From: Torpedo marmorata
Lineage: Eukaryota
Assembly: GCA_977017645.1 (NCBI GenBank)
Contig: OZ360225.1
Location: 59,706,001-59,770,000 of the forward strand
DNA: 64,000 nt
Direction of reading: 5' to 3'
Shown: positions 1-64,000 of the stretch, piece after piece
How positions within the stretch are numbered: the stretch's first letter is position 1
Layout: every line of letters begins with the position of its first letter
Notes under the pieces: model-generated
The model's database searches: none
The model's input: the letters and a program-made list of their open reading frames with translations, nothing else
Told to the model about the DNA's origin: nothing
Translations under genes and position numbers: made by a program

Positions 1-284
1 AAAAAGTGCATGCGTTTTGTTTTGTTTGTTGAGGGGAAATTTCCTGTTTGTATCCATATCTCTGAGCTTCAATTTATCCAGAATGTATATTGTATCCCTC
101 AGTAGATTTTATTAAAACTAGTATGAGCAACTTTTGTCTTAACCTGGTTAACAGGGTGTGAATAGCAGAGGTTAGTGGAAAGGAGAGAAATTATTTGCCA
201 TTGGAAATTTTGGGACAACTAGCATTCCAGGGAAGTAGAAGGACTGGTGACCTGGGGTTGGAAAGCCATTGGCAAAGCTCAAGT

Positions 285-611
285 TGTAGTGGGCCGAGCA
301 GCCTCGCGGTTAGACGAGCCGAATTGCCGCCCCAGTCGGTCAGCACAAGATGGCATGGGCCCCCCTTCCCTTCTCAGGAGAAGCCTGCATTTAGCGACGC
401 GCATTGCCTAGGGGACGTCACCGCGCTGGGCAGGCAGTGGCTCCACAGCGTACTGACGTCACTTCCTGGCACCGACGCGCCGGGCTTCTGGTAATGCGTC
501 GTCCCAAGACAAGCAGCACGAGCTATTCAAATAATAAAAGACTTACTGGTTCACCCTCCAACCGTGTGGACAAACTTTATTTCGATAGCGCTGCCGTTTG
601 CAGCCGCTACA
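285..611 (+). repeat. 5' LTR of Gypsy element 1
   Basis: TGTAG...CTACA; direct repeat of 4489-4815; AATAAA near 533. Confidence 0.95.
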
Positions 612-612
612 G

Positions 613-626
613 TGGTGATCCCGACG
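613..626 (+). promoter_or_regulatory. Primer-binding site, tRNA-Trp type
   Basis: TGGTGATCCCGACG just after the LTR; one mismatch to the tRNA-Trp PBS TGGTGACCCCGACG. Confidence 0.8.
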
Positions 627-664
627 GTTCCAACATTTTTGGAACCCACCTCGAGCGCGACAAA

Positions 665-1439
665 ATGCAGAATGCTGCTACCGCTCCAGTCGCAATGGCT
701 GTGACCAATGCTGTGGGCATACATTTGCCGCCCTTCTGGGCCAACCAGCCCAGGAACTGGTTACATCTGCCCGAGTCACAGTTCCATCTCAGAGGCATTG
801 TCTCGAAAGACAACAAGTTCTGGCACATCATCATCACCTTGGACACCGCCACCACAGCCAAAGTAAGCTCCTTCGTGGAAAATCCTCCAATGGAGCGTAA
901 GTACGAACAATTCCGGCGTCTCCTCCTCGACTCCCTGGAGCTCAGCCGGCACGTGCGCGCCGTCCACATCCTAAACATGCAAGGCCTGGGCGATAGAAAC
1001 CCCTCCGAGCTCATGCATGAAATAGTGGCTTTAGCAGACGAGCACACAAACTGTTTCCTGTTGGAGGCCCTGTTCCTCTCCAAGCTACCGGTGCACGTTT
1101 CCTTGGCAATATCGAGAATGGATTTCAGCGTCCTGCACCTGGTAGCCAAGGAAGCAGACAGACCTTTCCGCACCCCGCAGCAGAGCTCCATACACGCGCA
1201 ACCAATCTACGCGTCGGCGCCTCCGGTTCAACCACGTACCAGGGTTTGCCTCCCCGCCGGGTCCACCAGCAATAGCCGCGGCCCAACCGCAGCGCCACGA
1301 GCGCTCAGACAAGCGGAGCGATTACTGTTTCTACCACCGCAGATGGGGCCGTAACGCCCGGCGGTGCGTTCCCCCATGCTCGTACCCCAATGCCAAGTCG
1401 AGCGCGGCGATGGGAAATGAACAGGCCAGCCACCGATAG
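665..1439 (+). pseudogene. gag: Gypsy gag, frameshifted
   Basis: HLPPFWANQPRNW N-terminal motif; C-terminal YCFYHRRWGRNARRCVPPC Cys/His motif lies in a different frame (from ~1323). Confidence 0.85.
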
Positions 1440-4400
1440 TGACCTCGACGGTTGGCACACATAAGGGCCTACTTTATCTAAGGGACCAGCAGACAAGGAG
1501 AGATTTCCTAGTCGACACGGGTGCGGAGATAAGCCTCATCCCGCCGACGTACTTCAAGCTCAAGCACAACGCCAAGGGCCTCCCCCTACAGACAGCCAAC
1601 AATTCTTCCATCCCAAGTTTCGGCACCCGTCTAGTCAAAATCCATGCCGTCGAAACTATTTTCCACTGGGAGTGTACGATTGCGTCCGTTGGACAAGCTC
1701 TACTCGGAGCCGATTTCCTCTGGGCACATGAGCTTTTAGTAGAAATGAACAGGTGGCGTTTGGTCAACGCTACCACGTTCCAGTCGAACCCCCTCACACT
1801 ATGGCAATGTTCCTTTTTGCCATTGGGCATCCACGCTCTAGACAGCTATTAATATGCCCTTTTACTGGCCAGGTACCCGTCACTGTTGGTCCCCAATTTC
1901 CATGACGCTAAGCCAGCACATGGCATGGAGCACCACATCAAAACCACCGGACCACCAGTGTACGCACGGGCATGGCACTTCCCGCAGGACAAACTTCTCC
2001 TAGCCAAGACCGAGTTTGCCGCCATGGAAGAGTTGGGAATTGTCCACCGTTCAAACAGCCCCTGGCGTCCCCGCTTCACATGGTCCAGAAGAACTCCGGC
2101 GGTTGGCGCCTGTGTGGTGACTACAGACGACTCAATGACGTCACGGTCCCCGACAGATATCCCATCCCACACGTCCAAGACTTCGCCACAAGGCTCCAAG
2201 GTTGCCGAATTTTATCCAAGGTGGACTTCGTCAAGGGGTACCATCAGATTCCGGTGCATACCAACGACGTCCAGAAGACGGCCATCATTACACCTTTCGG
2301 CATATTTGAATTCCTCCGAATGCCTTTCGGATTAAAAAACGCAGCCCAGACGTTTCAGCGTCTCATGGACATGGTCGGTAGGGACCTCGAATTCATCTTC
2401 GTCTACCTGGATTATATCCTCATCGCCAGCCCCGACGCCAACACACACAGAACGCAACTGACCCGCCTATTCGACAGGTTGTAGGAGTTCAGACTTACAG
2501 TGAACCCGGCTAAATGCCAATTCGGCCGGGAGACAATAGATTTCCTGGGACAACGTATCACCTGTGAGGGGGCCACGCCCCTTCCGGATAAGGTAGAAGC
2601 CGTCCAGCGTTTCCCTAGACCGAACACTGTCAAAGGCCTACAGGAATTCCTAGGGATGGTGAACTTTTATCATCGTTTCCTCCCAGGAGCAGCCACCCTC
2701 ATGCAACCACTGTTTGACCTCATCAAACTCGGCGACAAGGCGCTCCAGTGGACACACGAGGCCGTTGAAGCATTTCAGGCAACCAAAGCGGCACTGGCGG
2801 AGTCCACGTTTCTGGCTCACCCTGACTCTTCCTCCCCCCTGGCCCTTACAACAGACGCATTGGACAGAGCGGTCGGGGCGGTGCTTGAGCAGTTGGTCGA
2901 TGAGCAGTGGCGCCCCCTGGCCTTCTACAGCAAACATCTCCGAATGCCAGAACTCAAATACAGTGCGTTCGACCGTGAGCTGTTGGTCCTGTACCTGGCA
3001 AATTTACATTTCCGGTACATGTTAGAGGGAAGGGTTTTCATCGCCTACACAGACCACAAGCCACTGACGCATGCACTCAGCAAGGTCTCAGACCCATGGT
3101 CCGCAAGACAACAACGACACATCTCCTACATTTCCGAGTATATTACGGACATTCGCCACATCGCAGGCAAGTCCAACGTGGTGGCCGACGCTCTGTCCAG
3201 ACCGGCCATTTCTGCCACCTCCGGAGGACTCGACGTTGCCCAACTAGCAAAGGACCAGGCGGGGGATGCGGACGTCCAGGCCTACCGGACTGCCATCACC
3301 AGCCTGAAGGTTAGCGATTTCTGTCCTTCGCCGGGGAACCTGACTTTGCTGTGCGACATATCCACAGGTTTCCCCAGACCCATCCTACCCGCGACCTGGT
3401 GACGGCGCGTGTTCGATCAAATTCACGGCTTATCGCACCCTTCGATAAAGTCCATGGTCCGCCTGCTGTCAGACAAGTTCCTGTGGCACGGCCTCCGCCG
3501 CGACGTAACCCTATGGGCTAAGACTTGTTTGGATTGCCAACGCGCCAAAGTACACAGGCACACCAAGGCCCCGCTCCTGAGCTTTGCCCCGATGCAACGC
3601 CGTTTCGACCACGTGCACGTGGACATCGTGGGTCCGCTCCCCGTGAGCCAAGGTATGCTGTATCTATTCACAATAGTCGACTGTTTTACCCGTTGGCCAG
3701 AAGCGGTGCCCCTGCCCACGTGTGACACAGAGACGTGCGCCAGAGCCTTTTTGTCCACTTGATCGCACGTTTCGGCGTCCCGACCCACATCACCTCAGAC
3801 CGAGGAGCCCAGTTCACATCCTCGCTCTGGTCCAACCTGACCAAGTTCTGCGGCAGCCAATTACACCACACCACGGCCTATCATCCTCAGGCAAACGGAC
3901 TTTTCGAACGTTTTCACCGCCATCTGAAAGCAGCCCTGAAAGTTCGACTACAAGGCCCGAACTGGATGAACGAACTCCCATGGGTGCTGTTGGGAATCCG
4001 CACAGCGCCGAAAGAAGACCTACCAGCATCGTCCGCCGAAATAGTTTACGGTTCCCCGCTCACCATCCCGGGGGACATTCACTTCAACCCTCCAGGCCCG
4101 CAACCCAGTGCTTTAGACGTCCTCCACCGCTTGAGGGAGCAGATGGGTAAGCCTAAACCTCTCGCCACCTTCCCGGCACGGTGCTCCGCCCTGCCACGTC
4201 CCTGCGGACCTACAGTCCACCGATTTTGTTTTCGTCCGCAGAGGACAGCAAGGAACACCCCTGCAATGCCCCTTCCAAGGCCCATTCAAGGTACTACATC
4301 GCGACGGCGTCATTTTCACCCTGGACATTGGCGGGCGGCAGGACATGTTTACCATTGACCGCCTCAAGGCAGCACATTTGGACTCAGGTCAGCCGGACCT
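1421..4400 (+). pseudogene. pol: Gypsy pol (protease, RT, RNase H, integrase) broken by stops and frameshifts
   Basis: FLVDTGAEIS protease; WRLCGDYRRLN, MPFGLKNA and VYLDYILI (mutated YLDD) RT; TDALDRAVGAVL and YTDHKPL RNase H; HGLSH..CLDC, VHVDIVGP, ITSDRGAQF, HPQANGLFERF integrase. Confidence 0.95.
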
Positions 4401-4477
4401 ACTGCCCCAAGTCAGACACAGAGGCTGCCCGCCTAAAGAATGTACGGGAACTGGCTCAAAGGGTGGCAGCGATTCTT

Positions 4478-4488
4478 GGGGGGGGTGG
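4478..4488 (+). promoter_or_regulatory. Polypurine tract
   Basis: GGGGGGGGTGG directly before the 3' LTR. Confidence 0.8.
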
Positions 4489-4815
4489 TGTAGCGGGCCG
4501 AGCGGGGGCGCGGTTAGACGAGCTGAATCGCTGCTCCAGTCGGTTGGCACAAGATGGCGCGGGCCCCCCTTCCCTTCTCAGGAGAAGCCCGCGTTTAGCA
4601 ACGCGCGTTGCCTAGGGGATGTCACCACGCTGGGCAGGCAGTGGCTCCACAGCGAGCTGACGTCACTTCCTGGCACCGACATGCCGGGCTTCCGGTAGTG
4701 CGTCGTCCCAAGGCAAGCAGCGCGAGCTATTCAAATAATAAAGGACTTACTGGTTCACCCTCCAACCATGTGAACATATTTTATTTCGATAGTGCTGCCG
4801 TTTGCAGCCGCTACA
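4489..4815 (+). repeat. 3' LTR of Gypsy element 1
   Basis: Direct repeat of 285-611, roughly 10% diverged by eye. Confidence 0.95.
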
Positions 4816-4999
4816 AAGTGACTTTTAATGGATAATCAAGCCTTTGTCTAAGAACATATGGGAGAATTGTGAGAAAGTGGTGGCATTGAGGATTGGAAGA
4901 TGAATCCGTTCCTCATTCCTGTGGTGTTTGGGAGGTGTCGTGAAGCTACTCCTGCGTAAGCTGGTTCTGAACTGGCTGATCAGTCATTTCCGCACCACA

Positions 5000-5450
5000 T
5001 GGGACCACATAGAGCAAAACCTCCAAGACTATTTAATCAGTACTTTCAATGTGCATCTGCAGAAGTTGTTCAGGGATGCAGGTGACATCCTAAATGTCCT
5101 CAGGCTACTGTGGAATTAGAGGTGCTGATATGTTTTCTTGGCCATTGCATCGATGTGGGTGGACAAAACAAGTCACTGGAGATGCTTACTCTGAGCCCCA
5201 TATATAAGTGGTGTTGTGGATGAGAGAGTGAAATCCACCTCTCTTTCGGAAGTCTATGACCAGGTCCTTAATCTTGCTGACATAAAGGGAGAGGTTGTTA
5301 TCTTGATGCCATGCCACTAGTCCCTCTATCTCCCTTCTCTACTCCAACTCATCATTGTTAGAGATCCTGCATTCAACTGTGGTGCCATTCAGGGTGGAGC
5401 GGTGTTTGGCCACACAGTCACAGGTGAACTGGGAGGGAGCTACCTGCTCT
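5000..5450 (-). mobile_element. Old, degenerate Rex1/Babar-like LINE fragment
   Basis: Weak nucleotide resemblance to the RT C-terminal region at 26280-26470; boundaries approximate. Confidence 0.4.
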
Positions 5451-8400
5451 GGTTACTTCCATTGTCTGTGTCCCCCTACCTACTAAGACAGGTAGCAACA
5501 GATGGCACAATTCTTCATCTTGGGACCCAACATTATGAAGACAATTGCTCAGAACTGGCATCAGATCTATTGTAGATGATGTGGTTCTTTGTATTTTAGT
5601 GGGTACAAGCTGCATTTGCCAATGCCCAGGTTGGTATTTCAGAATTAATTCTACTATTTTGTTAGATCTGGCATCCATCGAGGATCGGAAGCTCACCTCC
5701 CTGGAAAACGGTGTCTGCAGACTTTCGTGTTTTACTTCTATCATATTGTTTCCTACTCTTCCCAATGCCATGCTTTGGTCTCGCATAAAGATTTATTTAT
5801 GGCTATTTCTTGCACCATTAATGAAGCATCATACACCTCACTTAGACCCAGAACGTCAGGAAAACATATCAGTTTATTGTAGCAGCTGACTCTCAACTGA
5901 GGCTAAAGCATAGTGCATACAATGTTGCAATAGTTCATCCTTTGTCACAATTTAAGTTAGGATTGAACTAAACAAACTTAAAGTTAGAGTTTCAGATGCC
6001 AGCTAATATACACGAGACACAGACCAATACGTTTATAACACAAAATGAATGACTATTCTAAATAGTGACTTACTTTCTTTGGTATGACACTGAGAAAGCA
6101 CTCATAGCCATGGACCCAACCTTGATTAGTTGTCCGTTGTATTACATAACACATACAGAGGCTGCACTAGTGTTCATCCCACCATTATTTTAACTTGCTT
6201 GGTCAACAACAACAATTTACACTCACACAGCATCTTTGAATGAAGTGGCCTTGGTGATAGACAGGATGAAGGGCAGGAAGTTCATCTCAGGATGAAATGG
6301 TGCCTGAGGCTGAGAGCCATCAGATGCAACCTCAGACAGCCAGAGAGAGGGATGGAGTCAGTGGAGATGCAACAAAGGAGCGCCAAAGAACCTTTGCTCC
6401 TCCTAGCATCTAATCAAAGTGCATCTCTGCTCATCCAGAAACAGATGTTGGATAAGCAACAAAATAAATAGGGCAAGGGAGGATTCAAAACATGCAGAGG
6501 TTGGTGTTATTTCCATGGATGTGGAGGTATTTATTTGAATAGTAGCATGTTCTTCTCTTTCATTCTGACTCTTGCTTAATTAGCTTCCCCTTTAATGCAT
6601 CATGCTTTCTGTCTCAACCAATCCTCTAGTTGCACACAACCAAACTTTAGGTGAAGACATCTGGATTGAAAGTGATTATTTGATGCTTCTGATGTCACTT
6701 TTAGACCCCTCACAGGTTTCACCATGAAACCAACAAAGCCCAGCTTCAAAGTCAAACCACCTCTTCAATAAGAATATAATGGCCCAATAATTCAAGTATG
6801 AGTATCACATGGCCAGGAATTTTCTCCCAGCCTCATATATAAGTGGGAACCTTCACCTGAACCAATTGTCCTCAAGAAGGTGAAGATTTATCCATTGGTT
6901 CCTATGACAAGTTCCTTATGTGGCACTTTATCAGCAAAACCCCTTGCCTGCTGTTGACTTTTATTTCCCTTTTCAGTCTTGTCAAGCTTTCTCCTCTAAT
7001 ACATATATAATTGCAAATCTCATAAGAACGAGAATGGAATATGACTAACTTAAATATATTATTGAAAGAACAAGAAGCAATGCAAGCTCAGATAATACAA
7101 ATCTTACAGGCAGTCTTTTAGCTGAACATATTGATGTTAAGGTTCTTTTGATATGCACTGTTGTTTTGTTTTGGCTACACTTGTACTAAGTGGCCAATGG
7201 CTGTGAGTGGGTGTCCTAACCCTTGCTGAACCTCAGTCCCTCTGGCAGAGACAGCTGGAGACCCATTGATTTAGCAACTGCTTCATTATCTCACATTTCT
7301 GGATATATTGCTCCAGGTAGAAAAATTCCCAAACAAAAGTAGATGCTTTTTGCCGTGCTGCCTTGAAGTTTGTTTTGGCCTCTCTGTTACGGTCACAGTA
7401 TGGAGGGCACTGCTTTTCATAGATCGCCTGCAGTTGTGCACAATCTTCATTTAAAACAGTTAGGCATCACGTAGCTGTTGATAGCAGAGTGTGCATTAAA
7501 ATGTTCAACCCTTAGGCGCTTGCAGCTTGCATTGTTGGAGGGTGTGGGACAAACACAAGAGTCAGTAATCTTGGCTCTTCAGCGTACAACCACTACCACA
7601 ACCATTGCTCAGAACAGGGGATTAGAACTTCATTTGATAAAAAGTTCCTCATTGACAAAAAACTTCTCTTCCAATCCTTCCAATATTACAATAGTGAATC
7701 CATTTCCAAAACAGTTCACTTGCTATAAAGGCACAATAGAAATTCAAGTCCTTCTCTTGTTTGAGGTGAGCAGGAAAGATGAATTTTGCATTTTAAATGC
7801 AGGGGCTTTCCGAGTTAGAAACAACCTGACTTACAAAATTCAACTTTGCACAAGTTCTCCCAGACATTTATAGTATTTTTAAAGGTAGTAGTAATAATAA
7901 TAATAATAATGTTTTGTGATATTTGTTAATGATTAGATACAATATCTACTCTATTAATTTAATTATGGGTAATGTTAAGGTGATTATTCAATGAGATGAA
8001 AGAATTATAGCAAGTGTATGTAGAGCAATATAATCATGATAACAATAGAAAACAGTCATTTCTGATTTGGGGATAAATTGGCTTTCGGTCATTTCTCTGC
8101 AACAGAATTCTTATATACCCCGGCACTGCAAGGGTGAGTTCAGACATTTATGAGCACTTGGATGGTGCAACCTTGTTTTCTTTTGAATCATGGATCCATT
8201 TTGGAGTTAGCAGCTCTCTTAGTGTTCAGGTGGCTGCAGTTGCCTGCTGGGGAGCTGCTTGTGAGGTCAAGAGCCCTGCTCAGTTCTGCCCAGTTCTGCC
8301 TAGTTAGCTGGCGGGTAAGATCTGCTTTGTTGAGGATTGATCTCCCCATCTGCAATTGGAAAGTGGCAATTAGGAAGTCAGTGTGGAATTTAAAAGAAGG

Positions 8401-9464
8401 AAGGAAAGATTTGGATTCATACTGTATATCCTGCTTGATGGCGCGAATTCAGGATTCAAGATTCAAGATTCCTTTGTTGTCATGTAATAGTACAGAACAT
8501 GTAAAATTACATAGAATTGCCTTCTGCCTGCCGTAAGACAGACAAAGAGTTGACATTAGTGTTGCCCGGCGCCCCTTACAGTACGAGAGAAAGAGAAGCT
8601 TTGGAAGAGCACTGTGTCTCTGCACTCCACTCTCCAGGGTCTGCAACAGTGGCAGTACTGCCGTTACAGCGGCTCTGGCAGCAACGCCATTTTTTAAATC
8701 CTGGACAAAGCCTCAGTAACAATTAATGGAGACTCAAGAGACGACCAATGCTGGAATCAGGAGCATAAAAAAACCTGCTGGAGAAACTCGATGGAGCAGA
8801 CAGCATCTATGGAGGCAAAGGAACGATTGATGTTTCAGGTTGAGACCTTGCATCAGGACTGAGAGTGTAAAGGGGAGAGGTAATCAGTATAAAGAGGTGA
8901 GGGGGAGGGGTGAGCAATAGATGGATCCAGGTGAGGATTGGCAGATGGGGTCAGGTGCGGTAGCAAAGGGTAGAGATAGTGACAGAAGCTGGGATGTGAT
9001 GAGTGGAGACAACAAAATCTTTCAGATCATGAAAGCGGATAATAAAGGAAGGTGATGAGTGGAACCAGATAAGGGAGAGATGGAGTATTGGTGGGCAGAT
9101 GGGAACTATCAGGTGAGGGAATAAGGGGCCACGTGTGGATGGAAGACACATGCAACGAAGTGAGGGAGGGGAAAGAAAATGGGTAACATGGAGCTGGGAG
9201 GGTTTTTGGTAGGATGGTTGTGAGAAGACATGGGTGGATATGAAGGGGGGAGAAAAGAACCAAAGGGTTGCAGGTTGCTTGAAATTGGAGAATTCACTGT
9301 TCACGCTGTTTATGGGGTTTTAGACTATCCAATAGGAGTATGAGGTGCTTTTCTTATAGTTTGTGTTTGGCCTCACGCTGTTGGTGGAGGAGGCTGAGGA
9401 CAGAGAATGGGGATGGAAGTTAAAATGGCTTACAAGCGTGAGCTCAAGATGGCCATATTGGTCA

Positions 9465-9690
9465 GAACGATTTTACAGTGCCAGTGACATGGGTTTGAAT
9501 CCGGCGCTGTCTGTAAGTTTGCATGTTCTCCCTGTGGGTTTCCTCTGGGTGCTCTGGTTTCCTCCCAACCTTCAACACGTACAGAGGTTGTAGGTTCATT
9601 GGGGTATTTGGGCGGCACAGGCCCTTGAGCCGGAAGGAGCTGTTACTGTGCTGAATGTCTAAATTTAAAAACAAATTTAAAATTTAATAG
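9465..9690 (+). mobile_element. V-SINE-type SINE
   Basis: GTTTGAATCC B-box-like motif plus core GTTTGCATGTTCTCCCTGTGGGTTTCCTCTGGGTGCTCTGGTTTCCTCCCA shared with 24728 and 35635 copies. Confidence 0.75.
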
Positions 9691-9810
9691 AACACAGGTG
9701 CTTGGCAAAGAGGTCACCCAGTTTCTGCTTGGTCTCGCCAATGTAGAGAAGGACACATCAAGAACACAGAATGCAATAGGTAAGTTTGGAGGAGGTGCAT
9801 GTAAGTCTCT

Positions 9811-10122
9811 TACTCCTTTTACACAGAGGATTCAAGCCGGGTATTATCCGCCTTTCGAACGCTTCGCCTACCTGTGTGAACGCGTCGAAGGCGGATTGGG
9901 GGGTCTGAACTTACCTGGCTTTTATCCGCCAAGGTAGGTAGTGTCAGAGGCGAAGCGGGGCTGTACTACACGTCCCGCCTCTTTTGCTTCGGGAAGCTGG
10001 CTTGCTGTGTAAAAGGACCCACTGACCCGGCTTTTCTTCTGTTCTGTGTGAACAGGCAAGCCGGCTTCCAGAGACAGGTCGTGTATACGGCAATAATGCG
10101 GCTTTTTAGTGTATAAAGGGTA
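9811..10122. mobile_element. Putative MITE (non-autonomous DNA transposon)
   Basis: CpG-rich ~310-bp block with imperfect terminal inverted repeats (TACTCCTTTTACACA / AGTGTATAAAGGGTA) that interrupts the PLE fragment. Confidence 0.45.
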
Positions 10123-10329
10123 TACATCTCACTTGGAAGGGCTGCTTAGGCCAATGTTAGAAAGTGTATGGTCATGCACTTTGGTAGAAGGAATAAAAGG
10201 GCAGTCTATGATTTGGATGGGGAGAAAATTAAAAATTCAGAGGTGTGAAGGGACTTGGGAGTCACTGTGCAGGACAAGAAGGCACAACTTCAGGTTGAAG
10301 GGTACCCATTTAAAACAGAGATGAGAAGG

Positions 10330-11258
10330 ACGCACCCCAAGGATGCGTGCTTAGTCCACTGCTCTACTCATTATACACCCATGACTGTGTGGCCAGGCAC
10401 AATTCCAATGCCATCTACAAGTTTGCCGATGACACCACAGTTGTCGGCAGAATCACAAACGCCAATGAGAAAGCGTACAGGAGGGAGATTGATCGGCTCG
10501 TTGAATGGTGTAACGACAACAACCTTGCGCTCAACGTCAGCAAAACCAAGGAGATGATTGTGGACTTCAGGAGGAAATCAGGGGAACACGACCCAGTCTT
10601 CATCAAGGGCTCAGTAGTGGAGAGGGTCAAAAACTTCAAATTCCTGGGTGTCAACATCTCCGAGGATCTGTCCTGGAGCATCCACGTTGATGCAATGACA
10701 AAGAAGGCTCGTCAGCGGCTATACTTTGTGAGGTGTCTGAGGAGATTCGGTATGTCACTGAAGACTCTCGTAAACTTCTACAGGTGTACCGTGGAGAGCA
10801 TTCAGGCTGGTTGCATCACTGCCTGGTTATGGAGGCGCCAACTCCCAGGACAAGAATAAACTCCAGAGGGTTGTTAACTCAGCCTGTGATATCACAGGCA
10901 CCAAACTTCACTCCATCGAGGACATCTACACAAGACGGTGTCTTAAAAAAGCAGCCTCTATCCTCAAAGACCCCCACCACCCAGGCCATGCCCTCTTCAC
11001 TCTGCTACCATCGGGAAAAAGGTACAGGAGCCTAAAGTCGAGCACTCAACGGCACAAGGACAGCTTCTTCCCCGCTGCCATCAGATTCCTGAATTATCAA
11101 TGAACCAATGACACTGCCTTACTTTTCGTGCACTATTATTTATATTTTTTTATATATATAATGTCGTAAGATGGTTATAATATGAATGTTTGCACTATGA
11201 TGCTGCCGCAAAACACCGAATTTCATGACTTGTTCATGACAATAAATTCTGATTCTAA
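10330..11258 (+). mobile_element. 5'-truncated Rex1/Babar-like LINE (RT C-terminal half and 3' UTR)
   Basis: QGCVLSPLLYSLYTHDC...KFADDTTVVG RT motifs; KARQRLYF; ends AATAAATTCTGATTCT. Confidence 0.85.
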
Positions 11259-11264
11259 TTTCTT

Positions 11265-11560
11265 TAGTCAGAGAGTGGTGAATCTGGGATGGTTGCAAGG
11301 GGTGAGGGGGGTGGGGGGGATGCACCTGGAGACAAGAATGGCTGGGATAGGATAAGTGAACCATGGGTAGCTGTGAAAGCCAGGGTGTTGGGTGTATTTA
11401 AGGCAGGCATTGATAGCTATCTGAATAGTCAGGGCATCAAAGGTTATGGGGAGAAAGCAGGGGAGTGGGGTTGAGTGGGAGAATCGATCAGCTTATGATG
11501 GAGTGGCAGAGCAAACTCGATGGGCCAAATTGCCTACTTCTGCTCCTATATCTTATGGCC
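11265..11560 (+). mobile_element. CR1 LINE 3' end fragment
   Basis: Similar to the CR1 3' end at 49550-49770. Confidence 0.7.
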
Positions 11561-11721
11561 TTTTGGTTCCTGAGAGGAGGTGTAGGGACAGGTTGCAAGG
11601 GGTGAGGGGGGGGGGGAGGTGGGGGGTGTACGTTGAGACAGGAATGGCTGGGATAGGATAAGTGAACCAGGAAGTCACGGAGAGAACATTCCCTATGGAA
11701 GACAGAACGGAGTGGAGAGGG

Positions 11722-12345
11722 TGTAGCGACTTCGTCCAATAAAAATAGTCGCTTGGAGGCTAAGTTAGATGTTTGTCTGCGACGCGTTTTCATTCATTTA
11801 CCAACAAAGTCCAAAATGTTCAAAAAACCTTTATTTACATTAGACTTGCAGTAATCTTCAGACTTTAATATAAACATTTCTTGAAATGATGTAAAATAAT
11901 GTAAAAGGATCTAAAACAATGTAAAAAGGTTATAAAAAGTGTTCCAAAAGTATTAAACGGTCGACAGAGATTGTCGACATCTAACTCACCCTCCTCAAGT
12001 TTTCAACTGCAAACTCGCGCGGGGGAACCTCTTTAAAAGAAGATCCCACCCGTGCATGCTCCGTGGCTACACGCGCTGGCCCCGGCTCCAACCGCTCGCC
12101 GCCGGGGCCGAGACAACCGCGCACGCAACCACCCAGTTCATCAGTGCGCATGCGCACTGATGGATACGCCGGCCCCGGCCGAAGCCGCCGCCGCTGGCTA
12201 ACCACGCATGCGCCGCCACGCTCCAGCTCTGCAAGCGGCGGTGGCACTCGCGCGTGCAGCCTTTGGAAGAGGCCCACGGACCCCGGGACACCGCCGGCGC
12301 CCGCGGCCAAAACAACAGGCAAGTAATGAGCCTATGGCTTTTACA
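11722..12345 (-). repeat. 3' LTR of BEL/Pao element
   Basis: TGTA...TACA ends; CpG-rich half; direct repeat of 16743-17366. Confidence 0.95.
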
Positions 12346-12560
12346 CCGGCCCCTAATTATTATAATGAGATGTAACGTCTCTAATAATAATTACATAACT
12401 ATAACATTATAATAACAATAACCATATAACATTCGAACAAATATACAAATCCTTTCTCCTTTCTTCACAAGACCAGAGTTTACCATAACTCTGGATGAAC
12501 AAAACTCTGTAACCTGAAATATACAACAACAAATAAAGTCAGTTTACATTTATCAAAGTT

Positions 12561-12646
12561 CCTCCTTTGTCTTGAAAAGTCTCAATAATTTTTCCAAGTA
12601 ACCAGGAGTTTCTTGAAGTCGAATTATCCATAATAATCACAATGCC
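12561..12646 (-). pseudogene. Remnant of the BEL/Pao integrase C-terminal tail (DUF5641-like)
   Basis: Minus strand translates to GIVIIMDNSTSRNSWLLGKIIETFQDKGG, like the conserved BEL tail GDIVLIVD..PRNSW.LGRI.E.FPDK.G. Confidence 0.7.
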
Positions 12647-12688
12647 TCTCCAAAGTTCTTTTATCTCTATAATCTTCGAGTTAAAACG

Positions 12689-15600
12689 TTAACAAGTAAA
12701 CTTCAAATCTTCCTCAGATAAAATAGATACAGCTTTTCTTTTGAATTTAACACAAGGCACTTCTTCAACATGTTGTTTCACTCCATTTCTTCTTTCAGTA
12801 TTCCACCTCTCATGTGAAGAATCTAAACTCTTAGAACTAGAATTTGAACATCCATCTGATCCCCCCGATTTTAAACAGGTCTGTTCAACCACTCTGGTTT
12901 CCACGGCTCTCTCCTGCAATTCTAAATCCAACCCCGCAACTTTCAATTCGGTCTCAGTTCCTTCCGAGAAATTAATACTTTGATCTGAAGTCAAAATATC
13001 ATGTGTTACATTGATATTTCCATTGTCAATCCTGTTGCGGCAAACTTGAAATGTTTTAATTTCTTCGTCTTGTTTGTTACATTTCTGCAATGCAGTATCA
13101 CATTCTTCCTGCATTGTTAATTGTTTTGTGTTATTAACCAATAACTTGTTCTCTTTCAAAACATTAATCTCTTCCTCCAACCTTTTACATTTTGATAATG
13201 CTGAATCTCTTTCCTTAATAACTGTATTCATTTCTTCAGCAGTTATTCTTTTCTTCCGCTTTCTGACTTTGCGAGTTTTACTTACAATTAAATCTTTCTG
13301 TTTACTGTTTTCTTGATTATCTAATATTTCCAATTCCCCTTTCAACATTTTGTTCTCTGAATTCAATTGCATTAAATTATCATTCACATTATTCTTTATT
13401 CCATCAGCACAATTTTCTGTGTTTTCCAGTTTTACATCACATTGTAATCTTTCTTCGTTAGCTTTGTCTGTTGTAATCTCTGAACTACAAAATCTACATT
13501 CAGATTTGTTTTCAGTCACTTGTTTTATTCCTGTATTGGATTCAATTACACATGAATGATCAATAGTATTATTTGCAACATCTTCTAATACTTCACTTTC
13601 ATCCATTTCTGACGAAATTAATTCCTTCAATGTTGTTTTAAATACCATTGATTTATTTTCACATTGATCTGTTTTCTTTTCTTCAAAAGTGATTTTCTTA
13701 TTCACAGTTTTTTGCTCTTCGCTTAACTCTTCAACTTTCTCAACCGAAATTCTATTAATATTTATCGCCAACTGTTCCTGAGCAATATCATTATTTCTTT
13801 CCAGTGGTCCATTGATTGTCCAACCAAACTTGGTTCTAATAGCGTAAGATCCATTCCTTTTACTCTCTATTACTTCTTTCCGTTCCAAAACCTTTGGCAC
13901 ATCTGAACCAATCAGCATTTCTATCTCAGAATTAATTTCAGGTAAATAAACCTTCCACAGATAAGCTAAATGATGGATATCCCTTTGATGAGGAATATTT
14001 CCTTCATTCACAGGCATAGTCTTCTGAGTATATACACTTGGAAGATCACAACATTTTTTGTCATCCAATCCAGCAACCTCTAAGCCTGAAACAATGTTAG
14101 TTTCAACAACCTTTTCTTGTCCCATTGTTCTTAACATAATTCTTGATCTTCTTCCTTGAATATTAAGTTTATTCATTAGTCCTTCCGTGCAAAAGGATGC
14201 AGTGCTGCCTGGGTCTAAAAATGCATATGTTTTTACTATTACATCCCCCTTCTTGGCCTTGACTTGTACAGGCACTATTGAAAGTTTGCAGTTATTCACA
14301 CCGGCCCCAGTAAGACCACTTGTCTGAACCGAGGTTATAACATTATTTTCTGTTGTTTCCTTTTCCAATTCCTTGTTTCTGTAATGGATATGCAAAATTC
14401 TAGGATGTTTCAAATTGCATATGTTACAATTAATTCGCTTCTCGCAGTTCTTACTGATGTGTCCTTTACACAAACAGCTAAAACATATTCCATTTTCCTT
14501 TAAGAAAGCGATCTTTTCCTTATGTTCCTTCTTTTCCAATCGTAAACACATTTCCAAAGTATGTCCACCCTTGCAGAACAAACAACTCTTTTTATCAGGC
14601 AAACTTTCCTTTTCCTTATTTACTTTGTCATTTTCTTTACTTATAACTGACACATTAGTAGCAAAAGTACTCCTTTTTACTTTCGGACTAGACTGTGTGT
14701 TAGACTTCTTTACATCTTTGCCCATTGAATTATCTCTGCCATTTCCATATAGTGGATCTGTTTCAACGTACACCCGTCGTTCAAGAAAATTTACCAAATC
14801 CTTTAAGGTACTCTTTCGACCGTAATCTACTTGTAAATCACAAGCCAAATTTCTCCATCTATCCCATAACTTGTAAGGTAATTTTTCTAAGATGATTCGC
14901 ATATTACTATGCACTTCAAGCTCACGAATATTATCGATTTCTTCCATAGCATTACAACATCCTCTTAAAAACAGAGTATATTCTAGCAGAGCCTTTACAT
15001 CATTTTGTTTTATTGATGTCCAATTAAGAGCTTTATCCATATAAGCTAAAGCGATTTGATGCTTGTTGCCAAAATATTGTTCCAGTAAAGCCTTAGCTTT
15101 GTCTAATCCTCTTTCTGAAGACATTTGTTTACAACTCTTTACCAGTTCTTTTGGATGTCCCTTTGTGAACATTTCCAAATAATAAAGACATTCATCACGA
15201 TCTTGACATTTATCTTCAATATTGCGTTTGAAAGATCTCATAAATGATTGATATTGAAGTGGATCACCATCAAAGGTTTGTATCTCTTTTTTGGGTAAAG
15301 AAGAGAGAGACTGTAACTGAAACAATGATGCAGCAATTTCATTTTGTCTTTCCTTGGATGACAATACATTGCTCTGTTCACTGTTTCTTGTTGCATGCAA
15401 TGTATCTGGAAACCTCACTGGTATAGTTTCTTCCATATTTCTGATTCTTGACTCAAATAACGAAGAAGCTGCTTCGTTCGACCGAACCCAAGCCGCAGCC
15501 TTATCTTCAGATGTTACCATTGGTACATGTGACTCGTTACCAATATGCTCTTGATAGGTTTGTCTTTGTATTTGCAAATCTTGTATCCTTGGTTCTACAA

Positions 15601-16363
15601 TATCTATCCTTTTGGTTGGTTTCTTTTCCTGTGACTCTTTTTTTAAATATGACCTTTTATTATCAGACACTTTAGATAATTTACTTCGAGCACCAAATAC
15701 TAATGAGCCTTCTATTGCTTTCTTTTCTGCCTTGGCAATAGCAATGTTTGCTTCCAGCTCCTGCTGTTCCTTTTTCTTTCTTAGCTGCTCTTGTCTCTTT
15801 CTTAGTTGTTGGTTCAGCCTCAGCTGCTCCTCCTTTAGTTCCTCCTCCTGTTCTTCTAAAACATGTTTATCCTTAAGAAATTCTTGTTGTGCAAGAAGAG
15901 CGGCCAATCTAACATCAATCTTTGTAGGTGACGATGCAGAACTTGAAGTACGAGAAACTCTGGAGCTCGAACCAGAACTTCTTTTGCTTCTCCTGCTTTC
16001 AGCATTTGAGACACTGTCACTTGCTTGTATTTCGTCCTGCAGTTCATATGCTGTCTTCATACTTACCTCTTTATCCAATTCGAATTGTATATCCTTTGCA
16101 TCATTTGTTGACACAATTTCAGCCATTTCCAAGTTATCTTCTTGTTCATTTAATGAAGCTGCCTCTTCATCCTTTGCCAGCTTCAGTCTTTCGATAAGAA
16201 CCCTTTTATTTCCTCTTATGTCCTTTTTCAGTCGCTTCAATTCTTCTTTAATATCCGTAACCTTCATGTCTTCAATACGTTGGTCCACAACAGCAACATC
16301 AGCGGTTGCTGCGTCAGCTGCTGATATATCAGTAGCTGCTGTATCAGAGGCTGCTGCTGCCAT
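12689..16363 (-). CDS. BEL/Pao Gag-protease polyprotein with N-terminal SAP domain and atypical coiled-coil C-terminal insert; no RT, RNase H or integrase
   Basis: Uninterrupted ORF (probable ATG at 16363; open frame extends to 16402). SAP-like IEDMKVTDIKEELKRLKKDIRGNKRVLIERL; capsid-like FDGDPLQY (DUF1759-type); three Cys/His knuckles CLFCKGGH, CFSCLCKGH, CNICNLKH; protease AFLDPGSTASF; YAIRTKFGWTINGP. Confidence 0.9.
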   Translation of the reverse strand: MAAAASDTAATDISAADAATADVAVVDQRIEDMKVTDIKEELKRLKKDIRGNKRVLIERLKLAKDEEAASLNEQEDNLEMAEIVSTNDAKDIQFELDKEVSMKTAYELQDEIQASDSVSNAESRRSKRSSGSSSRVSRTSSSASSPTKIDVRLAALLAQQEFLKDKHVLEEQEEELKEEQLRLNQQLRKRQEQLRKKKEQQELEANIAIAKAEKKAIEGSLVFGARSKLSKVSDNKRSYLKKESQEKKPTKRIDIVEPRIQDLQIQRQTYQEHIGNESHVPMVTSEDKAAAWVRSNEAASSLFESRIRNMEETIPVRFPDTLHATRNSEQSNVLSSKERQNEIAASLFQLQSLSSLPKKEIQTFDGDPLQYQSFMRSFKRNIEDKCQDRDECLYYLEMFTKGHPKELVKSCKQMSSERGLDKAKALLEQYFGNKHQIALAYMDKALNWTSIKQNDVKALLEYTLFLRGCCNAMEEIDNIRELEVHSNMRIILEKLPYKLWDRWRNLACDLQVDYGRKSTLKDLVNFLERRVYVETDPLYGNGRDNSMGKDVKKSNTQSSPKVKRSTFATNVSVISKENDKVNKEKESLPDKKSCLFCKGGHTLEMCLRLEKKEHKEKIAFLKENGICFSCLCKGHISKNCEKRINCNICNLKHPRILHIHYRNKELEKETTENNVITSVQTSGLTGAGVNNCKLSIVPVQVKAKKGDVIVKTYAFLDPGSTASFCTEGLMNKLNIQGRRSRIMLRTMGQEKVVETNIVSGLEVAGLDDKKCCDLPSVYTQKTMPVNEGNIPHQRDIHHLAYLWKVYLPEINSEIEMLIGSDVPKVLERKEVIESKRNGSYAIRTKFGWTINGPLERNNDIAQEQLAININRISVEKVEELSEEQKTVNKKITFEEKKTDQCENKSMVFKTTLKELISSEMDESEVLEDVANNTIDHSCVIESNTGIKQVTENKSECRFCSSEITTDKANEERLQCDVKLENTENCADGIKNNVNDNLMQLNSENKMLKGELEILDNQENSKQKDLIVSKTRKVRKRKKRITAEEMNTVIKERDSALSKCKRLEEEINVLKENKLLVNNTKQLTMQEECDTALQKCNKQDEEIKTFQVCRNRIDNGNINVTHDILTSDQSINFSEGTETELKVAGLDLELQERAVETRVVEQTCLKSGGSDGCSNSSSKSLDSSHERWNTERRNGVKQHVEEVPCVKFKRKAVSILSEEDLKFTC

Positions 16364-16742
16364 TTTACTCGTCTTGTTCCTCTTTCCTTCAAGCATACAC
16401 AATACCAGCCAAACAACAGTCCCTAATGGACTAGCGGCAGCAATTCCAATCTGTGTTCTTACTTACTAAAGATACACAGAAGGAGTCCACAGACTTATGC
16501 CAACCACTTCAAATGACTGTAATGTGCTGCAATCCACAAACGAGTTTTTTATCTTCTTTCCTTCTATTTTCTGTTCCAAACAGCCAGCTCTTTGTTGACT
16601 ATGTAGATTGCGGTGACTTCGATCCAACGTTGGTCACCTGGAGGCTAAGTGTGGTCCTTATGTATCTGGAAACCTCACTGACCCTCCTGGCTTCTCCTTC
16701 CTATCCTATTTTCCATTTCAGCGACCTTTCCTGTCGACTTAA

Positions 16743-17366
16743 TGTAGCGACTTCATCCAATAAAAATAGTCGCTTGGAGGCTAAGTTAGGTGTTTGTCTG
16801 CGACGCGTTTTCATTCATTTACCAACAAAGTCCAAAATGTTCAAAAAACCTTTATTTACATTAGACTTGCAGTAATCTTCAGACTTTAATATAAACATTT
16901 CTTGAAATGATGTAAAATAATGTAAAAGGATCTAAAACAATGCAAAAAGGTTATAAAAAGTGTTCCAAAAGTATTAAACGGTCGACAGAGATTGTCGACA
17001 TCTAACTCACCCTCCTCAGGTTTTCAACTGCCGACTCGCGCGGGGGAACCTCTTTAAAAGATTATCCCACCCGCGCATGCTCCGTGGCTACACGCGCTGG
17101 CCCCGGCTCCAACCGCTCGCCGCCGGGGCCGAGACAACCGCGCACGTAACGACCCAGTTCATCAGTGCGCATGCGCACTGATGGATACGCCGGCTCCGGC
17201 TGAAGCCGCCGCCGCTGGCTAACCACGCATGCGCCGCCACGCTCCAGCTCTGCAAGCGGTGGCGGCACTCGCGCGTGCAGTCTTTGGAAGAGGCCCACGG
17301 ACCCCGGGACACCGCCGGCGCCCGCAGCCAAAACAACAGGCAAGTAATGAGCCTATGGCTCTTACA
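16743..17366 (-). repeat. 5' LTR of BEL/Pao element
   Basis: Direct repeat of 11722-12345. Confidence 0.95.
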
Positions 17367-17499
17367 GAGGGGAAGATGCAACGTGGTGGGATCGCTTTGC
17401 AGCTGGTAGAAATGATGATGTGCAGGGTGTGGAGGATGGTGGGGTGAAAGGTAATGACTGAGGAAACTCTACCTCTAGTGGGAGGTCCTCATCTCGATA

Positions 17500-17820
17500 T
17501 CTGTTCCCATCTGCGCACCAGCCTTTCCCTTTCTAGTTCGTTATCACTTTCCTTTCTTGTCAGATACCGTGACCTGCAGCCCAGTAATCATCTCCCAGCC
17601 TCTGTCTCCATCCCCACATTTCTCTTTCCCAGTGCCCACCAACTCCTCCTCAACTGGAGTCACCTATCACTTTCCAGCTCCTGCCTCGCCCCTTGCCCTC
17701 ACCTCTTTGCACTCTCAATCCTGATGCAGGTTCTTGACCCAAAACGTCGACCATCCCACAGATGCTGCCAAGTTCGCTGAGTTCCTCCAGCAGCTAGTTT
17801 CTTTGCTCCAGCTCCCAGCT
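17500..17820 (+). mobile_element. Degenerate PLE 3' tail
   Basis: Pyrimidine-rich UTR, CTGATG...AAAACGTCGAC core, then GCTGAGTTCCTCCAGC. Confidence 0.55.
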
Positions 17821-18069
17821 ACTCTCTGCTGCAGCTATCCTGCGAGCTGCAACATGCTTGCAGGCACCCCAGCAGGTCAATGCGCTGTCTCAGACATCAA
17901 CAGGGCTGCTGACTCCAGAGTAGATCCATGATTCAAACTGAAAGTCTCAGACCATGAGAATTCAGACCATTTATAAGTCCAAAGTTCAGTTTTGCAGTTC
18001 AGCCCCGTTTAAAGAAAGTCTTGCATTTCTGCAATGCTGTTCCTAAATTCCAACCTTTACAGCCCATTT

Positions 18070-18670
18070 TCAAGTCAAGTTAAGACAAGTTCATTGTCAT
18101 CTGATTGCACAAGTACAACCCGACGAAACAGCGTTCTCCGGTCCTTGGTGCAAAACACGCAGACACACAACTAGACATAACACACATACAGACAAACAAT
18201 ACCTATGCAGGACAAGTATTTCATCTATACAAATAAATAAATAAATGTTGTTTCATGAATATGAGAGTCTCGGATGGTTAATGTGAACAGTTCCTTTGGT
18301 CGTTCAGCATTCTCACTGCCCGTAGGAAGAAGCTGTTCCTCACCCTGGTGTTACTGGCTCTGATACTCCTGTATCTCTTCCCTGATGGGAGCAGCTGAAA
18401 GATGCTGTGCGCAGGGTGGAAGGGGTACTCAATGATTTTGCGTGCCGTCTTCAGACAACGATCCCAGTAGATCCCGTCGATGGGGGGAGGGAGACTCCAG
18501 TGATCCTCTCTGCCACTCTTATGGTCCTGTGGATTGACCTCCGATACATTTCTCTGCAGCAAACGTACCACACTGTGATTCAGCCAGCCAGGACGCTTTC
18601 GGTAGAGCTCCGATAGAAGGTTGACATAATAGTGGCCGGTAGCCTTGCCCACTTCAGTCTTCTCAGGAAG
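18070..18670 (-). mobile_element. Rex1/Babar-like LINE 3' fragment
   Basis: HPAHSIFQLLPSGKRYRS...RNSFF motif, as in the 10330 and 25733 copies. Confidence 0.8.
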
Positions 18671-18969
18671 ACTAAGAACTTCCATCACTACAACAGTGAT
18701 GTTATTCTCAACGTAAAATTGAATTTTACATTGAGAATACCATCACTGTTGTAATGTGGGAAAGTCCACCAACTGCTTCGATGGCCTTTTAACAATTTGG
18801 GCTGTCAAAGGCCTCAAGCTTTTTCCTAATTATTTTGGTGGTCAAAGACATTTGAAAGCAGTTGAAAAATACATTTAAAGTTTCAAAAGCACCTGAGACT
18901 GCTATAAATTAAACATAAATATACTTAGAAATAAAGAAAACTAAACAAACAAAGCTAACTAAGAGTGCA

Positions 18970-19300
18970 TGTCACAGTGGTGCAGCTGATTGAGCTGCTG
19001 CCTTACAGTTCCAACAACCCAGGATTGATCCTGGCCTCTGGTGCTGTCTGTGTGGAGTTTGCACATTCTCCCTATGGCCGTACGGTTTTCTTATGTTGCT
19101 CCAGTTTGTTCACCCATCCTAAGCACATGCAGGTCGGCCAGGTAAGTGACCCCCATTGGATGATTGAGTTGTGGAATCTGGAGGGCGGGTTATTGGAAGT
19201 GTGGGTAGAATTTAAAAATGGGATTAGTGTAATTGGCTGCTCAGTGGTTGGTATAGACTCAGAGGGATGAATGGCCTATTTTGATGACATATGCCTGTGA
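18970..19300 (+). mobile_element. V-SINE-type SINE, old
   Basis: TGTCTGTGTGGAGTTTGCACATTCTCCC core with a tRNA-like head. Confidence 0.65.
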
Positions 19301-19369
19301 CTAAACTTTCAATGACGGCTTGGTGGGAGGGGAGCATGGGTTGATTGGGCCATGCTCCATGTGGCTGCA

Positions 19370-19710
19370 TTTTGGAGTAGAGCAGAAGGTCCTCCCTTGT
19401 CTCCTGGTCTATATCTATCCTTCAATCAATATCACTGAAGCAAATCATTTGGCCACTCTCACAATGTTGTTGGATACAAGAAAAATAAAGGGTTATGGGT
19501 GGGAGGTAGGAAAGGTTTAGGTTTTTGAGTAGGTTGATATAGGTTGGCACAACACTGTGGGCTGAAGGGCCTGTTATGTGCTGTAGTGTTCTATGTTCTA
19601 AATTGGCTGCTGCAAATCCCATATTGCAACAGTGACGACTTTGAGGAAATACTTCATTCATTGTAAAGTGCCATGAACATCCAGAAAGGTGCGGTGTGAA
19701 TGCAAACCAA
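19370..19710 (+). mobile_element. Deu-domain SINE 3' part interrupted by a CR1 tail (~19470-19600)
   Basis: TCAATCAATATCACTGAAGCAAATCATTTGG ... AAATTGGCTGCTGC...TTGCAACAGTGAC, as recalled for SacSINE1/AmnSINE1-type elements. Confidence 0.5.
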
Positions 19711-20659
19711 ATCTTACCTTTAACCTCTGACTTGTTGGCTCAATGATGTTTGTGGTTCTAGATTTGGGAGGATTTTGGTTGGTTGAGTTCACTAGAAATT
19801 GGCAATGGGTCAGAATATGTGTCATGAAAAGACTTTTTGCTTGGAAGTAAAATATGAGGAGTGCAAAACCACATCCAATCTCCTGTAAGCATTTGGTAAA
19901 ATTTTGGCTGTGGGATCCAACATCTTGCCTGAAAGAGAAAATGATGCTATGTTGTTCCTAAGTTATTATAACTCACCTTCAAAACTGGCTCAGATCAAGG
20001 TGATTGCAGCAATGTTCAATTTGTTGGTACCCCAAAGTAAAATGGCTGCCTTATTTTTCATCCTGCCTTATGCTTTACAAAGGAGGTCAGGGAAATTAGA
20101 TCCCACACCAAAACTAGCCATTAAAATATCCACACAGTAAATGCTAATCTGTTCATAGCAGTAAATCTCTCCAAGAGAGAAAAACTACCTCAAAGATTGA
20201 TGTATGAAACCCTGTGTTTATCCCCCATGTGAGTGAAACTAATTAAATAACTCTCTTTCCCGCTTTTTGAGACAAGCCTTTTTAACTCATGAATCCATAA
20301 CAATCCCTGCATCACAGGCTGGATTTTGTACTTGAGACCAGAATGACAACTTGCTTTTGCATCTCATTTCCCCGTAGGCATAAAATGAAAGAATAAAATC
20401 TTCTTTGAATTATTTACTTAATAATTCCACAGATTTTTGCTGACCTGATCTAGGGCGGTGAAAGAAAAGGAAAAATCATCCACAGTTTGTAATTGATAAT
20501 TCTGGCTGGAAGTCTGTTACGGCCAAATATGAAGAGATGCTTCGAAAGTCAAACAGCCTGGGCTGGAGAGGACGAGAGGGGAAGAGGGAAAAATGCCTGT
20601 GTTTTTTTTATCTACACTTAAATACAATTTGGAAATATATACCAATCTTGCAAGAGTAA

Positions 20660-21265
20660 GGATCTCCCAGTGCCAGCCACTTGAATTCCACTCCATATTC
20701 CCACACTGACATGTCTGCCCATGGCCTCATGTACTGCCAGGTTGACGCCACACGTAAAATGGAGGAACAGCACCTTATAATCTGTCTCAGCAGTCTCCAA
20801 CCAGGCGGCATTAATATCAACTTCTCCAATTTCCAGCAACCACTCCTCTCAGTTTTCATTTCCCACCCCTTCGCTTTCCCTTATCTCTCTGGCCTATTTT
20901 TTTATTTTCCTCCTTCCCCGCCCAACCCACCTACCTGCCCGTCACCCACACCTTCCTTCCTCTAGCTCCCCACCCCATTCTCTTCCATCCTCCTATCAGA
21001 GTGCACCTTTCTCAGCCCTCCGCCCCTACCCGCATCACCCCATAACTTGTTCCCTTTCTTCCCCCTCCCACATGTATTCACCGATCACCTGCCAGCCGAT
21101 GCTCCTCCTCCACCACCACCCACCCCCCCCCCTCCACTCTTTTATTTGGGCTTCTGCCCAATTCTTAGTATTCCTGATGAAGGTTCCTGACCTGAAAAAT
21201 CGACTGACCATTTCTTTCCATGGATGCTTCCTGACCTGTTGAGTTCCTCCAGCACCTTGTGTATT
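20660..21265 (+). mobile_element. PLE 3' fragment (GIY-YIG tail and UTR)
   Basis: DMSAHGLMYCQ..RKMEEQHLI peptide; CTGATGA...GAAA core at 21174-21200. Confidence 0.8.
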
Positions 21266-22049
21266 GTACCGATCCTCATAGTTAGTGGTGCAGGAACATA
21301 GAGCATATATTAGTAATTCAGACACGTGGTAGAAATGTGTCCTCTTTTGTGTGTGCATAGCAGCTATTGTGTGTCATACACTGCTTCTGAAATCTCGTTC
21401 CATTCATTTTAAATTATTCCCTTCAAGAGCAGTTAGAGATGGGCACATGAATTCCAATTTCATGAAAATTCTTTTCATCTTGAAGTTGAGTGCAGTCCAA
21501 ATTATAACCTTGTCAGATTTTCCCTCCTCTTGCCTTTGTCTCTGGCATAACAGCAGAGATTGGATACATCAATGAGAATTTTTGGAAAGGTTAGGATCAG
21601 AATTAAAAATGAAAAACACTTAACAGCTCAGGCAACATTTGTGGAGAGAAAAACAAGGTTAAAATTCTATGACTTTTCGGCAGAACAGGTTACCAACCTG
21701 AAACATTAACTCTATTTCTCTTTCCATGGATGCTGACTGACCTGCTGAGTATTTCCACCACTTTCTGTTTTTATTTCAGATTTCCAGCATCTGCACTTTT
21801 TCATGTTTTCCAAAATTAGGGTTCGAATTTACTAAGCCAGAATGAAATCCAGCATTGCAGTTCTCCTGATGTTTATTGTTTTAATAGGAATTCCTTCCTC
21901 AGAAACAATTGTTAGTATGTCGTTTTTATCTTGTATTTTCATTGCTTAAAATGCTATCATAGCAATCGCCATTTGTGGTTTGATGGGGTGCCCACTTGTT
22001 ATGTGCCAGAGGGTGTGGTTTATATTTGAGAGCTGAGAACAATGACCTG

Positions 22050-22370
22050 GGCCGTCCCTCCAATGCAGTGCTGAGGGAGTAGCTGCCGTTTGGATGAGGC
22101 TTTAAAAAGAGATTTCATCTGCCCTATCTGGTTGGGTAAAACAACTCCAAGACACTATTTTGAAGAAGCTCAGGGGAGTTCAACTCAGATTCCTGATCAA
22201 TTTTTATCCTCCTGCTTGTAAACAGTTTACATGGCCCTCTCCACAGTGCTGTTGATGAGAGTCTCCCAGTTCAAGACTGTCTGCAACATTTCTTACCTTG
22301 GATTAGTGATTGCACTTCAAAAGTATTCCATTGAATGTGAAGCACTTTGAATCAACATGAAAGACTCCAT
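22050..22370 (+). mobile_element. Ancient Deu-domain SINE (SacSINE1/AmnSINE1-like)
   Basis: TGCAGTGCTGAGGGAGT...TTTGGATGAG...CACTATTTTGAAGAAG..CAGGGGAGTT...CACTTCAAAAGTA matches the Deu core as recalled. Confidence 0.65.
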
Positions 22371-22829
22371 AGGAATGCACTCCCACCCCCAACCTCTTTG
22401 TGAGATTAAAGTTGGCAGTCAGGAGTGCGAGCATCGTGGGCAAGTGGGGAAATCGATAAATGCCAAGTCTGACAGCTGGGGTGCACTTTCCACCATTTTG
22501 CCCACCTTCTTCTGAACTGACTCTGAGAGAGAGACAAAGGGAAAATGGCAGTCTGGGTTGGTTCCACTGGGATCTGTTGAGCTCCTCCAATCACTGTCTT
22601 TTCCTCTGAATATAGCTGCGGCTCAAGATGAGGAAGCTCGAGAGGAATCCAAACATTCTGGACTCCCTCCCTCACCAAGGTGGGGTTATCATTCTGCCAT
22701 CTGAGAAATGGTCTTGACTTGGATTGCTGGTGGGACGCAGTGCAAAGCAGGTCATTTGTGATTCACTGATTAGAGCAATCAGTCGTCCTGGAAGGGTTGC
22801 AGTGCAGGTGTGTGCTTACACCTGCCTGT

Positions 22830-23235
22830 NNNNNNNNNNNNNNNNNNNNNNNNNNNNNNNNNNNNNNNNNNNNNNNNNNNNNNNNNNNNNNNNNNNNNNN
22901 NNNNNNNNNNNNNNNNNNNNNNNNNNNNNNNNNNNNNNNNNNNNNNNNNNNNNNNNNNNNNNNNNNNNNNNNNNNNNNNNNNNNNNNNNNNNNNNNNNNN
23001 NNNNNNNNNNNNNNNNNNNNNNNNNNNNNNNNNNNNNNNNNNNNNNNNNNNNNNNNNNNNNNNNNNNNNNNNNNNNNNNNNNNNNNNNNNNNNNNNNNNN
23101 NNNNNNNNNNNNNNNNNNNNNNNNNNNNNNNNNNNNNNNNNNNNNNNNNNNNNNNNNNNNNNNNNNNNNNNNNNNNNNNNNNNNNNNNNNNNNNNNNNNN
23201 NNNNNNNNNNNNNNNNNNNNNNNNNNNNNNNNNNN
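22830..23235. other. Assembly gap (N run)
   Basis: Run of n. Confidence 1.
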
Positions 23236-24727
23236 CCATCCATCAGTCCAAACATTATTTATTATTATTTCACTAGTTGTTCAACCTGCCAATTAAAATA
23301 AAAAGTTTTACAGTAAGGAAAGAAAATTCTTTCAATATTTTCATTAAATTTCCTGAGCGTTAATGGTTGCTCTGTTCCCTGGGAAAGGATGATGTCCTGA
23401 ATAATGAAAGCTCATCAGTTCACCACAGAATGCTTGTTAATTCAAATGATGATATTAAAACTATAGTAGCCTTTAGCAGTCGAGCGATTTCTAGCATACT
23501 TTATCATGTATCAATATATACTCTATTTGTCAAAATTGCCCAAGGCCGACACTGACATTCTCTATGTAGGAGTGTAGTGCTTCAAGAGCCATTGAATACA
23601 CTGAGGTGACAACGTATGGAGACCATGCCTTCAGGAAGAGAAGGAGTGAAGCTAAAAGTGTCATATTTTTTACTTTTGATGATTATTTTTAATCATGTGG
23701 AACAATTTTCATTTTAACTTTCCAAGATATTTATATTCATTTTAAGGCTAATTTTTTTTCACACACACCTAATTTGAAGAATGTTTCTGAAAGCAGGGAA
23801 GTTGGTGAATTATTTTGTTACACCCTTTTGACATGTGACCTATGGGTCATGAGTGGACAGCATCCTAATATCTTGAGAAAACAAATTCTGGGCATTTTGC
23901 CTTTTTTTTTGTTGCTCTCTCTCTTCTTTCAAATATTCAGTTGCCAAGCCTAGAGCACAAAAAATATGGATATGTCATTAATTTTCTGCGAGTGTTGCAG
24001 CCAGACTCTCTCTTGACATGATGTACCAGTGCAACTGGTTTTACACACCCAGTAAAGAAATTACAGCTCTTTTGTAAGCTGCTAAAGTCATAAACACAAG
24101 CTGCCTGCACGCCCAAACTTGCCTGTAAAGAAATGCTTCAGCACCCAATATGGCAAGGATCACTGAGGAAATATATCAGCTCTTAGACAACTTAGGTCAT
24201 AAAACAGACTGTAAGTGCTACACAGTCCTTGAAAGCATGTCCCACCTCACCTTGATTCCTCAGTGCGATGGGCAACAAGCTCTCTCTTTGCCCCATTCTC
24301 TGCTGGCGCGGCTTTGCAAAGGGAACCTGGTCGCTTGTAAAAGGCAACAGGATGTTTGAAAATTTCCCAGAGGTGAATCAGCCAGCAGCATTTCCTGGAC
24401 AAGATGCCAAGCACTGCAAATTGTTTACAAACTAGTTCTCATCAAAACTTGCCGCATTTGTTTCTGTCCTCTCCATGCTTTGCATTGAAGACCTGCCTGG
24501 AGTCAGTTTCAGGACAGGTGTCCTGTTCACTTTCTCCCCAGGCTGCCTTTTCTCATGTATGAATTTGTGATATGGTCTTGTAATGGTGCATTTTTTTTTT
24601 TCGGTTATGCATTGAACTCTTCCATTATTACCACACCTCAGTCTGTGCAAATTGTGGTGCACAATAGACATTATTCTGACACCTTTAACTCTTCAGGGAT
24701 AAAAAATATTCAGCAAGCCTTTCATCA

Positions 24728-24980
24728 GGGCAGCACGGTTAGCGTCGCAGTTAGCGCAATGCTATTACAGTGCCAGAGACCTGAGTTTGAATCCGGTGCT
24801 TTCTGTAAGGAGTTTGTACGTTCTCCCCGTGATCTGCATGGGTTTCCTCCAGGTGTTCTGGTTTCCTCACACCCTCCAAAAACGTACGGGGTTTGTAGGT
24901 TAATTGATGTATTTGAGCAGCACGGGTTCATGGGCCAGAAGGGCCTGATGCCATGCTGCAACTCTAAAAAAAAATTTTAA
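24728..24980 (+). mobile_element. tRNA-derived V-SINE-type SINE, well preserved
   Basis: tRNA-like head with GAGTTTGAATCC B-box, V-SINE core, A-rich tail. Confidence 0.8.
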
Positions 24981-25732
24981 ATCTTTTTGGGAAAGGAAGA
25001 AGCATAAGAGTCTTGTTGTCCTTTGATAATTATTCTACGTGCCAGACTATGCCAACACTTTTATCACACACCTTGTGTTTACAAGTCACTATAAGAGTCC
25101 TGCCAAATATTTTTGGAAGGATCGCACTCCTTTAAAAATAAATTAAAGATCTGTTATATTTCTCTTCATTTCCATCTCTTAGCTCAAACCATGCTAACCT
25201 ACAGAAGTACCAGGCATGGGCCAATAAGTGCAAGGTCCAAATAAGTGCCAAGCAATCACCATCTCCAATAGGAAGCAGTCAAAGCTCTGATGCTGACACA
25301 CCATCAGATCTGTAACCAGATTCACCACCGTTTTTAGTTACTGCTGGGACAAATGGGTCACAGTGGTCAGCAACTCAAATGGACTCAAATAACTTCATCT
25401 GATCTATTTAAGTTATTTGGTGATATCTTATTTAAAATTAAATGAATAATATTAACAGGAGATTATGAAGTCTCTAAAAGTCTCTAAATTCTGAGTCTTG
25501 ATTGTCTCAATTTTGTTGGTCTGGATTTTCCTCCCCCATTGTTTGAATTCTGAGACTTTCTGATATATCCTGCTTCTGCCTTTTCTGATTTTTCCTTGAA
25601 GAAAGGCTCAGGCCCGAAACGTCGGCAATATATCTTTGTCTCCTATTGATGCTGGAAAGACCGGTTGAGTTCCTCCAGCATTTCGGTGTGTTTACTATAA
25701 TCAAAGTGTAGCCTATCATGTTTCACTCAGTT

Positions 25733-26474
25733 CAGATTTCAGATCAGCTTTCAGATTTATTGTCAGAGTACATACATACGTCACATACAACCCTGAGATT
25801 CTTTTTCCTGTGAGCGCAGCAGAATTACCACTAATTGGTAGTGCAAAAAGTAAACTGTACACAGTGTTAACATGTAAACAATCAAAAGACCTGCTAACAG
25901 GTAACGAATGAAACTGAAAATGGAACTGACTGTGCAATACAGAGAGAGCAAAGAAAATCAATAAAGTGCACGAGTAAGAGTCCTTAAATGAGTCTCTGAT
26001 TTGACTTTGTCGTTGAGGATTCTGATGGTAGAGGGGTAGCAGCTGTTCCTAAACCTGGTTGTGTGAGTCATGTGGCACCTATACCTCTCTCCTGATGGCA
26101 GCAGTGAGAACAGAGCGTGCGCTGGGTGGTGTGGGTCTTTGATGATTGCTGCTGCCCTCCGACAGCAGTGTTCCCTGTAGATGTACTCAATAGTGGGGAG
26201 GGTTTTGCCAGTAATGTCCTGGGCTGTGTCCACTACCTTTTGGAGGGCTTTACGCTCAGGGGTATTGGTGTTCCCATATCAGACCGTGATGCAGCCGGTC
26301 AGCATACTTTCCACCACACATCTGCAGAAATTTGCCAGGGTTTCTGGTGTCATACCAAACCTCTGCAAGCTCCTGAGGAAGTAGAGGCGCTGACGTGCTT
26401 TCTTCATGATGCCAATGGTGTGTTGGGTCCAGGAAAGATCCTCCGAGATAGTGACTCCCAAGAACCTAAATTTG
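25733..26474 (-). mobile_element. Rex1/Babar-like LINE 3' fragment nested in the PLE
   Basis: FRFLGVTISEDLSW...KARQRLYFLR; DPHHPAHALFSLLPSG; TSD CTCAGTT (25726-25732, 26475-26481); CTGAA-type tail repeats. Confidence 0.85.
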
Positions 26475-26507
26475 CTCAGTTGATCCACTTCGTAATCTCT
26501 TCAAGGG

Positions 26508-29500
26508 ATGCCTGCCCTGAAGAAGTTCTCCTCCTCTCTTCGAAGGGAGTTCTGTGTGAGTCTCTCTCACTGCTCCCCATCTGTACTGCCTGATGCTCTC
26601 AAGCTCTACGACCACATTCTCACCCAGACTCGCTTCCACAGCCATGTGTCTTTCCTGGCTACTTGCCTCCACCGCCATCTGGTGCCACATGGATTCCAGT
26701 TTGGTTCCTAGCCTTCCAGTTTGGCCCCCACCGGGATCTCAGGTACCTGAGCTGCATTGACTCTTGCTCTCTTCGCTTCTCCCGCCGTATACTACGGACT
26801 ACCCTCAGCTCGATGCGCAGGTACCAACGGACCCTCGCTCTCTCGCTACCACAGCTCCGTACCTCACTCACCATGATCTGCCACGGACCTCTCATACACT
26901 TCATCCTCCGCCAGATCCACGCATTCAAACGCTGATTCTACGCACACCTGGCATCCATCAAGGATCGGAAGCTCGTGTCCCTGGAGACTGTCGCATCGAG
27001 GACCCCCCACCTGGGTTTACAGGACCGAGCTCCTGATGCGGGTCTCTACCTTTGCCCCGGTGACCTACAGCACGGAGCGCCTGACACGGGTGTCCACCTT
27101 GGCCTCGGTGACCTTCAGGATCAAGCCTCCGACATGAACTTTCACCCTGAACCCGCTGGCCACGAGTCTGGGCTTCACACGCGGGTCTCCATTTCGGCCC
27201 CAGCGACCTACAGGATCGAGCCTCCGACATGAACTTTCACCCTGAACTCGGCGACCGACAGAACTGAGCTTCAGACGCGGTTTCCACCTTGGCCCCTTCG
27301 ACCAACAAGACCAAGTGTCCGTCACAAACTCCCACCCTGGCTCCGGGAGCAAACAGGCCTCTCTCTCTCCACCCTCTAACTTTCCCAATCCTCCCCATCC
27401 TCCCTTGGACCCTTCCTACCCTCCACCTCCTGATCCACCCCATCCTCCTCCCCTCCCCTACACCCTCCACCCCATTGAACATCCCCCTAACCCCTGCCTG
27501 GTCTTCACCATCACCTCCGACCTCCCCCTCTCGGAGACTGAACACTCTGTCCTCAGTAAAGGCCTCACCTTCGTCTCCCTTCATCCACACCTTAACGAGT
27601 TCCACGCATGCCATGATGTTGAACTCTTCTTCCATCGGCTCTGTCTCCATGCTTACTTCCATAATCATGATTCTCCACCCCCCACTACAGATCCCTTCTC
27701 CCGCTTTAAAACATCTTCCTCCTCCTGGACACCTCGTTCCGATCTTCTACCTGCTCTGGACCTTTATATTTCCAACTGCCACCGTGACATCAACCTTATC
27801 GAGTTCACTACTCCCCTCACTCATTCCAATCTCACCCCCTCGGAACGCCTGGCCCTCCACTCTCTCCACACCAATCTGAACTTCACCCTCAAACCTGCAG
27901 ACAAGGGTGGCGCTGTTGTGGTCTGGCGCACTGACCTCTATCTGGCTGAAGCCAGACGACAACTCTCAGACACCTCCTCTTACTTAGCCCTCCAACAGGA
28001 CCCCACCAAACTCATCAAACCACTGTATCACGCACCATCTCTGAACTCATCACTTCCAGTCACCTCCCTGGCACGGCCTCCAACCTTATTGTTTCCCAAA
28101 CCCATACTGTCCATTTCTACCTCCTACCCCAGATCCACAAACCCAACTGTCCCGGCAGACCCTACGTGTCCGTGTGCTCCTGCCCCACCGAATTGGTTTC
28201 TGCTTACCTTGACTCTGTTTTGTCCCCCCTGGTCCAGTCCCTCCCCACCTACATCTGGGACACTTCACATGCATTCCATCACTTCAACAACTTCAAGTTC
28301 CCTGAACTCGATTGCCTCATATTTACCATGGATATACAATCCCTATACACCTCTATCCCCCATACTGAAGGCCTCAAAGCCCTTCCTTTCTTTCTGGACA
28401 ATAGAACCAACCAGTCCCCCTCCACCACCACCCTCCTCCGGCTGGCACAACTTGTCCTCACCCTCAATCATTTCTCCTTTGACTCATCCCACACTCTCCA
28501 GGTCACAGGGGTAGCCATGTGCACCCGCATGGGCCCCAGCTATGTCTGCCTTTTTGTTGGCTACGTGGAGCAATCCATGCTGCAAGCCTACACAGGCAAG
28601 GCCCCTCAACTCTTCCTCCACTACATCGATGACTACTTTGGTGCTGCCTCATGTACCCATGATGAGCTCGTTGACTTCATCCACTTCGCTACCAACTTCC
28701 ACCCCGACCTCAAATTCACTTGGTCCATCTCTAGCAATACTCTCCCTTTCCTCGATCTCTCTGTCTCCATCTCAGGAGACAAACTCTCGACAGACATCTT
28801 CTATAAACCCACCAACTCCCACAGTTACCTCGACTACACCTCTTCCCACCCTGTCCCCTGTAAGGATTCCATTCCATTCTCTCAAATTCCTCCATCTCTG
28901 TCGCATCTGCACCCAGGATGAGGACTTCCATGCCAGATCATCAGAGATGTCCTCCTTCTTCAAACAATGTGGCTTTCCCTCTACCACCATCAACTCGGCA
29001 CTCACCCGCATATCCTCCATTACCCGCACATCTGCCCTGGCCCCCTCCGCCCCCATGTGCAACAAGGACAGGATTCCTCTTGTCCTCACCTACCACTCCA
29101 CCAGCCTCCACATCCAACGCATCCTCCTCCGCCATTTCCGCCACCTACTACGTGATCCCACCACTAGACACATATTCCCCTCTCCTCCCCTCTCCGCCTT
29201 CCGCAGGGACCCCTCTCTCCGTGACTCCCTTGTCCACTTCTCCCTCCCCACCAATCGTCCCCTTGGGACCTACCCCTGTGACGGCAGGAGATGCTCCATT
29301 TGCAACCACACCTCCTCCCTCAGCACCATTCGGAGCCCCAAACAGTCTTTCCAAGTGAAGCAACATTTCACTTGTGAATCTGCAGGGGTCAGCTACTGCA
29401 TTCGGTTCTCCCGCTGTGGTCTCCTCGACATCGGAGAGACTGGACGCAGACTGGGAGATTGCTTTGTTGAGCACCTCGGCTCTGTCTGCCACAATAGCGT

Positions 29501-29682
29501 GGATCTCCCAGTGGCCACCCATTTCAATTTCTCCATCCCATTGCCTTGCTGACATGTCTATCCATGGTCTCATGTACTGCCAGACTGAGACCACCCGTAA
29601 ATTGGAGGAACAACACCTCATCTTCCGACTGGGCACCCTCCAACCGGATGGCATTAATATCGACCTCTCTGGCTTTCGTTAA
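26508..29682 (+). pseudogene. PLE ORF (RT and GIY-YIG endonuclease), frameshifted
   Basis: VLSKGLTF, KPADKGGAVVV, MDIQSLYTSIP, GVAMCTRMGP, YIDDYF, PFLDL, YKPT; YCIRFSRCGLLDIGETGRRL GIY-YIG. Confidence 0.9.
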
Positions 29683-31949
29683 AACCCCCCCCCACCCCCT
29701 TCTTCCCCCGTCGTCTCTCCATTCCCTGTCTCCTTTCGCACAGACATGATTAATTCTACCTAGTCCCTTATCATAGCCAATTAACACCTTTTGTTGGTCT
29801 GGATTCCTCCCCCATTTTTGAATTCTGAGACTTTCTGATATATCCTGCTTCTGCCTTTTCTGATTTTTCCTTGAAGGAGGGCTTAGGCCCGAAACGTGGG
29901 CAATATATCTTTGTCTCCTATAGATGCTGAAAAGACCGGCTGAGTTCCTCCAGCATTTTGGTGCGTTTGTCTCAATTTACACACCAGTTAACTAATTTAC
30001 TGATAAAATATTTTCTTAAATCGCCTGGTCTGCAAGGGAAAGCGTAATGGAGTAAAAATTAGGTAAAAAAAAAGGTAAAGGTTCCATTATTGTCACGTAA
30101 TACTACATTTAGAATGTAACATACATGAAATTCTTTAATTTTTGTCTACTGTAAGGCAGACAGAGTCTCTGTTACTTTCACGAAATACACCCCTTTCTTG
30201 AAGTGTCCAGTAATTAAAGTAGAACAGAGCACTCAAATTGGGGTATGATACTCAACCATTACTATATTTAAAGCAAGTAGTCAAGAATAAATTCTTTCTT
30301 CTGTGTTCTTTGTGGTGAATGTTAACTTCCTGGCTCCCGAAAGCTTTACCCAGCACTTATTGTCACATGTACCAAAATAAAGTGAAAAGTTGTGCTTTTC
30401 ATGCTATCCAGGCAAGTTAACCTGTACCAGTACAAAAGGTAGTGTGAGAATAAAATTAAAGGTGCAGGAGATAGTGTTACAATAAAAAAAAAGGTGCAAG
30501 ATATAGTGCCACAAGACAAAAGGCAGAATATAGTGCTAAAGAGAAAAATACAGTTGAACAAGGCAAGGCATCATCCTGTACTAATGAAAAGTCTGTTCGA
30601 CCTCCTATCCTTGAATCTGGAGGTGCGTGTTATCAAACTCATGTATATCAGCAAGGCACCAGTTATAGAATATATAACCATATAACATTTACAGCACAGA
30701 AACAATGTGCAGAGAAACTCACCAACCGCCTGATGAGAGCACTTGCTAAAACCTTCGTGGTTTTACGTTATCTGAGATGTAGCAATTTGTTTGATTTGCA
30801 CCTCAGCCTCTTCACAGGGGAAGGAGAAAAGATTTATTATAGAAAGCACTGATGCAATACACCAAGCTCTTCCCTCCTTTATCATTGGCTGGGAGGACCA
30901 GCATGGAAGTCAATGGAACTGAATTTTAGAAACAGGGCTCAACACGAGTACAGGACTATTTTTTAAGATTAGCATGCCCAACAGAGGACGAATTTCACCC
31001 TCACTGTTTCCATGGGGAGTGGGTAATGAAAGAACACAGATTTAAGATGAATGAGAAAAGAACTTGGAAAAGAATCCAAGATAGGGAGTGAGAAGAAATC
31101 TTTCTAAGCTTAGAGCCGTTCAATCTGGAATCCACTGCTTGAAAATGTAGTGGAAGCTGTTTCAACAGTCACTTTCAAAAGGGAATGGGATATATACCAG
31201 AAAAAGATAAGTGCAGAGTGCGCGAGAAAGGGGATGTGATGAGTTAGACGAATTGGATGGGCATAAGGTGCTGAATGGCTTGTGTTATAAGAGTTCATTC
31301 AATAAAGGAGTACCAGAAACAAGATGGGGGAGAATGTAAAATGTATGTGAAGAAAGACTTTCCTTTTCCTGTGGTGAAGGATTTTAAAAGCCTGAAGATA
31401 TTTATAAACTCAGATGTTCCTGCACAAATTAATTAGCAAGATTAGTTGACTCAAGGGTTGTGGTTGAGGGAGATCTGTGATGCCCCTGGTGCTATATGTT
31501 GGTGATTGTTGTAAATGCTTTACATATTCACACATCATGTGAATAAATCAAACCAGTTGAAAATAATCTTGATGCAAAACTTTAATCGTGATGATGGATC
31601 TCTCAGTCACTTCGTTGGTGCATGTGGTAGTCCTGTCCCTGATTGTTTTCATTGTGTACAGTCTTCCTGTGGGTTGTACAGGTTTATGAAATTATCCCTG
31701 CAATGGTAAGGATTCATTAAAGGATTTACCATGCAATTTCTTCCTCAAGTGCATAGAATTATAGAACCTCATATCATGAAAGGCTGAGCCAGTTCTTTGA
31801 AAGCGCTTCGATTTGAATCCACACCCACGTTTCTTACTCATCTTAATGCAAATGAGTCATCTTCAAACATGAGCCTGTTACCTTTGGAAACCAATTTCAT
31901 CACCCTTTCTTTCATATGGTTCATTCCAGGACATAACAACCCTCTAGAT

Positions 31950-32327
31950 CAGTGGTTTTCAAACTGCCCCCCCTAAACTCACATTCCACTTTAAGCAATC
32001 CCTATGCCATAAGTGCTCTGTGATTGGTAAGGGATTGCTTAAGGTGGTATGTGAGTAGGAAGGGAAGGTTGAGAACCACTGCTCTCGACCCAATTGTTAC
32101 TGAAATATTTTGCTTGAGAAAAATTGTCATTGGTCCATTTCCTTTGGAGTTATGAAACCGTGCACATAACGAGTCAATTAGGTACGATTAAAACAGTGGT
32201 TTTCAAACTTTTTCTTTCCACTCACAAACCACTTTTAAGCAATCCCTTACTAATCACAGAGCACTTATGGCACAGGGATTGCTTAAGGTGGAATGTGAGT
32301 TTATGGGGGGTAGTTTGAAAACCACTG
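31950..32327. mobile_element. Composite hAT/Charlie-like MITE
   Basis: TIRs CAGTGGTTTTCAAACT / AGTTTGAAAACCACTG; 8-bp TSD CTCTAGAT / CTCTAGGT; two internal TIR copies at 32067-32081 and 32194-32209. Confidence 0.85.
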
Positions 32328-34394
32328 CTCTAGGTGGAAAGAAATGTCTTCAGTTCTTTTGCTAATTACTTTTAATCTACAACCTCTGGGAACCACCTCT
32401 CGTATTATGGCATTATAACAAAAGAGGGAATTAAGTGGATAACCTCCTAGCAAATCACAGGACCAGCAGTTAAACATTCTCATTCAATGGATAGAGATTT
32501 CATTTTCCATATGCAAGTGTATAGCACCATCAACAGAGCAAAGACCACAAGCATTTGTCCAATGATTGTACCAGAATCACATGCCTGGGGTCATAAAATC
32601 CAACGGTGATCTGAGCAATGTGGAGTTACTTCACTGTGGGACAATAAGAATCTTGGATAAAATGTAGTATTAAACTAATTAACTAATTAACCATAATTTG
32701 TTTGGTTAGTAATTATATTGATGCTCTTGTTAATATTCAATTTGAATCAATATGGATGTCATCCATTTTATTCAAGGTTGTGGTAGCATTGTGGTTATGT
32801 GACTGGATTAGCAATCCAGGTTAATGTGAGTTCAAAATTTGTCTTGTTTTACTAAAAATTGATCTTCAATCACAAAGATAAAATTATTGTTGTAAAAACA
32901 CCAATGGTTTTTTGAAGCCCTTTCGTGAAGAAAACTTGCTGTCTGTATGCAACTCTAATTGCAATAAAGAGGTTGTTGCACTAGAAATATGTTGGCTTTT
33001 GAGTGTTCTAAATTTGAACTGTGTTGAACTTTGCTTCTTAAATTCAGTCCCCTTGGATTCAAAACAACCAAACATCTGAAACATAATTCAGCATGTCTTC
33101 ATATTTCATCATACAGTTACCAAATCTGATGATTAGTGGATGAATTTTTACACTGCACTGAGTCTTAACTATGTCAGTAAATGTAGGGCAAAGACTCATC
33201 ACCGCCAGCCCATGACAAATAAGAAAAAAACAATCAATGTCCATCTTGTTGGCAAGGGCCATATCTCAAGGATAAATAAGAGTCTTGTTGCAAATTTCAA
33301 GTCCACTTTGCAACTCAAATGTCTAGAACAAATATTCCGGACCAGTCACACCTTGGTTAACGAGAATGTCCCAACTTCAAGTAGTACTGCTGAAAATGTA
33401 ACTTTTGCAGTGCATGACCTGTTTAACTCTTTCCCCAAATCTTAATATAAATTCCATCCTGCTGATATATGGCAGGCAGAACATAGCTTGTTTAGGTTTC
33501 GTTTAACAGAAGATTCAAAATATGGGATAGTTCTGACTCTATCTTATTGGAGACAGTTATGGTTCAGCTACAGGACAAATGGCCAGAGACCAGGTCCATT
33601 GAAAAGACATGTGTCTGAATATCACCAGGTGAGGAATTGAAATTCAAATAAAACCTGGAATAGAAAGCTAGTTTATGTATTGTAAATTACCCATCACTAA
33701 TATCCTTCCAACCAAAACTGAATCCAGAACCAACCAAAGTTTACAGGCCTAATGTAGTATAGGTCAGTAGAATGAGCAGCATGAACATGATGGGCAAAAT
33801 TGACACTGAGCCACAGAGGTTCGCACAAGGACAGGTGACCAAAAACAATAGATTTTAAGGGTCTTAAGGAAAGAGAGAGGGAAGAGGCATTGGGAAGGAA
33901 TTCCAGATGGGCCAAAGGACCTGCTTCTGTGCTATATGACTCCACATAAGTCTAAAGTTGAAAATGTTGTCAGAATTCCTACAGGACAACAAGGCATAAA
34001 CAATGAATGCCAGCCACTCCGATAGGTTTTGATTGCATGATTCATTGATAAAATACGTTATCCAACACTTTATATCAAGGGATTGAAAATCCCCAAGACT
34101 CATGTTGTCTAACATGGTAAAAGGAAAAAAAAATGTAACTGTACCAGTGAAACAAGGTATGACTTTTTAACTTACATATGTTCTCATTAATTGTAATTTT
34201 GCATTGTGGGCATCGATGTAGACAATGACCCTTGCAGTTTGCCAGCATTCCCATTATTGTCCATTTTGTGCATGTGATTCAGTATGAGGTGTGGGCAATT
34301 ACACTGAGCCTTCTCACACCATAACGTACTTCACATCTGGAATTCCCAAAAATATATAGCTTCTAAAGTTCTTTAACTTTGACCATTCATAACT

Positions 34395-34760
34395 CACACC
34401 ATTTTGTTTTGAAGTGAAGTCAAGGTATTTGGCACACCAGAAGCTCCCACAAACTGCAATGTAATATTTATCATCATTAATTTGTGACTTTGATTGAGGA
34501 ATTGGTCTAGATATTGAGGATAATTTATTTCTCTGAAATAGTGCCATGGATTCTTCCAAGTGAACTCTGAGATTATCAACAAGACTTTGGTGTAATATCC
34601 CATTCAGAAAGCAACACTGCAACAGAGTGGCACTCCCTCAGCACTGCACTGGAACACTGAGCATTTATAGCCACATTTCTGGAGTGTGAATTGAAATGAA
34701 TTGCTGACTTTCTGACTTGGAAGCAGAAAAGTTACCATCTGAAATACAGATGACACAGCA
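34395..34760 (-). mobile_element. Ancient Deu-domain SINE
   Basis: Reverse complement of the 22050 core (CACTCCCTCAGCACTGCACTGG; AAATAGTGCCATGGA). Confidence 0.65.
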
Positions 34761-35159
34761 CCACATGGATCTTTCAGGGTTTTCAAGTAAGAAAATAGGA
34801 AGAAAAAACAAAAGCAAGAAAGAGGGAATACAAATTTAATTCCAGAATTGTGGCACATCCCAAAGAACCGAAATAAATCATTCAAATAGTCATTCTTCCT
34901 CTAAGAGGTATTTCTTCCATGATGCTTTATTGGTGATAATGTTCTTAAAACGAATGACAGTTGTGTGCATGGTGGATTGGAGCATTATGCCTCTACAGGC
35001 TCTTTCAACACCCCTCTAATAAAACCCTCCAACTTTGCAATTTTTCCCTTTCAAATATTTGTACAGTTCCTTTTTGAGCATTCATACTGAACCCACTCAC
35101 ACCACTCTTTCAGTCAGTGTCTAACAACTCTGAATGAAAAAAATAAACTCTGATCACCT

Positions 35160-35470
35160 TTGGTGTAGTGGCACAGCTGGTAGAGTTTCTGCCTCACAAC
35201 CAGCGTCTCGAGTTCAATCCTGGCCACCAGTGTTGTCTGTGTGAAGTTTCCACATTCTCCCTGTGATTTCCTCCAGGTGCTCCAGTTTCCTCCCACATCC
35301 TAAAGATGTGCAGATTGCCAGGTTAATTGACCACCATGAATTGCCTCGATTGTGAAGGTGAGTGGTTGGGAATGAAAGTTTTAAAAATGGGTTAGAAAAA
35401 TATTGGTGTAAAGATGGGTGCTCGATGGTTGTTGTGGACTTGTTTGGGCTGAAGGGCCTGTTTCGTGCTG
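35160..35470 (+). mobile_element. V-SINE-type SINE
   Basis: GAGTTCAATCC B-box; CTCCAGGTGCTCCAGTTTCCTCCCACATCC core. Confidence 0.65.
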
Positions 35471-35634
35471 TAGCTTTCTATATATGGCCTTCCTGCCTGG
35501 AAGGGGGGGGGGGGGTTAATTCAAAGAACCTCATCACATTCGAACAGTACCTGGATTTAAACATCTGTGACAACGGGGCTGCAGACCTCCTGAAGGAAGG
35601 TGGCATTAGATTAGAGTAACTTTCTTTTTTTATT

Positions 35635-35885
35635 TTAAATTTAAATTTAGACATATAGCACAGTAACAGGCCTTTTCAGTCCACGAGCCCATGCCGCCCA
35701 ATTACACCCAATTGACCTACAACCTCAGTACGTTTTCAAGGGTGGGAAGAAACCGGAGCACCTGGAGGAAACCCATGCAGACATGGGGAGAACGTACAAA
35801 CTCCTTACAGACAGCGCCGGATTTGAACCCTAGTTGCTGGTGCTGTAATAGCATTGGGCTAACTGCTACGCTAACCGTGCCGACC
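35635..35885 (-). mobile_element. V-SINE-type SINE, same subfamily as 24728
   Basis: Reverse complement aligns with 24728-24980. Confidence 0.8.
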
Positions 35886-38800
35886 TTTAGAACAGCACAT
35901 AAATGATGGGCTGAATGATCTCTTCCTGCATCATAATTTTTCTGATTATGTTGTTCTTTACCAGTAATTAGATCCTTTGGCAACCAATTCTTCAGGAATC
36001 CAAAACAATTTTTAACTACCAGAAGATGAATTGAAATTATTTTTTTCTTTCCTTGGTTGTAACTGATCTCTGCTCACTGTACTCTCTGATGCCACTGTGG
36101 AGAACTCCTAATGTGTGGATGAAGAAAAAAGCAGTCTATTCTATCATAAAAGTTTGCGCGTTGTACTCACTTGCTTAGTGATGCTGTCACATCACAAGCT
36201 GTCAAGCGCCATGCCCCAGGGAGGTAATTCATCCCCAGTTGTATGTGTTAAGTTTACAATATAGTGACGTAAGCATATAGTGTCTGACTCTGAAATGTTA
36301 GTTGGCTTTTGGGTCAGGGTTATATTAAAATGGAAGGGCATAAGACCATGAGAGTATTAAAGAATGTAAATACATAAAAACCCAACCAGTGCTTCATCTG
36401 GTTAATATCATTATTTTGAATTCTCTGCCAGAAGGTTGGCAGAAATCCCTGGTGAAATTACATAAATGGCAGAGTTATTTCCATCCTGCCTTTGGGTGCT
36501 AGAGTGGTCCCACTGATCTTAGGACGAGATGGGGGGAAAAAATCAACGCTCTGTCATTTCTTGTTTTAGTAAATGAATTGAATGAGCTGAATGCTTCTTG
36601 ACACGCATAAGAAAGCACGTTGCTACCTCTACACTGAGGCACTCCTTGTCGCCTACTTCTCTTACTTCGCTTTGCTGACTGGCCTTCATAGCTCACCAGT
36701 TGCCTCTTTGAAACATTCTGCTTGCTTCTGCTCCTTGGAATTTTTTTATTGTGTTAAATAAATAAATACAGAGAAAAGGAAATGGGCAAGAAAACTGTCA
36801 GGTTTCAAACATTACACGAGTGGATGATTTCACACAATATTTAAAATAATTAGCTAACTTCACTCAGCTAAATTCAAGCTCTTTGACTGCCAAAGACAAT
36901 AAAAGAGTCTTTAACAATTTTAAGTGTGTTTGATAGTCAGAGACATTTTAAAACTATTAAAATGGATCTCCCTATTTAACTGTCCAAAGATTATAAAAAA
37001 AAACAAAATATTTAATTGAAAACCACAAACAAATAATTAAAACATTAAGTATACATTTTCCCATATGGTGTTGTCGCTATCCAAAAGTTTTGCCTCTCTG
37101 TTCAGACACCAGCCCTCCATAGAATGAAGAAGAGAGTAGGGCATGAAGTGAACGAGACTCCCTCATCAGCATAGCCATGCTTTACTGGTGGCCACAATGG
37201 TGAGCCGAGCATTGGGGAGGAGATCCCACATCTACTGTATCTGGAAATCCAAGACTTCCTGAAGGAGGAGCATCCACCCACTGACAGCTCTGTCTGGATC
37301 CAGCCAGCAAAATTCTGCCCATTGTGACAGCATGTAAGTGCCAGGATAGACCGCGGGTGATGGGAATCTGAAACTGGTGGCATTGCCCAAGTCATAAATA
37401 TTGGTCAGGGCATAGTACATCGAACATTACAGCACAGTACAGGCCCTTCAGCCCACAATGTTGTGCCGACCCGTGTAAAACTATTCAATAAGCATCACCT
37501 GCTCATCTTTCAAATAATCCGCCTGTGAGTACACGCTGTTTAACTCTTCATCGAGATGATGGCAGACAGGATCACATGCTCCTCTCCTTGAGCTTGAAAC
37601 TTTCTTATTCAGCTGTAAGACTAAGATGAAAATGAGATTTTAAAAAAAACAGAAGCATCTAATTTTTTTTATTCCTATTCCGGCTCACTAATATAGATGC
37701 AATCATCATCAAAGTGATTCAATAAATATTTTCAATAAGACAGTGCTTGTGTTTCCTTAACATTGTCTCTACTGAGTGCTGATAATGAGAATACTATGTA
37801 CCGTCCCTTTGCATCTGAGTTAAAGAAGAAAAATCATTTCATAATGATGTTCAGCTAAGCATAAAATCAGTTCATCTTAAATCTGGGCTTTCCTTTAAAA
37901 TCTCTAGGGCCAATTCTCATTAGGGCAGTCACGAGGATTCTCCATCTTGCAAATAACTGAATCTGCTTCAGTAATTTCGTGCTTGGGTCTTTGTCTGAAT
38001 ATTTAACTTCACTGATCTGATATCATTCCACAGCCATGAGAATATTTCCTTCCAAACTCACGGAACAAGGACAGGTTCTCCAGTGAAACACATTAAGGCG
38101 CAAAATAGAAATAAGTGGTGATACATTAAGGCCTAGATTCTCCAACATTTTATTGCTCCAAATCACACAAATGCAGTAGGAAATCAAGTCAGGCTTCCTC
38201 CTATCCTTCCAATCTGTGTCTACCTGGCAGTCCCTGTTGTACCCTGGCACCTTCCTCCCCTGCCCCCACTCCCACCTGTGGTATGTGAATGATACTCATT
38301 GATGAAATTACATCTTCTAAAATGCTGCATTCCAATTCCTTGCGTTTTCACGGTTAGTTAACGTGCTGTTCATCACAGAGAGTAAAACAGGAATTTCCTC
38401 GAAATGCTGCAAGGAAACATGATGATGATATTGGGTGTCATGGTAGGAAACAGTTTCATTTGGTGTGATATATGATAGGCCTAAAGAATGAGCACAGAAA
38501 GGATGGCAAATAATCTAGGTTGTATAATGGCAGCAACAATGACTTTCACTTCAATGTTACAAGGAATATTATCAATCTAAAACTGGCAGCAACCTGCATA
38601 AAAGGGCTGATGACCAGGACATCAGTCAAAATGGTAGGTTTAATAGAGTGCATTAAAGGATGAGAGAGAGTTAGCGAGGAATAGAGTTTAGGGAAGGAAT
38701 TCCAGAGCTGAGGGCATAGGCATCTATAGGCACAGCCACAATGAAGGGGTAGTTAACCTCATGATTGAGCAAAAGACCAGAATTAGAGGAGTGATCGCAG

Positions 38801-40239
38801 AAGGTTGCAGAGCTGTAGGAGAAAATTGAGATTTGGAGTTGAGGTCAAGGGCAAGATCATGGCGGGATTTGAAAGCAAGAAGGGATTGTTAAAATCCAGG
38901 CATGGCTTAGCCAGAATCCAAAACAGGTCTGCAGGCACCAGGGTAATAGGTGAATGCCATAGGTGTAATAGGTGAAAGACTCTGCATTTATGAACAATAC
39001 TTCTTAGAGATAGATTTAGATTTAATTATTATCATTAGATTTATTTATTATTTTCATATGAACTGAGATACAGTGAAAAGCTTTCTTCTGGATGTCTTTC
39101 GAAGGTGAGCAAAGAGTTGCCACACTCCGGTGCCACCTTGCAAAAAATAAACAAAAAAAAAAGAAAGAGTGTCCCATTGGAGATGGCGAATGGTGGAGGT
39201 TCAATCCACCTCCTCCAATGTAGCAGCCGTTGCCATAGCCCATTACCTGTCCCCATTGTTCCCGCTGCTCTCCAGTGATGGGAGGGCCTGTGGCCGCTGA
39301 GCTCGAGCTCCTGTATCCAGCTGTCTGCTGTACATTGCACCTCATCAACTGCTGGATCCAGTTAATATGAGACACCTTCATCTTCAATAAAATGAATCAA
39401 ACTTGTAAAGAATATTGTCAACTTGAAATTCACCCCCTTACTGCAGGTTTGTGGCTGGGCCTTGAACTTTGTTTCTGAAATTGAAACTTTGCTAATAAAG
39501 TTTAATATGGTCGCTATTCTAAAGCCAGTTTAGCATTGTCCACAAGAGAATGTATTTCTAGTCATCTGCATTCTGGCACTATATTTCAAATGACTATATA
39601 GCTGTTAATTATATTGCTTCAGTCATTGAATTGAGGCTGCAGTAGGGTGCATAACAGGGTAACCAGCAAACATGTATAGTAGAACAAAACACCAATTCAG
39701 CCGGAAAGTATAGCCTGTGCGATGAATTGAAACTGCATCAACTTTTCTCAGTAAGAGCTAGCTAATTTCTATTCAAGAGTGCAGTGAGTGGAGGAGAGTT
39801 ATTTATAAATTATGTGAATAAAGCCAATCCCAGTCACTTACAGAAATACAATCAATGGAATTATCCAACTATCAGCACTCTTGGATAGCAATGACATTGA
39901 AGCATGTGTGCATCTTTTAAACTCATGGGCAAAATTAAACCAATTCTGTTTTCAGTAAAGGAATCAGAGAGGCATACATAAAAAACTTGCCTGATTGATG
40001 AGATTGCTGTCCAGTAAAGACCAATAGAAGCAAAGGTGAGTCAGCCTCTCTGGTGAGACCATACCTGGAATGATATACCAGCAATAGAGGGAGAGTAACA
40101 AAGCTTCTTATATCTGTCCTGTTAGTCAATGGCTGTGACTGTAATAAAGCAGAGCTTTAATTCATGGAGTGGAAAGATTGTGCTGCGATGAAAAGAAAAA
40201 TTAGGAATTAGAAAAATCACACAGAAAGATGGAGAGTTG

Positions 40240-41445
40240 ACTTTTTCCCTCTCTGGGTTATCTGGAACAAAGGGTCTTGGTTACAAAATAAAGGGTTGGC
40301 CGTTCAGTACTTAGATGAGGAGAAATTTTGTCACTCAGAGGTTAATGAAAATTTGGAATCCCCTACCCAAGGGGTTGTGAGGGCTCATATATTGAGTGCA
40401 TTGAAAAAAAAAGATACCAAGATTTTTAGATATTAAGTGAATCAAAGGATATTGATTTGTTACAAAATCAAACCAGCAACGACAGAAGACGCAATGCAAA
40501 AGGGGTAAAATTGAAATTACTATTTATTAAAGACAATTAAACATATAATTTCACAACAATTAACCCCACTATAAACGTCTATAAACACTATTCTTATCTA
40601 AAAGGTGTGTGTGTGTGTAAAGCCCAGACCATTACCGTCTGTGCCCAACCCTTATGTAAAAATGGAAAAACTTTCCCCAAAAAACCCCAGGTCAGTCATA
40701 AAAAACAAGTCAGTCAAAAAAAAGAATAATACAGTCTACAAAATTCACTCTCTAAGTTCAGGCTTCAAATTCAGCTCTGTGTCTGGTAGAAGTACTTCTG
40801 AATGAACGTTGTAGAGAGACAATGACTGTTTATGCTTACAAATACTTGTTTTCTTCTCTGATGACGTCCCCTTCTTGGGTGTTCATAAGGATTGCGAGTT
40901 CAGATCAGTATACCACTGATTTAGGCGTGTGCTTGAATCTCACAGCTAGTCTCACTGATCTCACACCTGTTCTCCACAGAAGTTGCTTTTCCTCAGAATT
41001 TCTCTGAGACAGGAGGCCACGTGCTATCCTGCCAGTCTTTTCTCTGACTGCACAAGCCTGGATTTGGCTGTGTTCTCTAGCCTCTGCAATTCACAACTGT
41101 CTGCTTCTTGCAGAGATCTGCACCTGCTTTTGCAAAAGTGCAACAAATGTATCTTGTCCACAGTCTGTCTCTCTCTCTCTCTGGTCTCTCTCTGTCTGGG
41201 TACACCAAAAGTGCAACAATGTATCTTGTCTGGGTACACCAAGTGTTGGGGAAGTTAACTCTTTCAGTACCTGGCCCCAGTGTATACTCCAAAAGACTTC
41301 ATCCTTCCTGCTGACCGTCCGCAGTCCAAATGGTCAGTCATGGTCCATAACAGAGTTAATACTGGAAAATTAGCCATGATATTGAGTATTAGAGCAGAAA
41401 CTAAGGGCTGATTGGCCTCCTCCTGCTTCTTTGTTCTTATGTTCC
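40240..41445 (+). mobile_element. Degenerate CR1 3' fragment split by the 40458-41352 insertion
   Basis: GATGAGGAGAAATTTTGTCACTCAGAGG...; resumes with GGGCTGATTGGCCTCCTCCTGC...CTTATGTTC. Confidence 0.6.
40458..41352 (-). mobile_element. Putative solo LTR
   Basis: TGTTA...TAACA ends; minus-strand AATAAA near 40523; imperfect TSD GATT/GAGT; interrupts a CR1 tail. Confidence 0.5.
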
Positions 41446-42726
41446 CCGCCTGTCATCTTAATTCATTTTCATAAACCAATGCCTCTGGACAGTATAAGAC
41501 AAAATACCAACAAAGGAGCTACACACCCAGGGTTAGATCAACTTCAGATCTGTTGAAAAAGGCAAAGAAGCCATTGGAAATGATTCAGAGCAAACCAGGC
41601 TGAACTGGTTTAAATACACAGCCACTGACTAACATGACAGATAGAAATAATCTCCCAGAGCTAGAAAATGCTCTGTTTCATAAAGGCAGGCCAATGGTTT
41701 TTGTAAATATAATGACATCTATAGTAAAAAAAATAACTGTTTAAGTGACTGTAGTACAGCAGAGCCTTATGTACAAATAATGTATCAGGGGCCTGAGTAT
41801 GGGGAGAAGCCTTCTGTGGAGGGCAGCTGGCTGAAACATATCTTCCGCTCGCTGTTTATGATGTAGATTCGAATCAAATGAGACCTGTCATCAACAGTGG
41901 GTATTGTTTTAAATCTGACACTCTTGAATATTTTAGTGTGGATTCTAATAATTAACTGGCATTGAGTTATCAACCCTTCATAATGATTCTCAACCTCCCA
42001 GGATTGGAAGTATGAACAGAGTCCATTGGATGAGATGTTAAACCAAGACCTTCTCCCTTGAGATATTAAAGATCCTTTGCCACTATTCTGGAGAAAAGCA
42101 AGGGACTTTCCTATATATACGGTAATACTGAAAGCATGGTGCTATGCAGTTGAATTTCTGGCAACTCTTATTGATATAAATATAGGGATAGTTGGGAAGC
42201 TAAATTTAAATTGCCAAATTGCTGAACCAATATTTTTCTGTTTTTCAGAATCATTATTAACATGAAAACATGAACAAAATTTGCAGGCTCATTAATACGT
42301 CAATAGTGACTAAGGAATCTTACATAACTGCCATCAGATAATATTTGGGAACAAATTGCAATGGAGATAATAGGTGATCTATAACTTCATCAAAGAAGTA
42401 GTTTTTATCTTTGATGGAGAAGGAAGAGAGAGATAGTAGGGTAAAGTAGCTTTGGGAGGAATTACGGAATTAAGGACTTTGGCAGTCGAAGATGTAGCTC
42501 CCACTGGTGGAACATTTACACCTGGGACTGTGCAAGCGGGAAACAATGGAAGAGCAGTGATCACCAAGGTAACAGAGATATGGAGGTACTCTATCACCCA
42601 GCCACATTTAAAAAAAAAATATTTTATTTAAAATTTTAAATCACTCGATAATACATATTTATAAAATGCAAAATAATCAAAATACATGTGATATATTTTC
42701 ACCCCCCTCCCTCCCTTCCCTCCCTA

Positions 42727-42958
42727 NNNNNNNNNNNNNNNNNNNNNNNNNNNNNNNNNNNNNNNNNNNNNNNNNNNNNNNNNNNNNNNNNNNNNNNNNN
42801 NNNNNNNNNNNNNNNNNNNNNNNNNNNNNNNNNNNNNNNNNNNNNNNNNNNNNNNNNNNNNNNNNNNNNNNNNNNNNNNNNNNNNNNNNNNNNNNNNNNN
42901 NNNNNNNNNNNNNNNNNNNNNNNNNNNNNNNNNNNNNNNNNNNNNNNNNNNNNNNNNN
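42727..42958. other. Assembly gap (N run)
   Basis: Run of n. Confidence 1.
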
Positions 42959-43423
42959 AAAACAACATCTATAAGCTAATTTTATTGTGGAACACAGGTT
43001 CGCCAGTCAGATCTGATATCCAGAGATCTTCAAATCCTTAGACCCACAGTTTTTATATATGGGCTCCATATTTTCAAAAATAAATGATATTTGTTACGTA
43101 AATTATAAGTAATTTTTTCAAGTGGTATACATGAACGAAGTTCTGCATGCCATCTTTCTAACCCTAAATCTACATCAGATTTCCATGTAATAGCAATGCA
43201 TTTCTTTGAAACAGCTAAAGCAATTCGCAAAAATTCTATTTGATACATATTTAATCTCATTTTAATAAAAATTCTTTTAATATCTCCAAACAACAATATC
43301 ATAGGATCCATTGGGAGTGTAATTCTTAATACTTTATCTAAAAACTTTTTAACTTTCAACCAGAAATCATATATCTTTGGACAGAGCCACGTAGAGTGTA
43401 CAAAAGAACCGTCCTCTCTATTA

Positions 43424-44723
43424 AAAAACACAAATGCTGGAGAAACTCAGCAGGTCAAACAATGTCTTTTATGTAGCAAAGGTAGAAATACATAACCGAC
43501 GTTTCGGGCTTGAGCCCTTCATCAAAGTATGAGAAAATGCCGGTAGGCGTCCGAACAAAAGAGTGAGGGGGGAAGGGGGATGGCAAAGGCAGGAGATGAT
43601 AGGTGGAGAAAGGAGGGAGGGGACAGCAGCAAAGAGGGGGAGGAGGGATGGCTAGGTAGCTGGAGAAAAACAGGAAGGACAGGTGAGGGGGGAGGGGGAG
43701 GGGAAGGGAACGACAAGCAGGTTTAGTGGAAAGCAGAAAAGTCAATGTTAATGCCATCTGGCTGGAGAGTGCCGAGACGGAATATGAGATGTTGTTCCTC
43801 CAATTTGCGGGTAGTCTGGGTGGGATAGTACATGAGGCCATGGACAGACATGTGAGTGTGGGAGTGTGACCCGGAATTGAAATGGTTGGCTACTGGGAGG
43901 TCGCTGTTGTTGCGAACGGAGAGGAGGTGCTCAGCAAAGCAGTCTCCCAATCTACGACCGGTCTCTCCAATGTAGAGAAAGCCACAAATGGAGCACCGGA
44001 TGCAGTAAATAAGTTCTCTGGATGTACAAGTGAAGTGTAGTTTCACTTGGAAAGCCTGTTTGGGGCCCTTGACCGTGGTTTGGGGGGAGGTGTGGGTGCA
44101 GGTGTTGCACCTCCTGCGGGCACAGAGGAAGGTGCCGGGGGTGCGATGGGTGGGGAGGGATGAGTGCACGAGTGCTTTGCTGAGCACCTCCTCTCCGTCC
44201 GCAACAACAGCAACCTCCCAGTAGCCAACCATTTCAATTCCGGGTCACACTCCCACACTCACATGTCTGTCCATGGCCTCATGTACTATCCCACCCAGAC
44301 TACCCGCAAATTGGAGGAACAACATCTCATATTCCGTCTCGGCACTCTCCAGCCAGATGGCATTAACATTGACTTTTCTGCTTTCCACTAAACCTGCTTG
44401 TCGTTCCCTTCCCCTCCCCCCTCACCTGTCCTTCCTGTTTTTTTCCAGCTACCTAGCCATCCCTCCTCCCCCTCTTTGCTGCTGTCCCCTCCCTCCTTTC
44501 TCCACCTATCATCTACTGCCTTTGCCATCCCCCTTCCCCCCTCACTCTTTTGTTCGAACGCCTACCGGCATTTTCTCATACTTTGATGAAGGGCTCAAGC
44601 CCGAAACATCGGTTATGTATTTCTACCTTTGCTACATAAAAGACACTGTTTGACCTGCTGAGTTTCTCCAGCATTTGTGTTTTTTACTTCAACCACAGTG
44701 TCCACAGATTTTCGTGTTTTACT
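43424..44723. mobile_element. Inverted pair of PLE 3' ends inserted as one unit
   Basis: Arms 43424-43941 and 44173-44686 are near-perfect reverse complements; 12-bp TSD TCCTCTCTATTA (43412-43423, 44724-44735); GIY-YIG YCIRCSICGFLYIGETGRRL on minus. Confidence 0.92.
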
Positions 44724-45394
44724 TCCTCTCTATTACATCTAAAACATAAACCTGATAATGTCGAATTAAATATCTTTAATTTATTAGGTGTTAAATATAA
44801 TTGATGCAAAATGTTATATTGCACTAACCTATATCTAACGTTAATAATCTTCGTCATACTTTGTTTACATATTTCTTTCCAATGTTCTTCATCTAATGTT
44901 ACATTCAAATCTGATTCCCATTTTAATCTTGATTTATGATTTCCTAAATTAGGCATTTTTCTCTGTAACCATCTATACATTTGTATGTTTGTTGATGTAT
45001 ATCCCCTTGTCCACTAATGGGTCAGAGGAGGAGCAGGCACACTGTGGCCCTGGAAATCTTTCTGACTGTTAATCCTGCTCTCATGATTCACTATGTGCAC
45101 TGACACTGTATAGTACCATCAGTGCACAGCTCCATGACATAGGTGGATGGACATGAGAAGCTTACAACAATTCCTATCCCTGTTGCGGCTGCTGCTTTCA
45201 CCAGTTGAAGTGCTCTGTTGGTAGCATCTTTGGTTTTCAACTGGAATAATGTGGGTTCAAAACTCACTGGGGTTTCATATGAAAATCTGGGCTGATCCTG
45301 CAAGCAGTGGGAATGGGCTCACAGTTGGAGGGTCCAGCTTTCAGGTGCTTTATTAAACTGTCCTCCTGCTTTACACTGGGAAGACTTGGCAACA

Positions 45395-45725
45395 GACTGG
45401 TGCTGCTACCTCAGAGCAAAGGTGAGCAGGTTTGATCCCGTCCTTGGCTGCTGTCTGTGTGGAGCCTTGCTCCTTGTCCCTGTGACCACGTGATTTTCCT
45501 CTGGGTGCAATGGTTTCCTCCTATAATGATGTGTTGTTTGGTAGGTTAATTGGGCACTGTAAGTTGTTCCTAGTGTGACAATGAGTGGTAGATTCTGGGA
45601 ACAGCTGATGAGAATGTGGGGAGAATAACATAATATAGGATTAGTATAAATGATCGACATGGACTCAATGGACAAAAGGCCTATTCCAATGCTATATGAC
45701 ACAATGACTCTACGACTATGATTCT
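45395..45725 (+). mobile_element. Old V-SINE-type SINE
   Basis: GCTGTCTGTGTGGAG...TTTTCCTCTGGGTGC..GGTTTCCTCC core; CTATGA tail. Confidence 0.6.
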
Positions 45726-47076
45726 CTAACCATCCAAGGTTCCTATCCTGCCTTTATCTCTACAATTTCCTGTTGAAAAATGGACATTGAGCAACTTAAA
45801 CTTAAAACTTATACCAGCGTTTGTACAGTTGAGTACTGTTAACATTCATTATCTGGGCTCATAAGAAGAAAGTTCCATCAGAATAGAAGCAAATGTAAAA
45901 TGAAAGAATGAAGTTATTTAACACTGTCCCTGGCAGTGGATTATTTAGTTATGTTTATTCATTTACTCTGGCACATAGTTAATCCAGATTCAAACAAGAT
46001 TTAAAGATGTTTTATGTTATCAAGGTACATTTGTTTGCATTAGCAAGCATTTCCATTTTAATCTGGTTCTGTTTAAAATAAATGTGTTTATTGAACATAA
46101 CCTAGTGTCAATAGGAAACCTGAATGCAGTTGCCCAGGAAACGCAAGACTATATTAGTGATGATCAGACACTATAGATCATCTGTCACCTGTCGACCATC
46201 TCATCCTTCATTGGTTTGAGAGAAGCTGAAAGGTGATGTGGTGCCCCTGACCCAAATGTCTTGAGATTATATCAGACATTACTCAAATCATTACTGGCAG
46301 CAAAACTAAAACCAAGCTCTGGTAAGCAGGTGCTGGGTTAAGGTGTGAAGAGGCATGTGAGTGCCATAAGCTCTTTAAGGACTAGATGGGCCAAACGGCG
46401 TGCTTCTGTGCTGCAAATTCCACATCAAAATGACAGGTAACCTGCTCCAGATCATGCAGATTATGGAACTTTGTGAGTGCAGAAAAGGTGCCCTATCTCC
46501 TCACTTAGAATAGGGAAACCCTTGAAAGCTTTCAAAGCCTAAAGTATGTGAAGTACATTAAGTAAATCCAGAGCCATAAATAATATGCTGGAGGAACTCA
46601 GTCGGTCAAGCATCATCAAGTTTTGATGGAGGGTTCTGGACCAAAACATTGACTATTCTTTTTCTCCCACTGATGCTGCTCGACCCGCTGAGTTCCTCCA
46701 GCTGATTGTTTTTTGCTCCAGATTCCGACATCTGCAGTCTCTCGTGTGTTCCAGGTAAATACAAAGTTCTTTCTTTCTCACCATTCTTCACCAATGTGAC
46801 TTTGCACATTTTAACCCTATTTCTGTACACCTTCCTGATAGTTTCACTGGAAAGGATAGGTTCTTGAGAGGCAGAGCTAGCTCAGAGAGCCAAATGGCCT
46901 GGTCCTCCTCCTATTTTCTATCTCCATATTAGTTAGACGACACATGATATTTATTGATTTATTTATTATTTTCATGTGTACCAAGAGACAATGACAAGAT
47001 CTCTTTTGCTTGCCCTTCAAAGTAAAGAGTCGCCACCCTCCAGTGCAATTTTGCAAAAAAAAGGAGAAAAATAAAT

Positions 47077-49770
47077 GATAGAAAAGGAGGTGGGGTAGCG
47101 TTGTTGATTAGAAAAGAGTTAAACACAATAGAATGGAAGGATATTAGCTTAGAGGATGTGGAATCAATATGGGTAGAGCTGCAAAACACAAAGGAGCAGA
47201 AGACGCGAGTGGGAGTTGTATATAGGCCACCTAACAGTAGTCGAGAGGTTGGGGATGGCATTAAACAAGAAAATGGAAATGCGTGCAACAAAGGTAAGGC
47301 AGTTATAATGGGTGACTTTAATCTACATATTGACTGGGTGAACCAAATTGGTAAGGGTACTGAGGAGGAGGATTTCATAGAATGTATACGGGATAGTTTT
47401 CTAACCCAGCATGTTGAGGAACCAACGAGGGAACAGGCCATTCTAGACTGGGTACTGAGTAATGAGGAAGGGTTAGTTAACAATCTTGTGGTGAGAAGCC
47501 CCTTGGGCAAGAGTGACCACAATATGGTGGAATTTTACATTAGGATGGAGAGTGACAGGGTTAATTCAGTAAAGAAAGGTGACTTTGAGGGTATGAGATG
47601 CAAATTGACTAAGTTAGATTGGCAAATAATACTTAAAGGATTAACGGTAGAAAGGCAATGGCAATCATTTAAAGATCGCCTGGATGAACTACAGCAACTG
47701 TTCATCCCTGTTTGGAAAAAGAATAACTCAAGGAGGGTAGTGCATCCATGGCCAACAAGGGAAATCAGGGAGAGTATCAAATCTAAAGAGGAAGCGTATA
47801 AACTAGCAAGGAAAAACAGTACACCTGAGGATTGGGAGAAATTCAGAGTTCTACAGAGGAAGACAAAGGGATTAATCAGGAAAGGCAAAAGAGATTATGA
47901 GAGAAAGTTGGCAGGAAATATAAAAAATGACTGTAAAAGTTTTTATAGATATGTAAAGAGAAAGAGATTAGTTAAGACAAATGTGGGTCCCTTACAGTCA
48001 GAAACAGGTGAATTGATCATGGGGAACAAGGACATGGCAAACCAATTGAATAACTACTTTAGTTCGGTCTTCACTAGGGAAAACACGAATAATCTTCAGG
48101 AAATAGTTGGGGACCCTGGGTCTAATGTGACGGAAAGACTGAGGGAAATAAATGTAAATCATGAGGTTGTGTTAGATAAATTGAAGGGATGAAAGGCAGA
48201 CAAATCCCCAGGGCCAGATAGTCTGCATCCCAGAGTGCTTAAGGAAGTAGCCCATGAAATAGTGGATACATTAGTGATAATTTTTCAAAACTCTTTAGAT
48301 TCTGGAGTAGTTCCTGAGGACTGGAGGGTGGCTAATGTAACTCCACTTTTTAAGAAGGGAGGGAGAGAGAAAACAGGGAATTATAGACCGGTTAGCCTGA
48401 CATCGGTAATGGGGAAAATGCTGGAGTCAGTTATTAAAGATGTGATTGCGGCACATCTGGAAAGTGGCGGAATCATTGGACAGAGCCAGCATGGTTTTAT
48501 GAAGGGAAAATCGTGTCTGATGAATCATATTGAATTTTTTGAGGATGTAACTAGTAGAGTGGATAGGGGAGAACCAGTGGATGTGGTATACCTGGATTTT
48601 CAGAAGGCTTTTGATAAATAAGGTCCCACACAGGAGATTGGTGTACAAACTTAAGGCACATGGTATAGGGGGTATGGTATTGAGGTGGATATAAAATTGG
48701 TTGACAGATAGGAAGCAAAGAGTAGGAATAAATGGGTACTTTTCAGAATGGTGGACAGTAACTAGTGGGGTACCACAAGGCTCAGTGCTAGGACCCCAGT
48801 TATTTACAATATATATTAATGATCTAGATGAGGGAATAGAAAACAGCATTTCCAAGTTTGCAGACGACACGAAGCTGGGTGACAGTGTTAGCTGTGTAGA
48901 GGATGTTAAGAGGGTGCAGGGTGACTTGGACAGATTGGGTGAGTGGGCAAATGCATGGCAGATGCAATATAATGTGGATAAGTGTGAGGTTATCCACTTT
49001 GGTGGCAAGAATGGGAGGGCTGAGTATTAACTTAATGGTATCCGATTAGGAAAAGGAGAGATGCAAAGAGACCTGGGTGTCGCTGTGCATCAGTCATTGA
49101 AAGTGGGCATGCAGGTGCAGCAAGCAGTAAAAAAAGCGAATGGTGTGTTTGCGTTCATATCAAGAGGATTCAAGTACAGGAGCAGAGAGGTATTGATGCA
49201 GTTCTATAGGGCATTGATGAGACCTCACCTGGAGTATTGTGTTCAGTTTTGGTCTCCTTATCTGAGGAAAGACATCATTGCCATAGAGAGAGAGCAGAAA
49301 AGGTTTACTAGATTGATACCAGGGATGGCGGGACTTGCATATGAAGAGAGGCTGGATCGACTAGGCTTATTCTCGCTGGAATTTAGAAGATTAAGAGGAG
49401 ATCTAATAGAAACGTACAAAATTCTTAAGGGATTGGACAGGCTAGATGCAGGAAGGTTGTTCCCGATGTTGGGGAAGTCTAGAACCAGGGGTCACAGTTT
49501 AAGGATAAAGGGGAAATCTTTTAGGACTGAGATGAGAAAAAAAAATTTCACTCAGAGGGTGGTGAATTTGTGGAATTCTCTGCCACAGGAATTAGTTGAA
49601 GCCGGTTTGTTAGCTATATTTAAGAGGGAGTTAGATTTGGCACTTGTGACTCAGGGGATCAGGGGGTATGGAGAGAGAGCTGATCAGCCATGATCGAAAC
49701 GAATGGCGGTGTAGGCTTGAAGGGCCAAATGGCCTACTCCTACATCTATTTTCTATGTTTCTATGTTTCT
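47077..49770 (+). mobile_element. 5'-truncated CR1 LINE (ORF2 APE endonuclease and RT), few disruptions
   Basis: VYRPP, IMGDFN, SDHN endonuclease; NYRPVSLTS, YLDFQKAFD, GVPQGSVLGP, KFADDTK RT; (CTATGTTT)n tail. Confidence 0.95.
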
Positions 49771-51849
49771 AAAAGAAAGAAAGACCCTCCAGAATGTGGT
49801 TGAGGATCATACTGCCTCCTCTGATGTGGCCCGCCACTCCCCAGTCTCTGAGCTTGAGCCCCGTATCAAGCCGCCTGCTCTCCATCACATCTATGGTCTC
49901 GATTCTCTGAAGCTGTTAATAGCCGTTAGCACCTTCCATTGCGCTCCCCGGCCTCTGGCCCAGATTCCCGTTGGCACCTGCAGCCTGGCGGAAGACCTTG
50001 GGTTGCCAAGCCCAAGGTGGAGCCTGACTGTGGATCACTTCTCCTCCTCAGACCTGCTTGCCTCTCTAGTAGTTTCCGTTATCACCGTCGCCTCCCTAAC
50101 CGATGCTGCCTCAGCCTCCTTTGTAGTTACAGCCACCTCCCAACTACCTTCGTGGTGTAGCCCTCAGGGAGCCTGTATCACAAAGGAGATGCTATCTGGC
50201 ATTGTTCCTGGTCCGAGATCAGGACCTGAAGCTACAACTCAAGCAAGGAGTAACCCACAATGTAGTTGGCTGTCATAATGTTTTTTTTTACCATTTATGT
50301 CCATTTCAAAAGAAAATTCCCACTCTCTCTCCTAAATAGGAGAAGACTGAGTAATGACAGTAATTGAGTAACTCTCCCTGAAGTGACGATGGTAAGATTG
50401 CAGTTAAAAGAAACAGTGTCTAGCTGCCTGTCACTGACTGAACATCAAGCTACCTAATATTTAATAGAATAAATAAGCACACCATACATCCATTTAGCAT
50501 TAGCTGTGAATGTGTACATCACATGTCATAGAGTTCAAGCACTTCTCTAATGAAAAATAACAAATTGTCCCCTATTTCTGTAAATACTTGTTGAATAATA
50601 TATTCAATATTGATTTATTGATGGCCTCCGTTGTGTATTCATTAGCATGCATCCACAACACAGTGATAAATGAACTTTCCAGGTTGCAGAGATACATATT
50701 GAACTTTAAATTAACTTCTGTTTTCTATTCCAGAGATTTCAAACATGAAAAAATAAAATCATCACAGAAATCATCAATTACTTCTGCCTGTGCTATATAA
50801 AAGAAAAGAAAATCATCAGAGTGCATGTTAATATAGTAATATCATAACAATTGCAGCATGTTACTGATATCAATGTGCATTTCTAAATCTTTCTATTTTG
50901 CTGGACAGAATAAATGTGCTTTTTTGTTACAGTAAGGAGCCAATTTGAGGCCACTTTTTTCAGATAGATTTTCTTGTTTCTTGTTTGTAATTATGAATAG
51001 AATCATTAGCATGATGCGAAATTAAAAATCTTTTTATAACTTTAATCATATGCAATAGTTCACAAACTGAGAGCTGCTGACTTTTTGTGTATCCCTTGTG
51101 TCTGTGCATTGAAATGTTGTCCTTTATCCCTGGGTTCCTTTGGGGGAGGGGAACAAGGGAAGGGGGTAATCTCTGCAGACAGTTTCTGTGACACACCATA
51201 CAGGGCATGGGAGATGGGCAGGTGTCCATGTTCAGGATCTGTGTCAGAGATTTGTGTATACATTCAGACTCAAGCAGCTGACGGCAGCCAGCTGGGGTGG
51301 AGAGAGAAGTGTGGAGTGGGAGAGGTATGATATATGGAGATTGGAAATTAAGGCACAGCTCAAAGAAACTAGAACAGGTTGTTTCTAATAAAACTCTTCA
51401 CCCATCAAATGCAAGGCAGTAATAAATTAATTATGCTGTCCCAATGATATTTCACTGAGAGAAATATTAGCTGCTTAACCCAGATGTCTAGGGTGCTCCC
51501 ATCAGAAAAATTGCATCTATGCCATAAAAGAGTAGCTGTCATCTTTTCCAGACCTCCTCAAACTGTAGCTGAATCCTGAGGGAATTAAAAGCTATGGCCC
51601 ATTTAACACAATTCAACCTTCTCTAAATGGTAGAGACTTGGATAAAAATTGATCCAACCTGTTAAAGGGTGCTGAATGTAAGGTAAGCCACTTCAACCGC
51701 TTGGCTTAGAAATCATTGGCATTTCTGTAAATCTCTCCAGGGGAAGTCACGATACATTCCACTGTGAGCCTCCCTGAGAGGACCTCATCAGTCCCACCAA
51801 TGACCGGGTATATGTGACTCGGTCTCATCAGCCTCTCAGAGTTAAATTG

Positions 51850-52390
51850 ATCCTGCCCGGATGCATAACAGCTTGGTACGGGACAGGAACTACTTTGTTC
51901 AAGACAGCAAGAAACTAAATAGAGTTATGAATGAAGCTCAGGCCATCATACAAACCAACCTCCCTCCATTGACTACATCTGTTCCTCCCACTGTCTCTGG
52001 AAAGTTGCCAACATATTAAAGGACCATTCCTCCCCCCCACCCCCCAACCTCGATCATACTTTCTTCTCTCCTCTTCTGTGAGCAGAAGATACGAGCTTGA
52101 AAACATGAATTTCTGGATTCAAGGACAGTTAATGTTACCAGACTCTTAAATAAACCTCTCATTTGTAAAAGATGATGCCCTTACACTGTTTTAACTTCAT
52201 TTGTATCTGTACCCTGCACTTGTCTTGTAACACTATATATTCCACACTCTTACCGTAACACTACACCCTGCACTTTTGTTTTATTATTGGATTACCTGCT
52301 GTATTAAATATGGTTTGACTTGCTTGGATAGCACACAAACAAAGCTTTTCACTGTATCGCAGTAAGTGACATTATAAGTGAATAATAACA
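51850..52390 (+). mobile_element. Degenerate Rex1/Babar-like LINE 3' fragment
   Basis: GGATGCATAACAGCTTGGTACGG...; tail AAAGCTTTTCACTGTATC...AATAA. Confidence 0.55.
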
Positions 52391-54710
52391 GATCATTTTG
52401 TAGTATAGTCCTTGATGTTCTGTTACCAATAAAGGCAGTCAATTTGTGCACGGCAAGCTGACACAACAGTGAAATTATTTAATCTGTTTTTATGTCATTA
52501 GCTGAGGAATAAATGTGAAGGAAAACAAGGTAGACAATTGTCCTTATTATAATTTGGTGCTTTTTTAAATATAGCTCGAGTAATATTTACTGAAATAGCT
52601 ACAGAGAGTACAAAGGGTCCCTCTCAAAGAAGCTAACATTAATTGGCACGCTGTAGATAGCAGTAAGAAAAAACTCCAACTGCATCCAATTCCAATATAA
52701 ACAAGGTGGCATTAAGTTGGATTCAGTTACTGCAGTATAAATACATCCTTAAGTGACTGTATATAAAACAATATAACAAAGACTGAATGTAACACAATAA
52801 GAGTAATGCTTACTGTTAGTAAAACAATAACATCAGCGACATTAATAATATAACACAATGTTATATCACAGTGTGCAATTCAACATGGTGGACATACCAG
52901 AGATTGAAAGAGAATAATTACAGCTAAGGAATATAATATTAAGAGACTGAATAAAATAACAAAAGGTTATAATATAGTAGAATGTGTTTGCCAAACAGTA
53001 ACTAATATTTGTTCCATGATGTGATTATACATTGTGATAGACAGTATCATGTAATGACTGTGATATATTGTATAAATATTATTTTGTAATAGTTTTCAAT
53101 CATTATGCAAATACATGATTCCTTTGGTGACTCACCTTGACAAGGAAAAGAATAGCTAAGAGTGAAAAATAGAAATGTCCGGCATTGACCCCTGGTTGAT
53201 ATCATGCTGGGAAGCCACAATTGACAATAGCATCCCTACTCTCAGGAAATCTTTTCTGCTTGGGATTCGTCCTCCTAATCACCTTCTGCTAACTACAGCT
53301 GCAAATATGTATGTGGCTATTGGATGGGAACAGAGCTGGGACTCAGCAGTGGGAGTGCCGCACTTGAATAGCCCCCAGACAATCATTGCCCAAGATCACA
53401 AATGGAAAATGAAAGTCCACTGAGGCAAGTAACCCAAAGGTGATTGGTACCAATGAATGAAGTTAAAGGAGAGGAGTGAAGTGAGGGGAGGGGTTGGTGG
53501 GATAGGTTGATGGATGATGAAGGTAAACACATACCAGATTCCAATCTCCATATTTGAATGAATGAATGTTCATAGTTATATACATAAATACTATGTACAG
53601 ATGCAATTAAAGTCCTACTTGCTGCAGCTTTCCAGTTATGCAAAACACACTAACAACAATTTAAGTACAACTAAGATGCCATAAAAATGAAAAAGTAGAT
53701 AATGAATATAATAGAAATAAATAGTAAATGTTCACATTTGGCTGGATAAGCAAAAATTGTACTGCGTCAGTAGGTCAGTCAAATCTTTGGTGGTCTTGTA
53801 CTAGTGTTATTGTTCGGATGATGTAGGGAGATTCAAGATCCTAATAGGTGTTAAACAGAAAAACTGTTGCATGCAAAGATAATAAAGCCTCCGTGAGTGT
53901 CCATCATGTCTCTCAGAAGTTACTGGTCATTTTATTGGTCACTGTCAAAGCACATGCCTACACTTCCCTTGACTCTGTGGCAGTTTCCTGAGTAAATACT
54001 GATGCAAAATCCCCAGTTAAGATCTCTTTTATCTTTTCTAGCTCCATACATAGCCAACCTCTCTGATCTTTAAAAGGGCCAATTTTGTCCCTGTAGAAAC
54101 CCTTAGGATTTTCCTTCACATTGTCTGCCAAAGCAACCTCATGTCTTATTTTAGCCTTCCTTATTACCTTCTTGAGTTTTTTCTTGCATTTGTTATACTC
54201 CACAAGTACCTCATTTGCTCCTTGTTGCCTATATCTGCTATACACCTCTCTTCTTCTTAACCAGATCTCCAATATCCCTTGAAAACCAAGGTTCCTTATG
54301 CCTACTAACTTTGCCTTTAATCCTTACAGGGACATACAAACTCTGTACTCTCAAAATTTCGCCTTTAAAGGCCTTCCACTTACCCAACATATCCTTGCCA
54401 GAAAACAACTTAGCCCAATCCACACTTTCTAGATCCTTTATCATTTCCTCAAAATTGGCCTTTCTCCAATTTAGAATCTTAACCCGAGGACCAGACCTAT
54501 CCTTATCCATAATTAAATTGAAACTAATGTCATTATTGTGTTATTATGCAAACTACATTTCCCAGTAGGCAATGCGCACGGTTTGCATGGGAACAAAAGT
54601 AGACTACGACAGACGTCGAGTGCGTTGTTGGTTCAAGCAGATCGAAAAATAAAGTTGTTTAAGTGTTAAAACTACGCATGGTTGTTCTTCTTCAAGGAAC
54701 AAACATACCA

Positions 54711-54724
54711 TGGTGTCAGAAGTG
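54711..54724 (+). promoter_or_regulatory. Primer-binding site, tRNA-Leu type
   Basis: TGGTGTCAGAAGTG directly after the 5' LTR. Confidence 0.75.
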
Positions 54725-54768
54725 TGTGAGTAAGTAAGAAAAGGCAATAGTTCCCATATAGATATTTA

Positions 54769-54980
54769 AATGTCTCCTGCCTTTCCCACCCCCCTTCCCC
54801 CCTCACTCCTTTGTTCGGACGTCTGCCGGCATTTTCTCATACTTTGATGAAGGGCTCAAGCCTGAAACGTCGGTTATGTATTTCTACCTTTGCTACATAA
54901 AAGACACTGTTTGACCTGCTGAGTTCTCCAGCTTTTGTGTTTTTTACTTCTACCACGGTGTCTACAGATTTTCGTGTTTA
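54769..54980 (+). mobile_element. Short PLE 3' tail inserted at the start of Gypsy-2 gag
   Basis: Near identical to 44510-44720; 16-bp TSD CCCATATAGATATTTA (54753-54768, 54981-54996). Confidence 0.9.
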
Positions 54981-54999
54981 CCCATATAGATATTTATTC

Positions 55000-57900
55000 C
55001 TCCCACACTGATACAGTTTACCGGCAATCTAACGATAATTGGAAACACTTCAAAAAGCAATTCAACATTTATTTAGAGGCTGGTGGAGCGGGAGAGACCG
55101 ATAAAAAATGGAAAGCGTCTATATTTCTACACGTGATGGGTTAAGATGCCTTGGACATCTATAACAGTTTTCAAATTGATGAGACAGCTTTCACGTTGGA
55201 CACTGATGACAAAATTTGAGGAGTATTTTGTTCCAAGTAAAAACGTCACGTTTGAGATATTCATATTTTTTTCCTGTGACCAGAAACAAGGTATGAGCTT
55301 CGACCAATACTTAGCCGAGCTTCACACACTGAGTAAGTCCTGTGAATTTGGAGATTTGAAAAACTCACTCATTAGAGACAGAATAGTTTGCGGAATCCCA
55401 GATAATGGGTTTAGAGAAAGACTGTTGCGTGAAAAAGATTTGACACTGGAAAAGGCTGTGAATATGTGTAGGGCAGCAGAGACCACACAAGCACAAGCTA
55501 AGGAGCTCCACAGGATAGGCATAACAGTGCATGCGGTGAAAACAGAGAAGCAGAGCAAAGAGGTAGACTCAAACAGCAAATGCAGCAGGTGCGGAGGTAG
55601 ACATACTCCAAAGATGTGTCCTGCCTATGGAAAGTCCTGCAATAAATGTGGGAAGAAGAATCATTTTGCAAAGTGCTGCAAAGCAGGGGCTACCAAGAGA
55701 AAGGTGCACACAGTGGATGAAGAAATGGAGGAATTCTTCATGGATTCACTACAGACTGCTGCTGTTGGAAAAATGGAATGGATCATTCCAGTGACTGTGA
55801 ATGAGACAGTAATTCCATTTAAGATCGACACCGGAGCCCAGGTGAATCTGTTATCTATGGACGATTACAAGACCCTCACCGTAAAGAGCAAGATTTATCC
55901 AGTGAAATTAAAAGTGACAGGCTACACTGGAGAGAACATTCAAGTAAAAGGGGGCTGTATGGTGACCTTCAAACACAAAGGGCGGCATCTAAAGTCACAG
56001 CTACTGATTGTAGAAAAGAGAGTACAGTCAATATTAGGTCTGAGTGCATGTGAAGAGCTCAACCTGGTGAAAAGAGTTGTCATAGTGGCTTCACAGACCG
56101 AAGATGAGCACACAACACTCATGGAAGGGTACGCAGATGTCTTTGAGGGGCTTGGATGTTTACCTGGTGTATACAAGGTCCACGTAGGTGAGACAGTGGC
56201 TCCTGTTGTCCATGCATGCAGGAAAGTTCCGTTTCCACTTAGAGACAAACTTAAACAAGAACTAGCATGCATGGAATGGATGAAAGTCATACAGAAAATT
56301 GAAGAACCTACAGATTGGGTCAGCTCACTGGTCATCGTGCAAAAGGAAAATGGAGCATTGCGTATATGTCTGGACCCAAGAGATCTCAATAAAGCCATCA
56401 AGAGAGAGCATTTTAAATTGCCGTCATGGGAGGAAATCATGCCCCGGTTTGCAGGTGCCACGTGGTTTAGCAAACTCGACACGTCATCGGTGTTTTGGCA
56501 GATGAAGCTCGATGAGGCAAGTTCGAGACTATGCACATTCAATACTCCACAAGGAAGATACCGCTTTCTTCGGCTACCATATGGGATCTTGTCCGCACCA
56601 GAAGTCTACCATAAAACCATCCACATGATCTTTGAAAGTATATCTGTAGTTGAGACTGTGATGGATGACATCATTGTATGGGGGTCCACCAAGAATGAAC
56701 ATGATACACGACTAAGGCAAGTGCTTGACATGACACGGAATGTCAATTTGAAATTAAATAAAGAGAAATGTGAGTTTGGCATAAAGACAGTGACCTTCAT
56801 AGGAGATGTCATATCTGAACAGGGAGTGAAGCCTGATCCAAGAAACACATCAGCCATTGAGAATTTTGTGAGGCCCCAAAACAAAGAGGAGGTGAGACGT
56901 TTCTTGTGGATGGTGACTTACCTGGTTAAGTTCATCCCTCGTCTGTTGACTGTGTCAGCACCACTTAGGTCACTCCTTGAGCATAAAAATGAGTGGATCT
57001 GGTCACACGAGCAAGAAGAGTGCTTCCAGGCACTCAAAAAAGTCCTAATAGAAGAGCCTGTACTAAACTTTTATGATCCGGATAGGCGCACCAGGATCTA
57101 GGCTGATGCATCCTGATATGGCCTTGGAGCAGTACTACTGCAGCAGCATGAGGACACATGGCAACCTGTGGCCTATGCATCAAGGGTTTTAACAAATGCA
57201 GAAGCCAACTATGCACAGATAGAGAAAGAGCTTCTTGCCAGCACTTATGCATGTGAAAGGTTCCATCAATACATTTATGGACAAGCTCTTGAAGTGGAGA
57301 CAGTCCATAAACCACTGGTCTCAATTATGTCCAAACCAATGAATGACAGTCCCATGAGAGTACAGCGCATGTTGATAAGGCTGAAGAAATATGATGTGAA
57401 AATTATCTACACGCCAGGAAATTACATGTTTGCAGCTGATGCACTGTCTCGAGCAGTTGACAAGAAAGAAAAGAGCGACCAAGAGGTTAATGCAGAGATA
57501 CAGGCCTATGTTGACATGATTATCACCTCATTTCCAGTATCCCGGGATAGAACAGAGTAGATCAGGAAAGCAACAGAGACAGATGAAACAATGAAAGAGC
57601 TCAAAGAAGCAATACAGAAAGGATGGCCAGAAGCTAAGAATGACTGTCCAATGGGTATTCTGGATTATTGGGCATGCAGAGATGAACTGTCAGTTGTGAA
57701 AGATATGGTCTTCAAAGGGAACAGGTTTGTGATTCCAGTGTTGCTACGCAAGGAAATGCTCCAGAAGATACACGAAGGACATCTTGGTGAGTAAAAATGC
57801 AAACGTAGAGCTCGAGAGGTGATGTACTGGCCAAGAATGAACCAAGACACAAGCCAGACCACTGCTTCATGCGAAATATGCCTTACCTATAGACCAAAGC

Positions 57901-58850
57901 AGCAAGCAGAACCGCTTACACCACACCCTGTACCAGACAGGCTGTGCTTCAAAGTTGGAGTAGATTTGTTTGACTGTAATGGAAAGAGTCATATAGTAGT
58001 AATAGACTATTTTTCCAATTACCCAGAGGTAGCAACACTGCAGTCAACATCCAGCAAAGCAGTTATCACTTTCATGAAAAATGTGTTTGCGAGGCATAGA
58101 GTTCCTTGTGAAGTAGTATCAGACAATGGTCCACAATTTTCGAGCAGTGAATTTGAGTCCTTTGCCAATACTTGGGGGTTTCGACATATAACTTCAAGCC
58201 CACATCACCCAAAGCCTAATGGCCTTGCAGAGAGTTCTGTAAAGGTGGTGAAGAACCTCATAAAGAAAGCGCATGATGGACGAGAGGATTTCCACAGAAG
58301 TCTAATGATTCACAGAAGTGCGCCACTACAGAATGGCCTTTCTCCTGCCCAAATGCTGATGGGTTGATGCATACGGACCAACCTTCCAATGCATGAAAAT
58401 CTGTTGACACCTAAAGGAGCACACAATGTCAAACAGACTAAAGTGGAAGAGAAAGTAAAACAGAAAAAGTATCATGATAAGACTGCGAAAAGCCTACCAG
58501 TCCTGAAGCCTGGAGTTCAAGTGCGAATCCGAGATCACAATTCTGGTACATGGTCCATGCAAGGATATGTGCAAGAGGAAATAGATCCACATTCCTACCA
58601 GATCCAGACAGAGGGAGGGACACCTCTGAGAAGGAACCGCGTGGATCTACGACCACAAGCTCCAACCCATGGTAGTGACCATCACTTGTCAGTACACAAA
58701 AGGGGCCAACACATGTAGAAAAGGAACATGTTGTTCAGAGTTCACAGAAAGACACAAATACTAACGCAGCAAATGCAAGCAATACACCGGTGGAAACACA
58801 CACCAGATCAAAAAGGACTGTTAAACCACCTCAGAGACTGATTGAAAGTT
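55000..58850 (+). pseudogene. Gypsy gag-pol polyprotein with stops and frameshifts
   Basis: CSRCGGRH and CNKCGKKNH knuckles; FKIDTGAQV protease; LRICLDPRDLN, LPYGI, VMDDII RT; YAQIEKE RNase H; GVDLF, SDNGPQF, PNGLAE integrase. Confidence 0.93.
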
Positions 58851-60693
58851 GCTGAGTGGAAAGAGACTGGACACGGAATGTAGATACCCTTGTTATGTAG
58901 ACATAGTAATTTTTTTCTTTTTTTAAAAAAGGGAAAAGATGTGTTATTATGCGAACTACATTTCCCAATAGGCAATGTGCGCGGTTTGCGCGGGAACAAA
59001 AGTAGACTACGACAGAAGTCCAGTGCGTTGTTGGTTCAAGCAGCTCGAAAAATAAAGTTGTTTAAGCGTTAAAACCACACAAGGTTGTTCTTCTTCAAGG
59101 AACAAACATATTAATTATGATCACTTTACCTAAAATGTTCTCCTACACATACTTCTGTCAGCTGTCCTGTCTGGTTCCAGTATTGCACTCTCTCTAGTTG
59201 GTCCCTTGATATATTGATTTAGAAAAATTTCCTGAACACATTTGACAAACTCCAAGCCGTCCAGCTCTTTTACAGTATGGGAGTCCCAGTCAATATGTGG
59301 AAAGTTAAAATCTCCCACTATCACAACTTTATGTTTCCTGCAGCTCTCTACAGATTTGCTCCTCCAATTCTCGCTGACTATTGGGCAGTCTATAATACAA
59401 CCCCATGAGTGTGATCATACCTTTCCCGTTCCTCAGCTCCACCCATATAGCCTCAGTAGATGAGCCCTGTGGTCTGTCCTGTCTGAGCACAGCTGTGATA
59501 TTTTCCCCGATGAGCAATGCCACTCCTCCCCCTTTCATCCCTCCCACTCTATTGCATCTGAAACAACGGATCCCCAGAACATTGAGCTGCCAGTCCTGTC
59601 TCTCCTGCAACCAAGTTTCACTAATGGCCACATTGTCATAATACCACATGGCAATCCATGGTCTAAGTTCGTCTGCCTTTCCTACAATAATCCTTGCATT
59701 GAAATAGATGCACCTGTGAACATTTCCGCCATGTACAACCTTTTGATTTCTGACTTTACATGCAGTCTTCACATCATCTTTTACCTTGTCCACTCCACTA
59801 TCTGCTTTGGCACTCTGGTTCCCATCCCCCTGCAAATTAAGTTTAAACCCCCTCAGAGCAGAACTAGCAAACCTTCCCTCAAAGATATTCATCCCCCTCC
59901 AGTTCAGATGCAAACAATCCCATCAGAACAGTCCCACTTTCCCTGGAAGAGAGCGCAGTAATCAAGAAACCTGAAGCTCTCCCTCCTGCACCATGTCTTT
60001 AGCCTTGTGTAAAGCTGCATTATCCTCCTATGCATTATCCTCCTATTTCTAACCTCACTAGCACGAGGCATGGGTAGCAATCCTGAGATCACAACCATGG
60101 ACGTCCTGTCCTTCAACCTAGTGCCTAACTACCTGAACTCTCTTTGTAGGACCTCATCGCCCTTCCTACCCACATCATTGGTCCCTACATGGACCACGAC
60201 ATCTGGCTGCTCACCCTCCTTCCTGAGAACGCCGTGAACTCGATGTGAAATATCTCAGACCTTGGCACCAGCGAGGCAACATACCATTTGAGATTCTCGA
60301 TATATTCCACAGAACCTCTTATGTATTCCCCTAACTTTGGAATCCCCTATCACTACAGCTCGCCTCTTCTCCTCCCTTCTTAGCTTGTCCCTGGTAGATC
60401 GTTCCCCTCCAACAGTATCCAAAATGGTATACTTGCTATTGAGGGGAATGTCCACAGGGGTGCCCTGCACTGACTGCCTGTTCCCTTTCCCTCTCCTGAC
60501 TGTCACCCAGCTACCTTCCTCCTGCCTCCTACATGTGATAGCGTCCCTGTAACTCCAGTCTATCATCCGCTCAGCCTCCCGAATGATCCGGAGTTCATCC
60601 AGCTCCAATTCCCTCCATTGGTCCCATGATTATAATGTCAGTGAATACAGGTTTCCTTTCAACCCCTCTTTTTAAAGTCTAGCCCTATTCTTT

Positions 60694-61453
60694 TTTTTTT
60701 TTTTTTTTATATTTTATTTAAATTTTTAAATCACACATTACATAAAATAATTTTGCATATAATTCTTAAAAAATACATGTGATTACATTTTCTCCCCCCC
60801 TTCCCACCCTCCCCTCCCTAGCCCCTATATCCCCCTATTCTAATTTTTAAAAAATATAAAATAAGAAAAGAAAAGAAAAGATAGAAAAATAGAGTGAGGA
60901 GTCAGTAAGTTTAAAAACTAATATATCTTAGAGGTTATTTCGCCGGCGGATCTGATATCTGATATCCAGAGAATTTACCCATAGTCCTCATATATGGGCC
61001 CCAAATTTTCAAAAAAGAATGATATTTATTTCGTAAATTATAAGTCATTTTTTCTAATGGTATACATGACCGTAACTCTGCATGCCATCGCTCTAGATTT
61101 AAATCAACATCCGATTTCCAAGTAATAGCTATACATTTTTTCGAAACTGCTAATACTATACGTAAAAATTCTACTTGATACATATTTAATCTATGTCTAA
61201 TACTAAATTTTTTAATATCTCCAAATAAAAATAACATAGGATCCATTGCAACTTCAACATTAAAAATTCTTTCTAAAAAATTCTTAACTTTCAACCAAAA
61301 ATCTTGAATTTTTGGACATGACCATGTACAGTGTACAAAAGATCCTATTTCAGTTTTACATCTAAAACACATATCTGATAACGCTGGATTAAATTTCTTC
61401 AATTTTTTAGGTGTCAAATACAATTGATGAAAAAAGTTATATTGTACTAATCT
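60694..61453 (-). mobile_element. 5'-truncated L1/Tx1-like LINE with poly(A) tail
   Basis: CFRCKTEIGSFVHCTWSC CCHC motif; poly-T at ~60691-60708; TSD TAGCCCTATTCTTT (60680-60693, 61454-61467). Confidence 0.9.
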
Positions 61454-62359
61454 TAGCCCTATTCTTTATGGAAATGTGAGCTCATGTGATTATTGTGAGA
61501 TAAGGTATTACCAAGGTATCTGTGAATTGATTATTTATCCTGTCACTCAGGTAATGATTCAGAAGGTGGGGAGATGGTTTAAGTCTCAAGTGAGTCATAA
61601 TCTCTGGGGAAGCATTTGTTCACAAATTTGTTGACAGGTGAAAAATTTTGTTTAACATGCACCATCCTTCATAATCCCTGTGGATTAAAGAGGTGGGAAA
61701 AGTTCCGACTGAATGAGATGAACGGACCGTATCAAATTGTGCAGGATAATGGTTAAATTACTGCACTAGTAATCAAGTAACTTTGGCCATGGTCCAGAAT
61801 CATAAGCTTGAAAATGGGAAGTATAAACTCAATGAATCAAAATGGTTTTACAGTAAGAAGCTGGTACAAGGAACCAAAACAAATCTGCTGGTATCTAGGA
61901 AAGGATATCTACCACCATCCTGTGCTCTGGCCTCTATGGGACTCCAGAACCACAGCAATAGAGTCATAAAGAGATGCAGCATGGAAACAGGCAACAACAG
62001 TTTCTGATTTTCCATTGTAGGTCTTTGCTAAAGGCAAACCATGAATGATCATTTGGAATAATCAAGGCAAAGGAGATGGGAATAAGTATCACATTCTGAC
62101 CTTGGAGGTTGTCCTGAGATTACTAAATCTAATGAGGTGTAAGATTAGGAATTGACAATGAAAAATTGCAAAGGTAGGAGGGGGACTGAGTGACAGAGAT
62201 AAACAGCAACAAGTCTACGAGCTCACTTGGGGAACAAAGTACTGCCTTTGTTATTTCTTCACAAAGATTGTTCCAGTATCTCTTGTTTTGGAAAGCCCAG
62301 TTCAAGGAAATGTGTTTTAAATTTCCTAGCGAAGCTATTGAAAGAAAGCTTAAGAGAAC

Positions 62360-62900
62360 CATATTGTGCATAGTTCTGGTTGCCCTGCTATTGGAAGGGT
62401 GTCACTAAGCTGGAAATGGTGAAGAAAAGATTCATCAAGGGACTGGAGGGCGTGAATTGTAAGGAAATTCTGGATAGTTTAGGGCTATTTTGCCAGAAGC
62501 GCAAAAGACTCAGGGGTAATGTCATCGGGGTCTGCAAAATCATGGGTAGCATACGTAAGGTGAATAGTCATAGCCTTTTCCCCAGAGTAGGGGAGTCTAA
62601 AGGACATAGGTTTAAGGTGAGAGGGGAAATATTTAAAATGGACCCGAGAAGCAATTGTTTTACACAGAGGGTGTTGGGTATATGGGACGAGCTGCCAGAG
62701 AAAGCCATAGAGGTGGGTAGTTACCTCATTAAAAAAAATATTTGGGCAGGTACAGGTTGGGAAAGGTTTAGAGGGATATGGGTCAAATGCAGACAATTGG
62801 GACTAGCTCAGGTCAGCAACTTGGTCAGCATGGATGAGTTGGGCCAAACGCCCTGTTTCCATACAAACAGGCTCTATGTACAGCTGTACAGCTCTATGAA
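62360..62900 (+). mobile_element. Degenerate CR1 3' fragment
   Basis: LGLF...RLRG...GHRFKV...FTQRV..IWDELP, like the CR1 ORF2 C-terminus. Confidence 0.75.
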
Positions 62901-63029
62901 CATCAGAAGAGGTTTTAAAGATTTGTTTATTCAAAGGAAGTGGGCAAACAGGCAAGGCCAGCTTTTGATGCCCGTCCTTTGTTGACCTTGAACTGAGTGG
63001 CTTGCTCTCATCTCAGAGCCAAACGCATC

Positions 63030-63425
63030 AGGGAGCGCAGTGGTACAACTAGTAGGGCTGTTCCCTCACAACCGCAGTGCCAAAGACCCTGCTTCAATGT
63101 GTGTGCTCCAGTTTCCTCCCAGGACCCAAAGACATGCAAATTGGTAGGCTAATTGGCTGCGGTAAATTGCCCTTAATATGTAGGTGAGTGGTAGAATCTG
63201 GATGGAGTTGATGAGATTGTGGGGAGAATAAAATATGATTAAAGAAGGATTAATGTCAATGTATGGTTAAGAGTTAGCATGGATTCAGTGGGCTGAAAGG
63301 CCAGTTTCTATGCTGTGCCACTCGAAACGTACTGGGGGTGTAGGTTAATTGGGTGTAAATTGGGCGGCACGGACTCGTGGGCCGAAATGGCCTGTTACCG
63401 TGCTGTATGTCTAAATTAAAAATTT
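63030..63425 (+). mobile_element. V-SINE-type SINE followed by a second SINE 3' end
   Basis: GCTCCAGTTTCCTCCC core; second piece (63325-63425) matches the 3' half of the 9465 and 35635 SINEs. Confidence 0.6.
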
Positions 63426-64000
63426 AATCTTCAGGATAGTTATTGGACTTTAATTACATTTGAATTGGTTGTGCCATACCATGATTATTTTCAGCAATTT
63501 CTTCATGTTGATTGCCATGAAGGACGTAAATGAGGAACACAGAAATTCTCAAATACTAAACAATTAAAATCAGAGATCTTTCATATCTTTCAATAAATGG
63601 AGAAATGTTGTGTTTAACACAAGGAGTTATGCCCTGGAAGTTCGTGTCAGCATGCCTGGAAGAAACCCAGTCAATCAAGGGCTTCAGCCAGCAAATGGAT
63701 GGGCATTCAGGAGGGAATAATTTACAGGGCTACTGGGAAAGAGTGGGGAAATGGGATTGATGGATTTACTCTATCTTGAGCAGGCATAGGCTTGATGGGC
63801 CAAATATCCTCTCTCTGAGTATAAAACCATTCTGATTCTGGTTCTATGGTATATTTTAGATTTTGCTAAAATTTTTGTATCTGTTGTTAAAGGGAGCAAT
63901 GCCACAGGAAGGCAGACCACTTTACATGAATAAACACAGCATGTGCATTTTCTGTTCATATTAATCTGTAAAATGAACACCAAAATAGTCACATTATGTG

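Follow-up and report, generated by a model that had tools for sequence, protein, structure and literature searches.

The 64,000-nucleotide stretch of the Torpedo marmorata genome analysed here (GCA_977017645.1, contig OZ360225.1, positions 59,706,001 to 59,770,000; hereafter the window) contains at 11722..17366 a BEL/Pao-derived element that lacks Pol and has a single chimeric Gag-protease reading frame, and this assignment is supported. The C-terminal tail of the frame is almost certainly captured host sequence, derived from the genes BRCA1 and MIPOL1. As a whole, the structure is probably best explained as a non-autonomous BEL/Pao retrotransposon with captured host RNA. Since the C-terminal extension looks like transduced host mRNA, with MIPOL1 in a back-spliced order, the element may be assigned to the gene-capturing elements of the type of maize Bs1.

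All positions below refer to the window, and all features except the target site duplications are on the minus strand. The element is limited by a 5′ LTR (16743..17366) and a 3′ LTR (11722..12345), both of 624 nt, which differ at 18 of 624 positions (14 transitions, 4 transversions, no indels; 97.1% alike), as the approximate count in a first-pass annotation of this DNA had it. The perfect target site duplication described there was also confirmed, GAGGG being found at 17367..17371 on the 5′ side and at 11717..11721 on the 3′ side. The TG...CA termini and the 5-bp duplication agree with BEL/Pao elements, for which duplications of 4–6 bp are given in PMC12440569. The 5′ LTR carries AATAAA at 16856-16851, and its first 330 nt are CpG-rich (GC 0.67, CpG o/e 1.14). 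It is followed by a leader of 379 nt (16364..16742), in which 21 nt (16680-16660) exactly repeat the ORF stretch 15420-15400. A short purine-rich run, recognised by inspection, adjoins the 3′ LTR in the position of a polypurine tract (12346..12360). The tRNA gene search found none, and in the Rfam scan no family came close to its cut-off. No primer-binding site was recognised in the leader. Self-priming of the element was considered, but the 8-nt complement between leader and LTR is not significant, 45 of 500 shuffles having matched it.

The ORF (12689..16363) extends over 1,224 codons from the ATG at 16363 to the stop at 12689 (P0001 residues 34-1257), a second in-frame ATG being situated at 16396, and encodes in this order SAP, Gag, protease, a BRCA1 piece, MIPOL1 pieces and an end of 62 codons. 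It is free of stops and frameshifts, in agreement with the earlier estimate of about 1,220 codons. The suggestion that this intactness since insertion is evidence of selection was not sustained: at the element's own LTR divergence, 1.65–1.83 nonsense changes are expected in the ORF and the probability of none is 0.16–0.19, so the intact ORF alone is unremarkable at an LTR divergence of 2.9%. The probability falls to 0.01–0.04 if indels are assumed to amount to 5–10% of substitutions. In a neighbouring Gypsy element, whose LTR divergence is 7.6%, 5 stops were counted in 1,193 codons; scaled by divergence, this is nearly equal. Other retroelement ORFs of the window are indeed broken, as was noted at first, and those elements are also older (LTR-like repeats 89.9%, 92.4% and 93.4% identical); the contrast between intact and broken frames is therefore confounded with age.

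The Gag part includes a capsid domain (DUF1759 region, 14759..15295; Pfam E 3e-5), whose AlphaFold model has pLDDT mostly >90 and resembles the capsids of PNMA2 (Z 8.5, rmsd 5.1, 164 aligned) and dArc1 (Z 7.6), as well as a triple Cys-His box (14390..14584) of the composition CX2CX3HX4C, CX2CX4HX4C and CX2CX3HX4H. The aspartic protease (13802..14299) has intact FLDPGS (14221-14204) and LIG motifs, and its model shows a retropepsin fold (Ddi1, Z 10.1, rmsd 3.1, 105 aligned; HTLV-1 protease, Z 8.9). According to the motif definitions taken from PMC554778 (box), the triple Cys-His box agrees with those of BEL/Pao elements, and FLDPGS and LIGSD correspond to the LLDxG-type and LIG motifs of their proteases. 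In a Gag-protease tree of 37 out of 120 relatives, with no named reference elements among them, the element is nested in Pao-type polyproteins, its place among those of teleost BEL/Pao elements having an SH-aLRT of 99. The teleost polyproteins (Simochromis P0007, P0003) share ~50% identity with it over Gag-protease but differ from the element in having an N-terminal helical region of their own, in lacking SAP and in encoding a full pol within one ORF.

RT, RNase H and the integrase core were found neither by Pfam nor with a profile built from 50 full-length relatives and applied unfiltered in six frames. The absence reported earlier stands, and a divergent RT in the C-terminal region, named at that time as evidence that would count against the reading, was not there in the profile search. 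A remnant of the integrase C-terminus (DUF5641-like, 12545..12643) was recognised by this profile of relatives (E 1.6e-8; Pfam 17.1 bits, under the cut-off of 23.1); it had been described as out of frame, but it is in the frame of the ORF, downstream of its stop. The terminal 62 codons of the ORF (12692..12877) faintly resemble, without gaps, the beginning of BEL RT, and the identification of the last ~50 codons with that beginning was rejected as not significant (105 of 500 shuffles were equal against the profile and 2 of 100 against one protein). As no RT, RNase H or integrase follows the protease, the element is a BEL/Pao derivative and not an autonomous member and, judging from its sequence, RT and integrase for the present insertion must have been borrowed. 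The proposal of a Gag-only satellite borrowing Pol was borne out in these respects, its lineage part being drawn from the long divergence of the captured pieces. It is also supported that the element is not a simple deletion derivative; host fragments stand where pol was.

Non-standard domains had been postulated at both ends of the ORF; a foreign N-terminus with SAP was confirmed, and the C-terminus proved to be host BRCA1 and MIPOL1. The N-terminus (16070..16363) replaces a region of ~145 aa of the relatives, BEL homology beginning at P0001 residue 132. Its SAP domain (16276-16181; Pfam 29.3 bits, cut-off 23.9) may resemble those of SAFB/SLTM. SAP-like matches were absent from all 120 relatives; no donor was found among 1,539 candidates, which is weak evidence, or in the ESM Atlas, and a structure search gave generic SAP structures only (MKL1, E 5e-4). 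Another transposon is an equally possible donor of this domain.

The BRCA1 fragment (13286..13720, ~145 aa, in its native frame) corresponds to skate BRCA1 ~196-358, directly after the RING region, and includes neither RING nor BRCT. It was detected with E 4.8e-19 in a HMMER scan of 1.84 billion proteins, the named best match being BRCA1 of Rhinoraja longicauda, and 79 of 163 columns (48%) are identical with skate BRCA1. The scan of the same 1.84 billion proteins with the ORF tail gave 29 matches, the best being BRCA1 and the other 28 belonging to one family; the ten of them that were looked up comprise one BRCA1, eight MIPOL1 (one via its UniRef name) and one uncharacterised lamprey member. 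Both halves of the BRCA1 fragment and three MIPOL1 blocks outscored 300 of 300 shuffles. In the ESM Atlas, MIPOL1 was ranked first at 0.79 with the tail as a query, which serves as a lead only. A word-index search with the tail gave 0 matches among 4,356 candidates, a misleading result, MIPOL1 falling short of the 691-aa limit and BRCA1 having been missed by the index. The tail helix 13258-13142 was also considered as a moved Gag N-terminal helix (10.8 bits, shuffle maximum 7.0; 5–6 of 1,000 shuffles equal), and this reading was rejected because MIPOL1 scores far higher. Such a misreading of a MIPOL1 stretch shows that coiled-coil matches should be treated with caution.

Captured MIPOL1 amounts to ~134 aa in the native frame, sharks being closest. 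Piece 1 (13034..13279) corresponds to Heterodontus MIPOL1 350-447 with in-frame deletions of 1 aa and 15 aa and stops at an exon end, and piece 2 (12878..13033) to MIPOL1 188-211 followed by 241-266, with an in-frame deletion of ~29 aa. A profile of 30 named MIPOL1 proteins found them with E 1.2e-22 and 5.7e-4, in the ORF frame only; a profile match reaching 13462 overlaps the stronger BRCA1 match. Piece 1 spans, with no intron, the border before CK-LE deduced from the frog model, which indicates an RNA template, and also passes the border after ALK (deduced from shark isoforms), inside the 15-aa deletion. Where protease and BRCA1 meet, and likewise at the ends of the deletions, the likeness is at protein level only.

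Piece 2 is upstream in host MIPOL1, yet downstream in the element, and at a putative back-splice junction codon (13034..13036) the end of a downstream exon meets the start of an upstream one. The borders were read from protein isoforms and models of other species (sharks, frog) and not from host DNA: isoforms Cetorhinus X5 and Heterodontus X2 part directly after ...RLYY, and in Heterodontus a single Ser immediately ahead of RVENRG distinguishes X1 from X2. The residues at both borders would fit a phase-2 border. At the protein level, with borders from shark isoforms, a donor is joined to an upstream acceptor, as is required of circRNA retrocopies. The 15–24 aa past the junction match MIPOL1 best exactly at the exon start (rank 1 of 522–531 registers in Heterodontus and 1 of 346–355 in Cetorhinus), offsets from −4 to +4 and the linear MIPOL1 continuation being all negative. 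With 10 residues only, the register ranks 3rd and 10th; the segment alone is weak (7/24 identical; 64 of 300 shuffles have an equal score in free alignment), and the exon coincidence was noticed after the alignment had been seen. In our opinion, the junction is probably a true exon-to-exon one in non-collinear order.

Gapless joining of a downstream exon end to an upstream exon start is a back-splice mark, so a circular RNA appears to be the likeliest template, and we incline slightly towards this source. The same capture could also have given the MIPOL1 order if the template was linear and its exons were repeated or scrambled (through tandem duplication of exons in the host gene or through trans-splicing), or if there were two separate switches onto MIPOL1 mRNA; to these routes we give a limited chance. 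The MIPOL1 model of the frog Discoglossus contains an exon-sized unit repeated in tandem, so a non-collinear order is possible without a circle, but the repeated unit is absent from shark MIPOL1 isoform comparisons. Other origins of non-collinear junctions are noted in PMC4897178, and multiple template switches are on record (PMC5131818); nevertheless, there is no reason why two switches should hit a splice donor and, gaplessly, an acceptor in phase with it. Moreover, all MIPOL1 matches are within 188-447, with nothing from outside the putative circle, which is what a circle predicts.

The host pieces have diverged strongly. In the MIPOL1 blocks, 53–54 of 94 residues are identical between element and shark, in comparison with 79 between sharks and 64–66 between shark and bird or lungfish, and the branch length of the element is 0.61 versus 0.09–0.12. 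Every fork of the MIPOL1 tree is open and the origin of the fragment is not placed (2 of 8 named proteins were left out, having no anchor); the fragment shares 4/8 shark-only and 1/7 bony-only residues. In simulated neutral drift of 0.15–0.25 substitutions/site, the 281 host-derived codons remained stop-free in 9–50 of 3,000 runs and the MIPOL1 part alone in 170–425 of 3,000. Four joins and three deletions are all in frame, which has a chance of 1 in 2,187, a figure inflated because out-of-frame captures are harder to see. Far-diverged pieces with joins and deletions in frame speak more for a helper-dependent lineage of long standing than for a recent accident or a domesticated gene. Within the 64-kb window, neither a second copy nor a solo LTR was found, and in the protein collections searched there was no relative with such a BRCA1-MIPOL1 tail or SAP domain; hence a family is spoken of by extrapolation, although replication as a family after the capture seems likely to us.

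It may be supposed that host RNAs were co-packaged in a particle and that RT switched template onto them and then back, host sequence thereby taking the place of RT, RNase H and the greater part of integrase. Capture of host RNA by LTR elements has been described in animals, one case being a Pao element with two parent genes (PMC5131818). The MIPOL1 template would have been a circular RNA of ~260 codons (MIPOL1 188-447), whose copying began mid-circle and passed through the back-splice junction. An autonomous BEL helper would then have provided RT and integrase for long-continued replication of the chimera, which itself contributed Gag and protease and probably favoured in this way the packaging of its own RNA. 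Selection would have preserved Gag, protease, SAP and an open tail, not the BRCA1 and MIPOL1 residues; through SAP, particles or cDNA may be anchored on chromatin.

As these residues are not conserved, we regard the tail, with some reserve, as most likely being a stuffer that is translated: a frame open nearly to the 3′ LTR would avoid a long 3′ UTR and RNA decay, and the protease may cut the tail off. A tail that serves the element, as a coiled-coil scaffold in the particle or a decoy for host partners, is rather unlikely. Its frame was retained through long divergence, helices are confidently predicted in the last part of the BRCA1 fragment and in MIPOL1 piece 1 (single-sequence model, mean pLDDT 49.9), and similar fusions occur in gene models of related elements from tilapia (DnaJ fragment) and medaka (coiled coil). 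On the other hand, only 36 of 53 invariant MIPOL1 columns are kept, versus 114 of 125 conserved Gag-protease columns (Fisher P 2e-4), there are three deletions, the BRCA1 piece is devoid of RING and BRCT, and most of the tail, folded alone in a poor model, has pLDDT <50. That the insertion has gone to fixation and its chimeric protein now serves the host is highly improbable, despite the intact ORF, the intact capsid, protease and SAP motifs and the CpG-rich LTR: both LTRs, still so alike, and the duplication are intact, the ORF may be open by chance at the LTR age, and the host fragments, under relaxed constraint, diverged before the present insertion. A one-off dead-on-arrival chimera or an assembly artefact, with which the single copy in the window and the absence from the protein collection would be compatible, is hardly credible, because a fresh chimera would bear near-exact host sequence, whereas these pieces are ~43–52% diverged in amino acids and have internal in-frame deletions, and the LTRs differ by 2.9% beside a perfect duplication.

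Among known systems, maize Bs1 is described in PMC5131818 and PMC13317346 as a multi-copy LTR element with several unlinked host-gene fragments in one chimeric ORF, with switch points in common and one of three host pieces out of frame. The element has the same construction of its internal region; unlike Bs1 so described, it is a vertebrate BEL/Pao element that retains capsid, triple zinc knuckle and protease, has two host pieces in native frame, one of them non-collinear, and bears a foreign N-terminal SAP. LTR-mediated retrocopies of animals (PMC5131818; Pao element BATUMI, mosquito BEL18) are similar in that a portion of the internal ORF has given way to partial host mRNA, without poly(A), from more than one parent gene. 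Tan et al. 2016 found loss-of-function changes in 14 of 21 older retrocopies (PMC5131818), whereas the pieces considered here, although far diverged, share a single open frame with Gag. In the main text of that paper, the word "circular" is absent. Pseudogenes derived from circRNA (Dong et al. 2016, e.g. 33 mouse circRFWD2 copies; PMC4897178) share the non-collinear exon-exon junction, LTR association and lack of poly(A), their LTR link being flank enrichment. Unlike them, the element has its junction inside a complete unit with LTRs and duplication, in frame in a Gag polyprotein.

Plant TR-GAG elements have LTRs and Gag with or without protease, and no RT or integrase (PMC6022998). The element similarly contains Gag and protease and, except for the post-stop integrase remnant, no other pol domain between its LTRs; unlike TR-GAG, it is of animal BEL/Pao origin and has host gene fragments in addition to that remnant. 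Acutely transforming retroviruses are defective and helper-dependent, and in their genomes spliced host sequence, joined to gag, occupies the place of pol. In contrast to them, the element is without an envelope gene, its captured pieces look relaxed and not activated, and there is no sign of a cellular effect. Neither the element nor its combination of features was found in the literature at listing level, Repbase and Dfam lying outside this scope; the supplements of PMC5131818, with a fish retrocopy list, and of PMC4897178 may bear on the question.

A back-splice junction that lies within an entire LTR element and continues the reading frame of Gag points to in-particle template switching. 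The mechanism of circular RNA retrotransposition was called unknown in PMC4897178, and the route left open there can now be tested from genome and RNA data alone. The element extends exon shuffling of the Bs1 type to a vertebrate BEL/Pao lineage and gives a fossil of a putative circular RNA in cartilaginous fish. Speculatively, vertebrate BEL/Pao satellites might behave like gene-transducing defective retroviruses, repeatedly swapping pol for host RNA, including circular RNA, with the fusion translated for a long time and the stolen parts (the SAP chromatin anchor, coiled or disordered MIPOL1/BRCA1 segments) used in replication. If so, the element would be a complete, duplication-bounded record of a back-spliced circle copied in an LTR particle and made into protein, and the tilapia and medaka fusions would be independent parallels. 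With the host parents as an outgroup, the element is also well suited for testing cleanly whether Pol-less elements retain their open frame for the sake of RNA stability or of protein function.

An element of the BEL/Pao type really occupies positions 11722–17366 on the minus strand. It is bounded by two LTRs of 624 nt each and flanked on both sides by the target-site duplication GAGGG. The LTRs differ at 18 of 624 positions and contain no indel (K2P 0.030); 14 of these mismatches are transitions, 7 of them at CpG. Thus, the first-pass annotation, which reported about 18 differences and a perfect duplication, was exact in this respect. On the minus strand, the ORF opens with the ATG at 16363 and closes with a stop at 12689 (1,224 codons), and residue numbers below refer to its stop-to-stop translation (ORF at 34–1257). 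No second copy or solo LTR was found within the 64-kb window. The U3 side of the LTR (17037–17366 and 12016–12345) is a CpG island with an observed/expected ratio of 1.14 against 0.43 for the window, and it contains a 24-nt perfect palindrome (17160–17183).

Only SAP and DUF1759 domains were recognized by Pfam in this ORF. An unfiltered six-frame run with a profile of 50 full-length relatives, taken from the 120 matches listed, matched the Gag-protease and an integrase tail of 33 residues, whereas the stretch separating the two had no match. The reported absence of RT, RNase H and the integrase core is therefore borne out, and the same run gave no divergent RT in the C-terminal region. The element is a BEL derivative because these three parts of an autonomous BEL element are missing. 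The integrase tail, described earlier as out of frame, actually lies in the frame of the ORF, beyond its stop.

The part of the ORF following the protease (residues 915–1257) is, judging by similarity, host sequence. A full HMMER scan of it gave 29 matches. One is the BRCA1 protein of a skate, Rhinoraja longicauda (E 4.8e-19); the other 28 belong to a single family, MIPOL1, sharks first. Ten of the 29 were looked up by name. Residues 915–1059 correspond to BRCA1 196–358 with 79 identical columns out of 163, in a region containing neither RING nor BRCT. Residues 1062–1143 correspond to Heterodontus MIPOL1 350–447, with deletions of 1 and 15 amino acids, and residues 1170–1194 to MIPOL1 241–265. 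Each of these blocks outscored 300 of 300 shuffles. The MIPOL1 blocks were also detected, in the ORF frame only, by a profile built from 30 named MIPOL1 proteins. No source of the last 62 codons was identified by profile comparison. The host is probably a cartilaginous fish, since the BRCA1 match belongs to a skate and the MIPOL1 matches are headed by sharks; of the residues found only in sharks the element shares 4 of 8, of those found only in bony vertebrates 1 of 7, and all forks of the MIPOL1 tree are open.

In the element, MIPOL1 piece 1 comes before piece 2, the reverse of their order in the host gene. At codon 1143, piece 1 arrives at the exon end that follows RLYY; the residue after it stands, without a gap, in register with the exon start that precedes RVENRG. 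The exon end is marked by named isoforms, Cetorhinus X5 continuing with Arg and Heterodontus X2 with Ser; at the exon start, a single Ser distinguishes Heterodontus X1 from X2, as a tandem acceptor would give. Both patterns suggest a border that follows the second codon position. Over 15–24 residues after the junction, the RVENRG start is the best register of 522–531 in Heterodontus and of 346–355 in Cetorhinus, whereas slightly shifted registers and the linear continuation have negative scores; over 10 residues, its rank is only 3rd and 10th. Taken alone, this segment is weak (7 of 24 residues identical, a free-alignment score reached by 64 of 300 shuffles), and the exon coincidence was noticed after the alignment had been seen. 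The case for a back-splice depends chiefly on two points: the significant upstream block follows collinearly, and the diagonals of the two pieces come together where a donor joins an acceptor, a combination whose chance occurrence is roughly estimated at under 1%. A non-collinear exon junction is described in PMC4897178 as the defining mark of circRNA-derived retrocopies. The same paper reports LTRs enriched beside such retrocopies, treats their mechanism as unknown and cautions that such junctions can have other origins. The main rival explanation is a tandem exon repeat in MIPOL1, which could give non-collinear order as well; the MIPOL1 protein model of the frog Discoglossus (P0125) shows a fourfold repeat of an exon-sized unit.

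The anatomy of the element, the host origin of the fragments, their non-collinear order and the contrast in constraint are direct results, whereas the mechanism is a reconstruction. Following the template-switch model for host capture in PMC5131818, BRCA1 mRNA and a back-spliced MIPOL1 circle could have been co-packaged, and successive switches would have copied both, displacing pol. The chimera would go on supplying its own capsid and protease, with RT and integrase borrowed. The tail most likely stayed open through avoidance of a long untranslated 3' region; a role of its own is less likely. A 21-nt exact repeat shared by the leader (16680–16660) and the Gag ORF (15420–15400), both on the minus strand (E 6e-4), is perhaps a trace of further template switching inside the element.

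The capture is old and the insertion young. Over 94 anchored columns, from which 2 of 8 named proteins were dropped, the element and sharks have 53–54 identical residues, two sharks 79, and sharks and birds or lungfish 64–66. Invariant MIPOL1 positions are kept at 36 of 53 against 114 of 125 highly conserved columns in the Gag-protease (P 2e-4). Therefore, the fragments have drifted with little residue constraint for far longer than the 2.9% LTR divergence represents. In a neutral drift simulation, the 281 host-derived codons remained stop-free in 9–50 of 3,000 cases and the MIPOL1 part alone in 170–425 of 3,000. All four joins and three deletions would be in frame by chance once in 2,187, odds biased by the harder detection of out-of-frame pieces, though other frames were searched. 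We infer selection for an open frame through many rounds of helper-dependent replication.

Residues 132–936 show about 50% identity to Pao-type polyproteins, the named ones being from teleosts. In a core tree of 37 of the 120 relatives, the element falls in a subclade (SH-aLRT 99) that also holds the Simochromis protein P0007 and five unnamed proteins, and its branch is a longer one (0.45 against 0.11–0.29); this nesting could reflect horizontal transfer or a lack of chondrichthyan sequences in the sample. Both the triple Cys-His box and the motifs of the protease fit the definitions in PMC554778. An AlphaFold model of residues 375–900, computed from an alignment that included 50 of the 120 relatives, has a mean pLDDT of 81.4. 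It resembles the capsid of PNMA2 (Z 8.5, with an rmsd of 5.1 over 164 aligned residues) and, among retropepsins, Ddi1 (Z 10.1), with Foldseek E values of 1e-3 to 1e-2. The six closest relatives keep 117–124 of the conserved columns, so the Gag-protease of the element looks constrained, if slightly relaxed. About 100 residues with a SAP domain, scoring above the Pfam cut-off, stand where relatives have their own N-terminal region. This N-terminus matches 0 of 120 relatives among the matches listed (best E 1.1), and sequence, ESM Atlas and structure searches found no donor; the domain may bind chromatin. The earlier view of non-standard domains at both ends, excluding a simple deletion derivative, holds for SAP and for a foreign C-terminus, whose identity as BRCA1 and MIPOL1 is added here.

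Gene capture by LTR elements (Bs1; PMC5131818, PMC13317346), Pao and BEL captures in insects (PMC5131818), Gag-plus-protease elements (TR-GAG; PMC6022998) and circRNA-derived pseudogenes (PMC4897178) are already known. The portion of PMC3118150 consulted contains neither 'shark' nor 'non-autonomous', and PMC12440569 gives the BEL/Pao family context. The combination of features was not found in literature listings.

Gene models from tilapia and medaka (UniRef) hint at parallels in the clade of the element. Four diverged Oreochromis models with shared junctions (P0031, P0179, P0180, P0181) combine Gag-protease, short stubs of RT and RNase H, the C-terminal half of integrase and, between these pol stubs, a fragment of DnaJ (Pfam E 1.4e-18) that resembles DNAJB11; they represent a possible second host-capturing BEL family. 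In Oryzias sinensis (P0014, P0183), Gag-protease is followed by a coiled-coil tail in the same post-protease position as in the element. These fusions may be annotation artefacts, because other tilapia-cluster models are without the DnaJ piece. Four BEL proteins of 1,060–1,290 aa (P0036, P0044, P0039, P0023) have Gag-protease in frame with RNase H or integrase patches and are internally deleted forms, likewise with a single frame preserved; the Gag-protease tree places P0036 and P0044 as sisters.

The intactness of the ORF since insertion is not remarkable. At rates taken from the LTRs, 1.65–1.83 stops are expected and the probability of none is 0.16–0.19, or 0.01–0.04 with assumed indels added. 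The contrast drawn earlier with broken neighbours is correct as to the 1,224 stop-free codons, but the neighbours are older, with repeats 89.9–93.4% identical. On the plus strand, a Gypsy element at 54537–59110, whose LTRs are 92.4% identical over 171 nt, shows 5 stops among 1,193 codons of one frame; in an older Gypsy element (285–4815; LTRs 89.9% identical over 327 nt), stops and frame changes interrupt gag and pol. At 25511–29968 (plus strand), direct repeats with 93.4% identity across 183 nt enclose a C-rich region, which has short tandem repeats (27036–27345) and a weak match to RT (E 5e-4). A broken LINE with an endonuclease domain lies at 47026–50278 (plus strand). A long near-perfect inverted repeat at 43422–44686 (arms of about 520 nt, 98–99% complementary, 225-nt spacer) may be a young element of the fold-back or non-autonomous DNA type.

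Follow-up and report, generated by a model that had tools for sequence, protein, structure and literature searches.

Transduction of cellular mRNA by retroviruses and LTR elements is well established, with the v-onc genes and the maize element Bs1 as examples, and captures of this type typically cripple the element concerned. SAP domains are known as accessory modules in other transposons: they occur in Zisupton DNA transposons and Chlamys Penelope-like elements, which belong to other element classes, carry the domain outside Gag and have no host donor gene identified in the accessible part of the source (PMC8557442). A model that works alike is foamy virus Gag, which tethers itself to chromatin through its own signal; this signal is unrelated in sequence, lies in a C-terminal GR-rich region and is given no indication of host origin in the sections available (PMC7828637). 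Nuclear entry and target choice of BEL/Pao elements are little known. The available text of a survey of these elements does not contain 'SAP' and contains 'PhD' in a reference only (PMC3118150), and a PHD finger is mentioned for Ginger transposons only (PMC2836005). No report of SAP in a BEL/Pao Gag or of SLTM capture was found in the literature searched, with Repbase entries, most subscription journals and supplements outside its scope. The source of accessory chromatin domains in transposons can usually not be named because of their age. In the case described here, a single genome contains the donor, the edges of the captured piece, the intron-less join and the ladder of subfamilies descended from it, so that gain of a Gag domain and its retuning can be traced stepwise. 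Thus, SAP in other transposons and mRNA capture by LTR elements are known, and an SLTM-derived SAP in a BEL/Pao Gag, with an unusually complete record, is apparently new.

The window is a stretch of 64,000 nucleotides from Torpedo marmorata (contig OZ360225.1, positions 59,706,001 to 59,770,000) and contains the following element, given in window coordinates.

11722..17366, minus strand: BEL/Pao LTR element of a pol-less (non-autonomous) family, 5,645 bp, recognized by its LTR pair and target duplication
11717-11721 and 17367-17371: 5-bp target duplication GAGGG, flanking the element
16743..17366, minus strand: 5' LTR, 624 bp, TG...CA, 606/624 identical to the 3' LTR
16364..16394, minus strand: remnant of the SLTM 5' UTR, upstream border approximate
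12689..16363, minus strand: single unbroken ORF of 1,224 aa (P0001), start at 16363
16277..16363, minus strand: Ala-rich leader, residues 1-29, corresponding to the host SLTM N-terminus including the SLTM start codon
16181..16276, minus strand: SAP core, residues 30-61, from SLTM exon 1, 19/32 identical to host SLTM
16162..16177, minus strand: place of 16 nt from SLTM exon 2, fused intron-less to exon 1; the captured block ends here
14852..15274, minus strand: DUF1759, the capsid-like region of BEL/Pao Gag, residues 364-504, 24.6 bits, slightly below the cut-off of 25.4
14390..14584, minus strand: three Cys/His zinc knuckles, residues 594-658
13784..14281, minus strand: aspartic protease region, weak Pfam Asp_protease_2 match (E 0.13), FLDPGS at 715-720
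12689..13714, minus strand: tail of about 340 residues, at the place of the RT-RNase H-integrase of full-length relatives
11722..12345, minus strand: 3' LTR, 624 bp, TG...CA

P0001 runs in the order leader, SAP, Ser-rich/coiled coil, capsid-like region, three zinc knuckles, protease and tail. Ala makes up 12 of the 29 leader residues, and the leader is about 12 codons longer in young families than the SLTM N-terminus. The TG...CA LTRs, the 5-bp duplication and a DUF1759 region, three knuckles and protease in one ORF mark membership of BEL/Pao, and in trees P0001 nests among polyproteins that bear a Pao peptidase. No Pfam match to RT, RNase H or integrase was found in the P0001 ORF; the element is BEL/Pao by structure but lacks autonomy, pol being absent. 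Fish members of this group (Belpaoviridae; P0004, P0006 and P0013) share the TG...CA LTRs, the 5-bp duplication, the single gag-pro(-pol) ORF and the three knuckles, with 45-54% identity over Gag-protease; they differ in having another N-terminal domain and no SAP, and in that the window family, not they, is without pol. Within the tail, residues 1030-1125 look like coiled coil and are, as we presume, reminiscent of MIPOL1; ESM Atlas ranks a MIPOL1 cluster fourth (0.94) amid generic coiled-coil matches. The tail (12689-13714) is possibly a second host capture. The sequence past the 5' LTR (16743-16710) is without the initial TGG of the usual tRNA primer site, and a purine-rich run precedes the 3' LTR.

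The first-pass annotation had proposed a SAP domain of helix-loop-helix pattern at the Gag N-terminus, over 16163-16363. The ORF from 16363 reads as quoted there, and that span is all but identical to the coding part of the host-derived block, 16162-16363. The Pfam SAP profile (PF02037) matches residues 30-61 of whole P0001 with 25.7 bits (E 8.4e-6) and the first 78 residues on their own with 30.1 bits (E 3.7e-7), both above the curated cut-off of 23.9. Among solved structures, the best sequence matches of the P0001 N-terminus are SAP domains (MKL1 2kvu, E 2.7e-4), and a 16-sequence profile matches 1zrj (E 2.9e-11), 2kvu (4.7e-10) and 2do1 (2.2e-6). A chance coiled-coil match is ruled out by the Pfam score, by these structure-profile matches and by the DNA match to host SLTM described below. 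As to the fold, an AlphaFold model made with an alignment has the proposed helix-loop-helix (helices 13-22 and 31-49, pLDDT 85.9), whereas the single-sequence fold of the window's 44 residues, run for the window form alone, is one continuous helix (pLDDT 96.6). The best structural matches of the aligned model include SAP structures at Z 6.5-7.1; 1zrj (Z 7.1, rmsd 2.2, 46 aligned) shares its Z with two non-SAP rows and stays below the tool's caution level of 8. A homolog search with residues 20-240 gave one match, with the SAP outside the matched part, and residues 1-230 gave only leads below 0.8 in ESM Atlas.

At the residue level, G51, K53, L56, R59, L60 and the hydrophobic positions of helix 1 are invariant across 16 aligned subfamily sequences. 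With SAFB2 residue numbers projected by our own mapping from the residues named in PMC9958909, the window SAP keeps K53, has R at 54 (S in SAFB2) and has R45 and L47 replaced. In the young full-length and pol-less families, R45 has become Leu, Lys (or Arg) replaces the hydrophobic residue at loop position 47, and Glu stands at position 31; between host SLTM and the window, the core does not differ in net charge (+4). By profile and descent, the domain is a SAP, for which the helix-loop-helix fold and DNA binding of this variant are putative.

The Gag SAP was donated by the SLTM gene of the host itself. A profile built from BEL SAP sequences retrieves vertebrate SLTM and SAFB1 among 10 matches. 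In the genome, a direct search with an N-terminal stretch of SAFB returned an overwhelming number of BEL copies; a degenerate pattern for the start of the SLTM/SAFB SAP yielded six places and its reversed control none. The BEL leader is present at all six and Gag behind it at four, and over 38-40 residues five share 71-84% identity with teleost SLTM. This pattern did not pick up the host SLTM exon, which was reached via the RRM exons of the gene on contig C68 (81-85% to teleost SLTM P0199). L122, 27 kb upstream of the RRM exons, contains exon 1 and the beginning of exon 2, with a GT..AG intron of 1,184 nt between them. Because the host SLTM N-terminus reads MAAVVAAAAGVAAEARCITDLRV, the Ala-rich leader and start codon of Gag are also those of SLTM. 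Host exon 1 matches the old-subfamily copy L070 at 167/190 nt, from 38 nt before the ATG, and the window itself retains 69% DNA identity over 75 nt (E 0.004). The SAP core of another old copy, L140, is identical to host SLTM at 29/32 residues and to host SAFB at 21/32, and host SAFB exon 1 gave no DNA match over its SAP exon. Of the earlier likeness to SAFB/SLTM, the SLTM half therefore stood and the SAFB half did not, and the suggested host capture was demonstrated at the DNA level by the exon 1 match in L070 and the missing intron. SAFB as donor is ruled out by the old copies; the window sequence alone cannot discriminate (scores of 86 versus 80-87). Two further observations concern these loci: older BEL copies of the SAP lineage (L133 and L134, on contig C68) lie at most 130 kb upstream of the donor SLTM gene, and two SAFB-type paralogues sit about 1 Mb apart on contig C54.

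Both edges of the host-derived block are sharp. In 20/20 old copies, chosen by likeness to L070 (19) or SAFB (1) and representing one event rather than independent ones, the match to host SLTM starts at the same base, L122:2443 (38 nt before the ATG), with 81-90% DNA identity over exon 1. The 16 nt past exon 1 agree with SLTM exon 2 at 16/16 positions in 16 copies, 15/16 in three and 12/16 in one, as against 5-6/16 for the intron. Similarity drops sharply outside the block, to 0-2/8 for the next 8 nt versus exon 2 and 3-5/16 for the 16 nt upstream. The captured portion comprises 38 nt of UTR, exon 1 and 16 nt of exon 2, only about 55 codons, with the RRM and the ER-rich region not included. 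Host SLTM was the source and the element the recipient, since a teleost SLTM shares the conserved exon and only the host copy contains the intron. Uptake of a spliced mRNA is the simplest and likely reading; deletion of the intron at the DNA level is compatible with the sequence as well, because exon 1 and the intron share the end AAACAG(G), a 6-7-nt repeat at the intron borders.

It is nearly certain that a BEL/Pao lineage captured SLTM. Compared with vertebrate SLTM (of the SAFB family, which comprises SAFB1, SAFB2 and SLTM), the old subfamilies have the same UTR remnant, start codon, Ala-rich leader and SAP at 81-90% DNA identity, whereas the Gag piece of about 55 codons lacks the RRM and ER-rich region, heads Gag and goes down to 19/32 identity. 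As in v-onc genes and Bs1, intron-less host sequence lies inside an LTR element; unlike in those cases, the SLTM piece has become the established N-terminus of elements that are full-length and have long open frames and nearly identical LTRs. Such a flow from host to transposon runs opposite to domestication, and SLTM is itself a member of a transposon-repressing family.

The captured SAP is not particular to the window element and is common to a large number of BEL subfamilies in this genome. Searching the 6.2-Gb genome with a 601-nt probe yielded 2,260 candidates at first look, of which 40 were scored, with 98-100% identity, and 20/20 fetched copies of the window family have the same tail instead of pol. 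When 20 loci were picked by Pao RNase H (11 for long open frames, and 9 others), SAP and leader were found upstream in 17, and the three without SAP seem 5'-incomplete in the fetched stretch. All 11 long-frame loci have the SAP, frames of 2,018-2,134 codons and LTR pairs 97-100% identical; their DNA identity to the window over gag-pro is 90-92%, and relatives with long pol frames in general share 87-94% over this part. Of the 30 top-scoring Pfam-SAP loci genome-wide, 29 belong to the N-termini of BEL Gags from several subfamilies; the remaining one is a host gene that we take to be hnRNP-U-like. The genome-wide SAP search returned 29,045 SAP-bearing BEL candidates at first look, which is not a copy number. 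The SAP is thus a trait of a whole BEL lineage in this genome, full-length elements included, and the pol-less window family inherited the module from full-length relatives. This family, whose capsid has a within-family dN/dS of 0.25, likely supplies its own Gag and borrows Pol.

The subfamilies form a ladder, along which SAP-core identity to host SLTM declines from 29/32 (L140) through 26/32 and 23/32 to 19/32 (window). DNA alignment of natural stretches traces the same path, and 13/14 nt ending in the ATG are still host-like in the window. In intermediate subfamilies, the changes led to different residues that are still compatible with a SAP, and these subfamilies reach 50-58 bits when the genome is searched with the Pfam profile. 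A capsid-region tree places the host-like subfamily on short branches beside SAP-less relatives and the window family at the ladder tip, with support of 99/97, 100/99 and 100/100 up to the young full-length and pol-less families; in the same tree, two rows of intermediate group AB fall among the outgroup, and a single clade of all 41 SAP-bearing rows has only 57/40. By this tree, the SAP-bearing lineage evolved fast after the capture. The capture took place shortly before the spread of the old subfamily, because the net dS between host and old subfamily is 0.12. Protein segments of the old host-like subfamily (L140, L142, L158) are 64-86% identical to the database BEL protein P0004, compared with 64% for the young family, and in the capsid tree this subfamily lies on short branches next to P0004; horizontal arrival of BEL shortly before the capture is possible.

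Outside this genome, the 27 closest database relatives of P0001 (25-58% identity, the named ones from bony fishes) have no SAP (0/27), and the domain is not ancestral among them, a point on which the annotation had made its idea of a capture depend. An N-terminal SAP is present in 13 of 177 relatives (ENA/Logan proteins such as P0177, P0156 and P0138), 10 of them strong and 3 weak by local profile; by Pfam, nine of these distant Gags are over the cut-off, three are under it, and for one SAP is absent among the five families shown. Gag-protease trees were built from 117 of the 177 rows and from 42 rows, excluding rows with fewer than 400 aligned residues or fewer than 150 residues of N-terminus. 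They place P0001 inside SAP-less proteins under several well-supported nodes and 12 of the 13 SAP-bearing relatives in a separate clade; a constraint joining the distant SAP Gags with P0001 was rejected (p-AU 3e-9, for a group defined after the first tree had been viewed). The distant Gags thus share the N-terminal SAP with the window lineage but differ in this placement and in that their SAPs show no clear preference for SLTM. Their SAPs arose separately from that of the window lineage, and the presence of an N-terminal SAP in another BEL clade suggests that such elements have benefited from the domain more than once. Two other origins, a SAP ancestral to the whole BEL clade and acquisition from the other SAP-bearing BEL clade, are ruled out by the DNA match to the host together with the trees.

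The annotation had also named a PHD finger as the usual N-terminal accessory of BEL/Pao, which does not hold for this clade: a simple regular expression for a PHD-like Cys/His pattern found 0/119 among relatives whose N-terminus extends 150 residues or more ahead of the capsid region, as against the 13 with SAP. SAP-less relatives have a different N-terminal domain of about 130 residues that is absent from the SAP lineage, and the corresponding domain of SAP-less P0004, used as a single query, was found in 0/46 genome candidates. The captured SLTM piece has taken the place of the former front end of Gag.

For the function of the captured piece, we lean with modest confidence towards the reading that the lineage captured the spliced 5' end of SLTM and that the retained SAP acts as a weak dsDNA or chromatin tether on Gag. 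An ancestor of the BEL/Pao lineage took up the 5' end of the SLTM transcript, intron-less and in frame at the front of gag, presumably when reverse transcriptase switched template onto co-packaged SLTM mRNA. The Gag-borne SAP would bind dsDNA weakly, gain avidity from the many Gag copies per particle and tether Gag, or the particle on its way in, to the chromatin of the host; the element may benefit through retention in the nucleus or through reaching integration targets, and the pol-less window family would borrow RT and integrase in trans. In the accessible part of the report on SAFB2, its SAP binds dsDNA only, with micromolar affinity and a slight AT preference; K53A/S54A abolishes binding, S31A weakens it and R45A unfolds the domain (PMC9958909). 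Against a tether stand the replacement of R45 and L47, Glu at position 31 in the young families and the single-helix fold predicted from the window sequence alone. Doubtful, in our estimate, is the wider proposal that the retrotransposon took the DNA-binding domain of its own repressor and uses it as a tether or decoy, that this drove its expansion, that SAP was recruited independently at least twice, and that Belpaoviridae possess an unrecognised chromatin step.

Gag is a packaging protein, and the same captured SAP might instead serve assembly and genome packaging as a general nucleic-acid or RNA-binding (chaperone) module, which we consider unlikely. The young families gained Lys or Arg in the loop and at 54 and lost R45 and L47, as expected of a drift to non-specific binding, and nucleic-acid preference differs among some SAP domains according to the available sections of PMC9958909; yet the three zinc knuckles are intact, the net charge of the core is unchanged from host to window, and the same sections report no binding of single-stranded DNA by the SAFB2 SAP.

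The block may alternatively have been kept for structure or translation, as the source of a start codon, of a 5' UTR from the host and of an N-terminal cap that is compact or helical, with DNA binding decayed at least in the young families. The UTR beside the ATG, still 13/14 identical to the host, would fit this idea, as would the lack of the ~130-residue N-terminal domain of SAP-less relatives, the one-helix prediction and the loss of R45 and L47. Conservation of G51, K53, L56, R59, L60 and the helix-1 hydrophobic positions in all 16 aligned subfamily sequences, and the move of intermediate subfamilies to SAP-compatible residues, argue the other way and make this explanation improbable.

The idea of a counter-defence decoy, in which the Gag SAP competes or pairs with host SAFB/SLTM and so blunts transposon repression, was considered because L1 is repressed by SAFB, SAFB2 and SLTM, and so are LTR elements in mouse and fly, as stated in the accessible part of PMC10901741. 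Possible weak dimerisation of the SAFB2 SAP (in the available text of PMC9958909), the great abundance of SAP-bearing BEL candidates and the fast evolution after capture are in line with it. Repression, however, acts on RNA, and in the sections available complete failure of rescue follows only deletion of the ER-rich C terminus (PMC10901741), whereas the element captured the SAP alone, with neither RRM nor ER region; moreover, a mimic would be expected to stay host-like, yet the SAP drifted from 29/32 to 19/32. A decoy is accordingly quite improbable.

Selection on the SAP codons was assessed with the Nei-Gojobori method, applied pairwise to single natural pieces, allowing for divergence within groups and leaving out L141 (a nested young element), L095 (mis-mapped) and L071 and L072 (truncated). 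Net dN/dS of the SAP is 0.15 [0.08-0.45] between host and young families, 0.18 [0.08-0.61] between host and the window family and 0.24 [0.08-0.66] between old and intermediate subfamilies; dN is biased downwards in groups AB and CD, whose members were selected on SAP score. Intervals of the recent steps span 1, at 0.33 [0.08-1.14] for intermediate to young and 2.67 [0.35-344], with almost no changes, for young to window family. For the SAP, dS approaches saturation, and a shift from GC to A has inflated it (15 CpG in 150 nt of the host, 6 in 195 nt of the window). The SAP dN of 0.27 is similar to the capsid dN of 0.24 and is between one third and one half as large as dS in the capsid (0.81) and protease (0.56), and the adjoining Ser-rich stretch has a dN/dS of about 1. 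These counts point to purifying selection on the SAP codons since the capture. A neutral passenger, caught by chance and carried along by a successful lineage, is already disfavoured and very improbable, since for all the shortness of the domain, the wide recent-branch intervals and the dS inflated by base-composition change, SAP dN equals capsid dN next to a Ser-rich neighbour near 1, and the domain also occurs, in the corresponding position, in an independent BEL clade.

Part of the element (window 15700-16800) also occurs in sequencing runs of eight coded organisms, with no RNA run among those listed. The SAP region is found in many contigs in X1, X2, X6 and X7 and in one or few low-depth contigs in X4, X5, X8 and X9, and the latter may be foreign DNA. 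Elsewhere, the window contains three pairs of long direct repeats about 4.2-4.4 kb apart and 89-93% identical (285-4788, 25534-29968 and 54537-59110), which are likely other LTR elements, and a long inverted repeat at 43422-44686 with arms 98-99% complementary, likely a fold-back structure.
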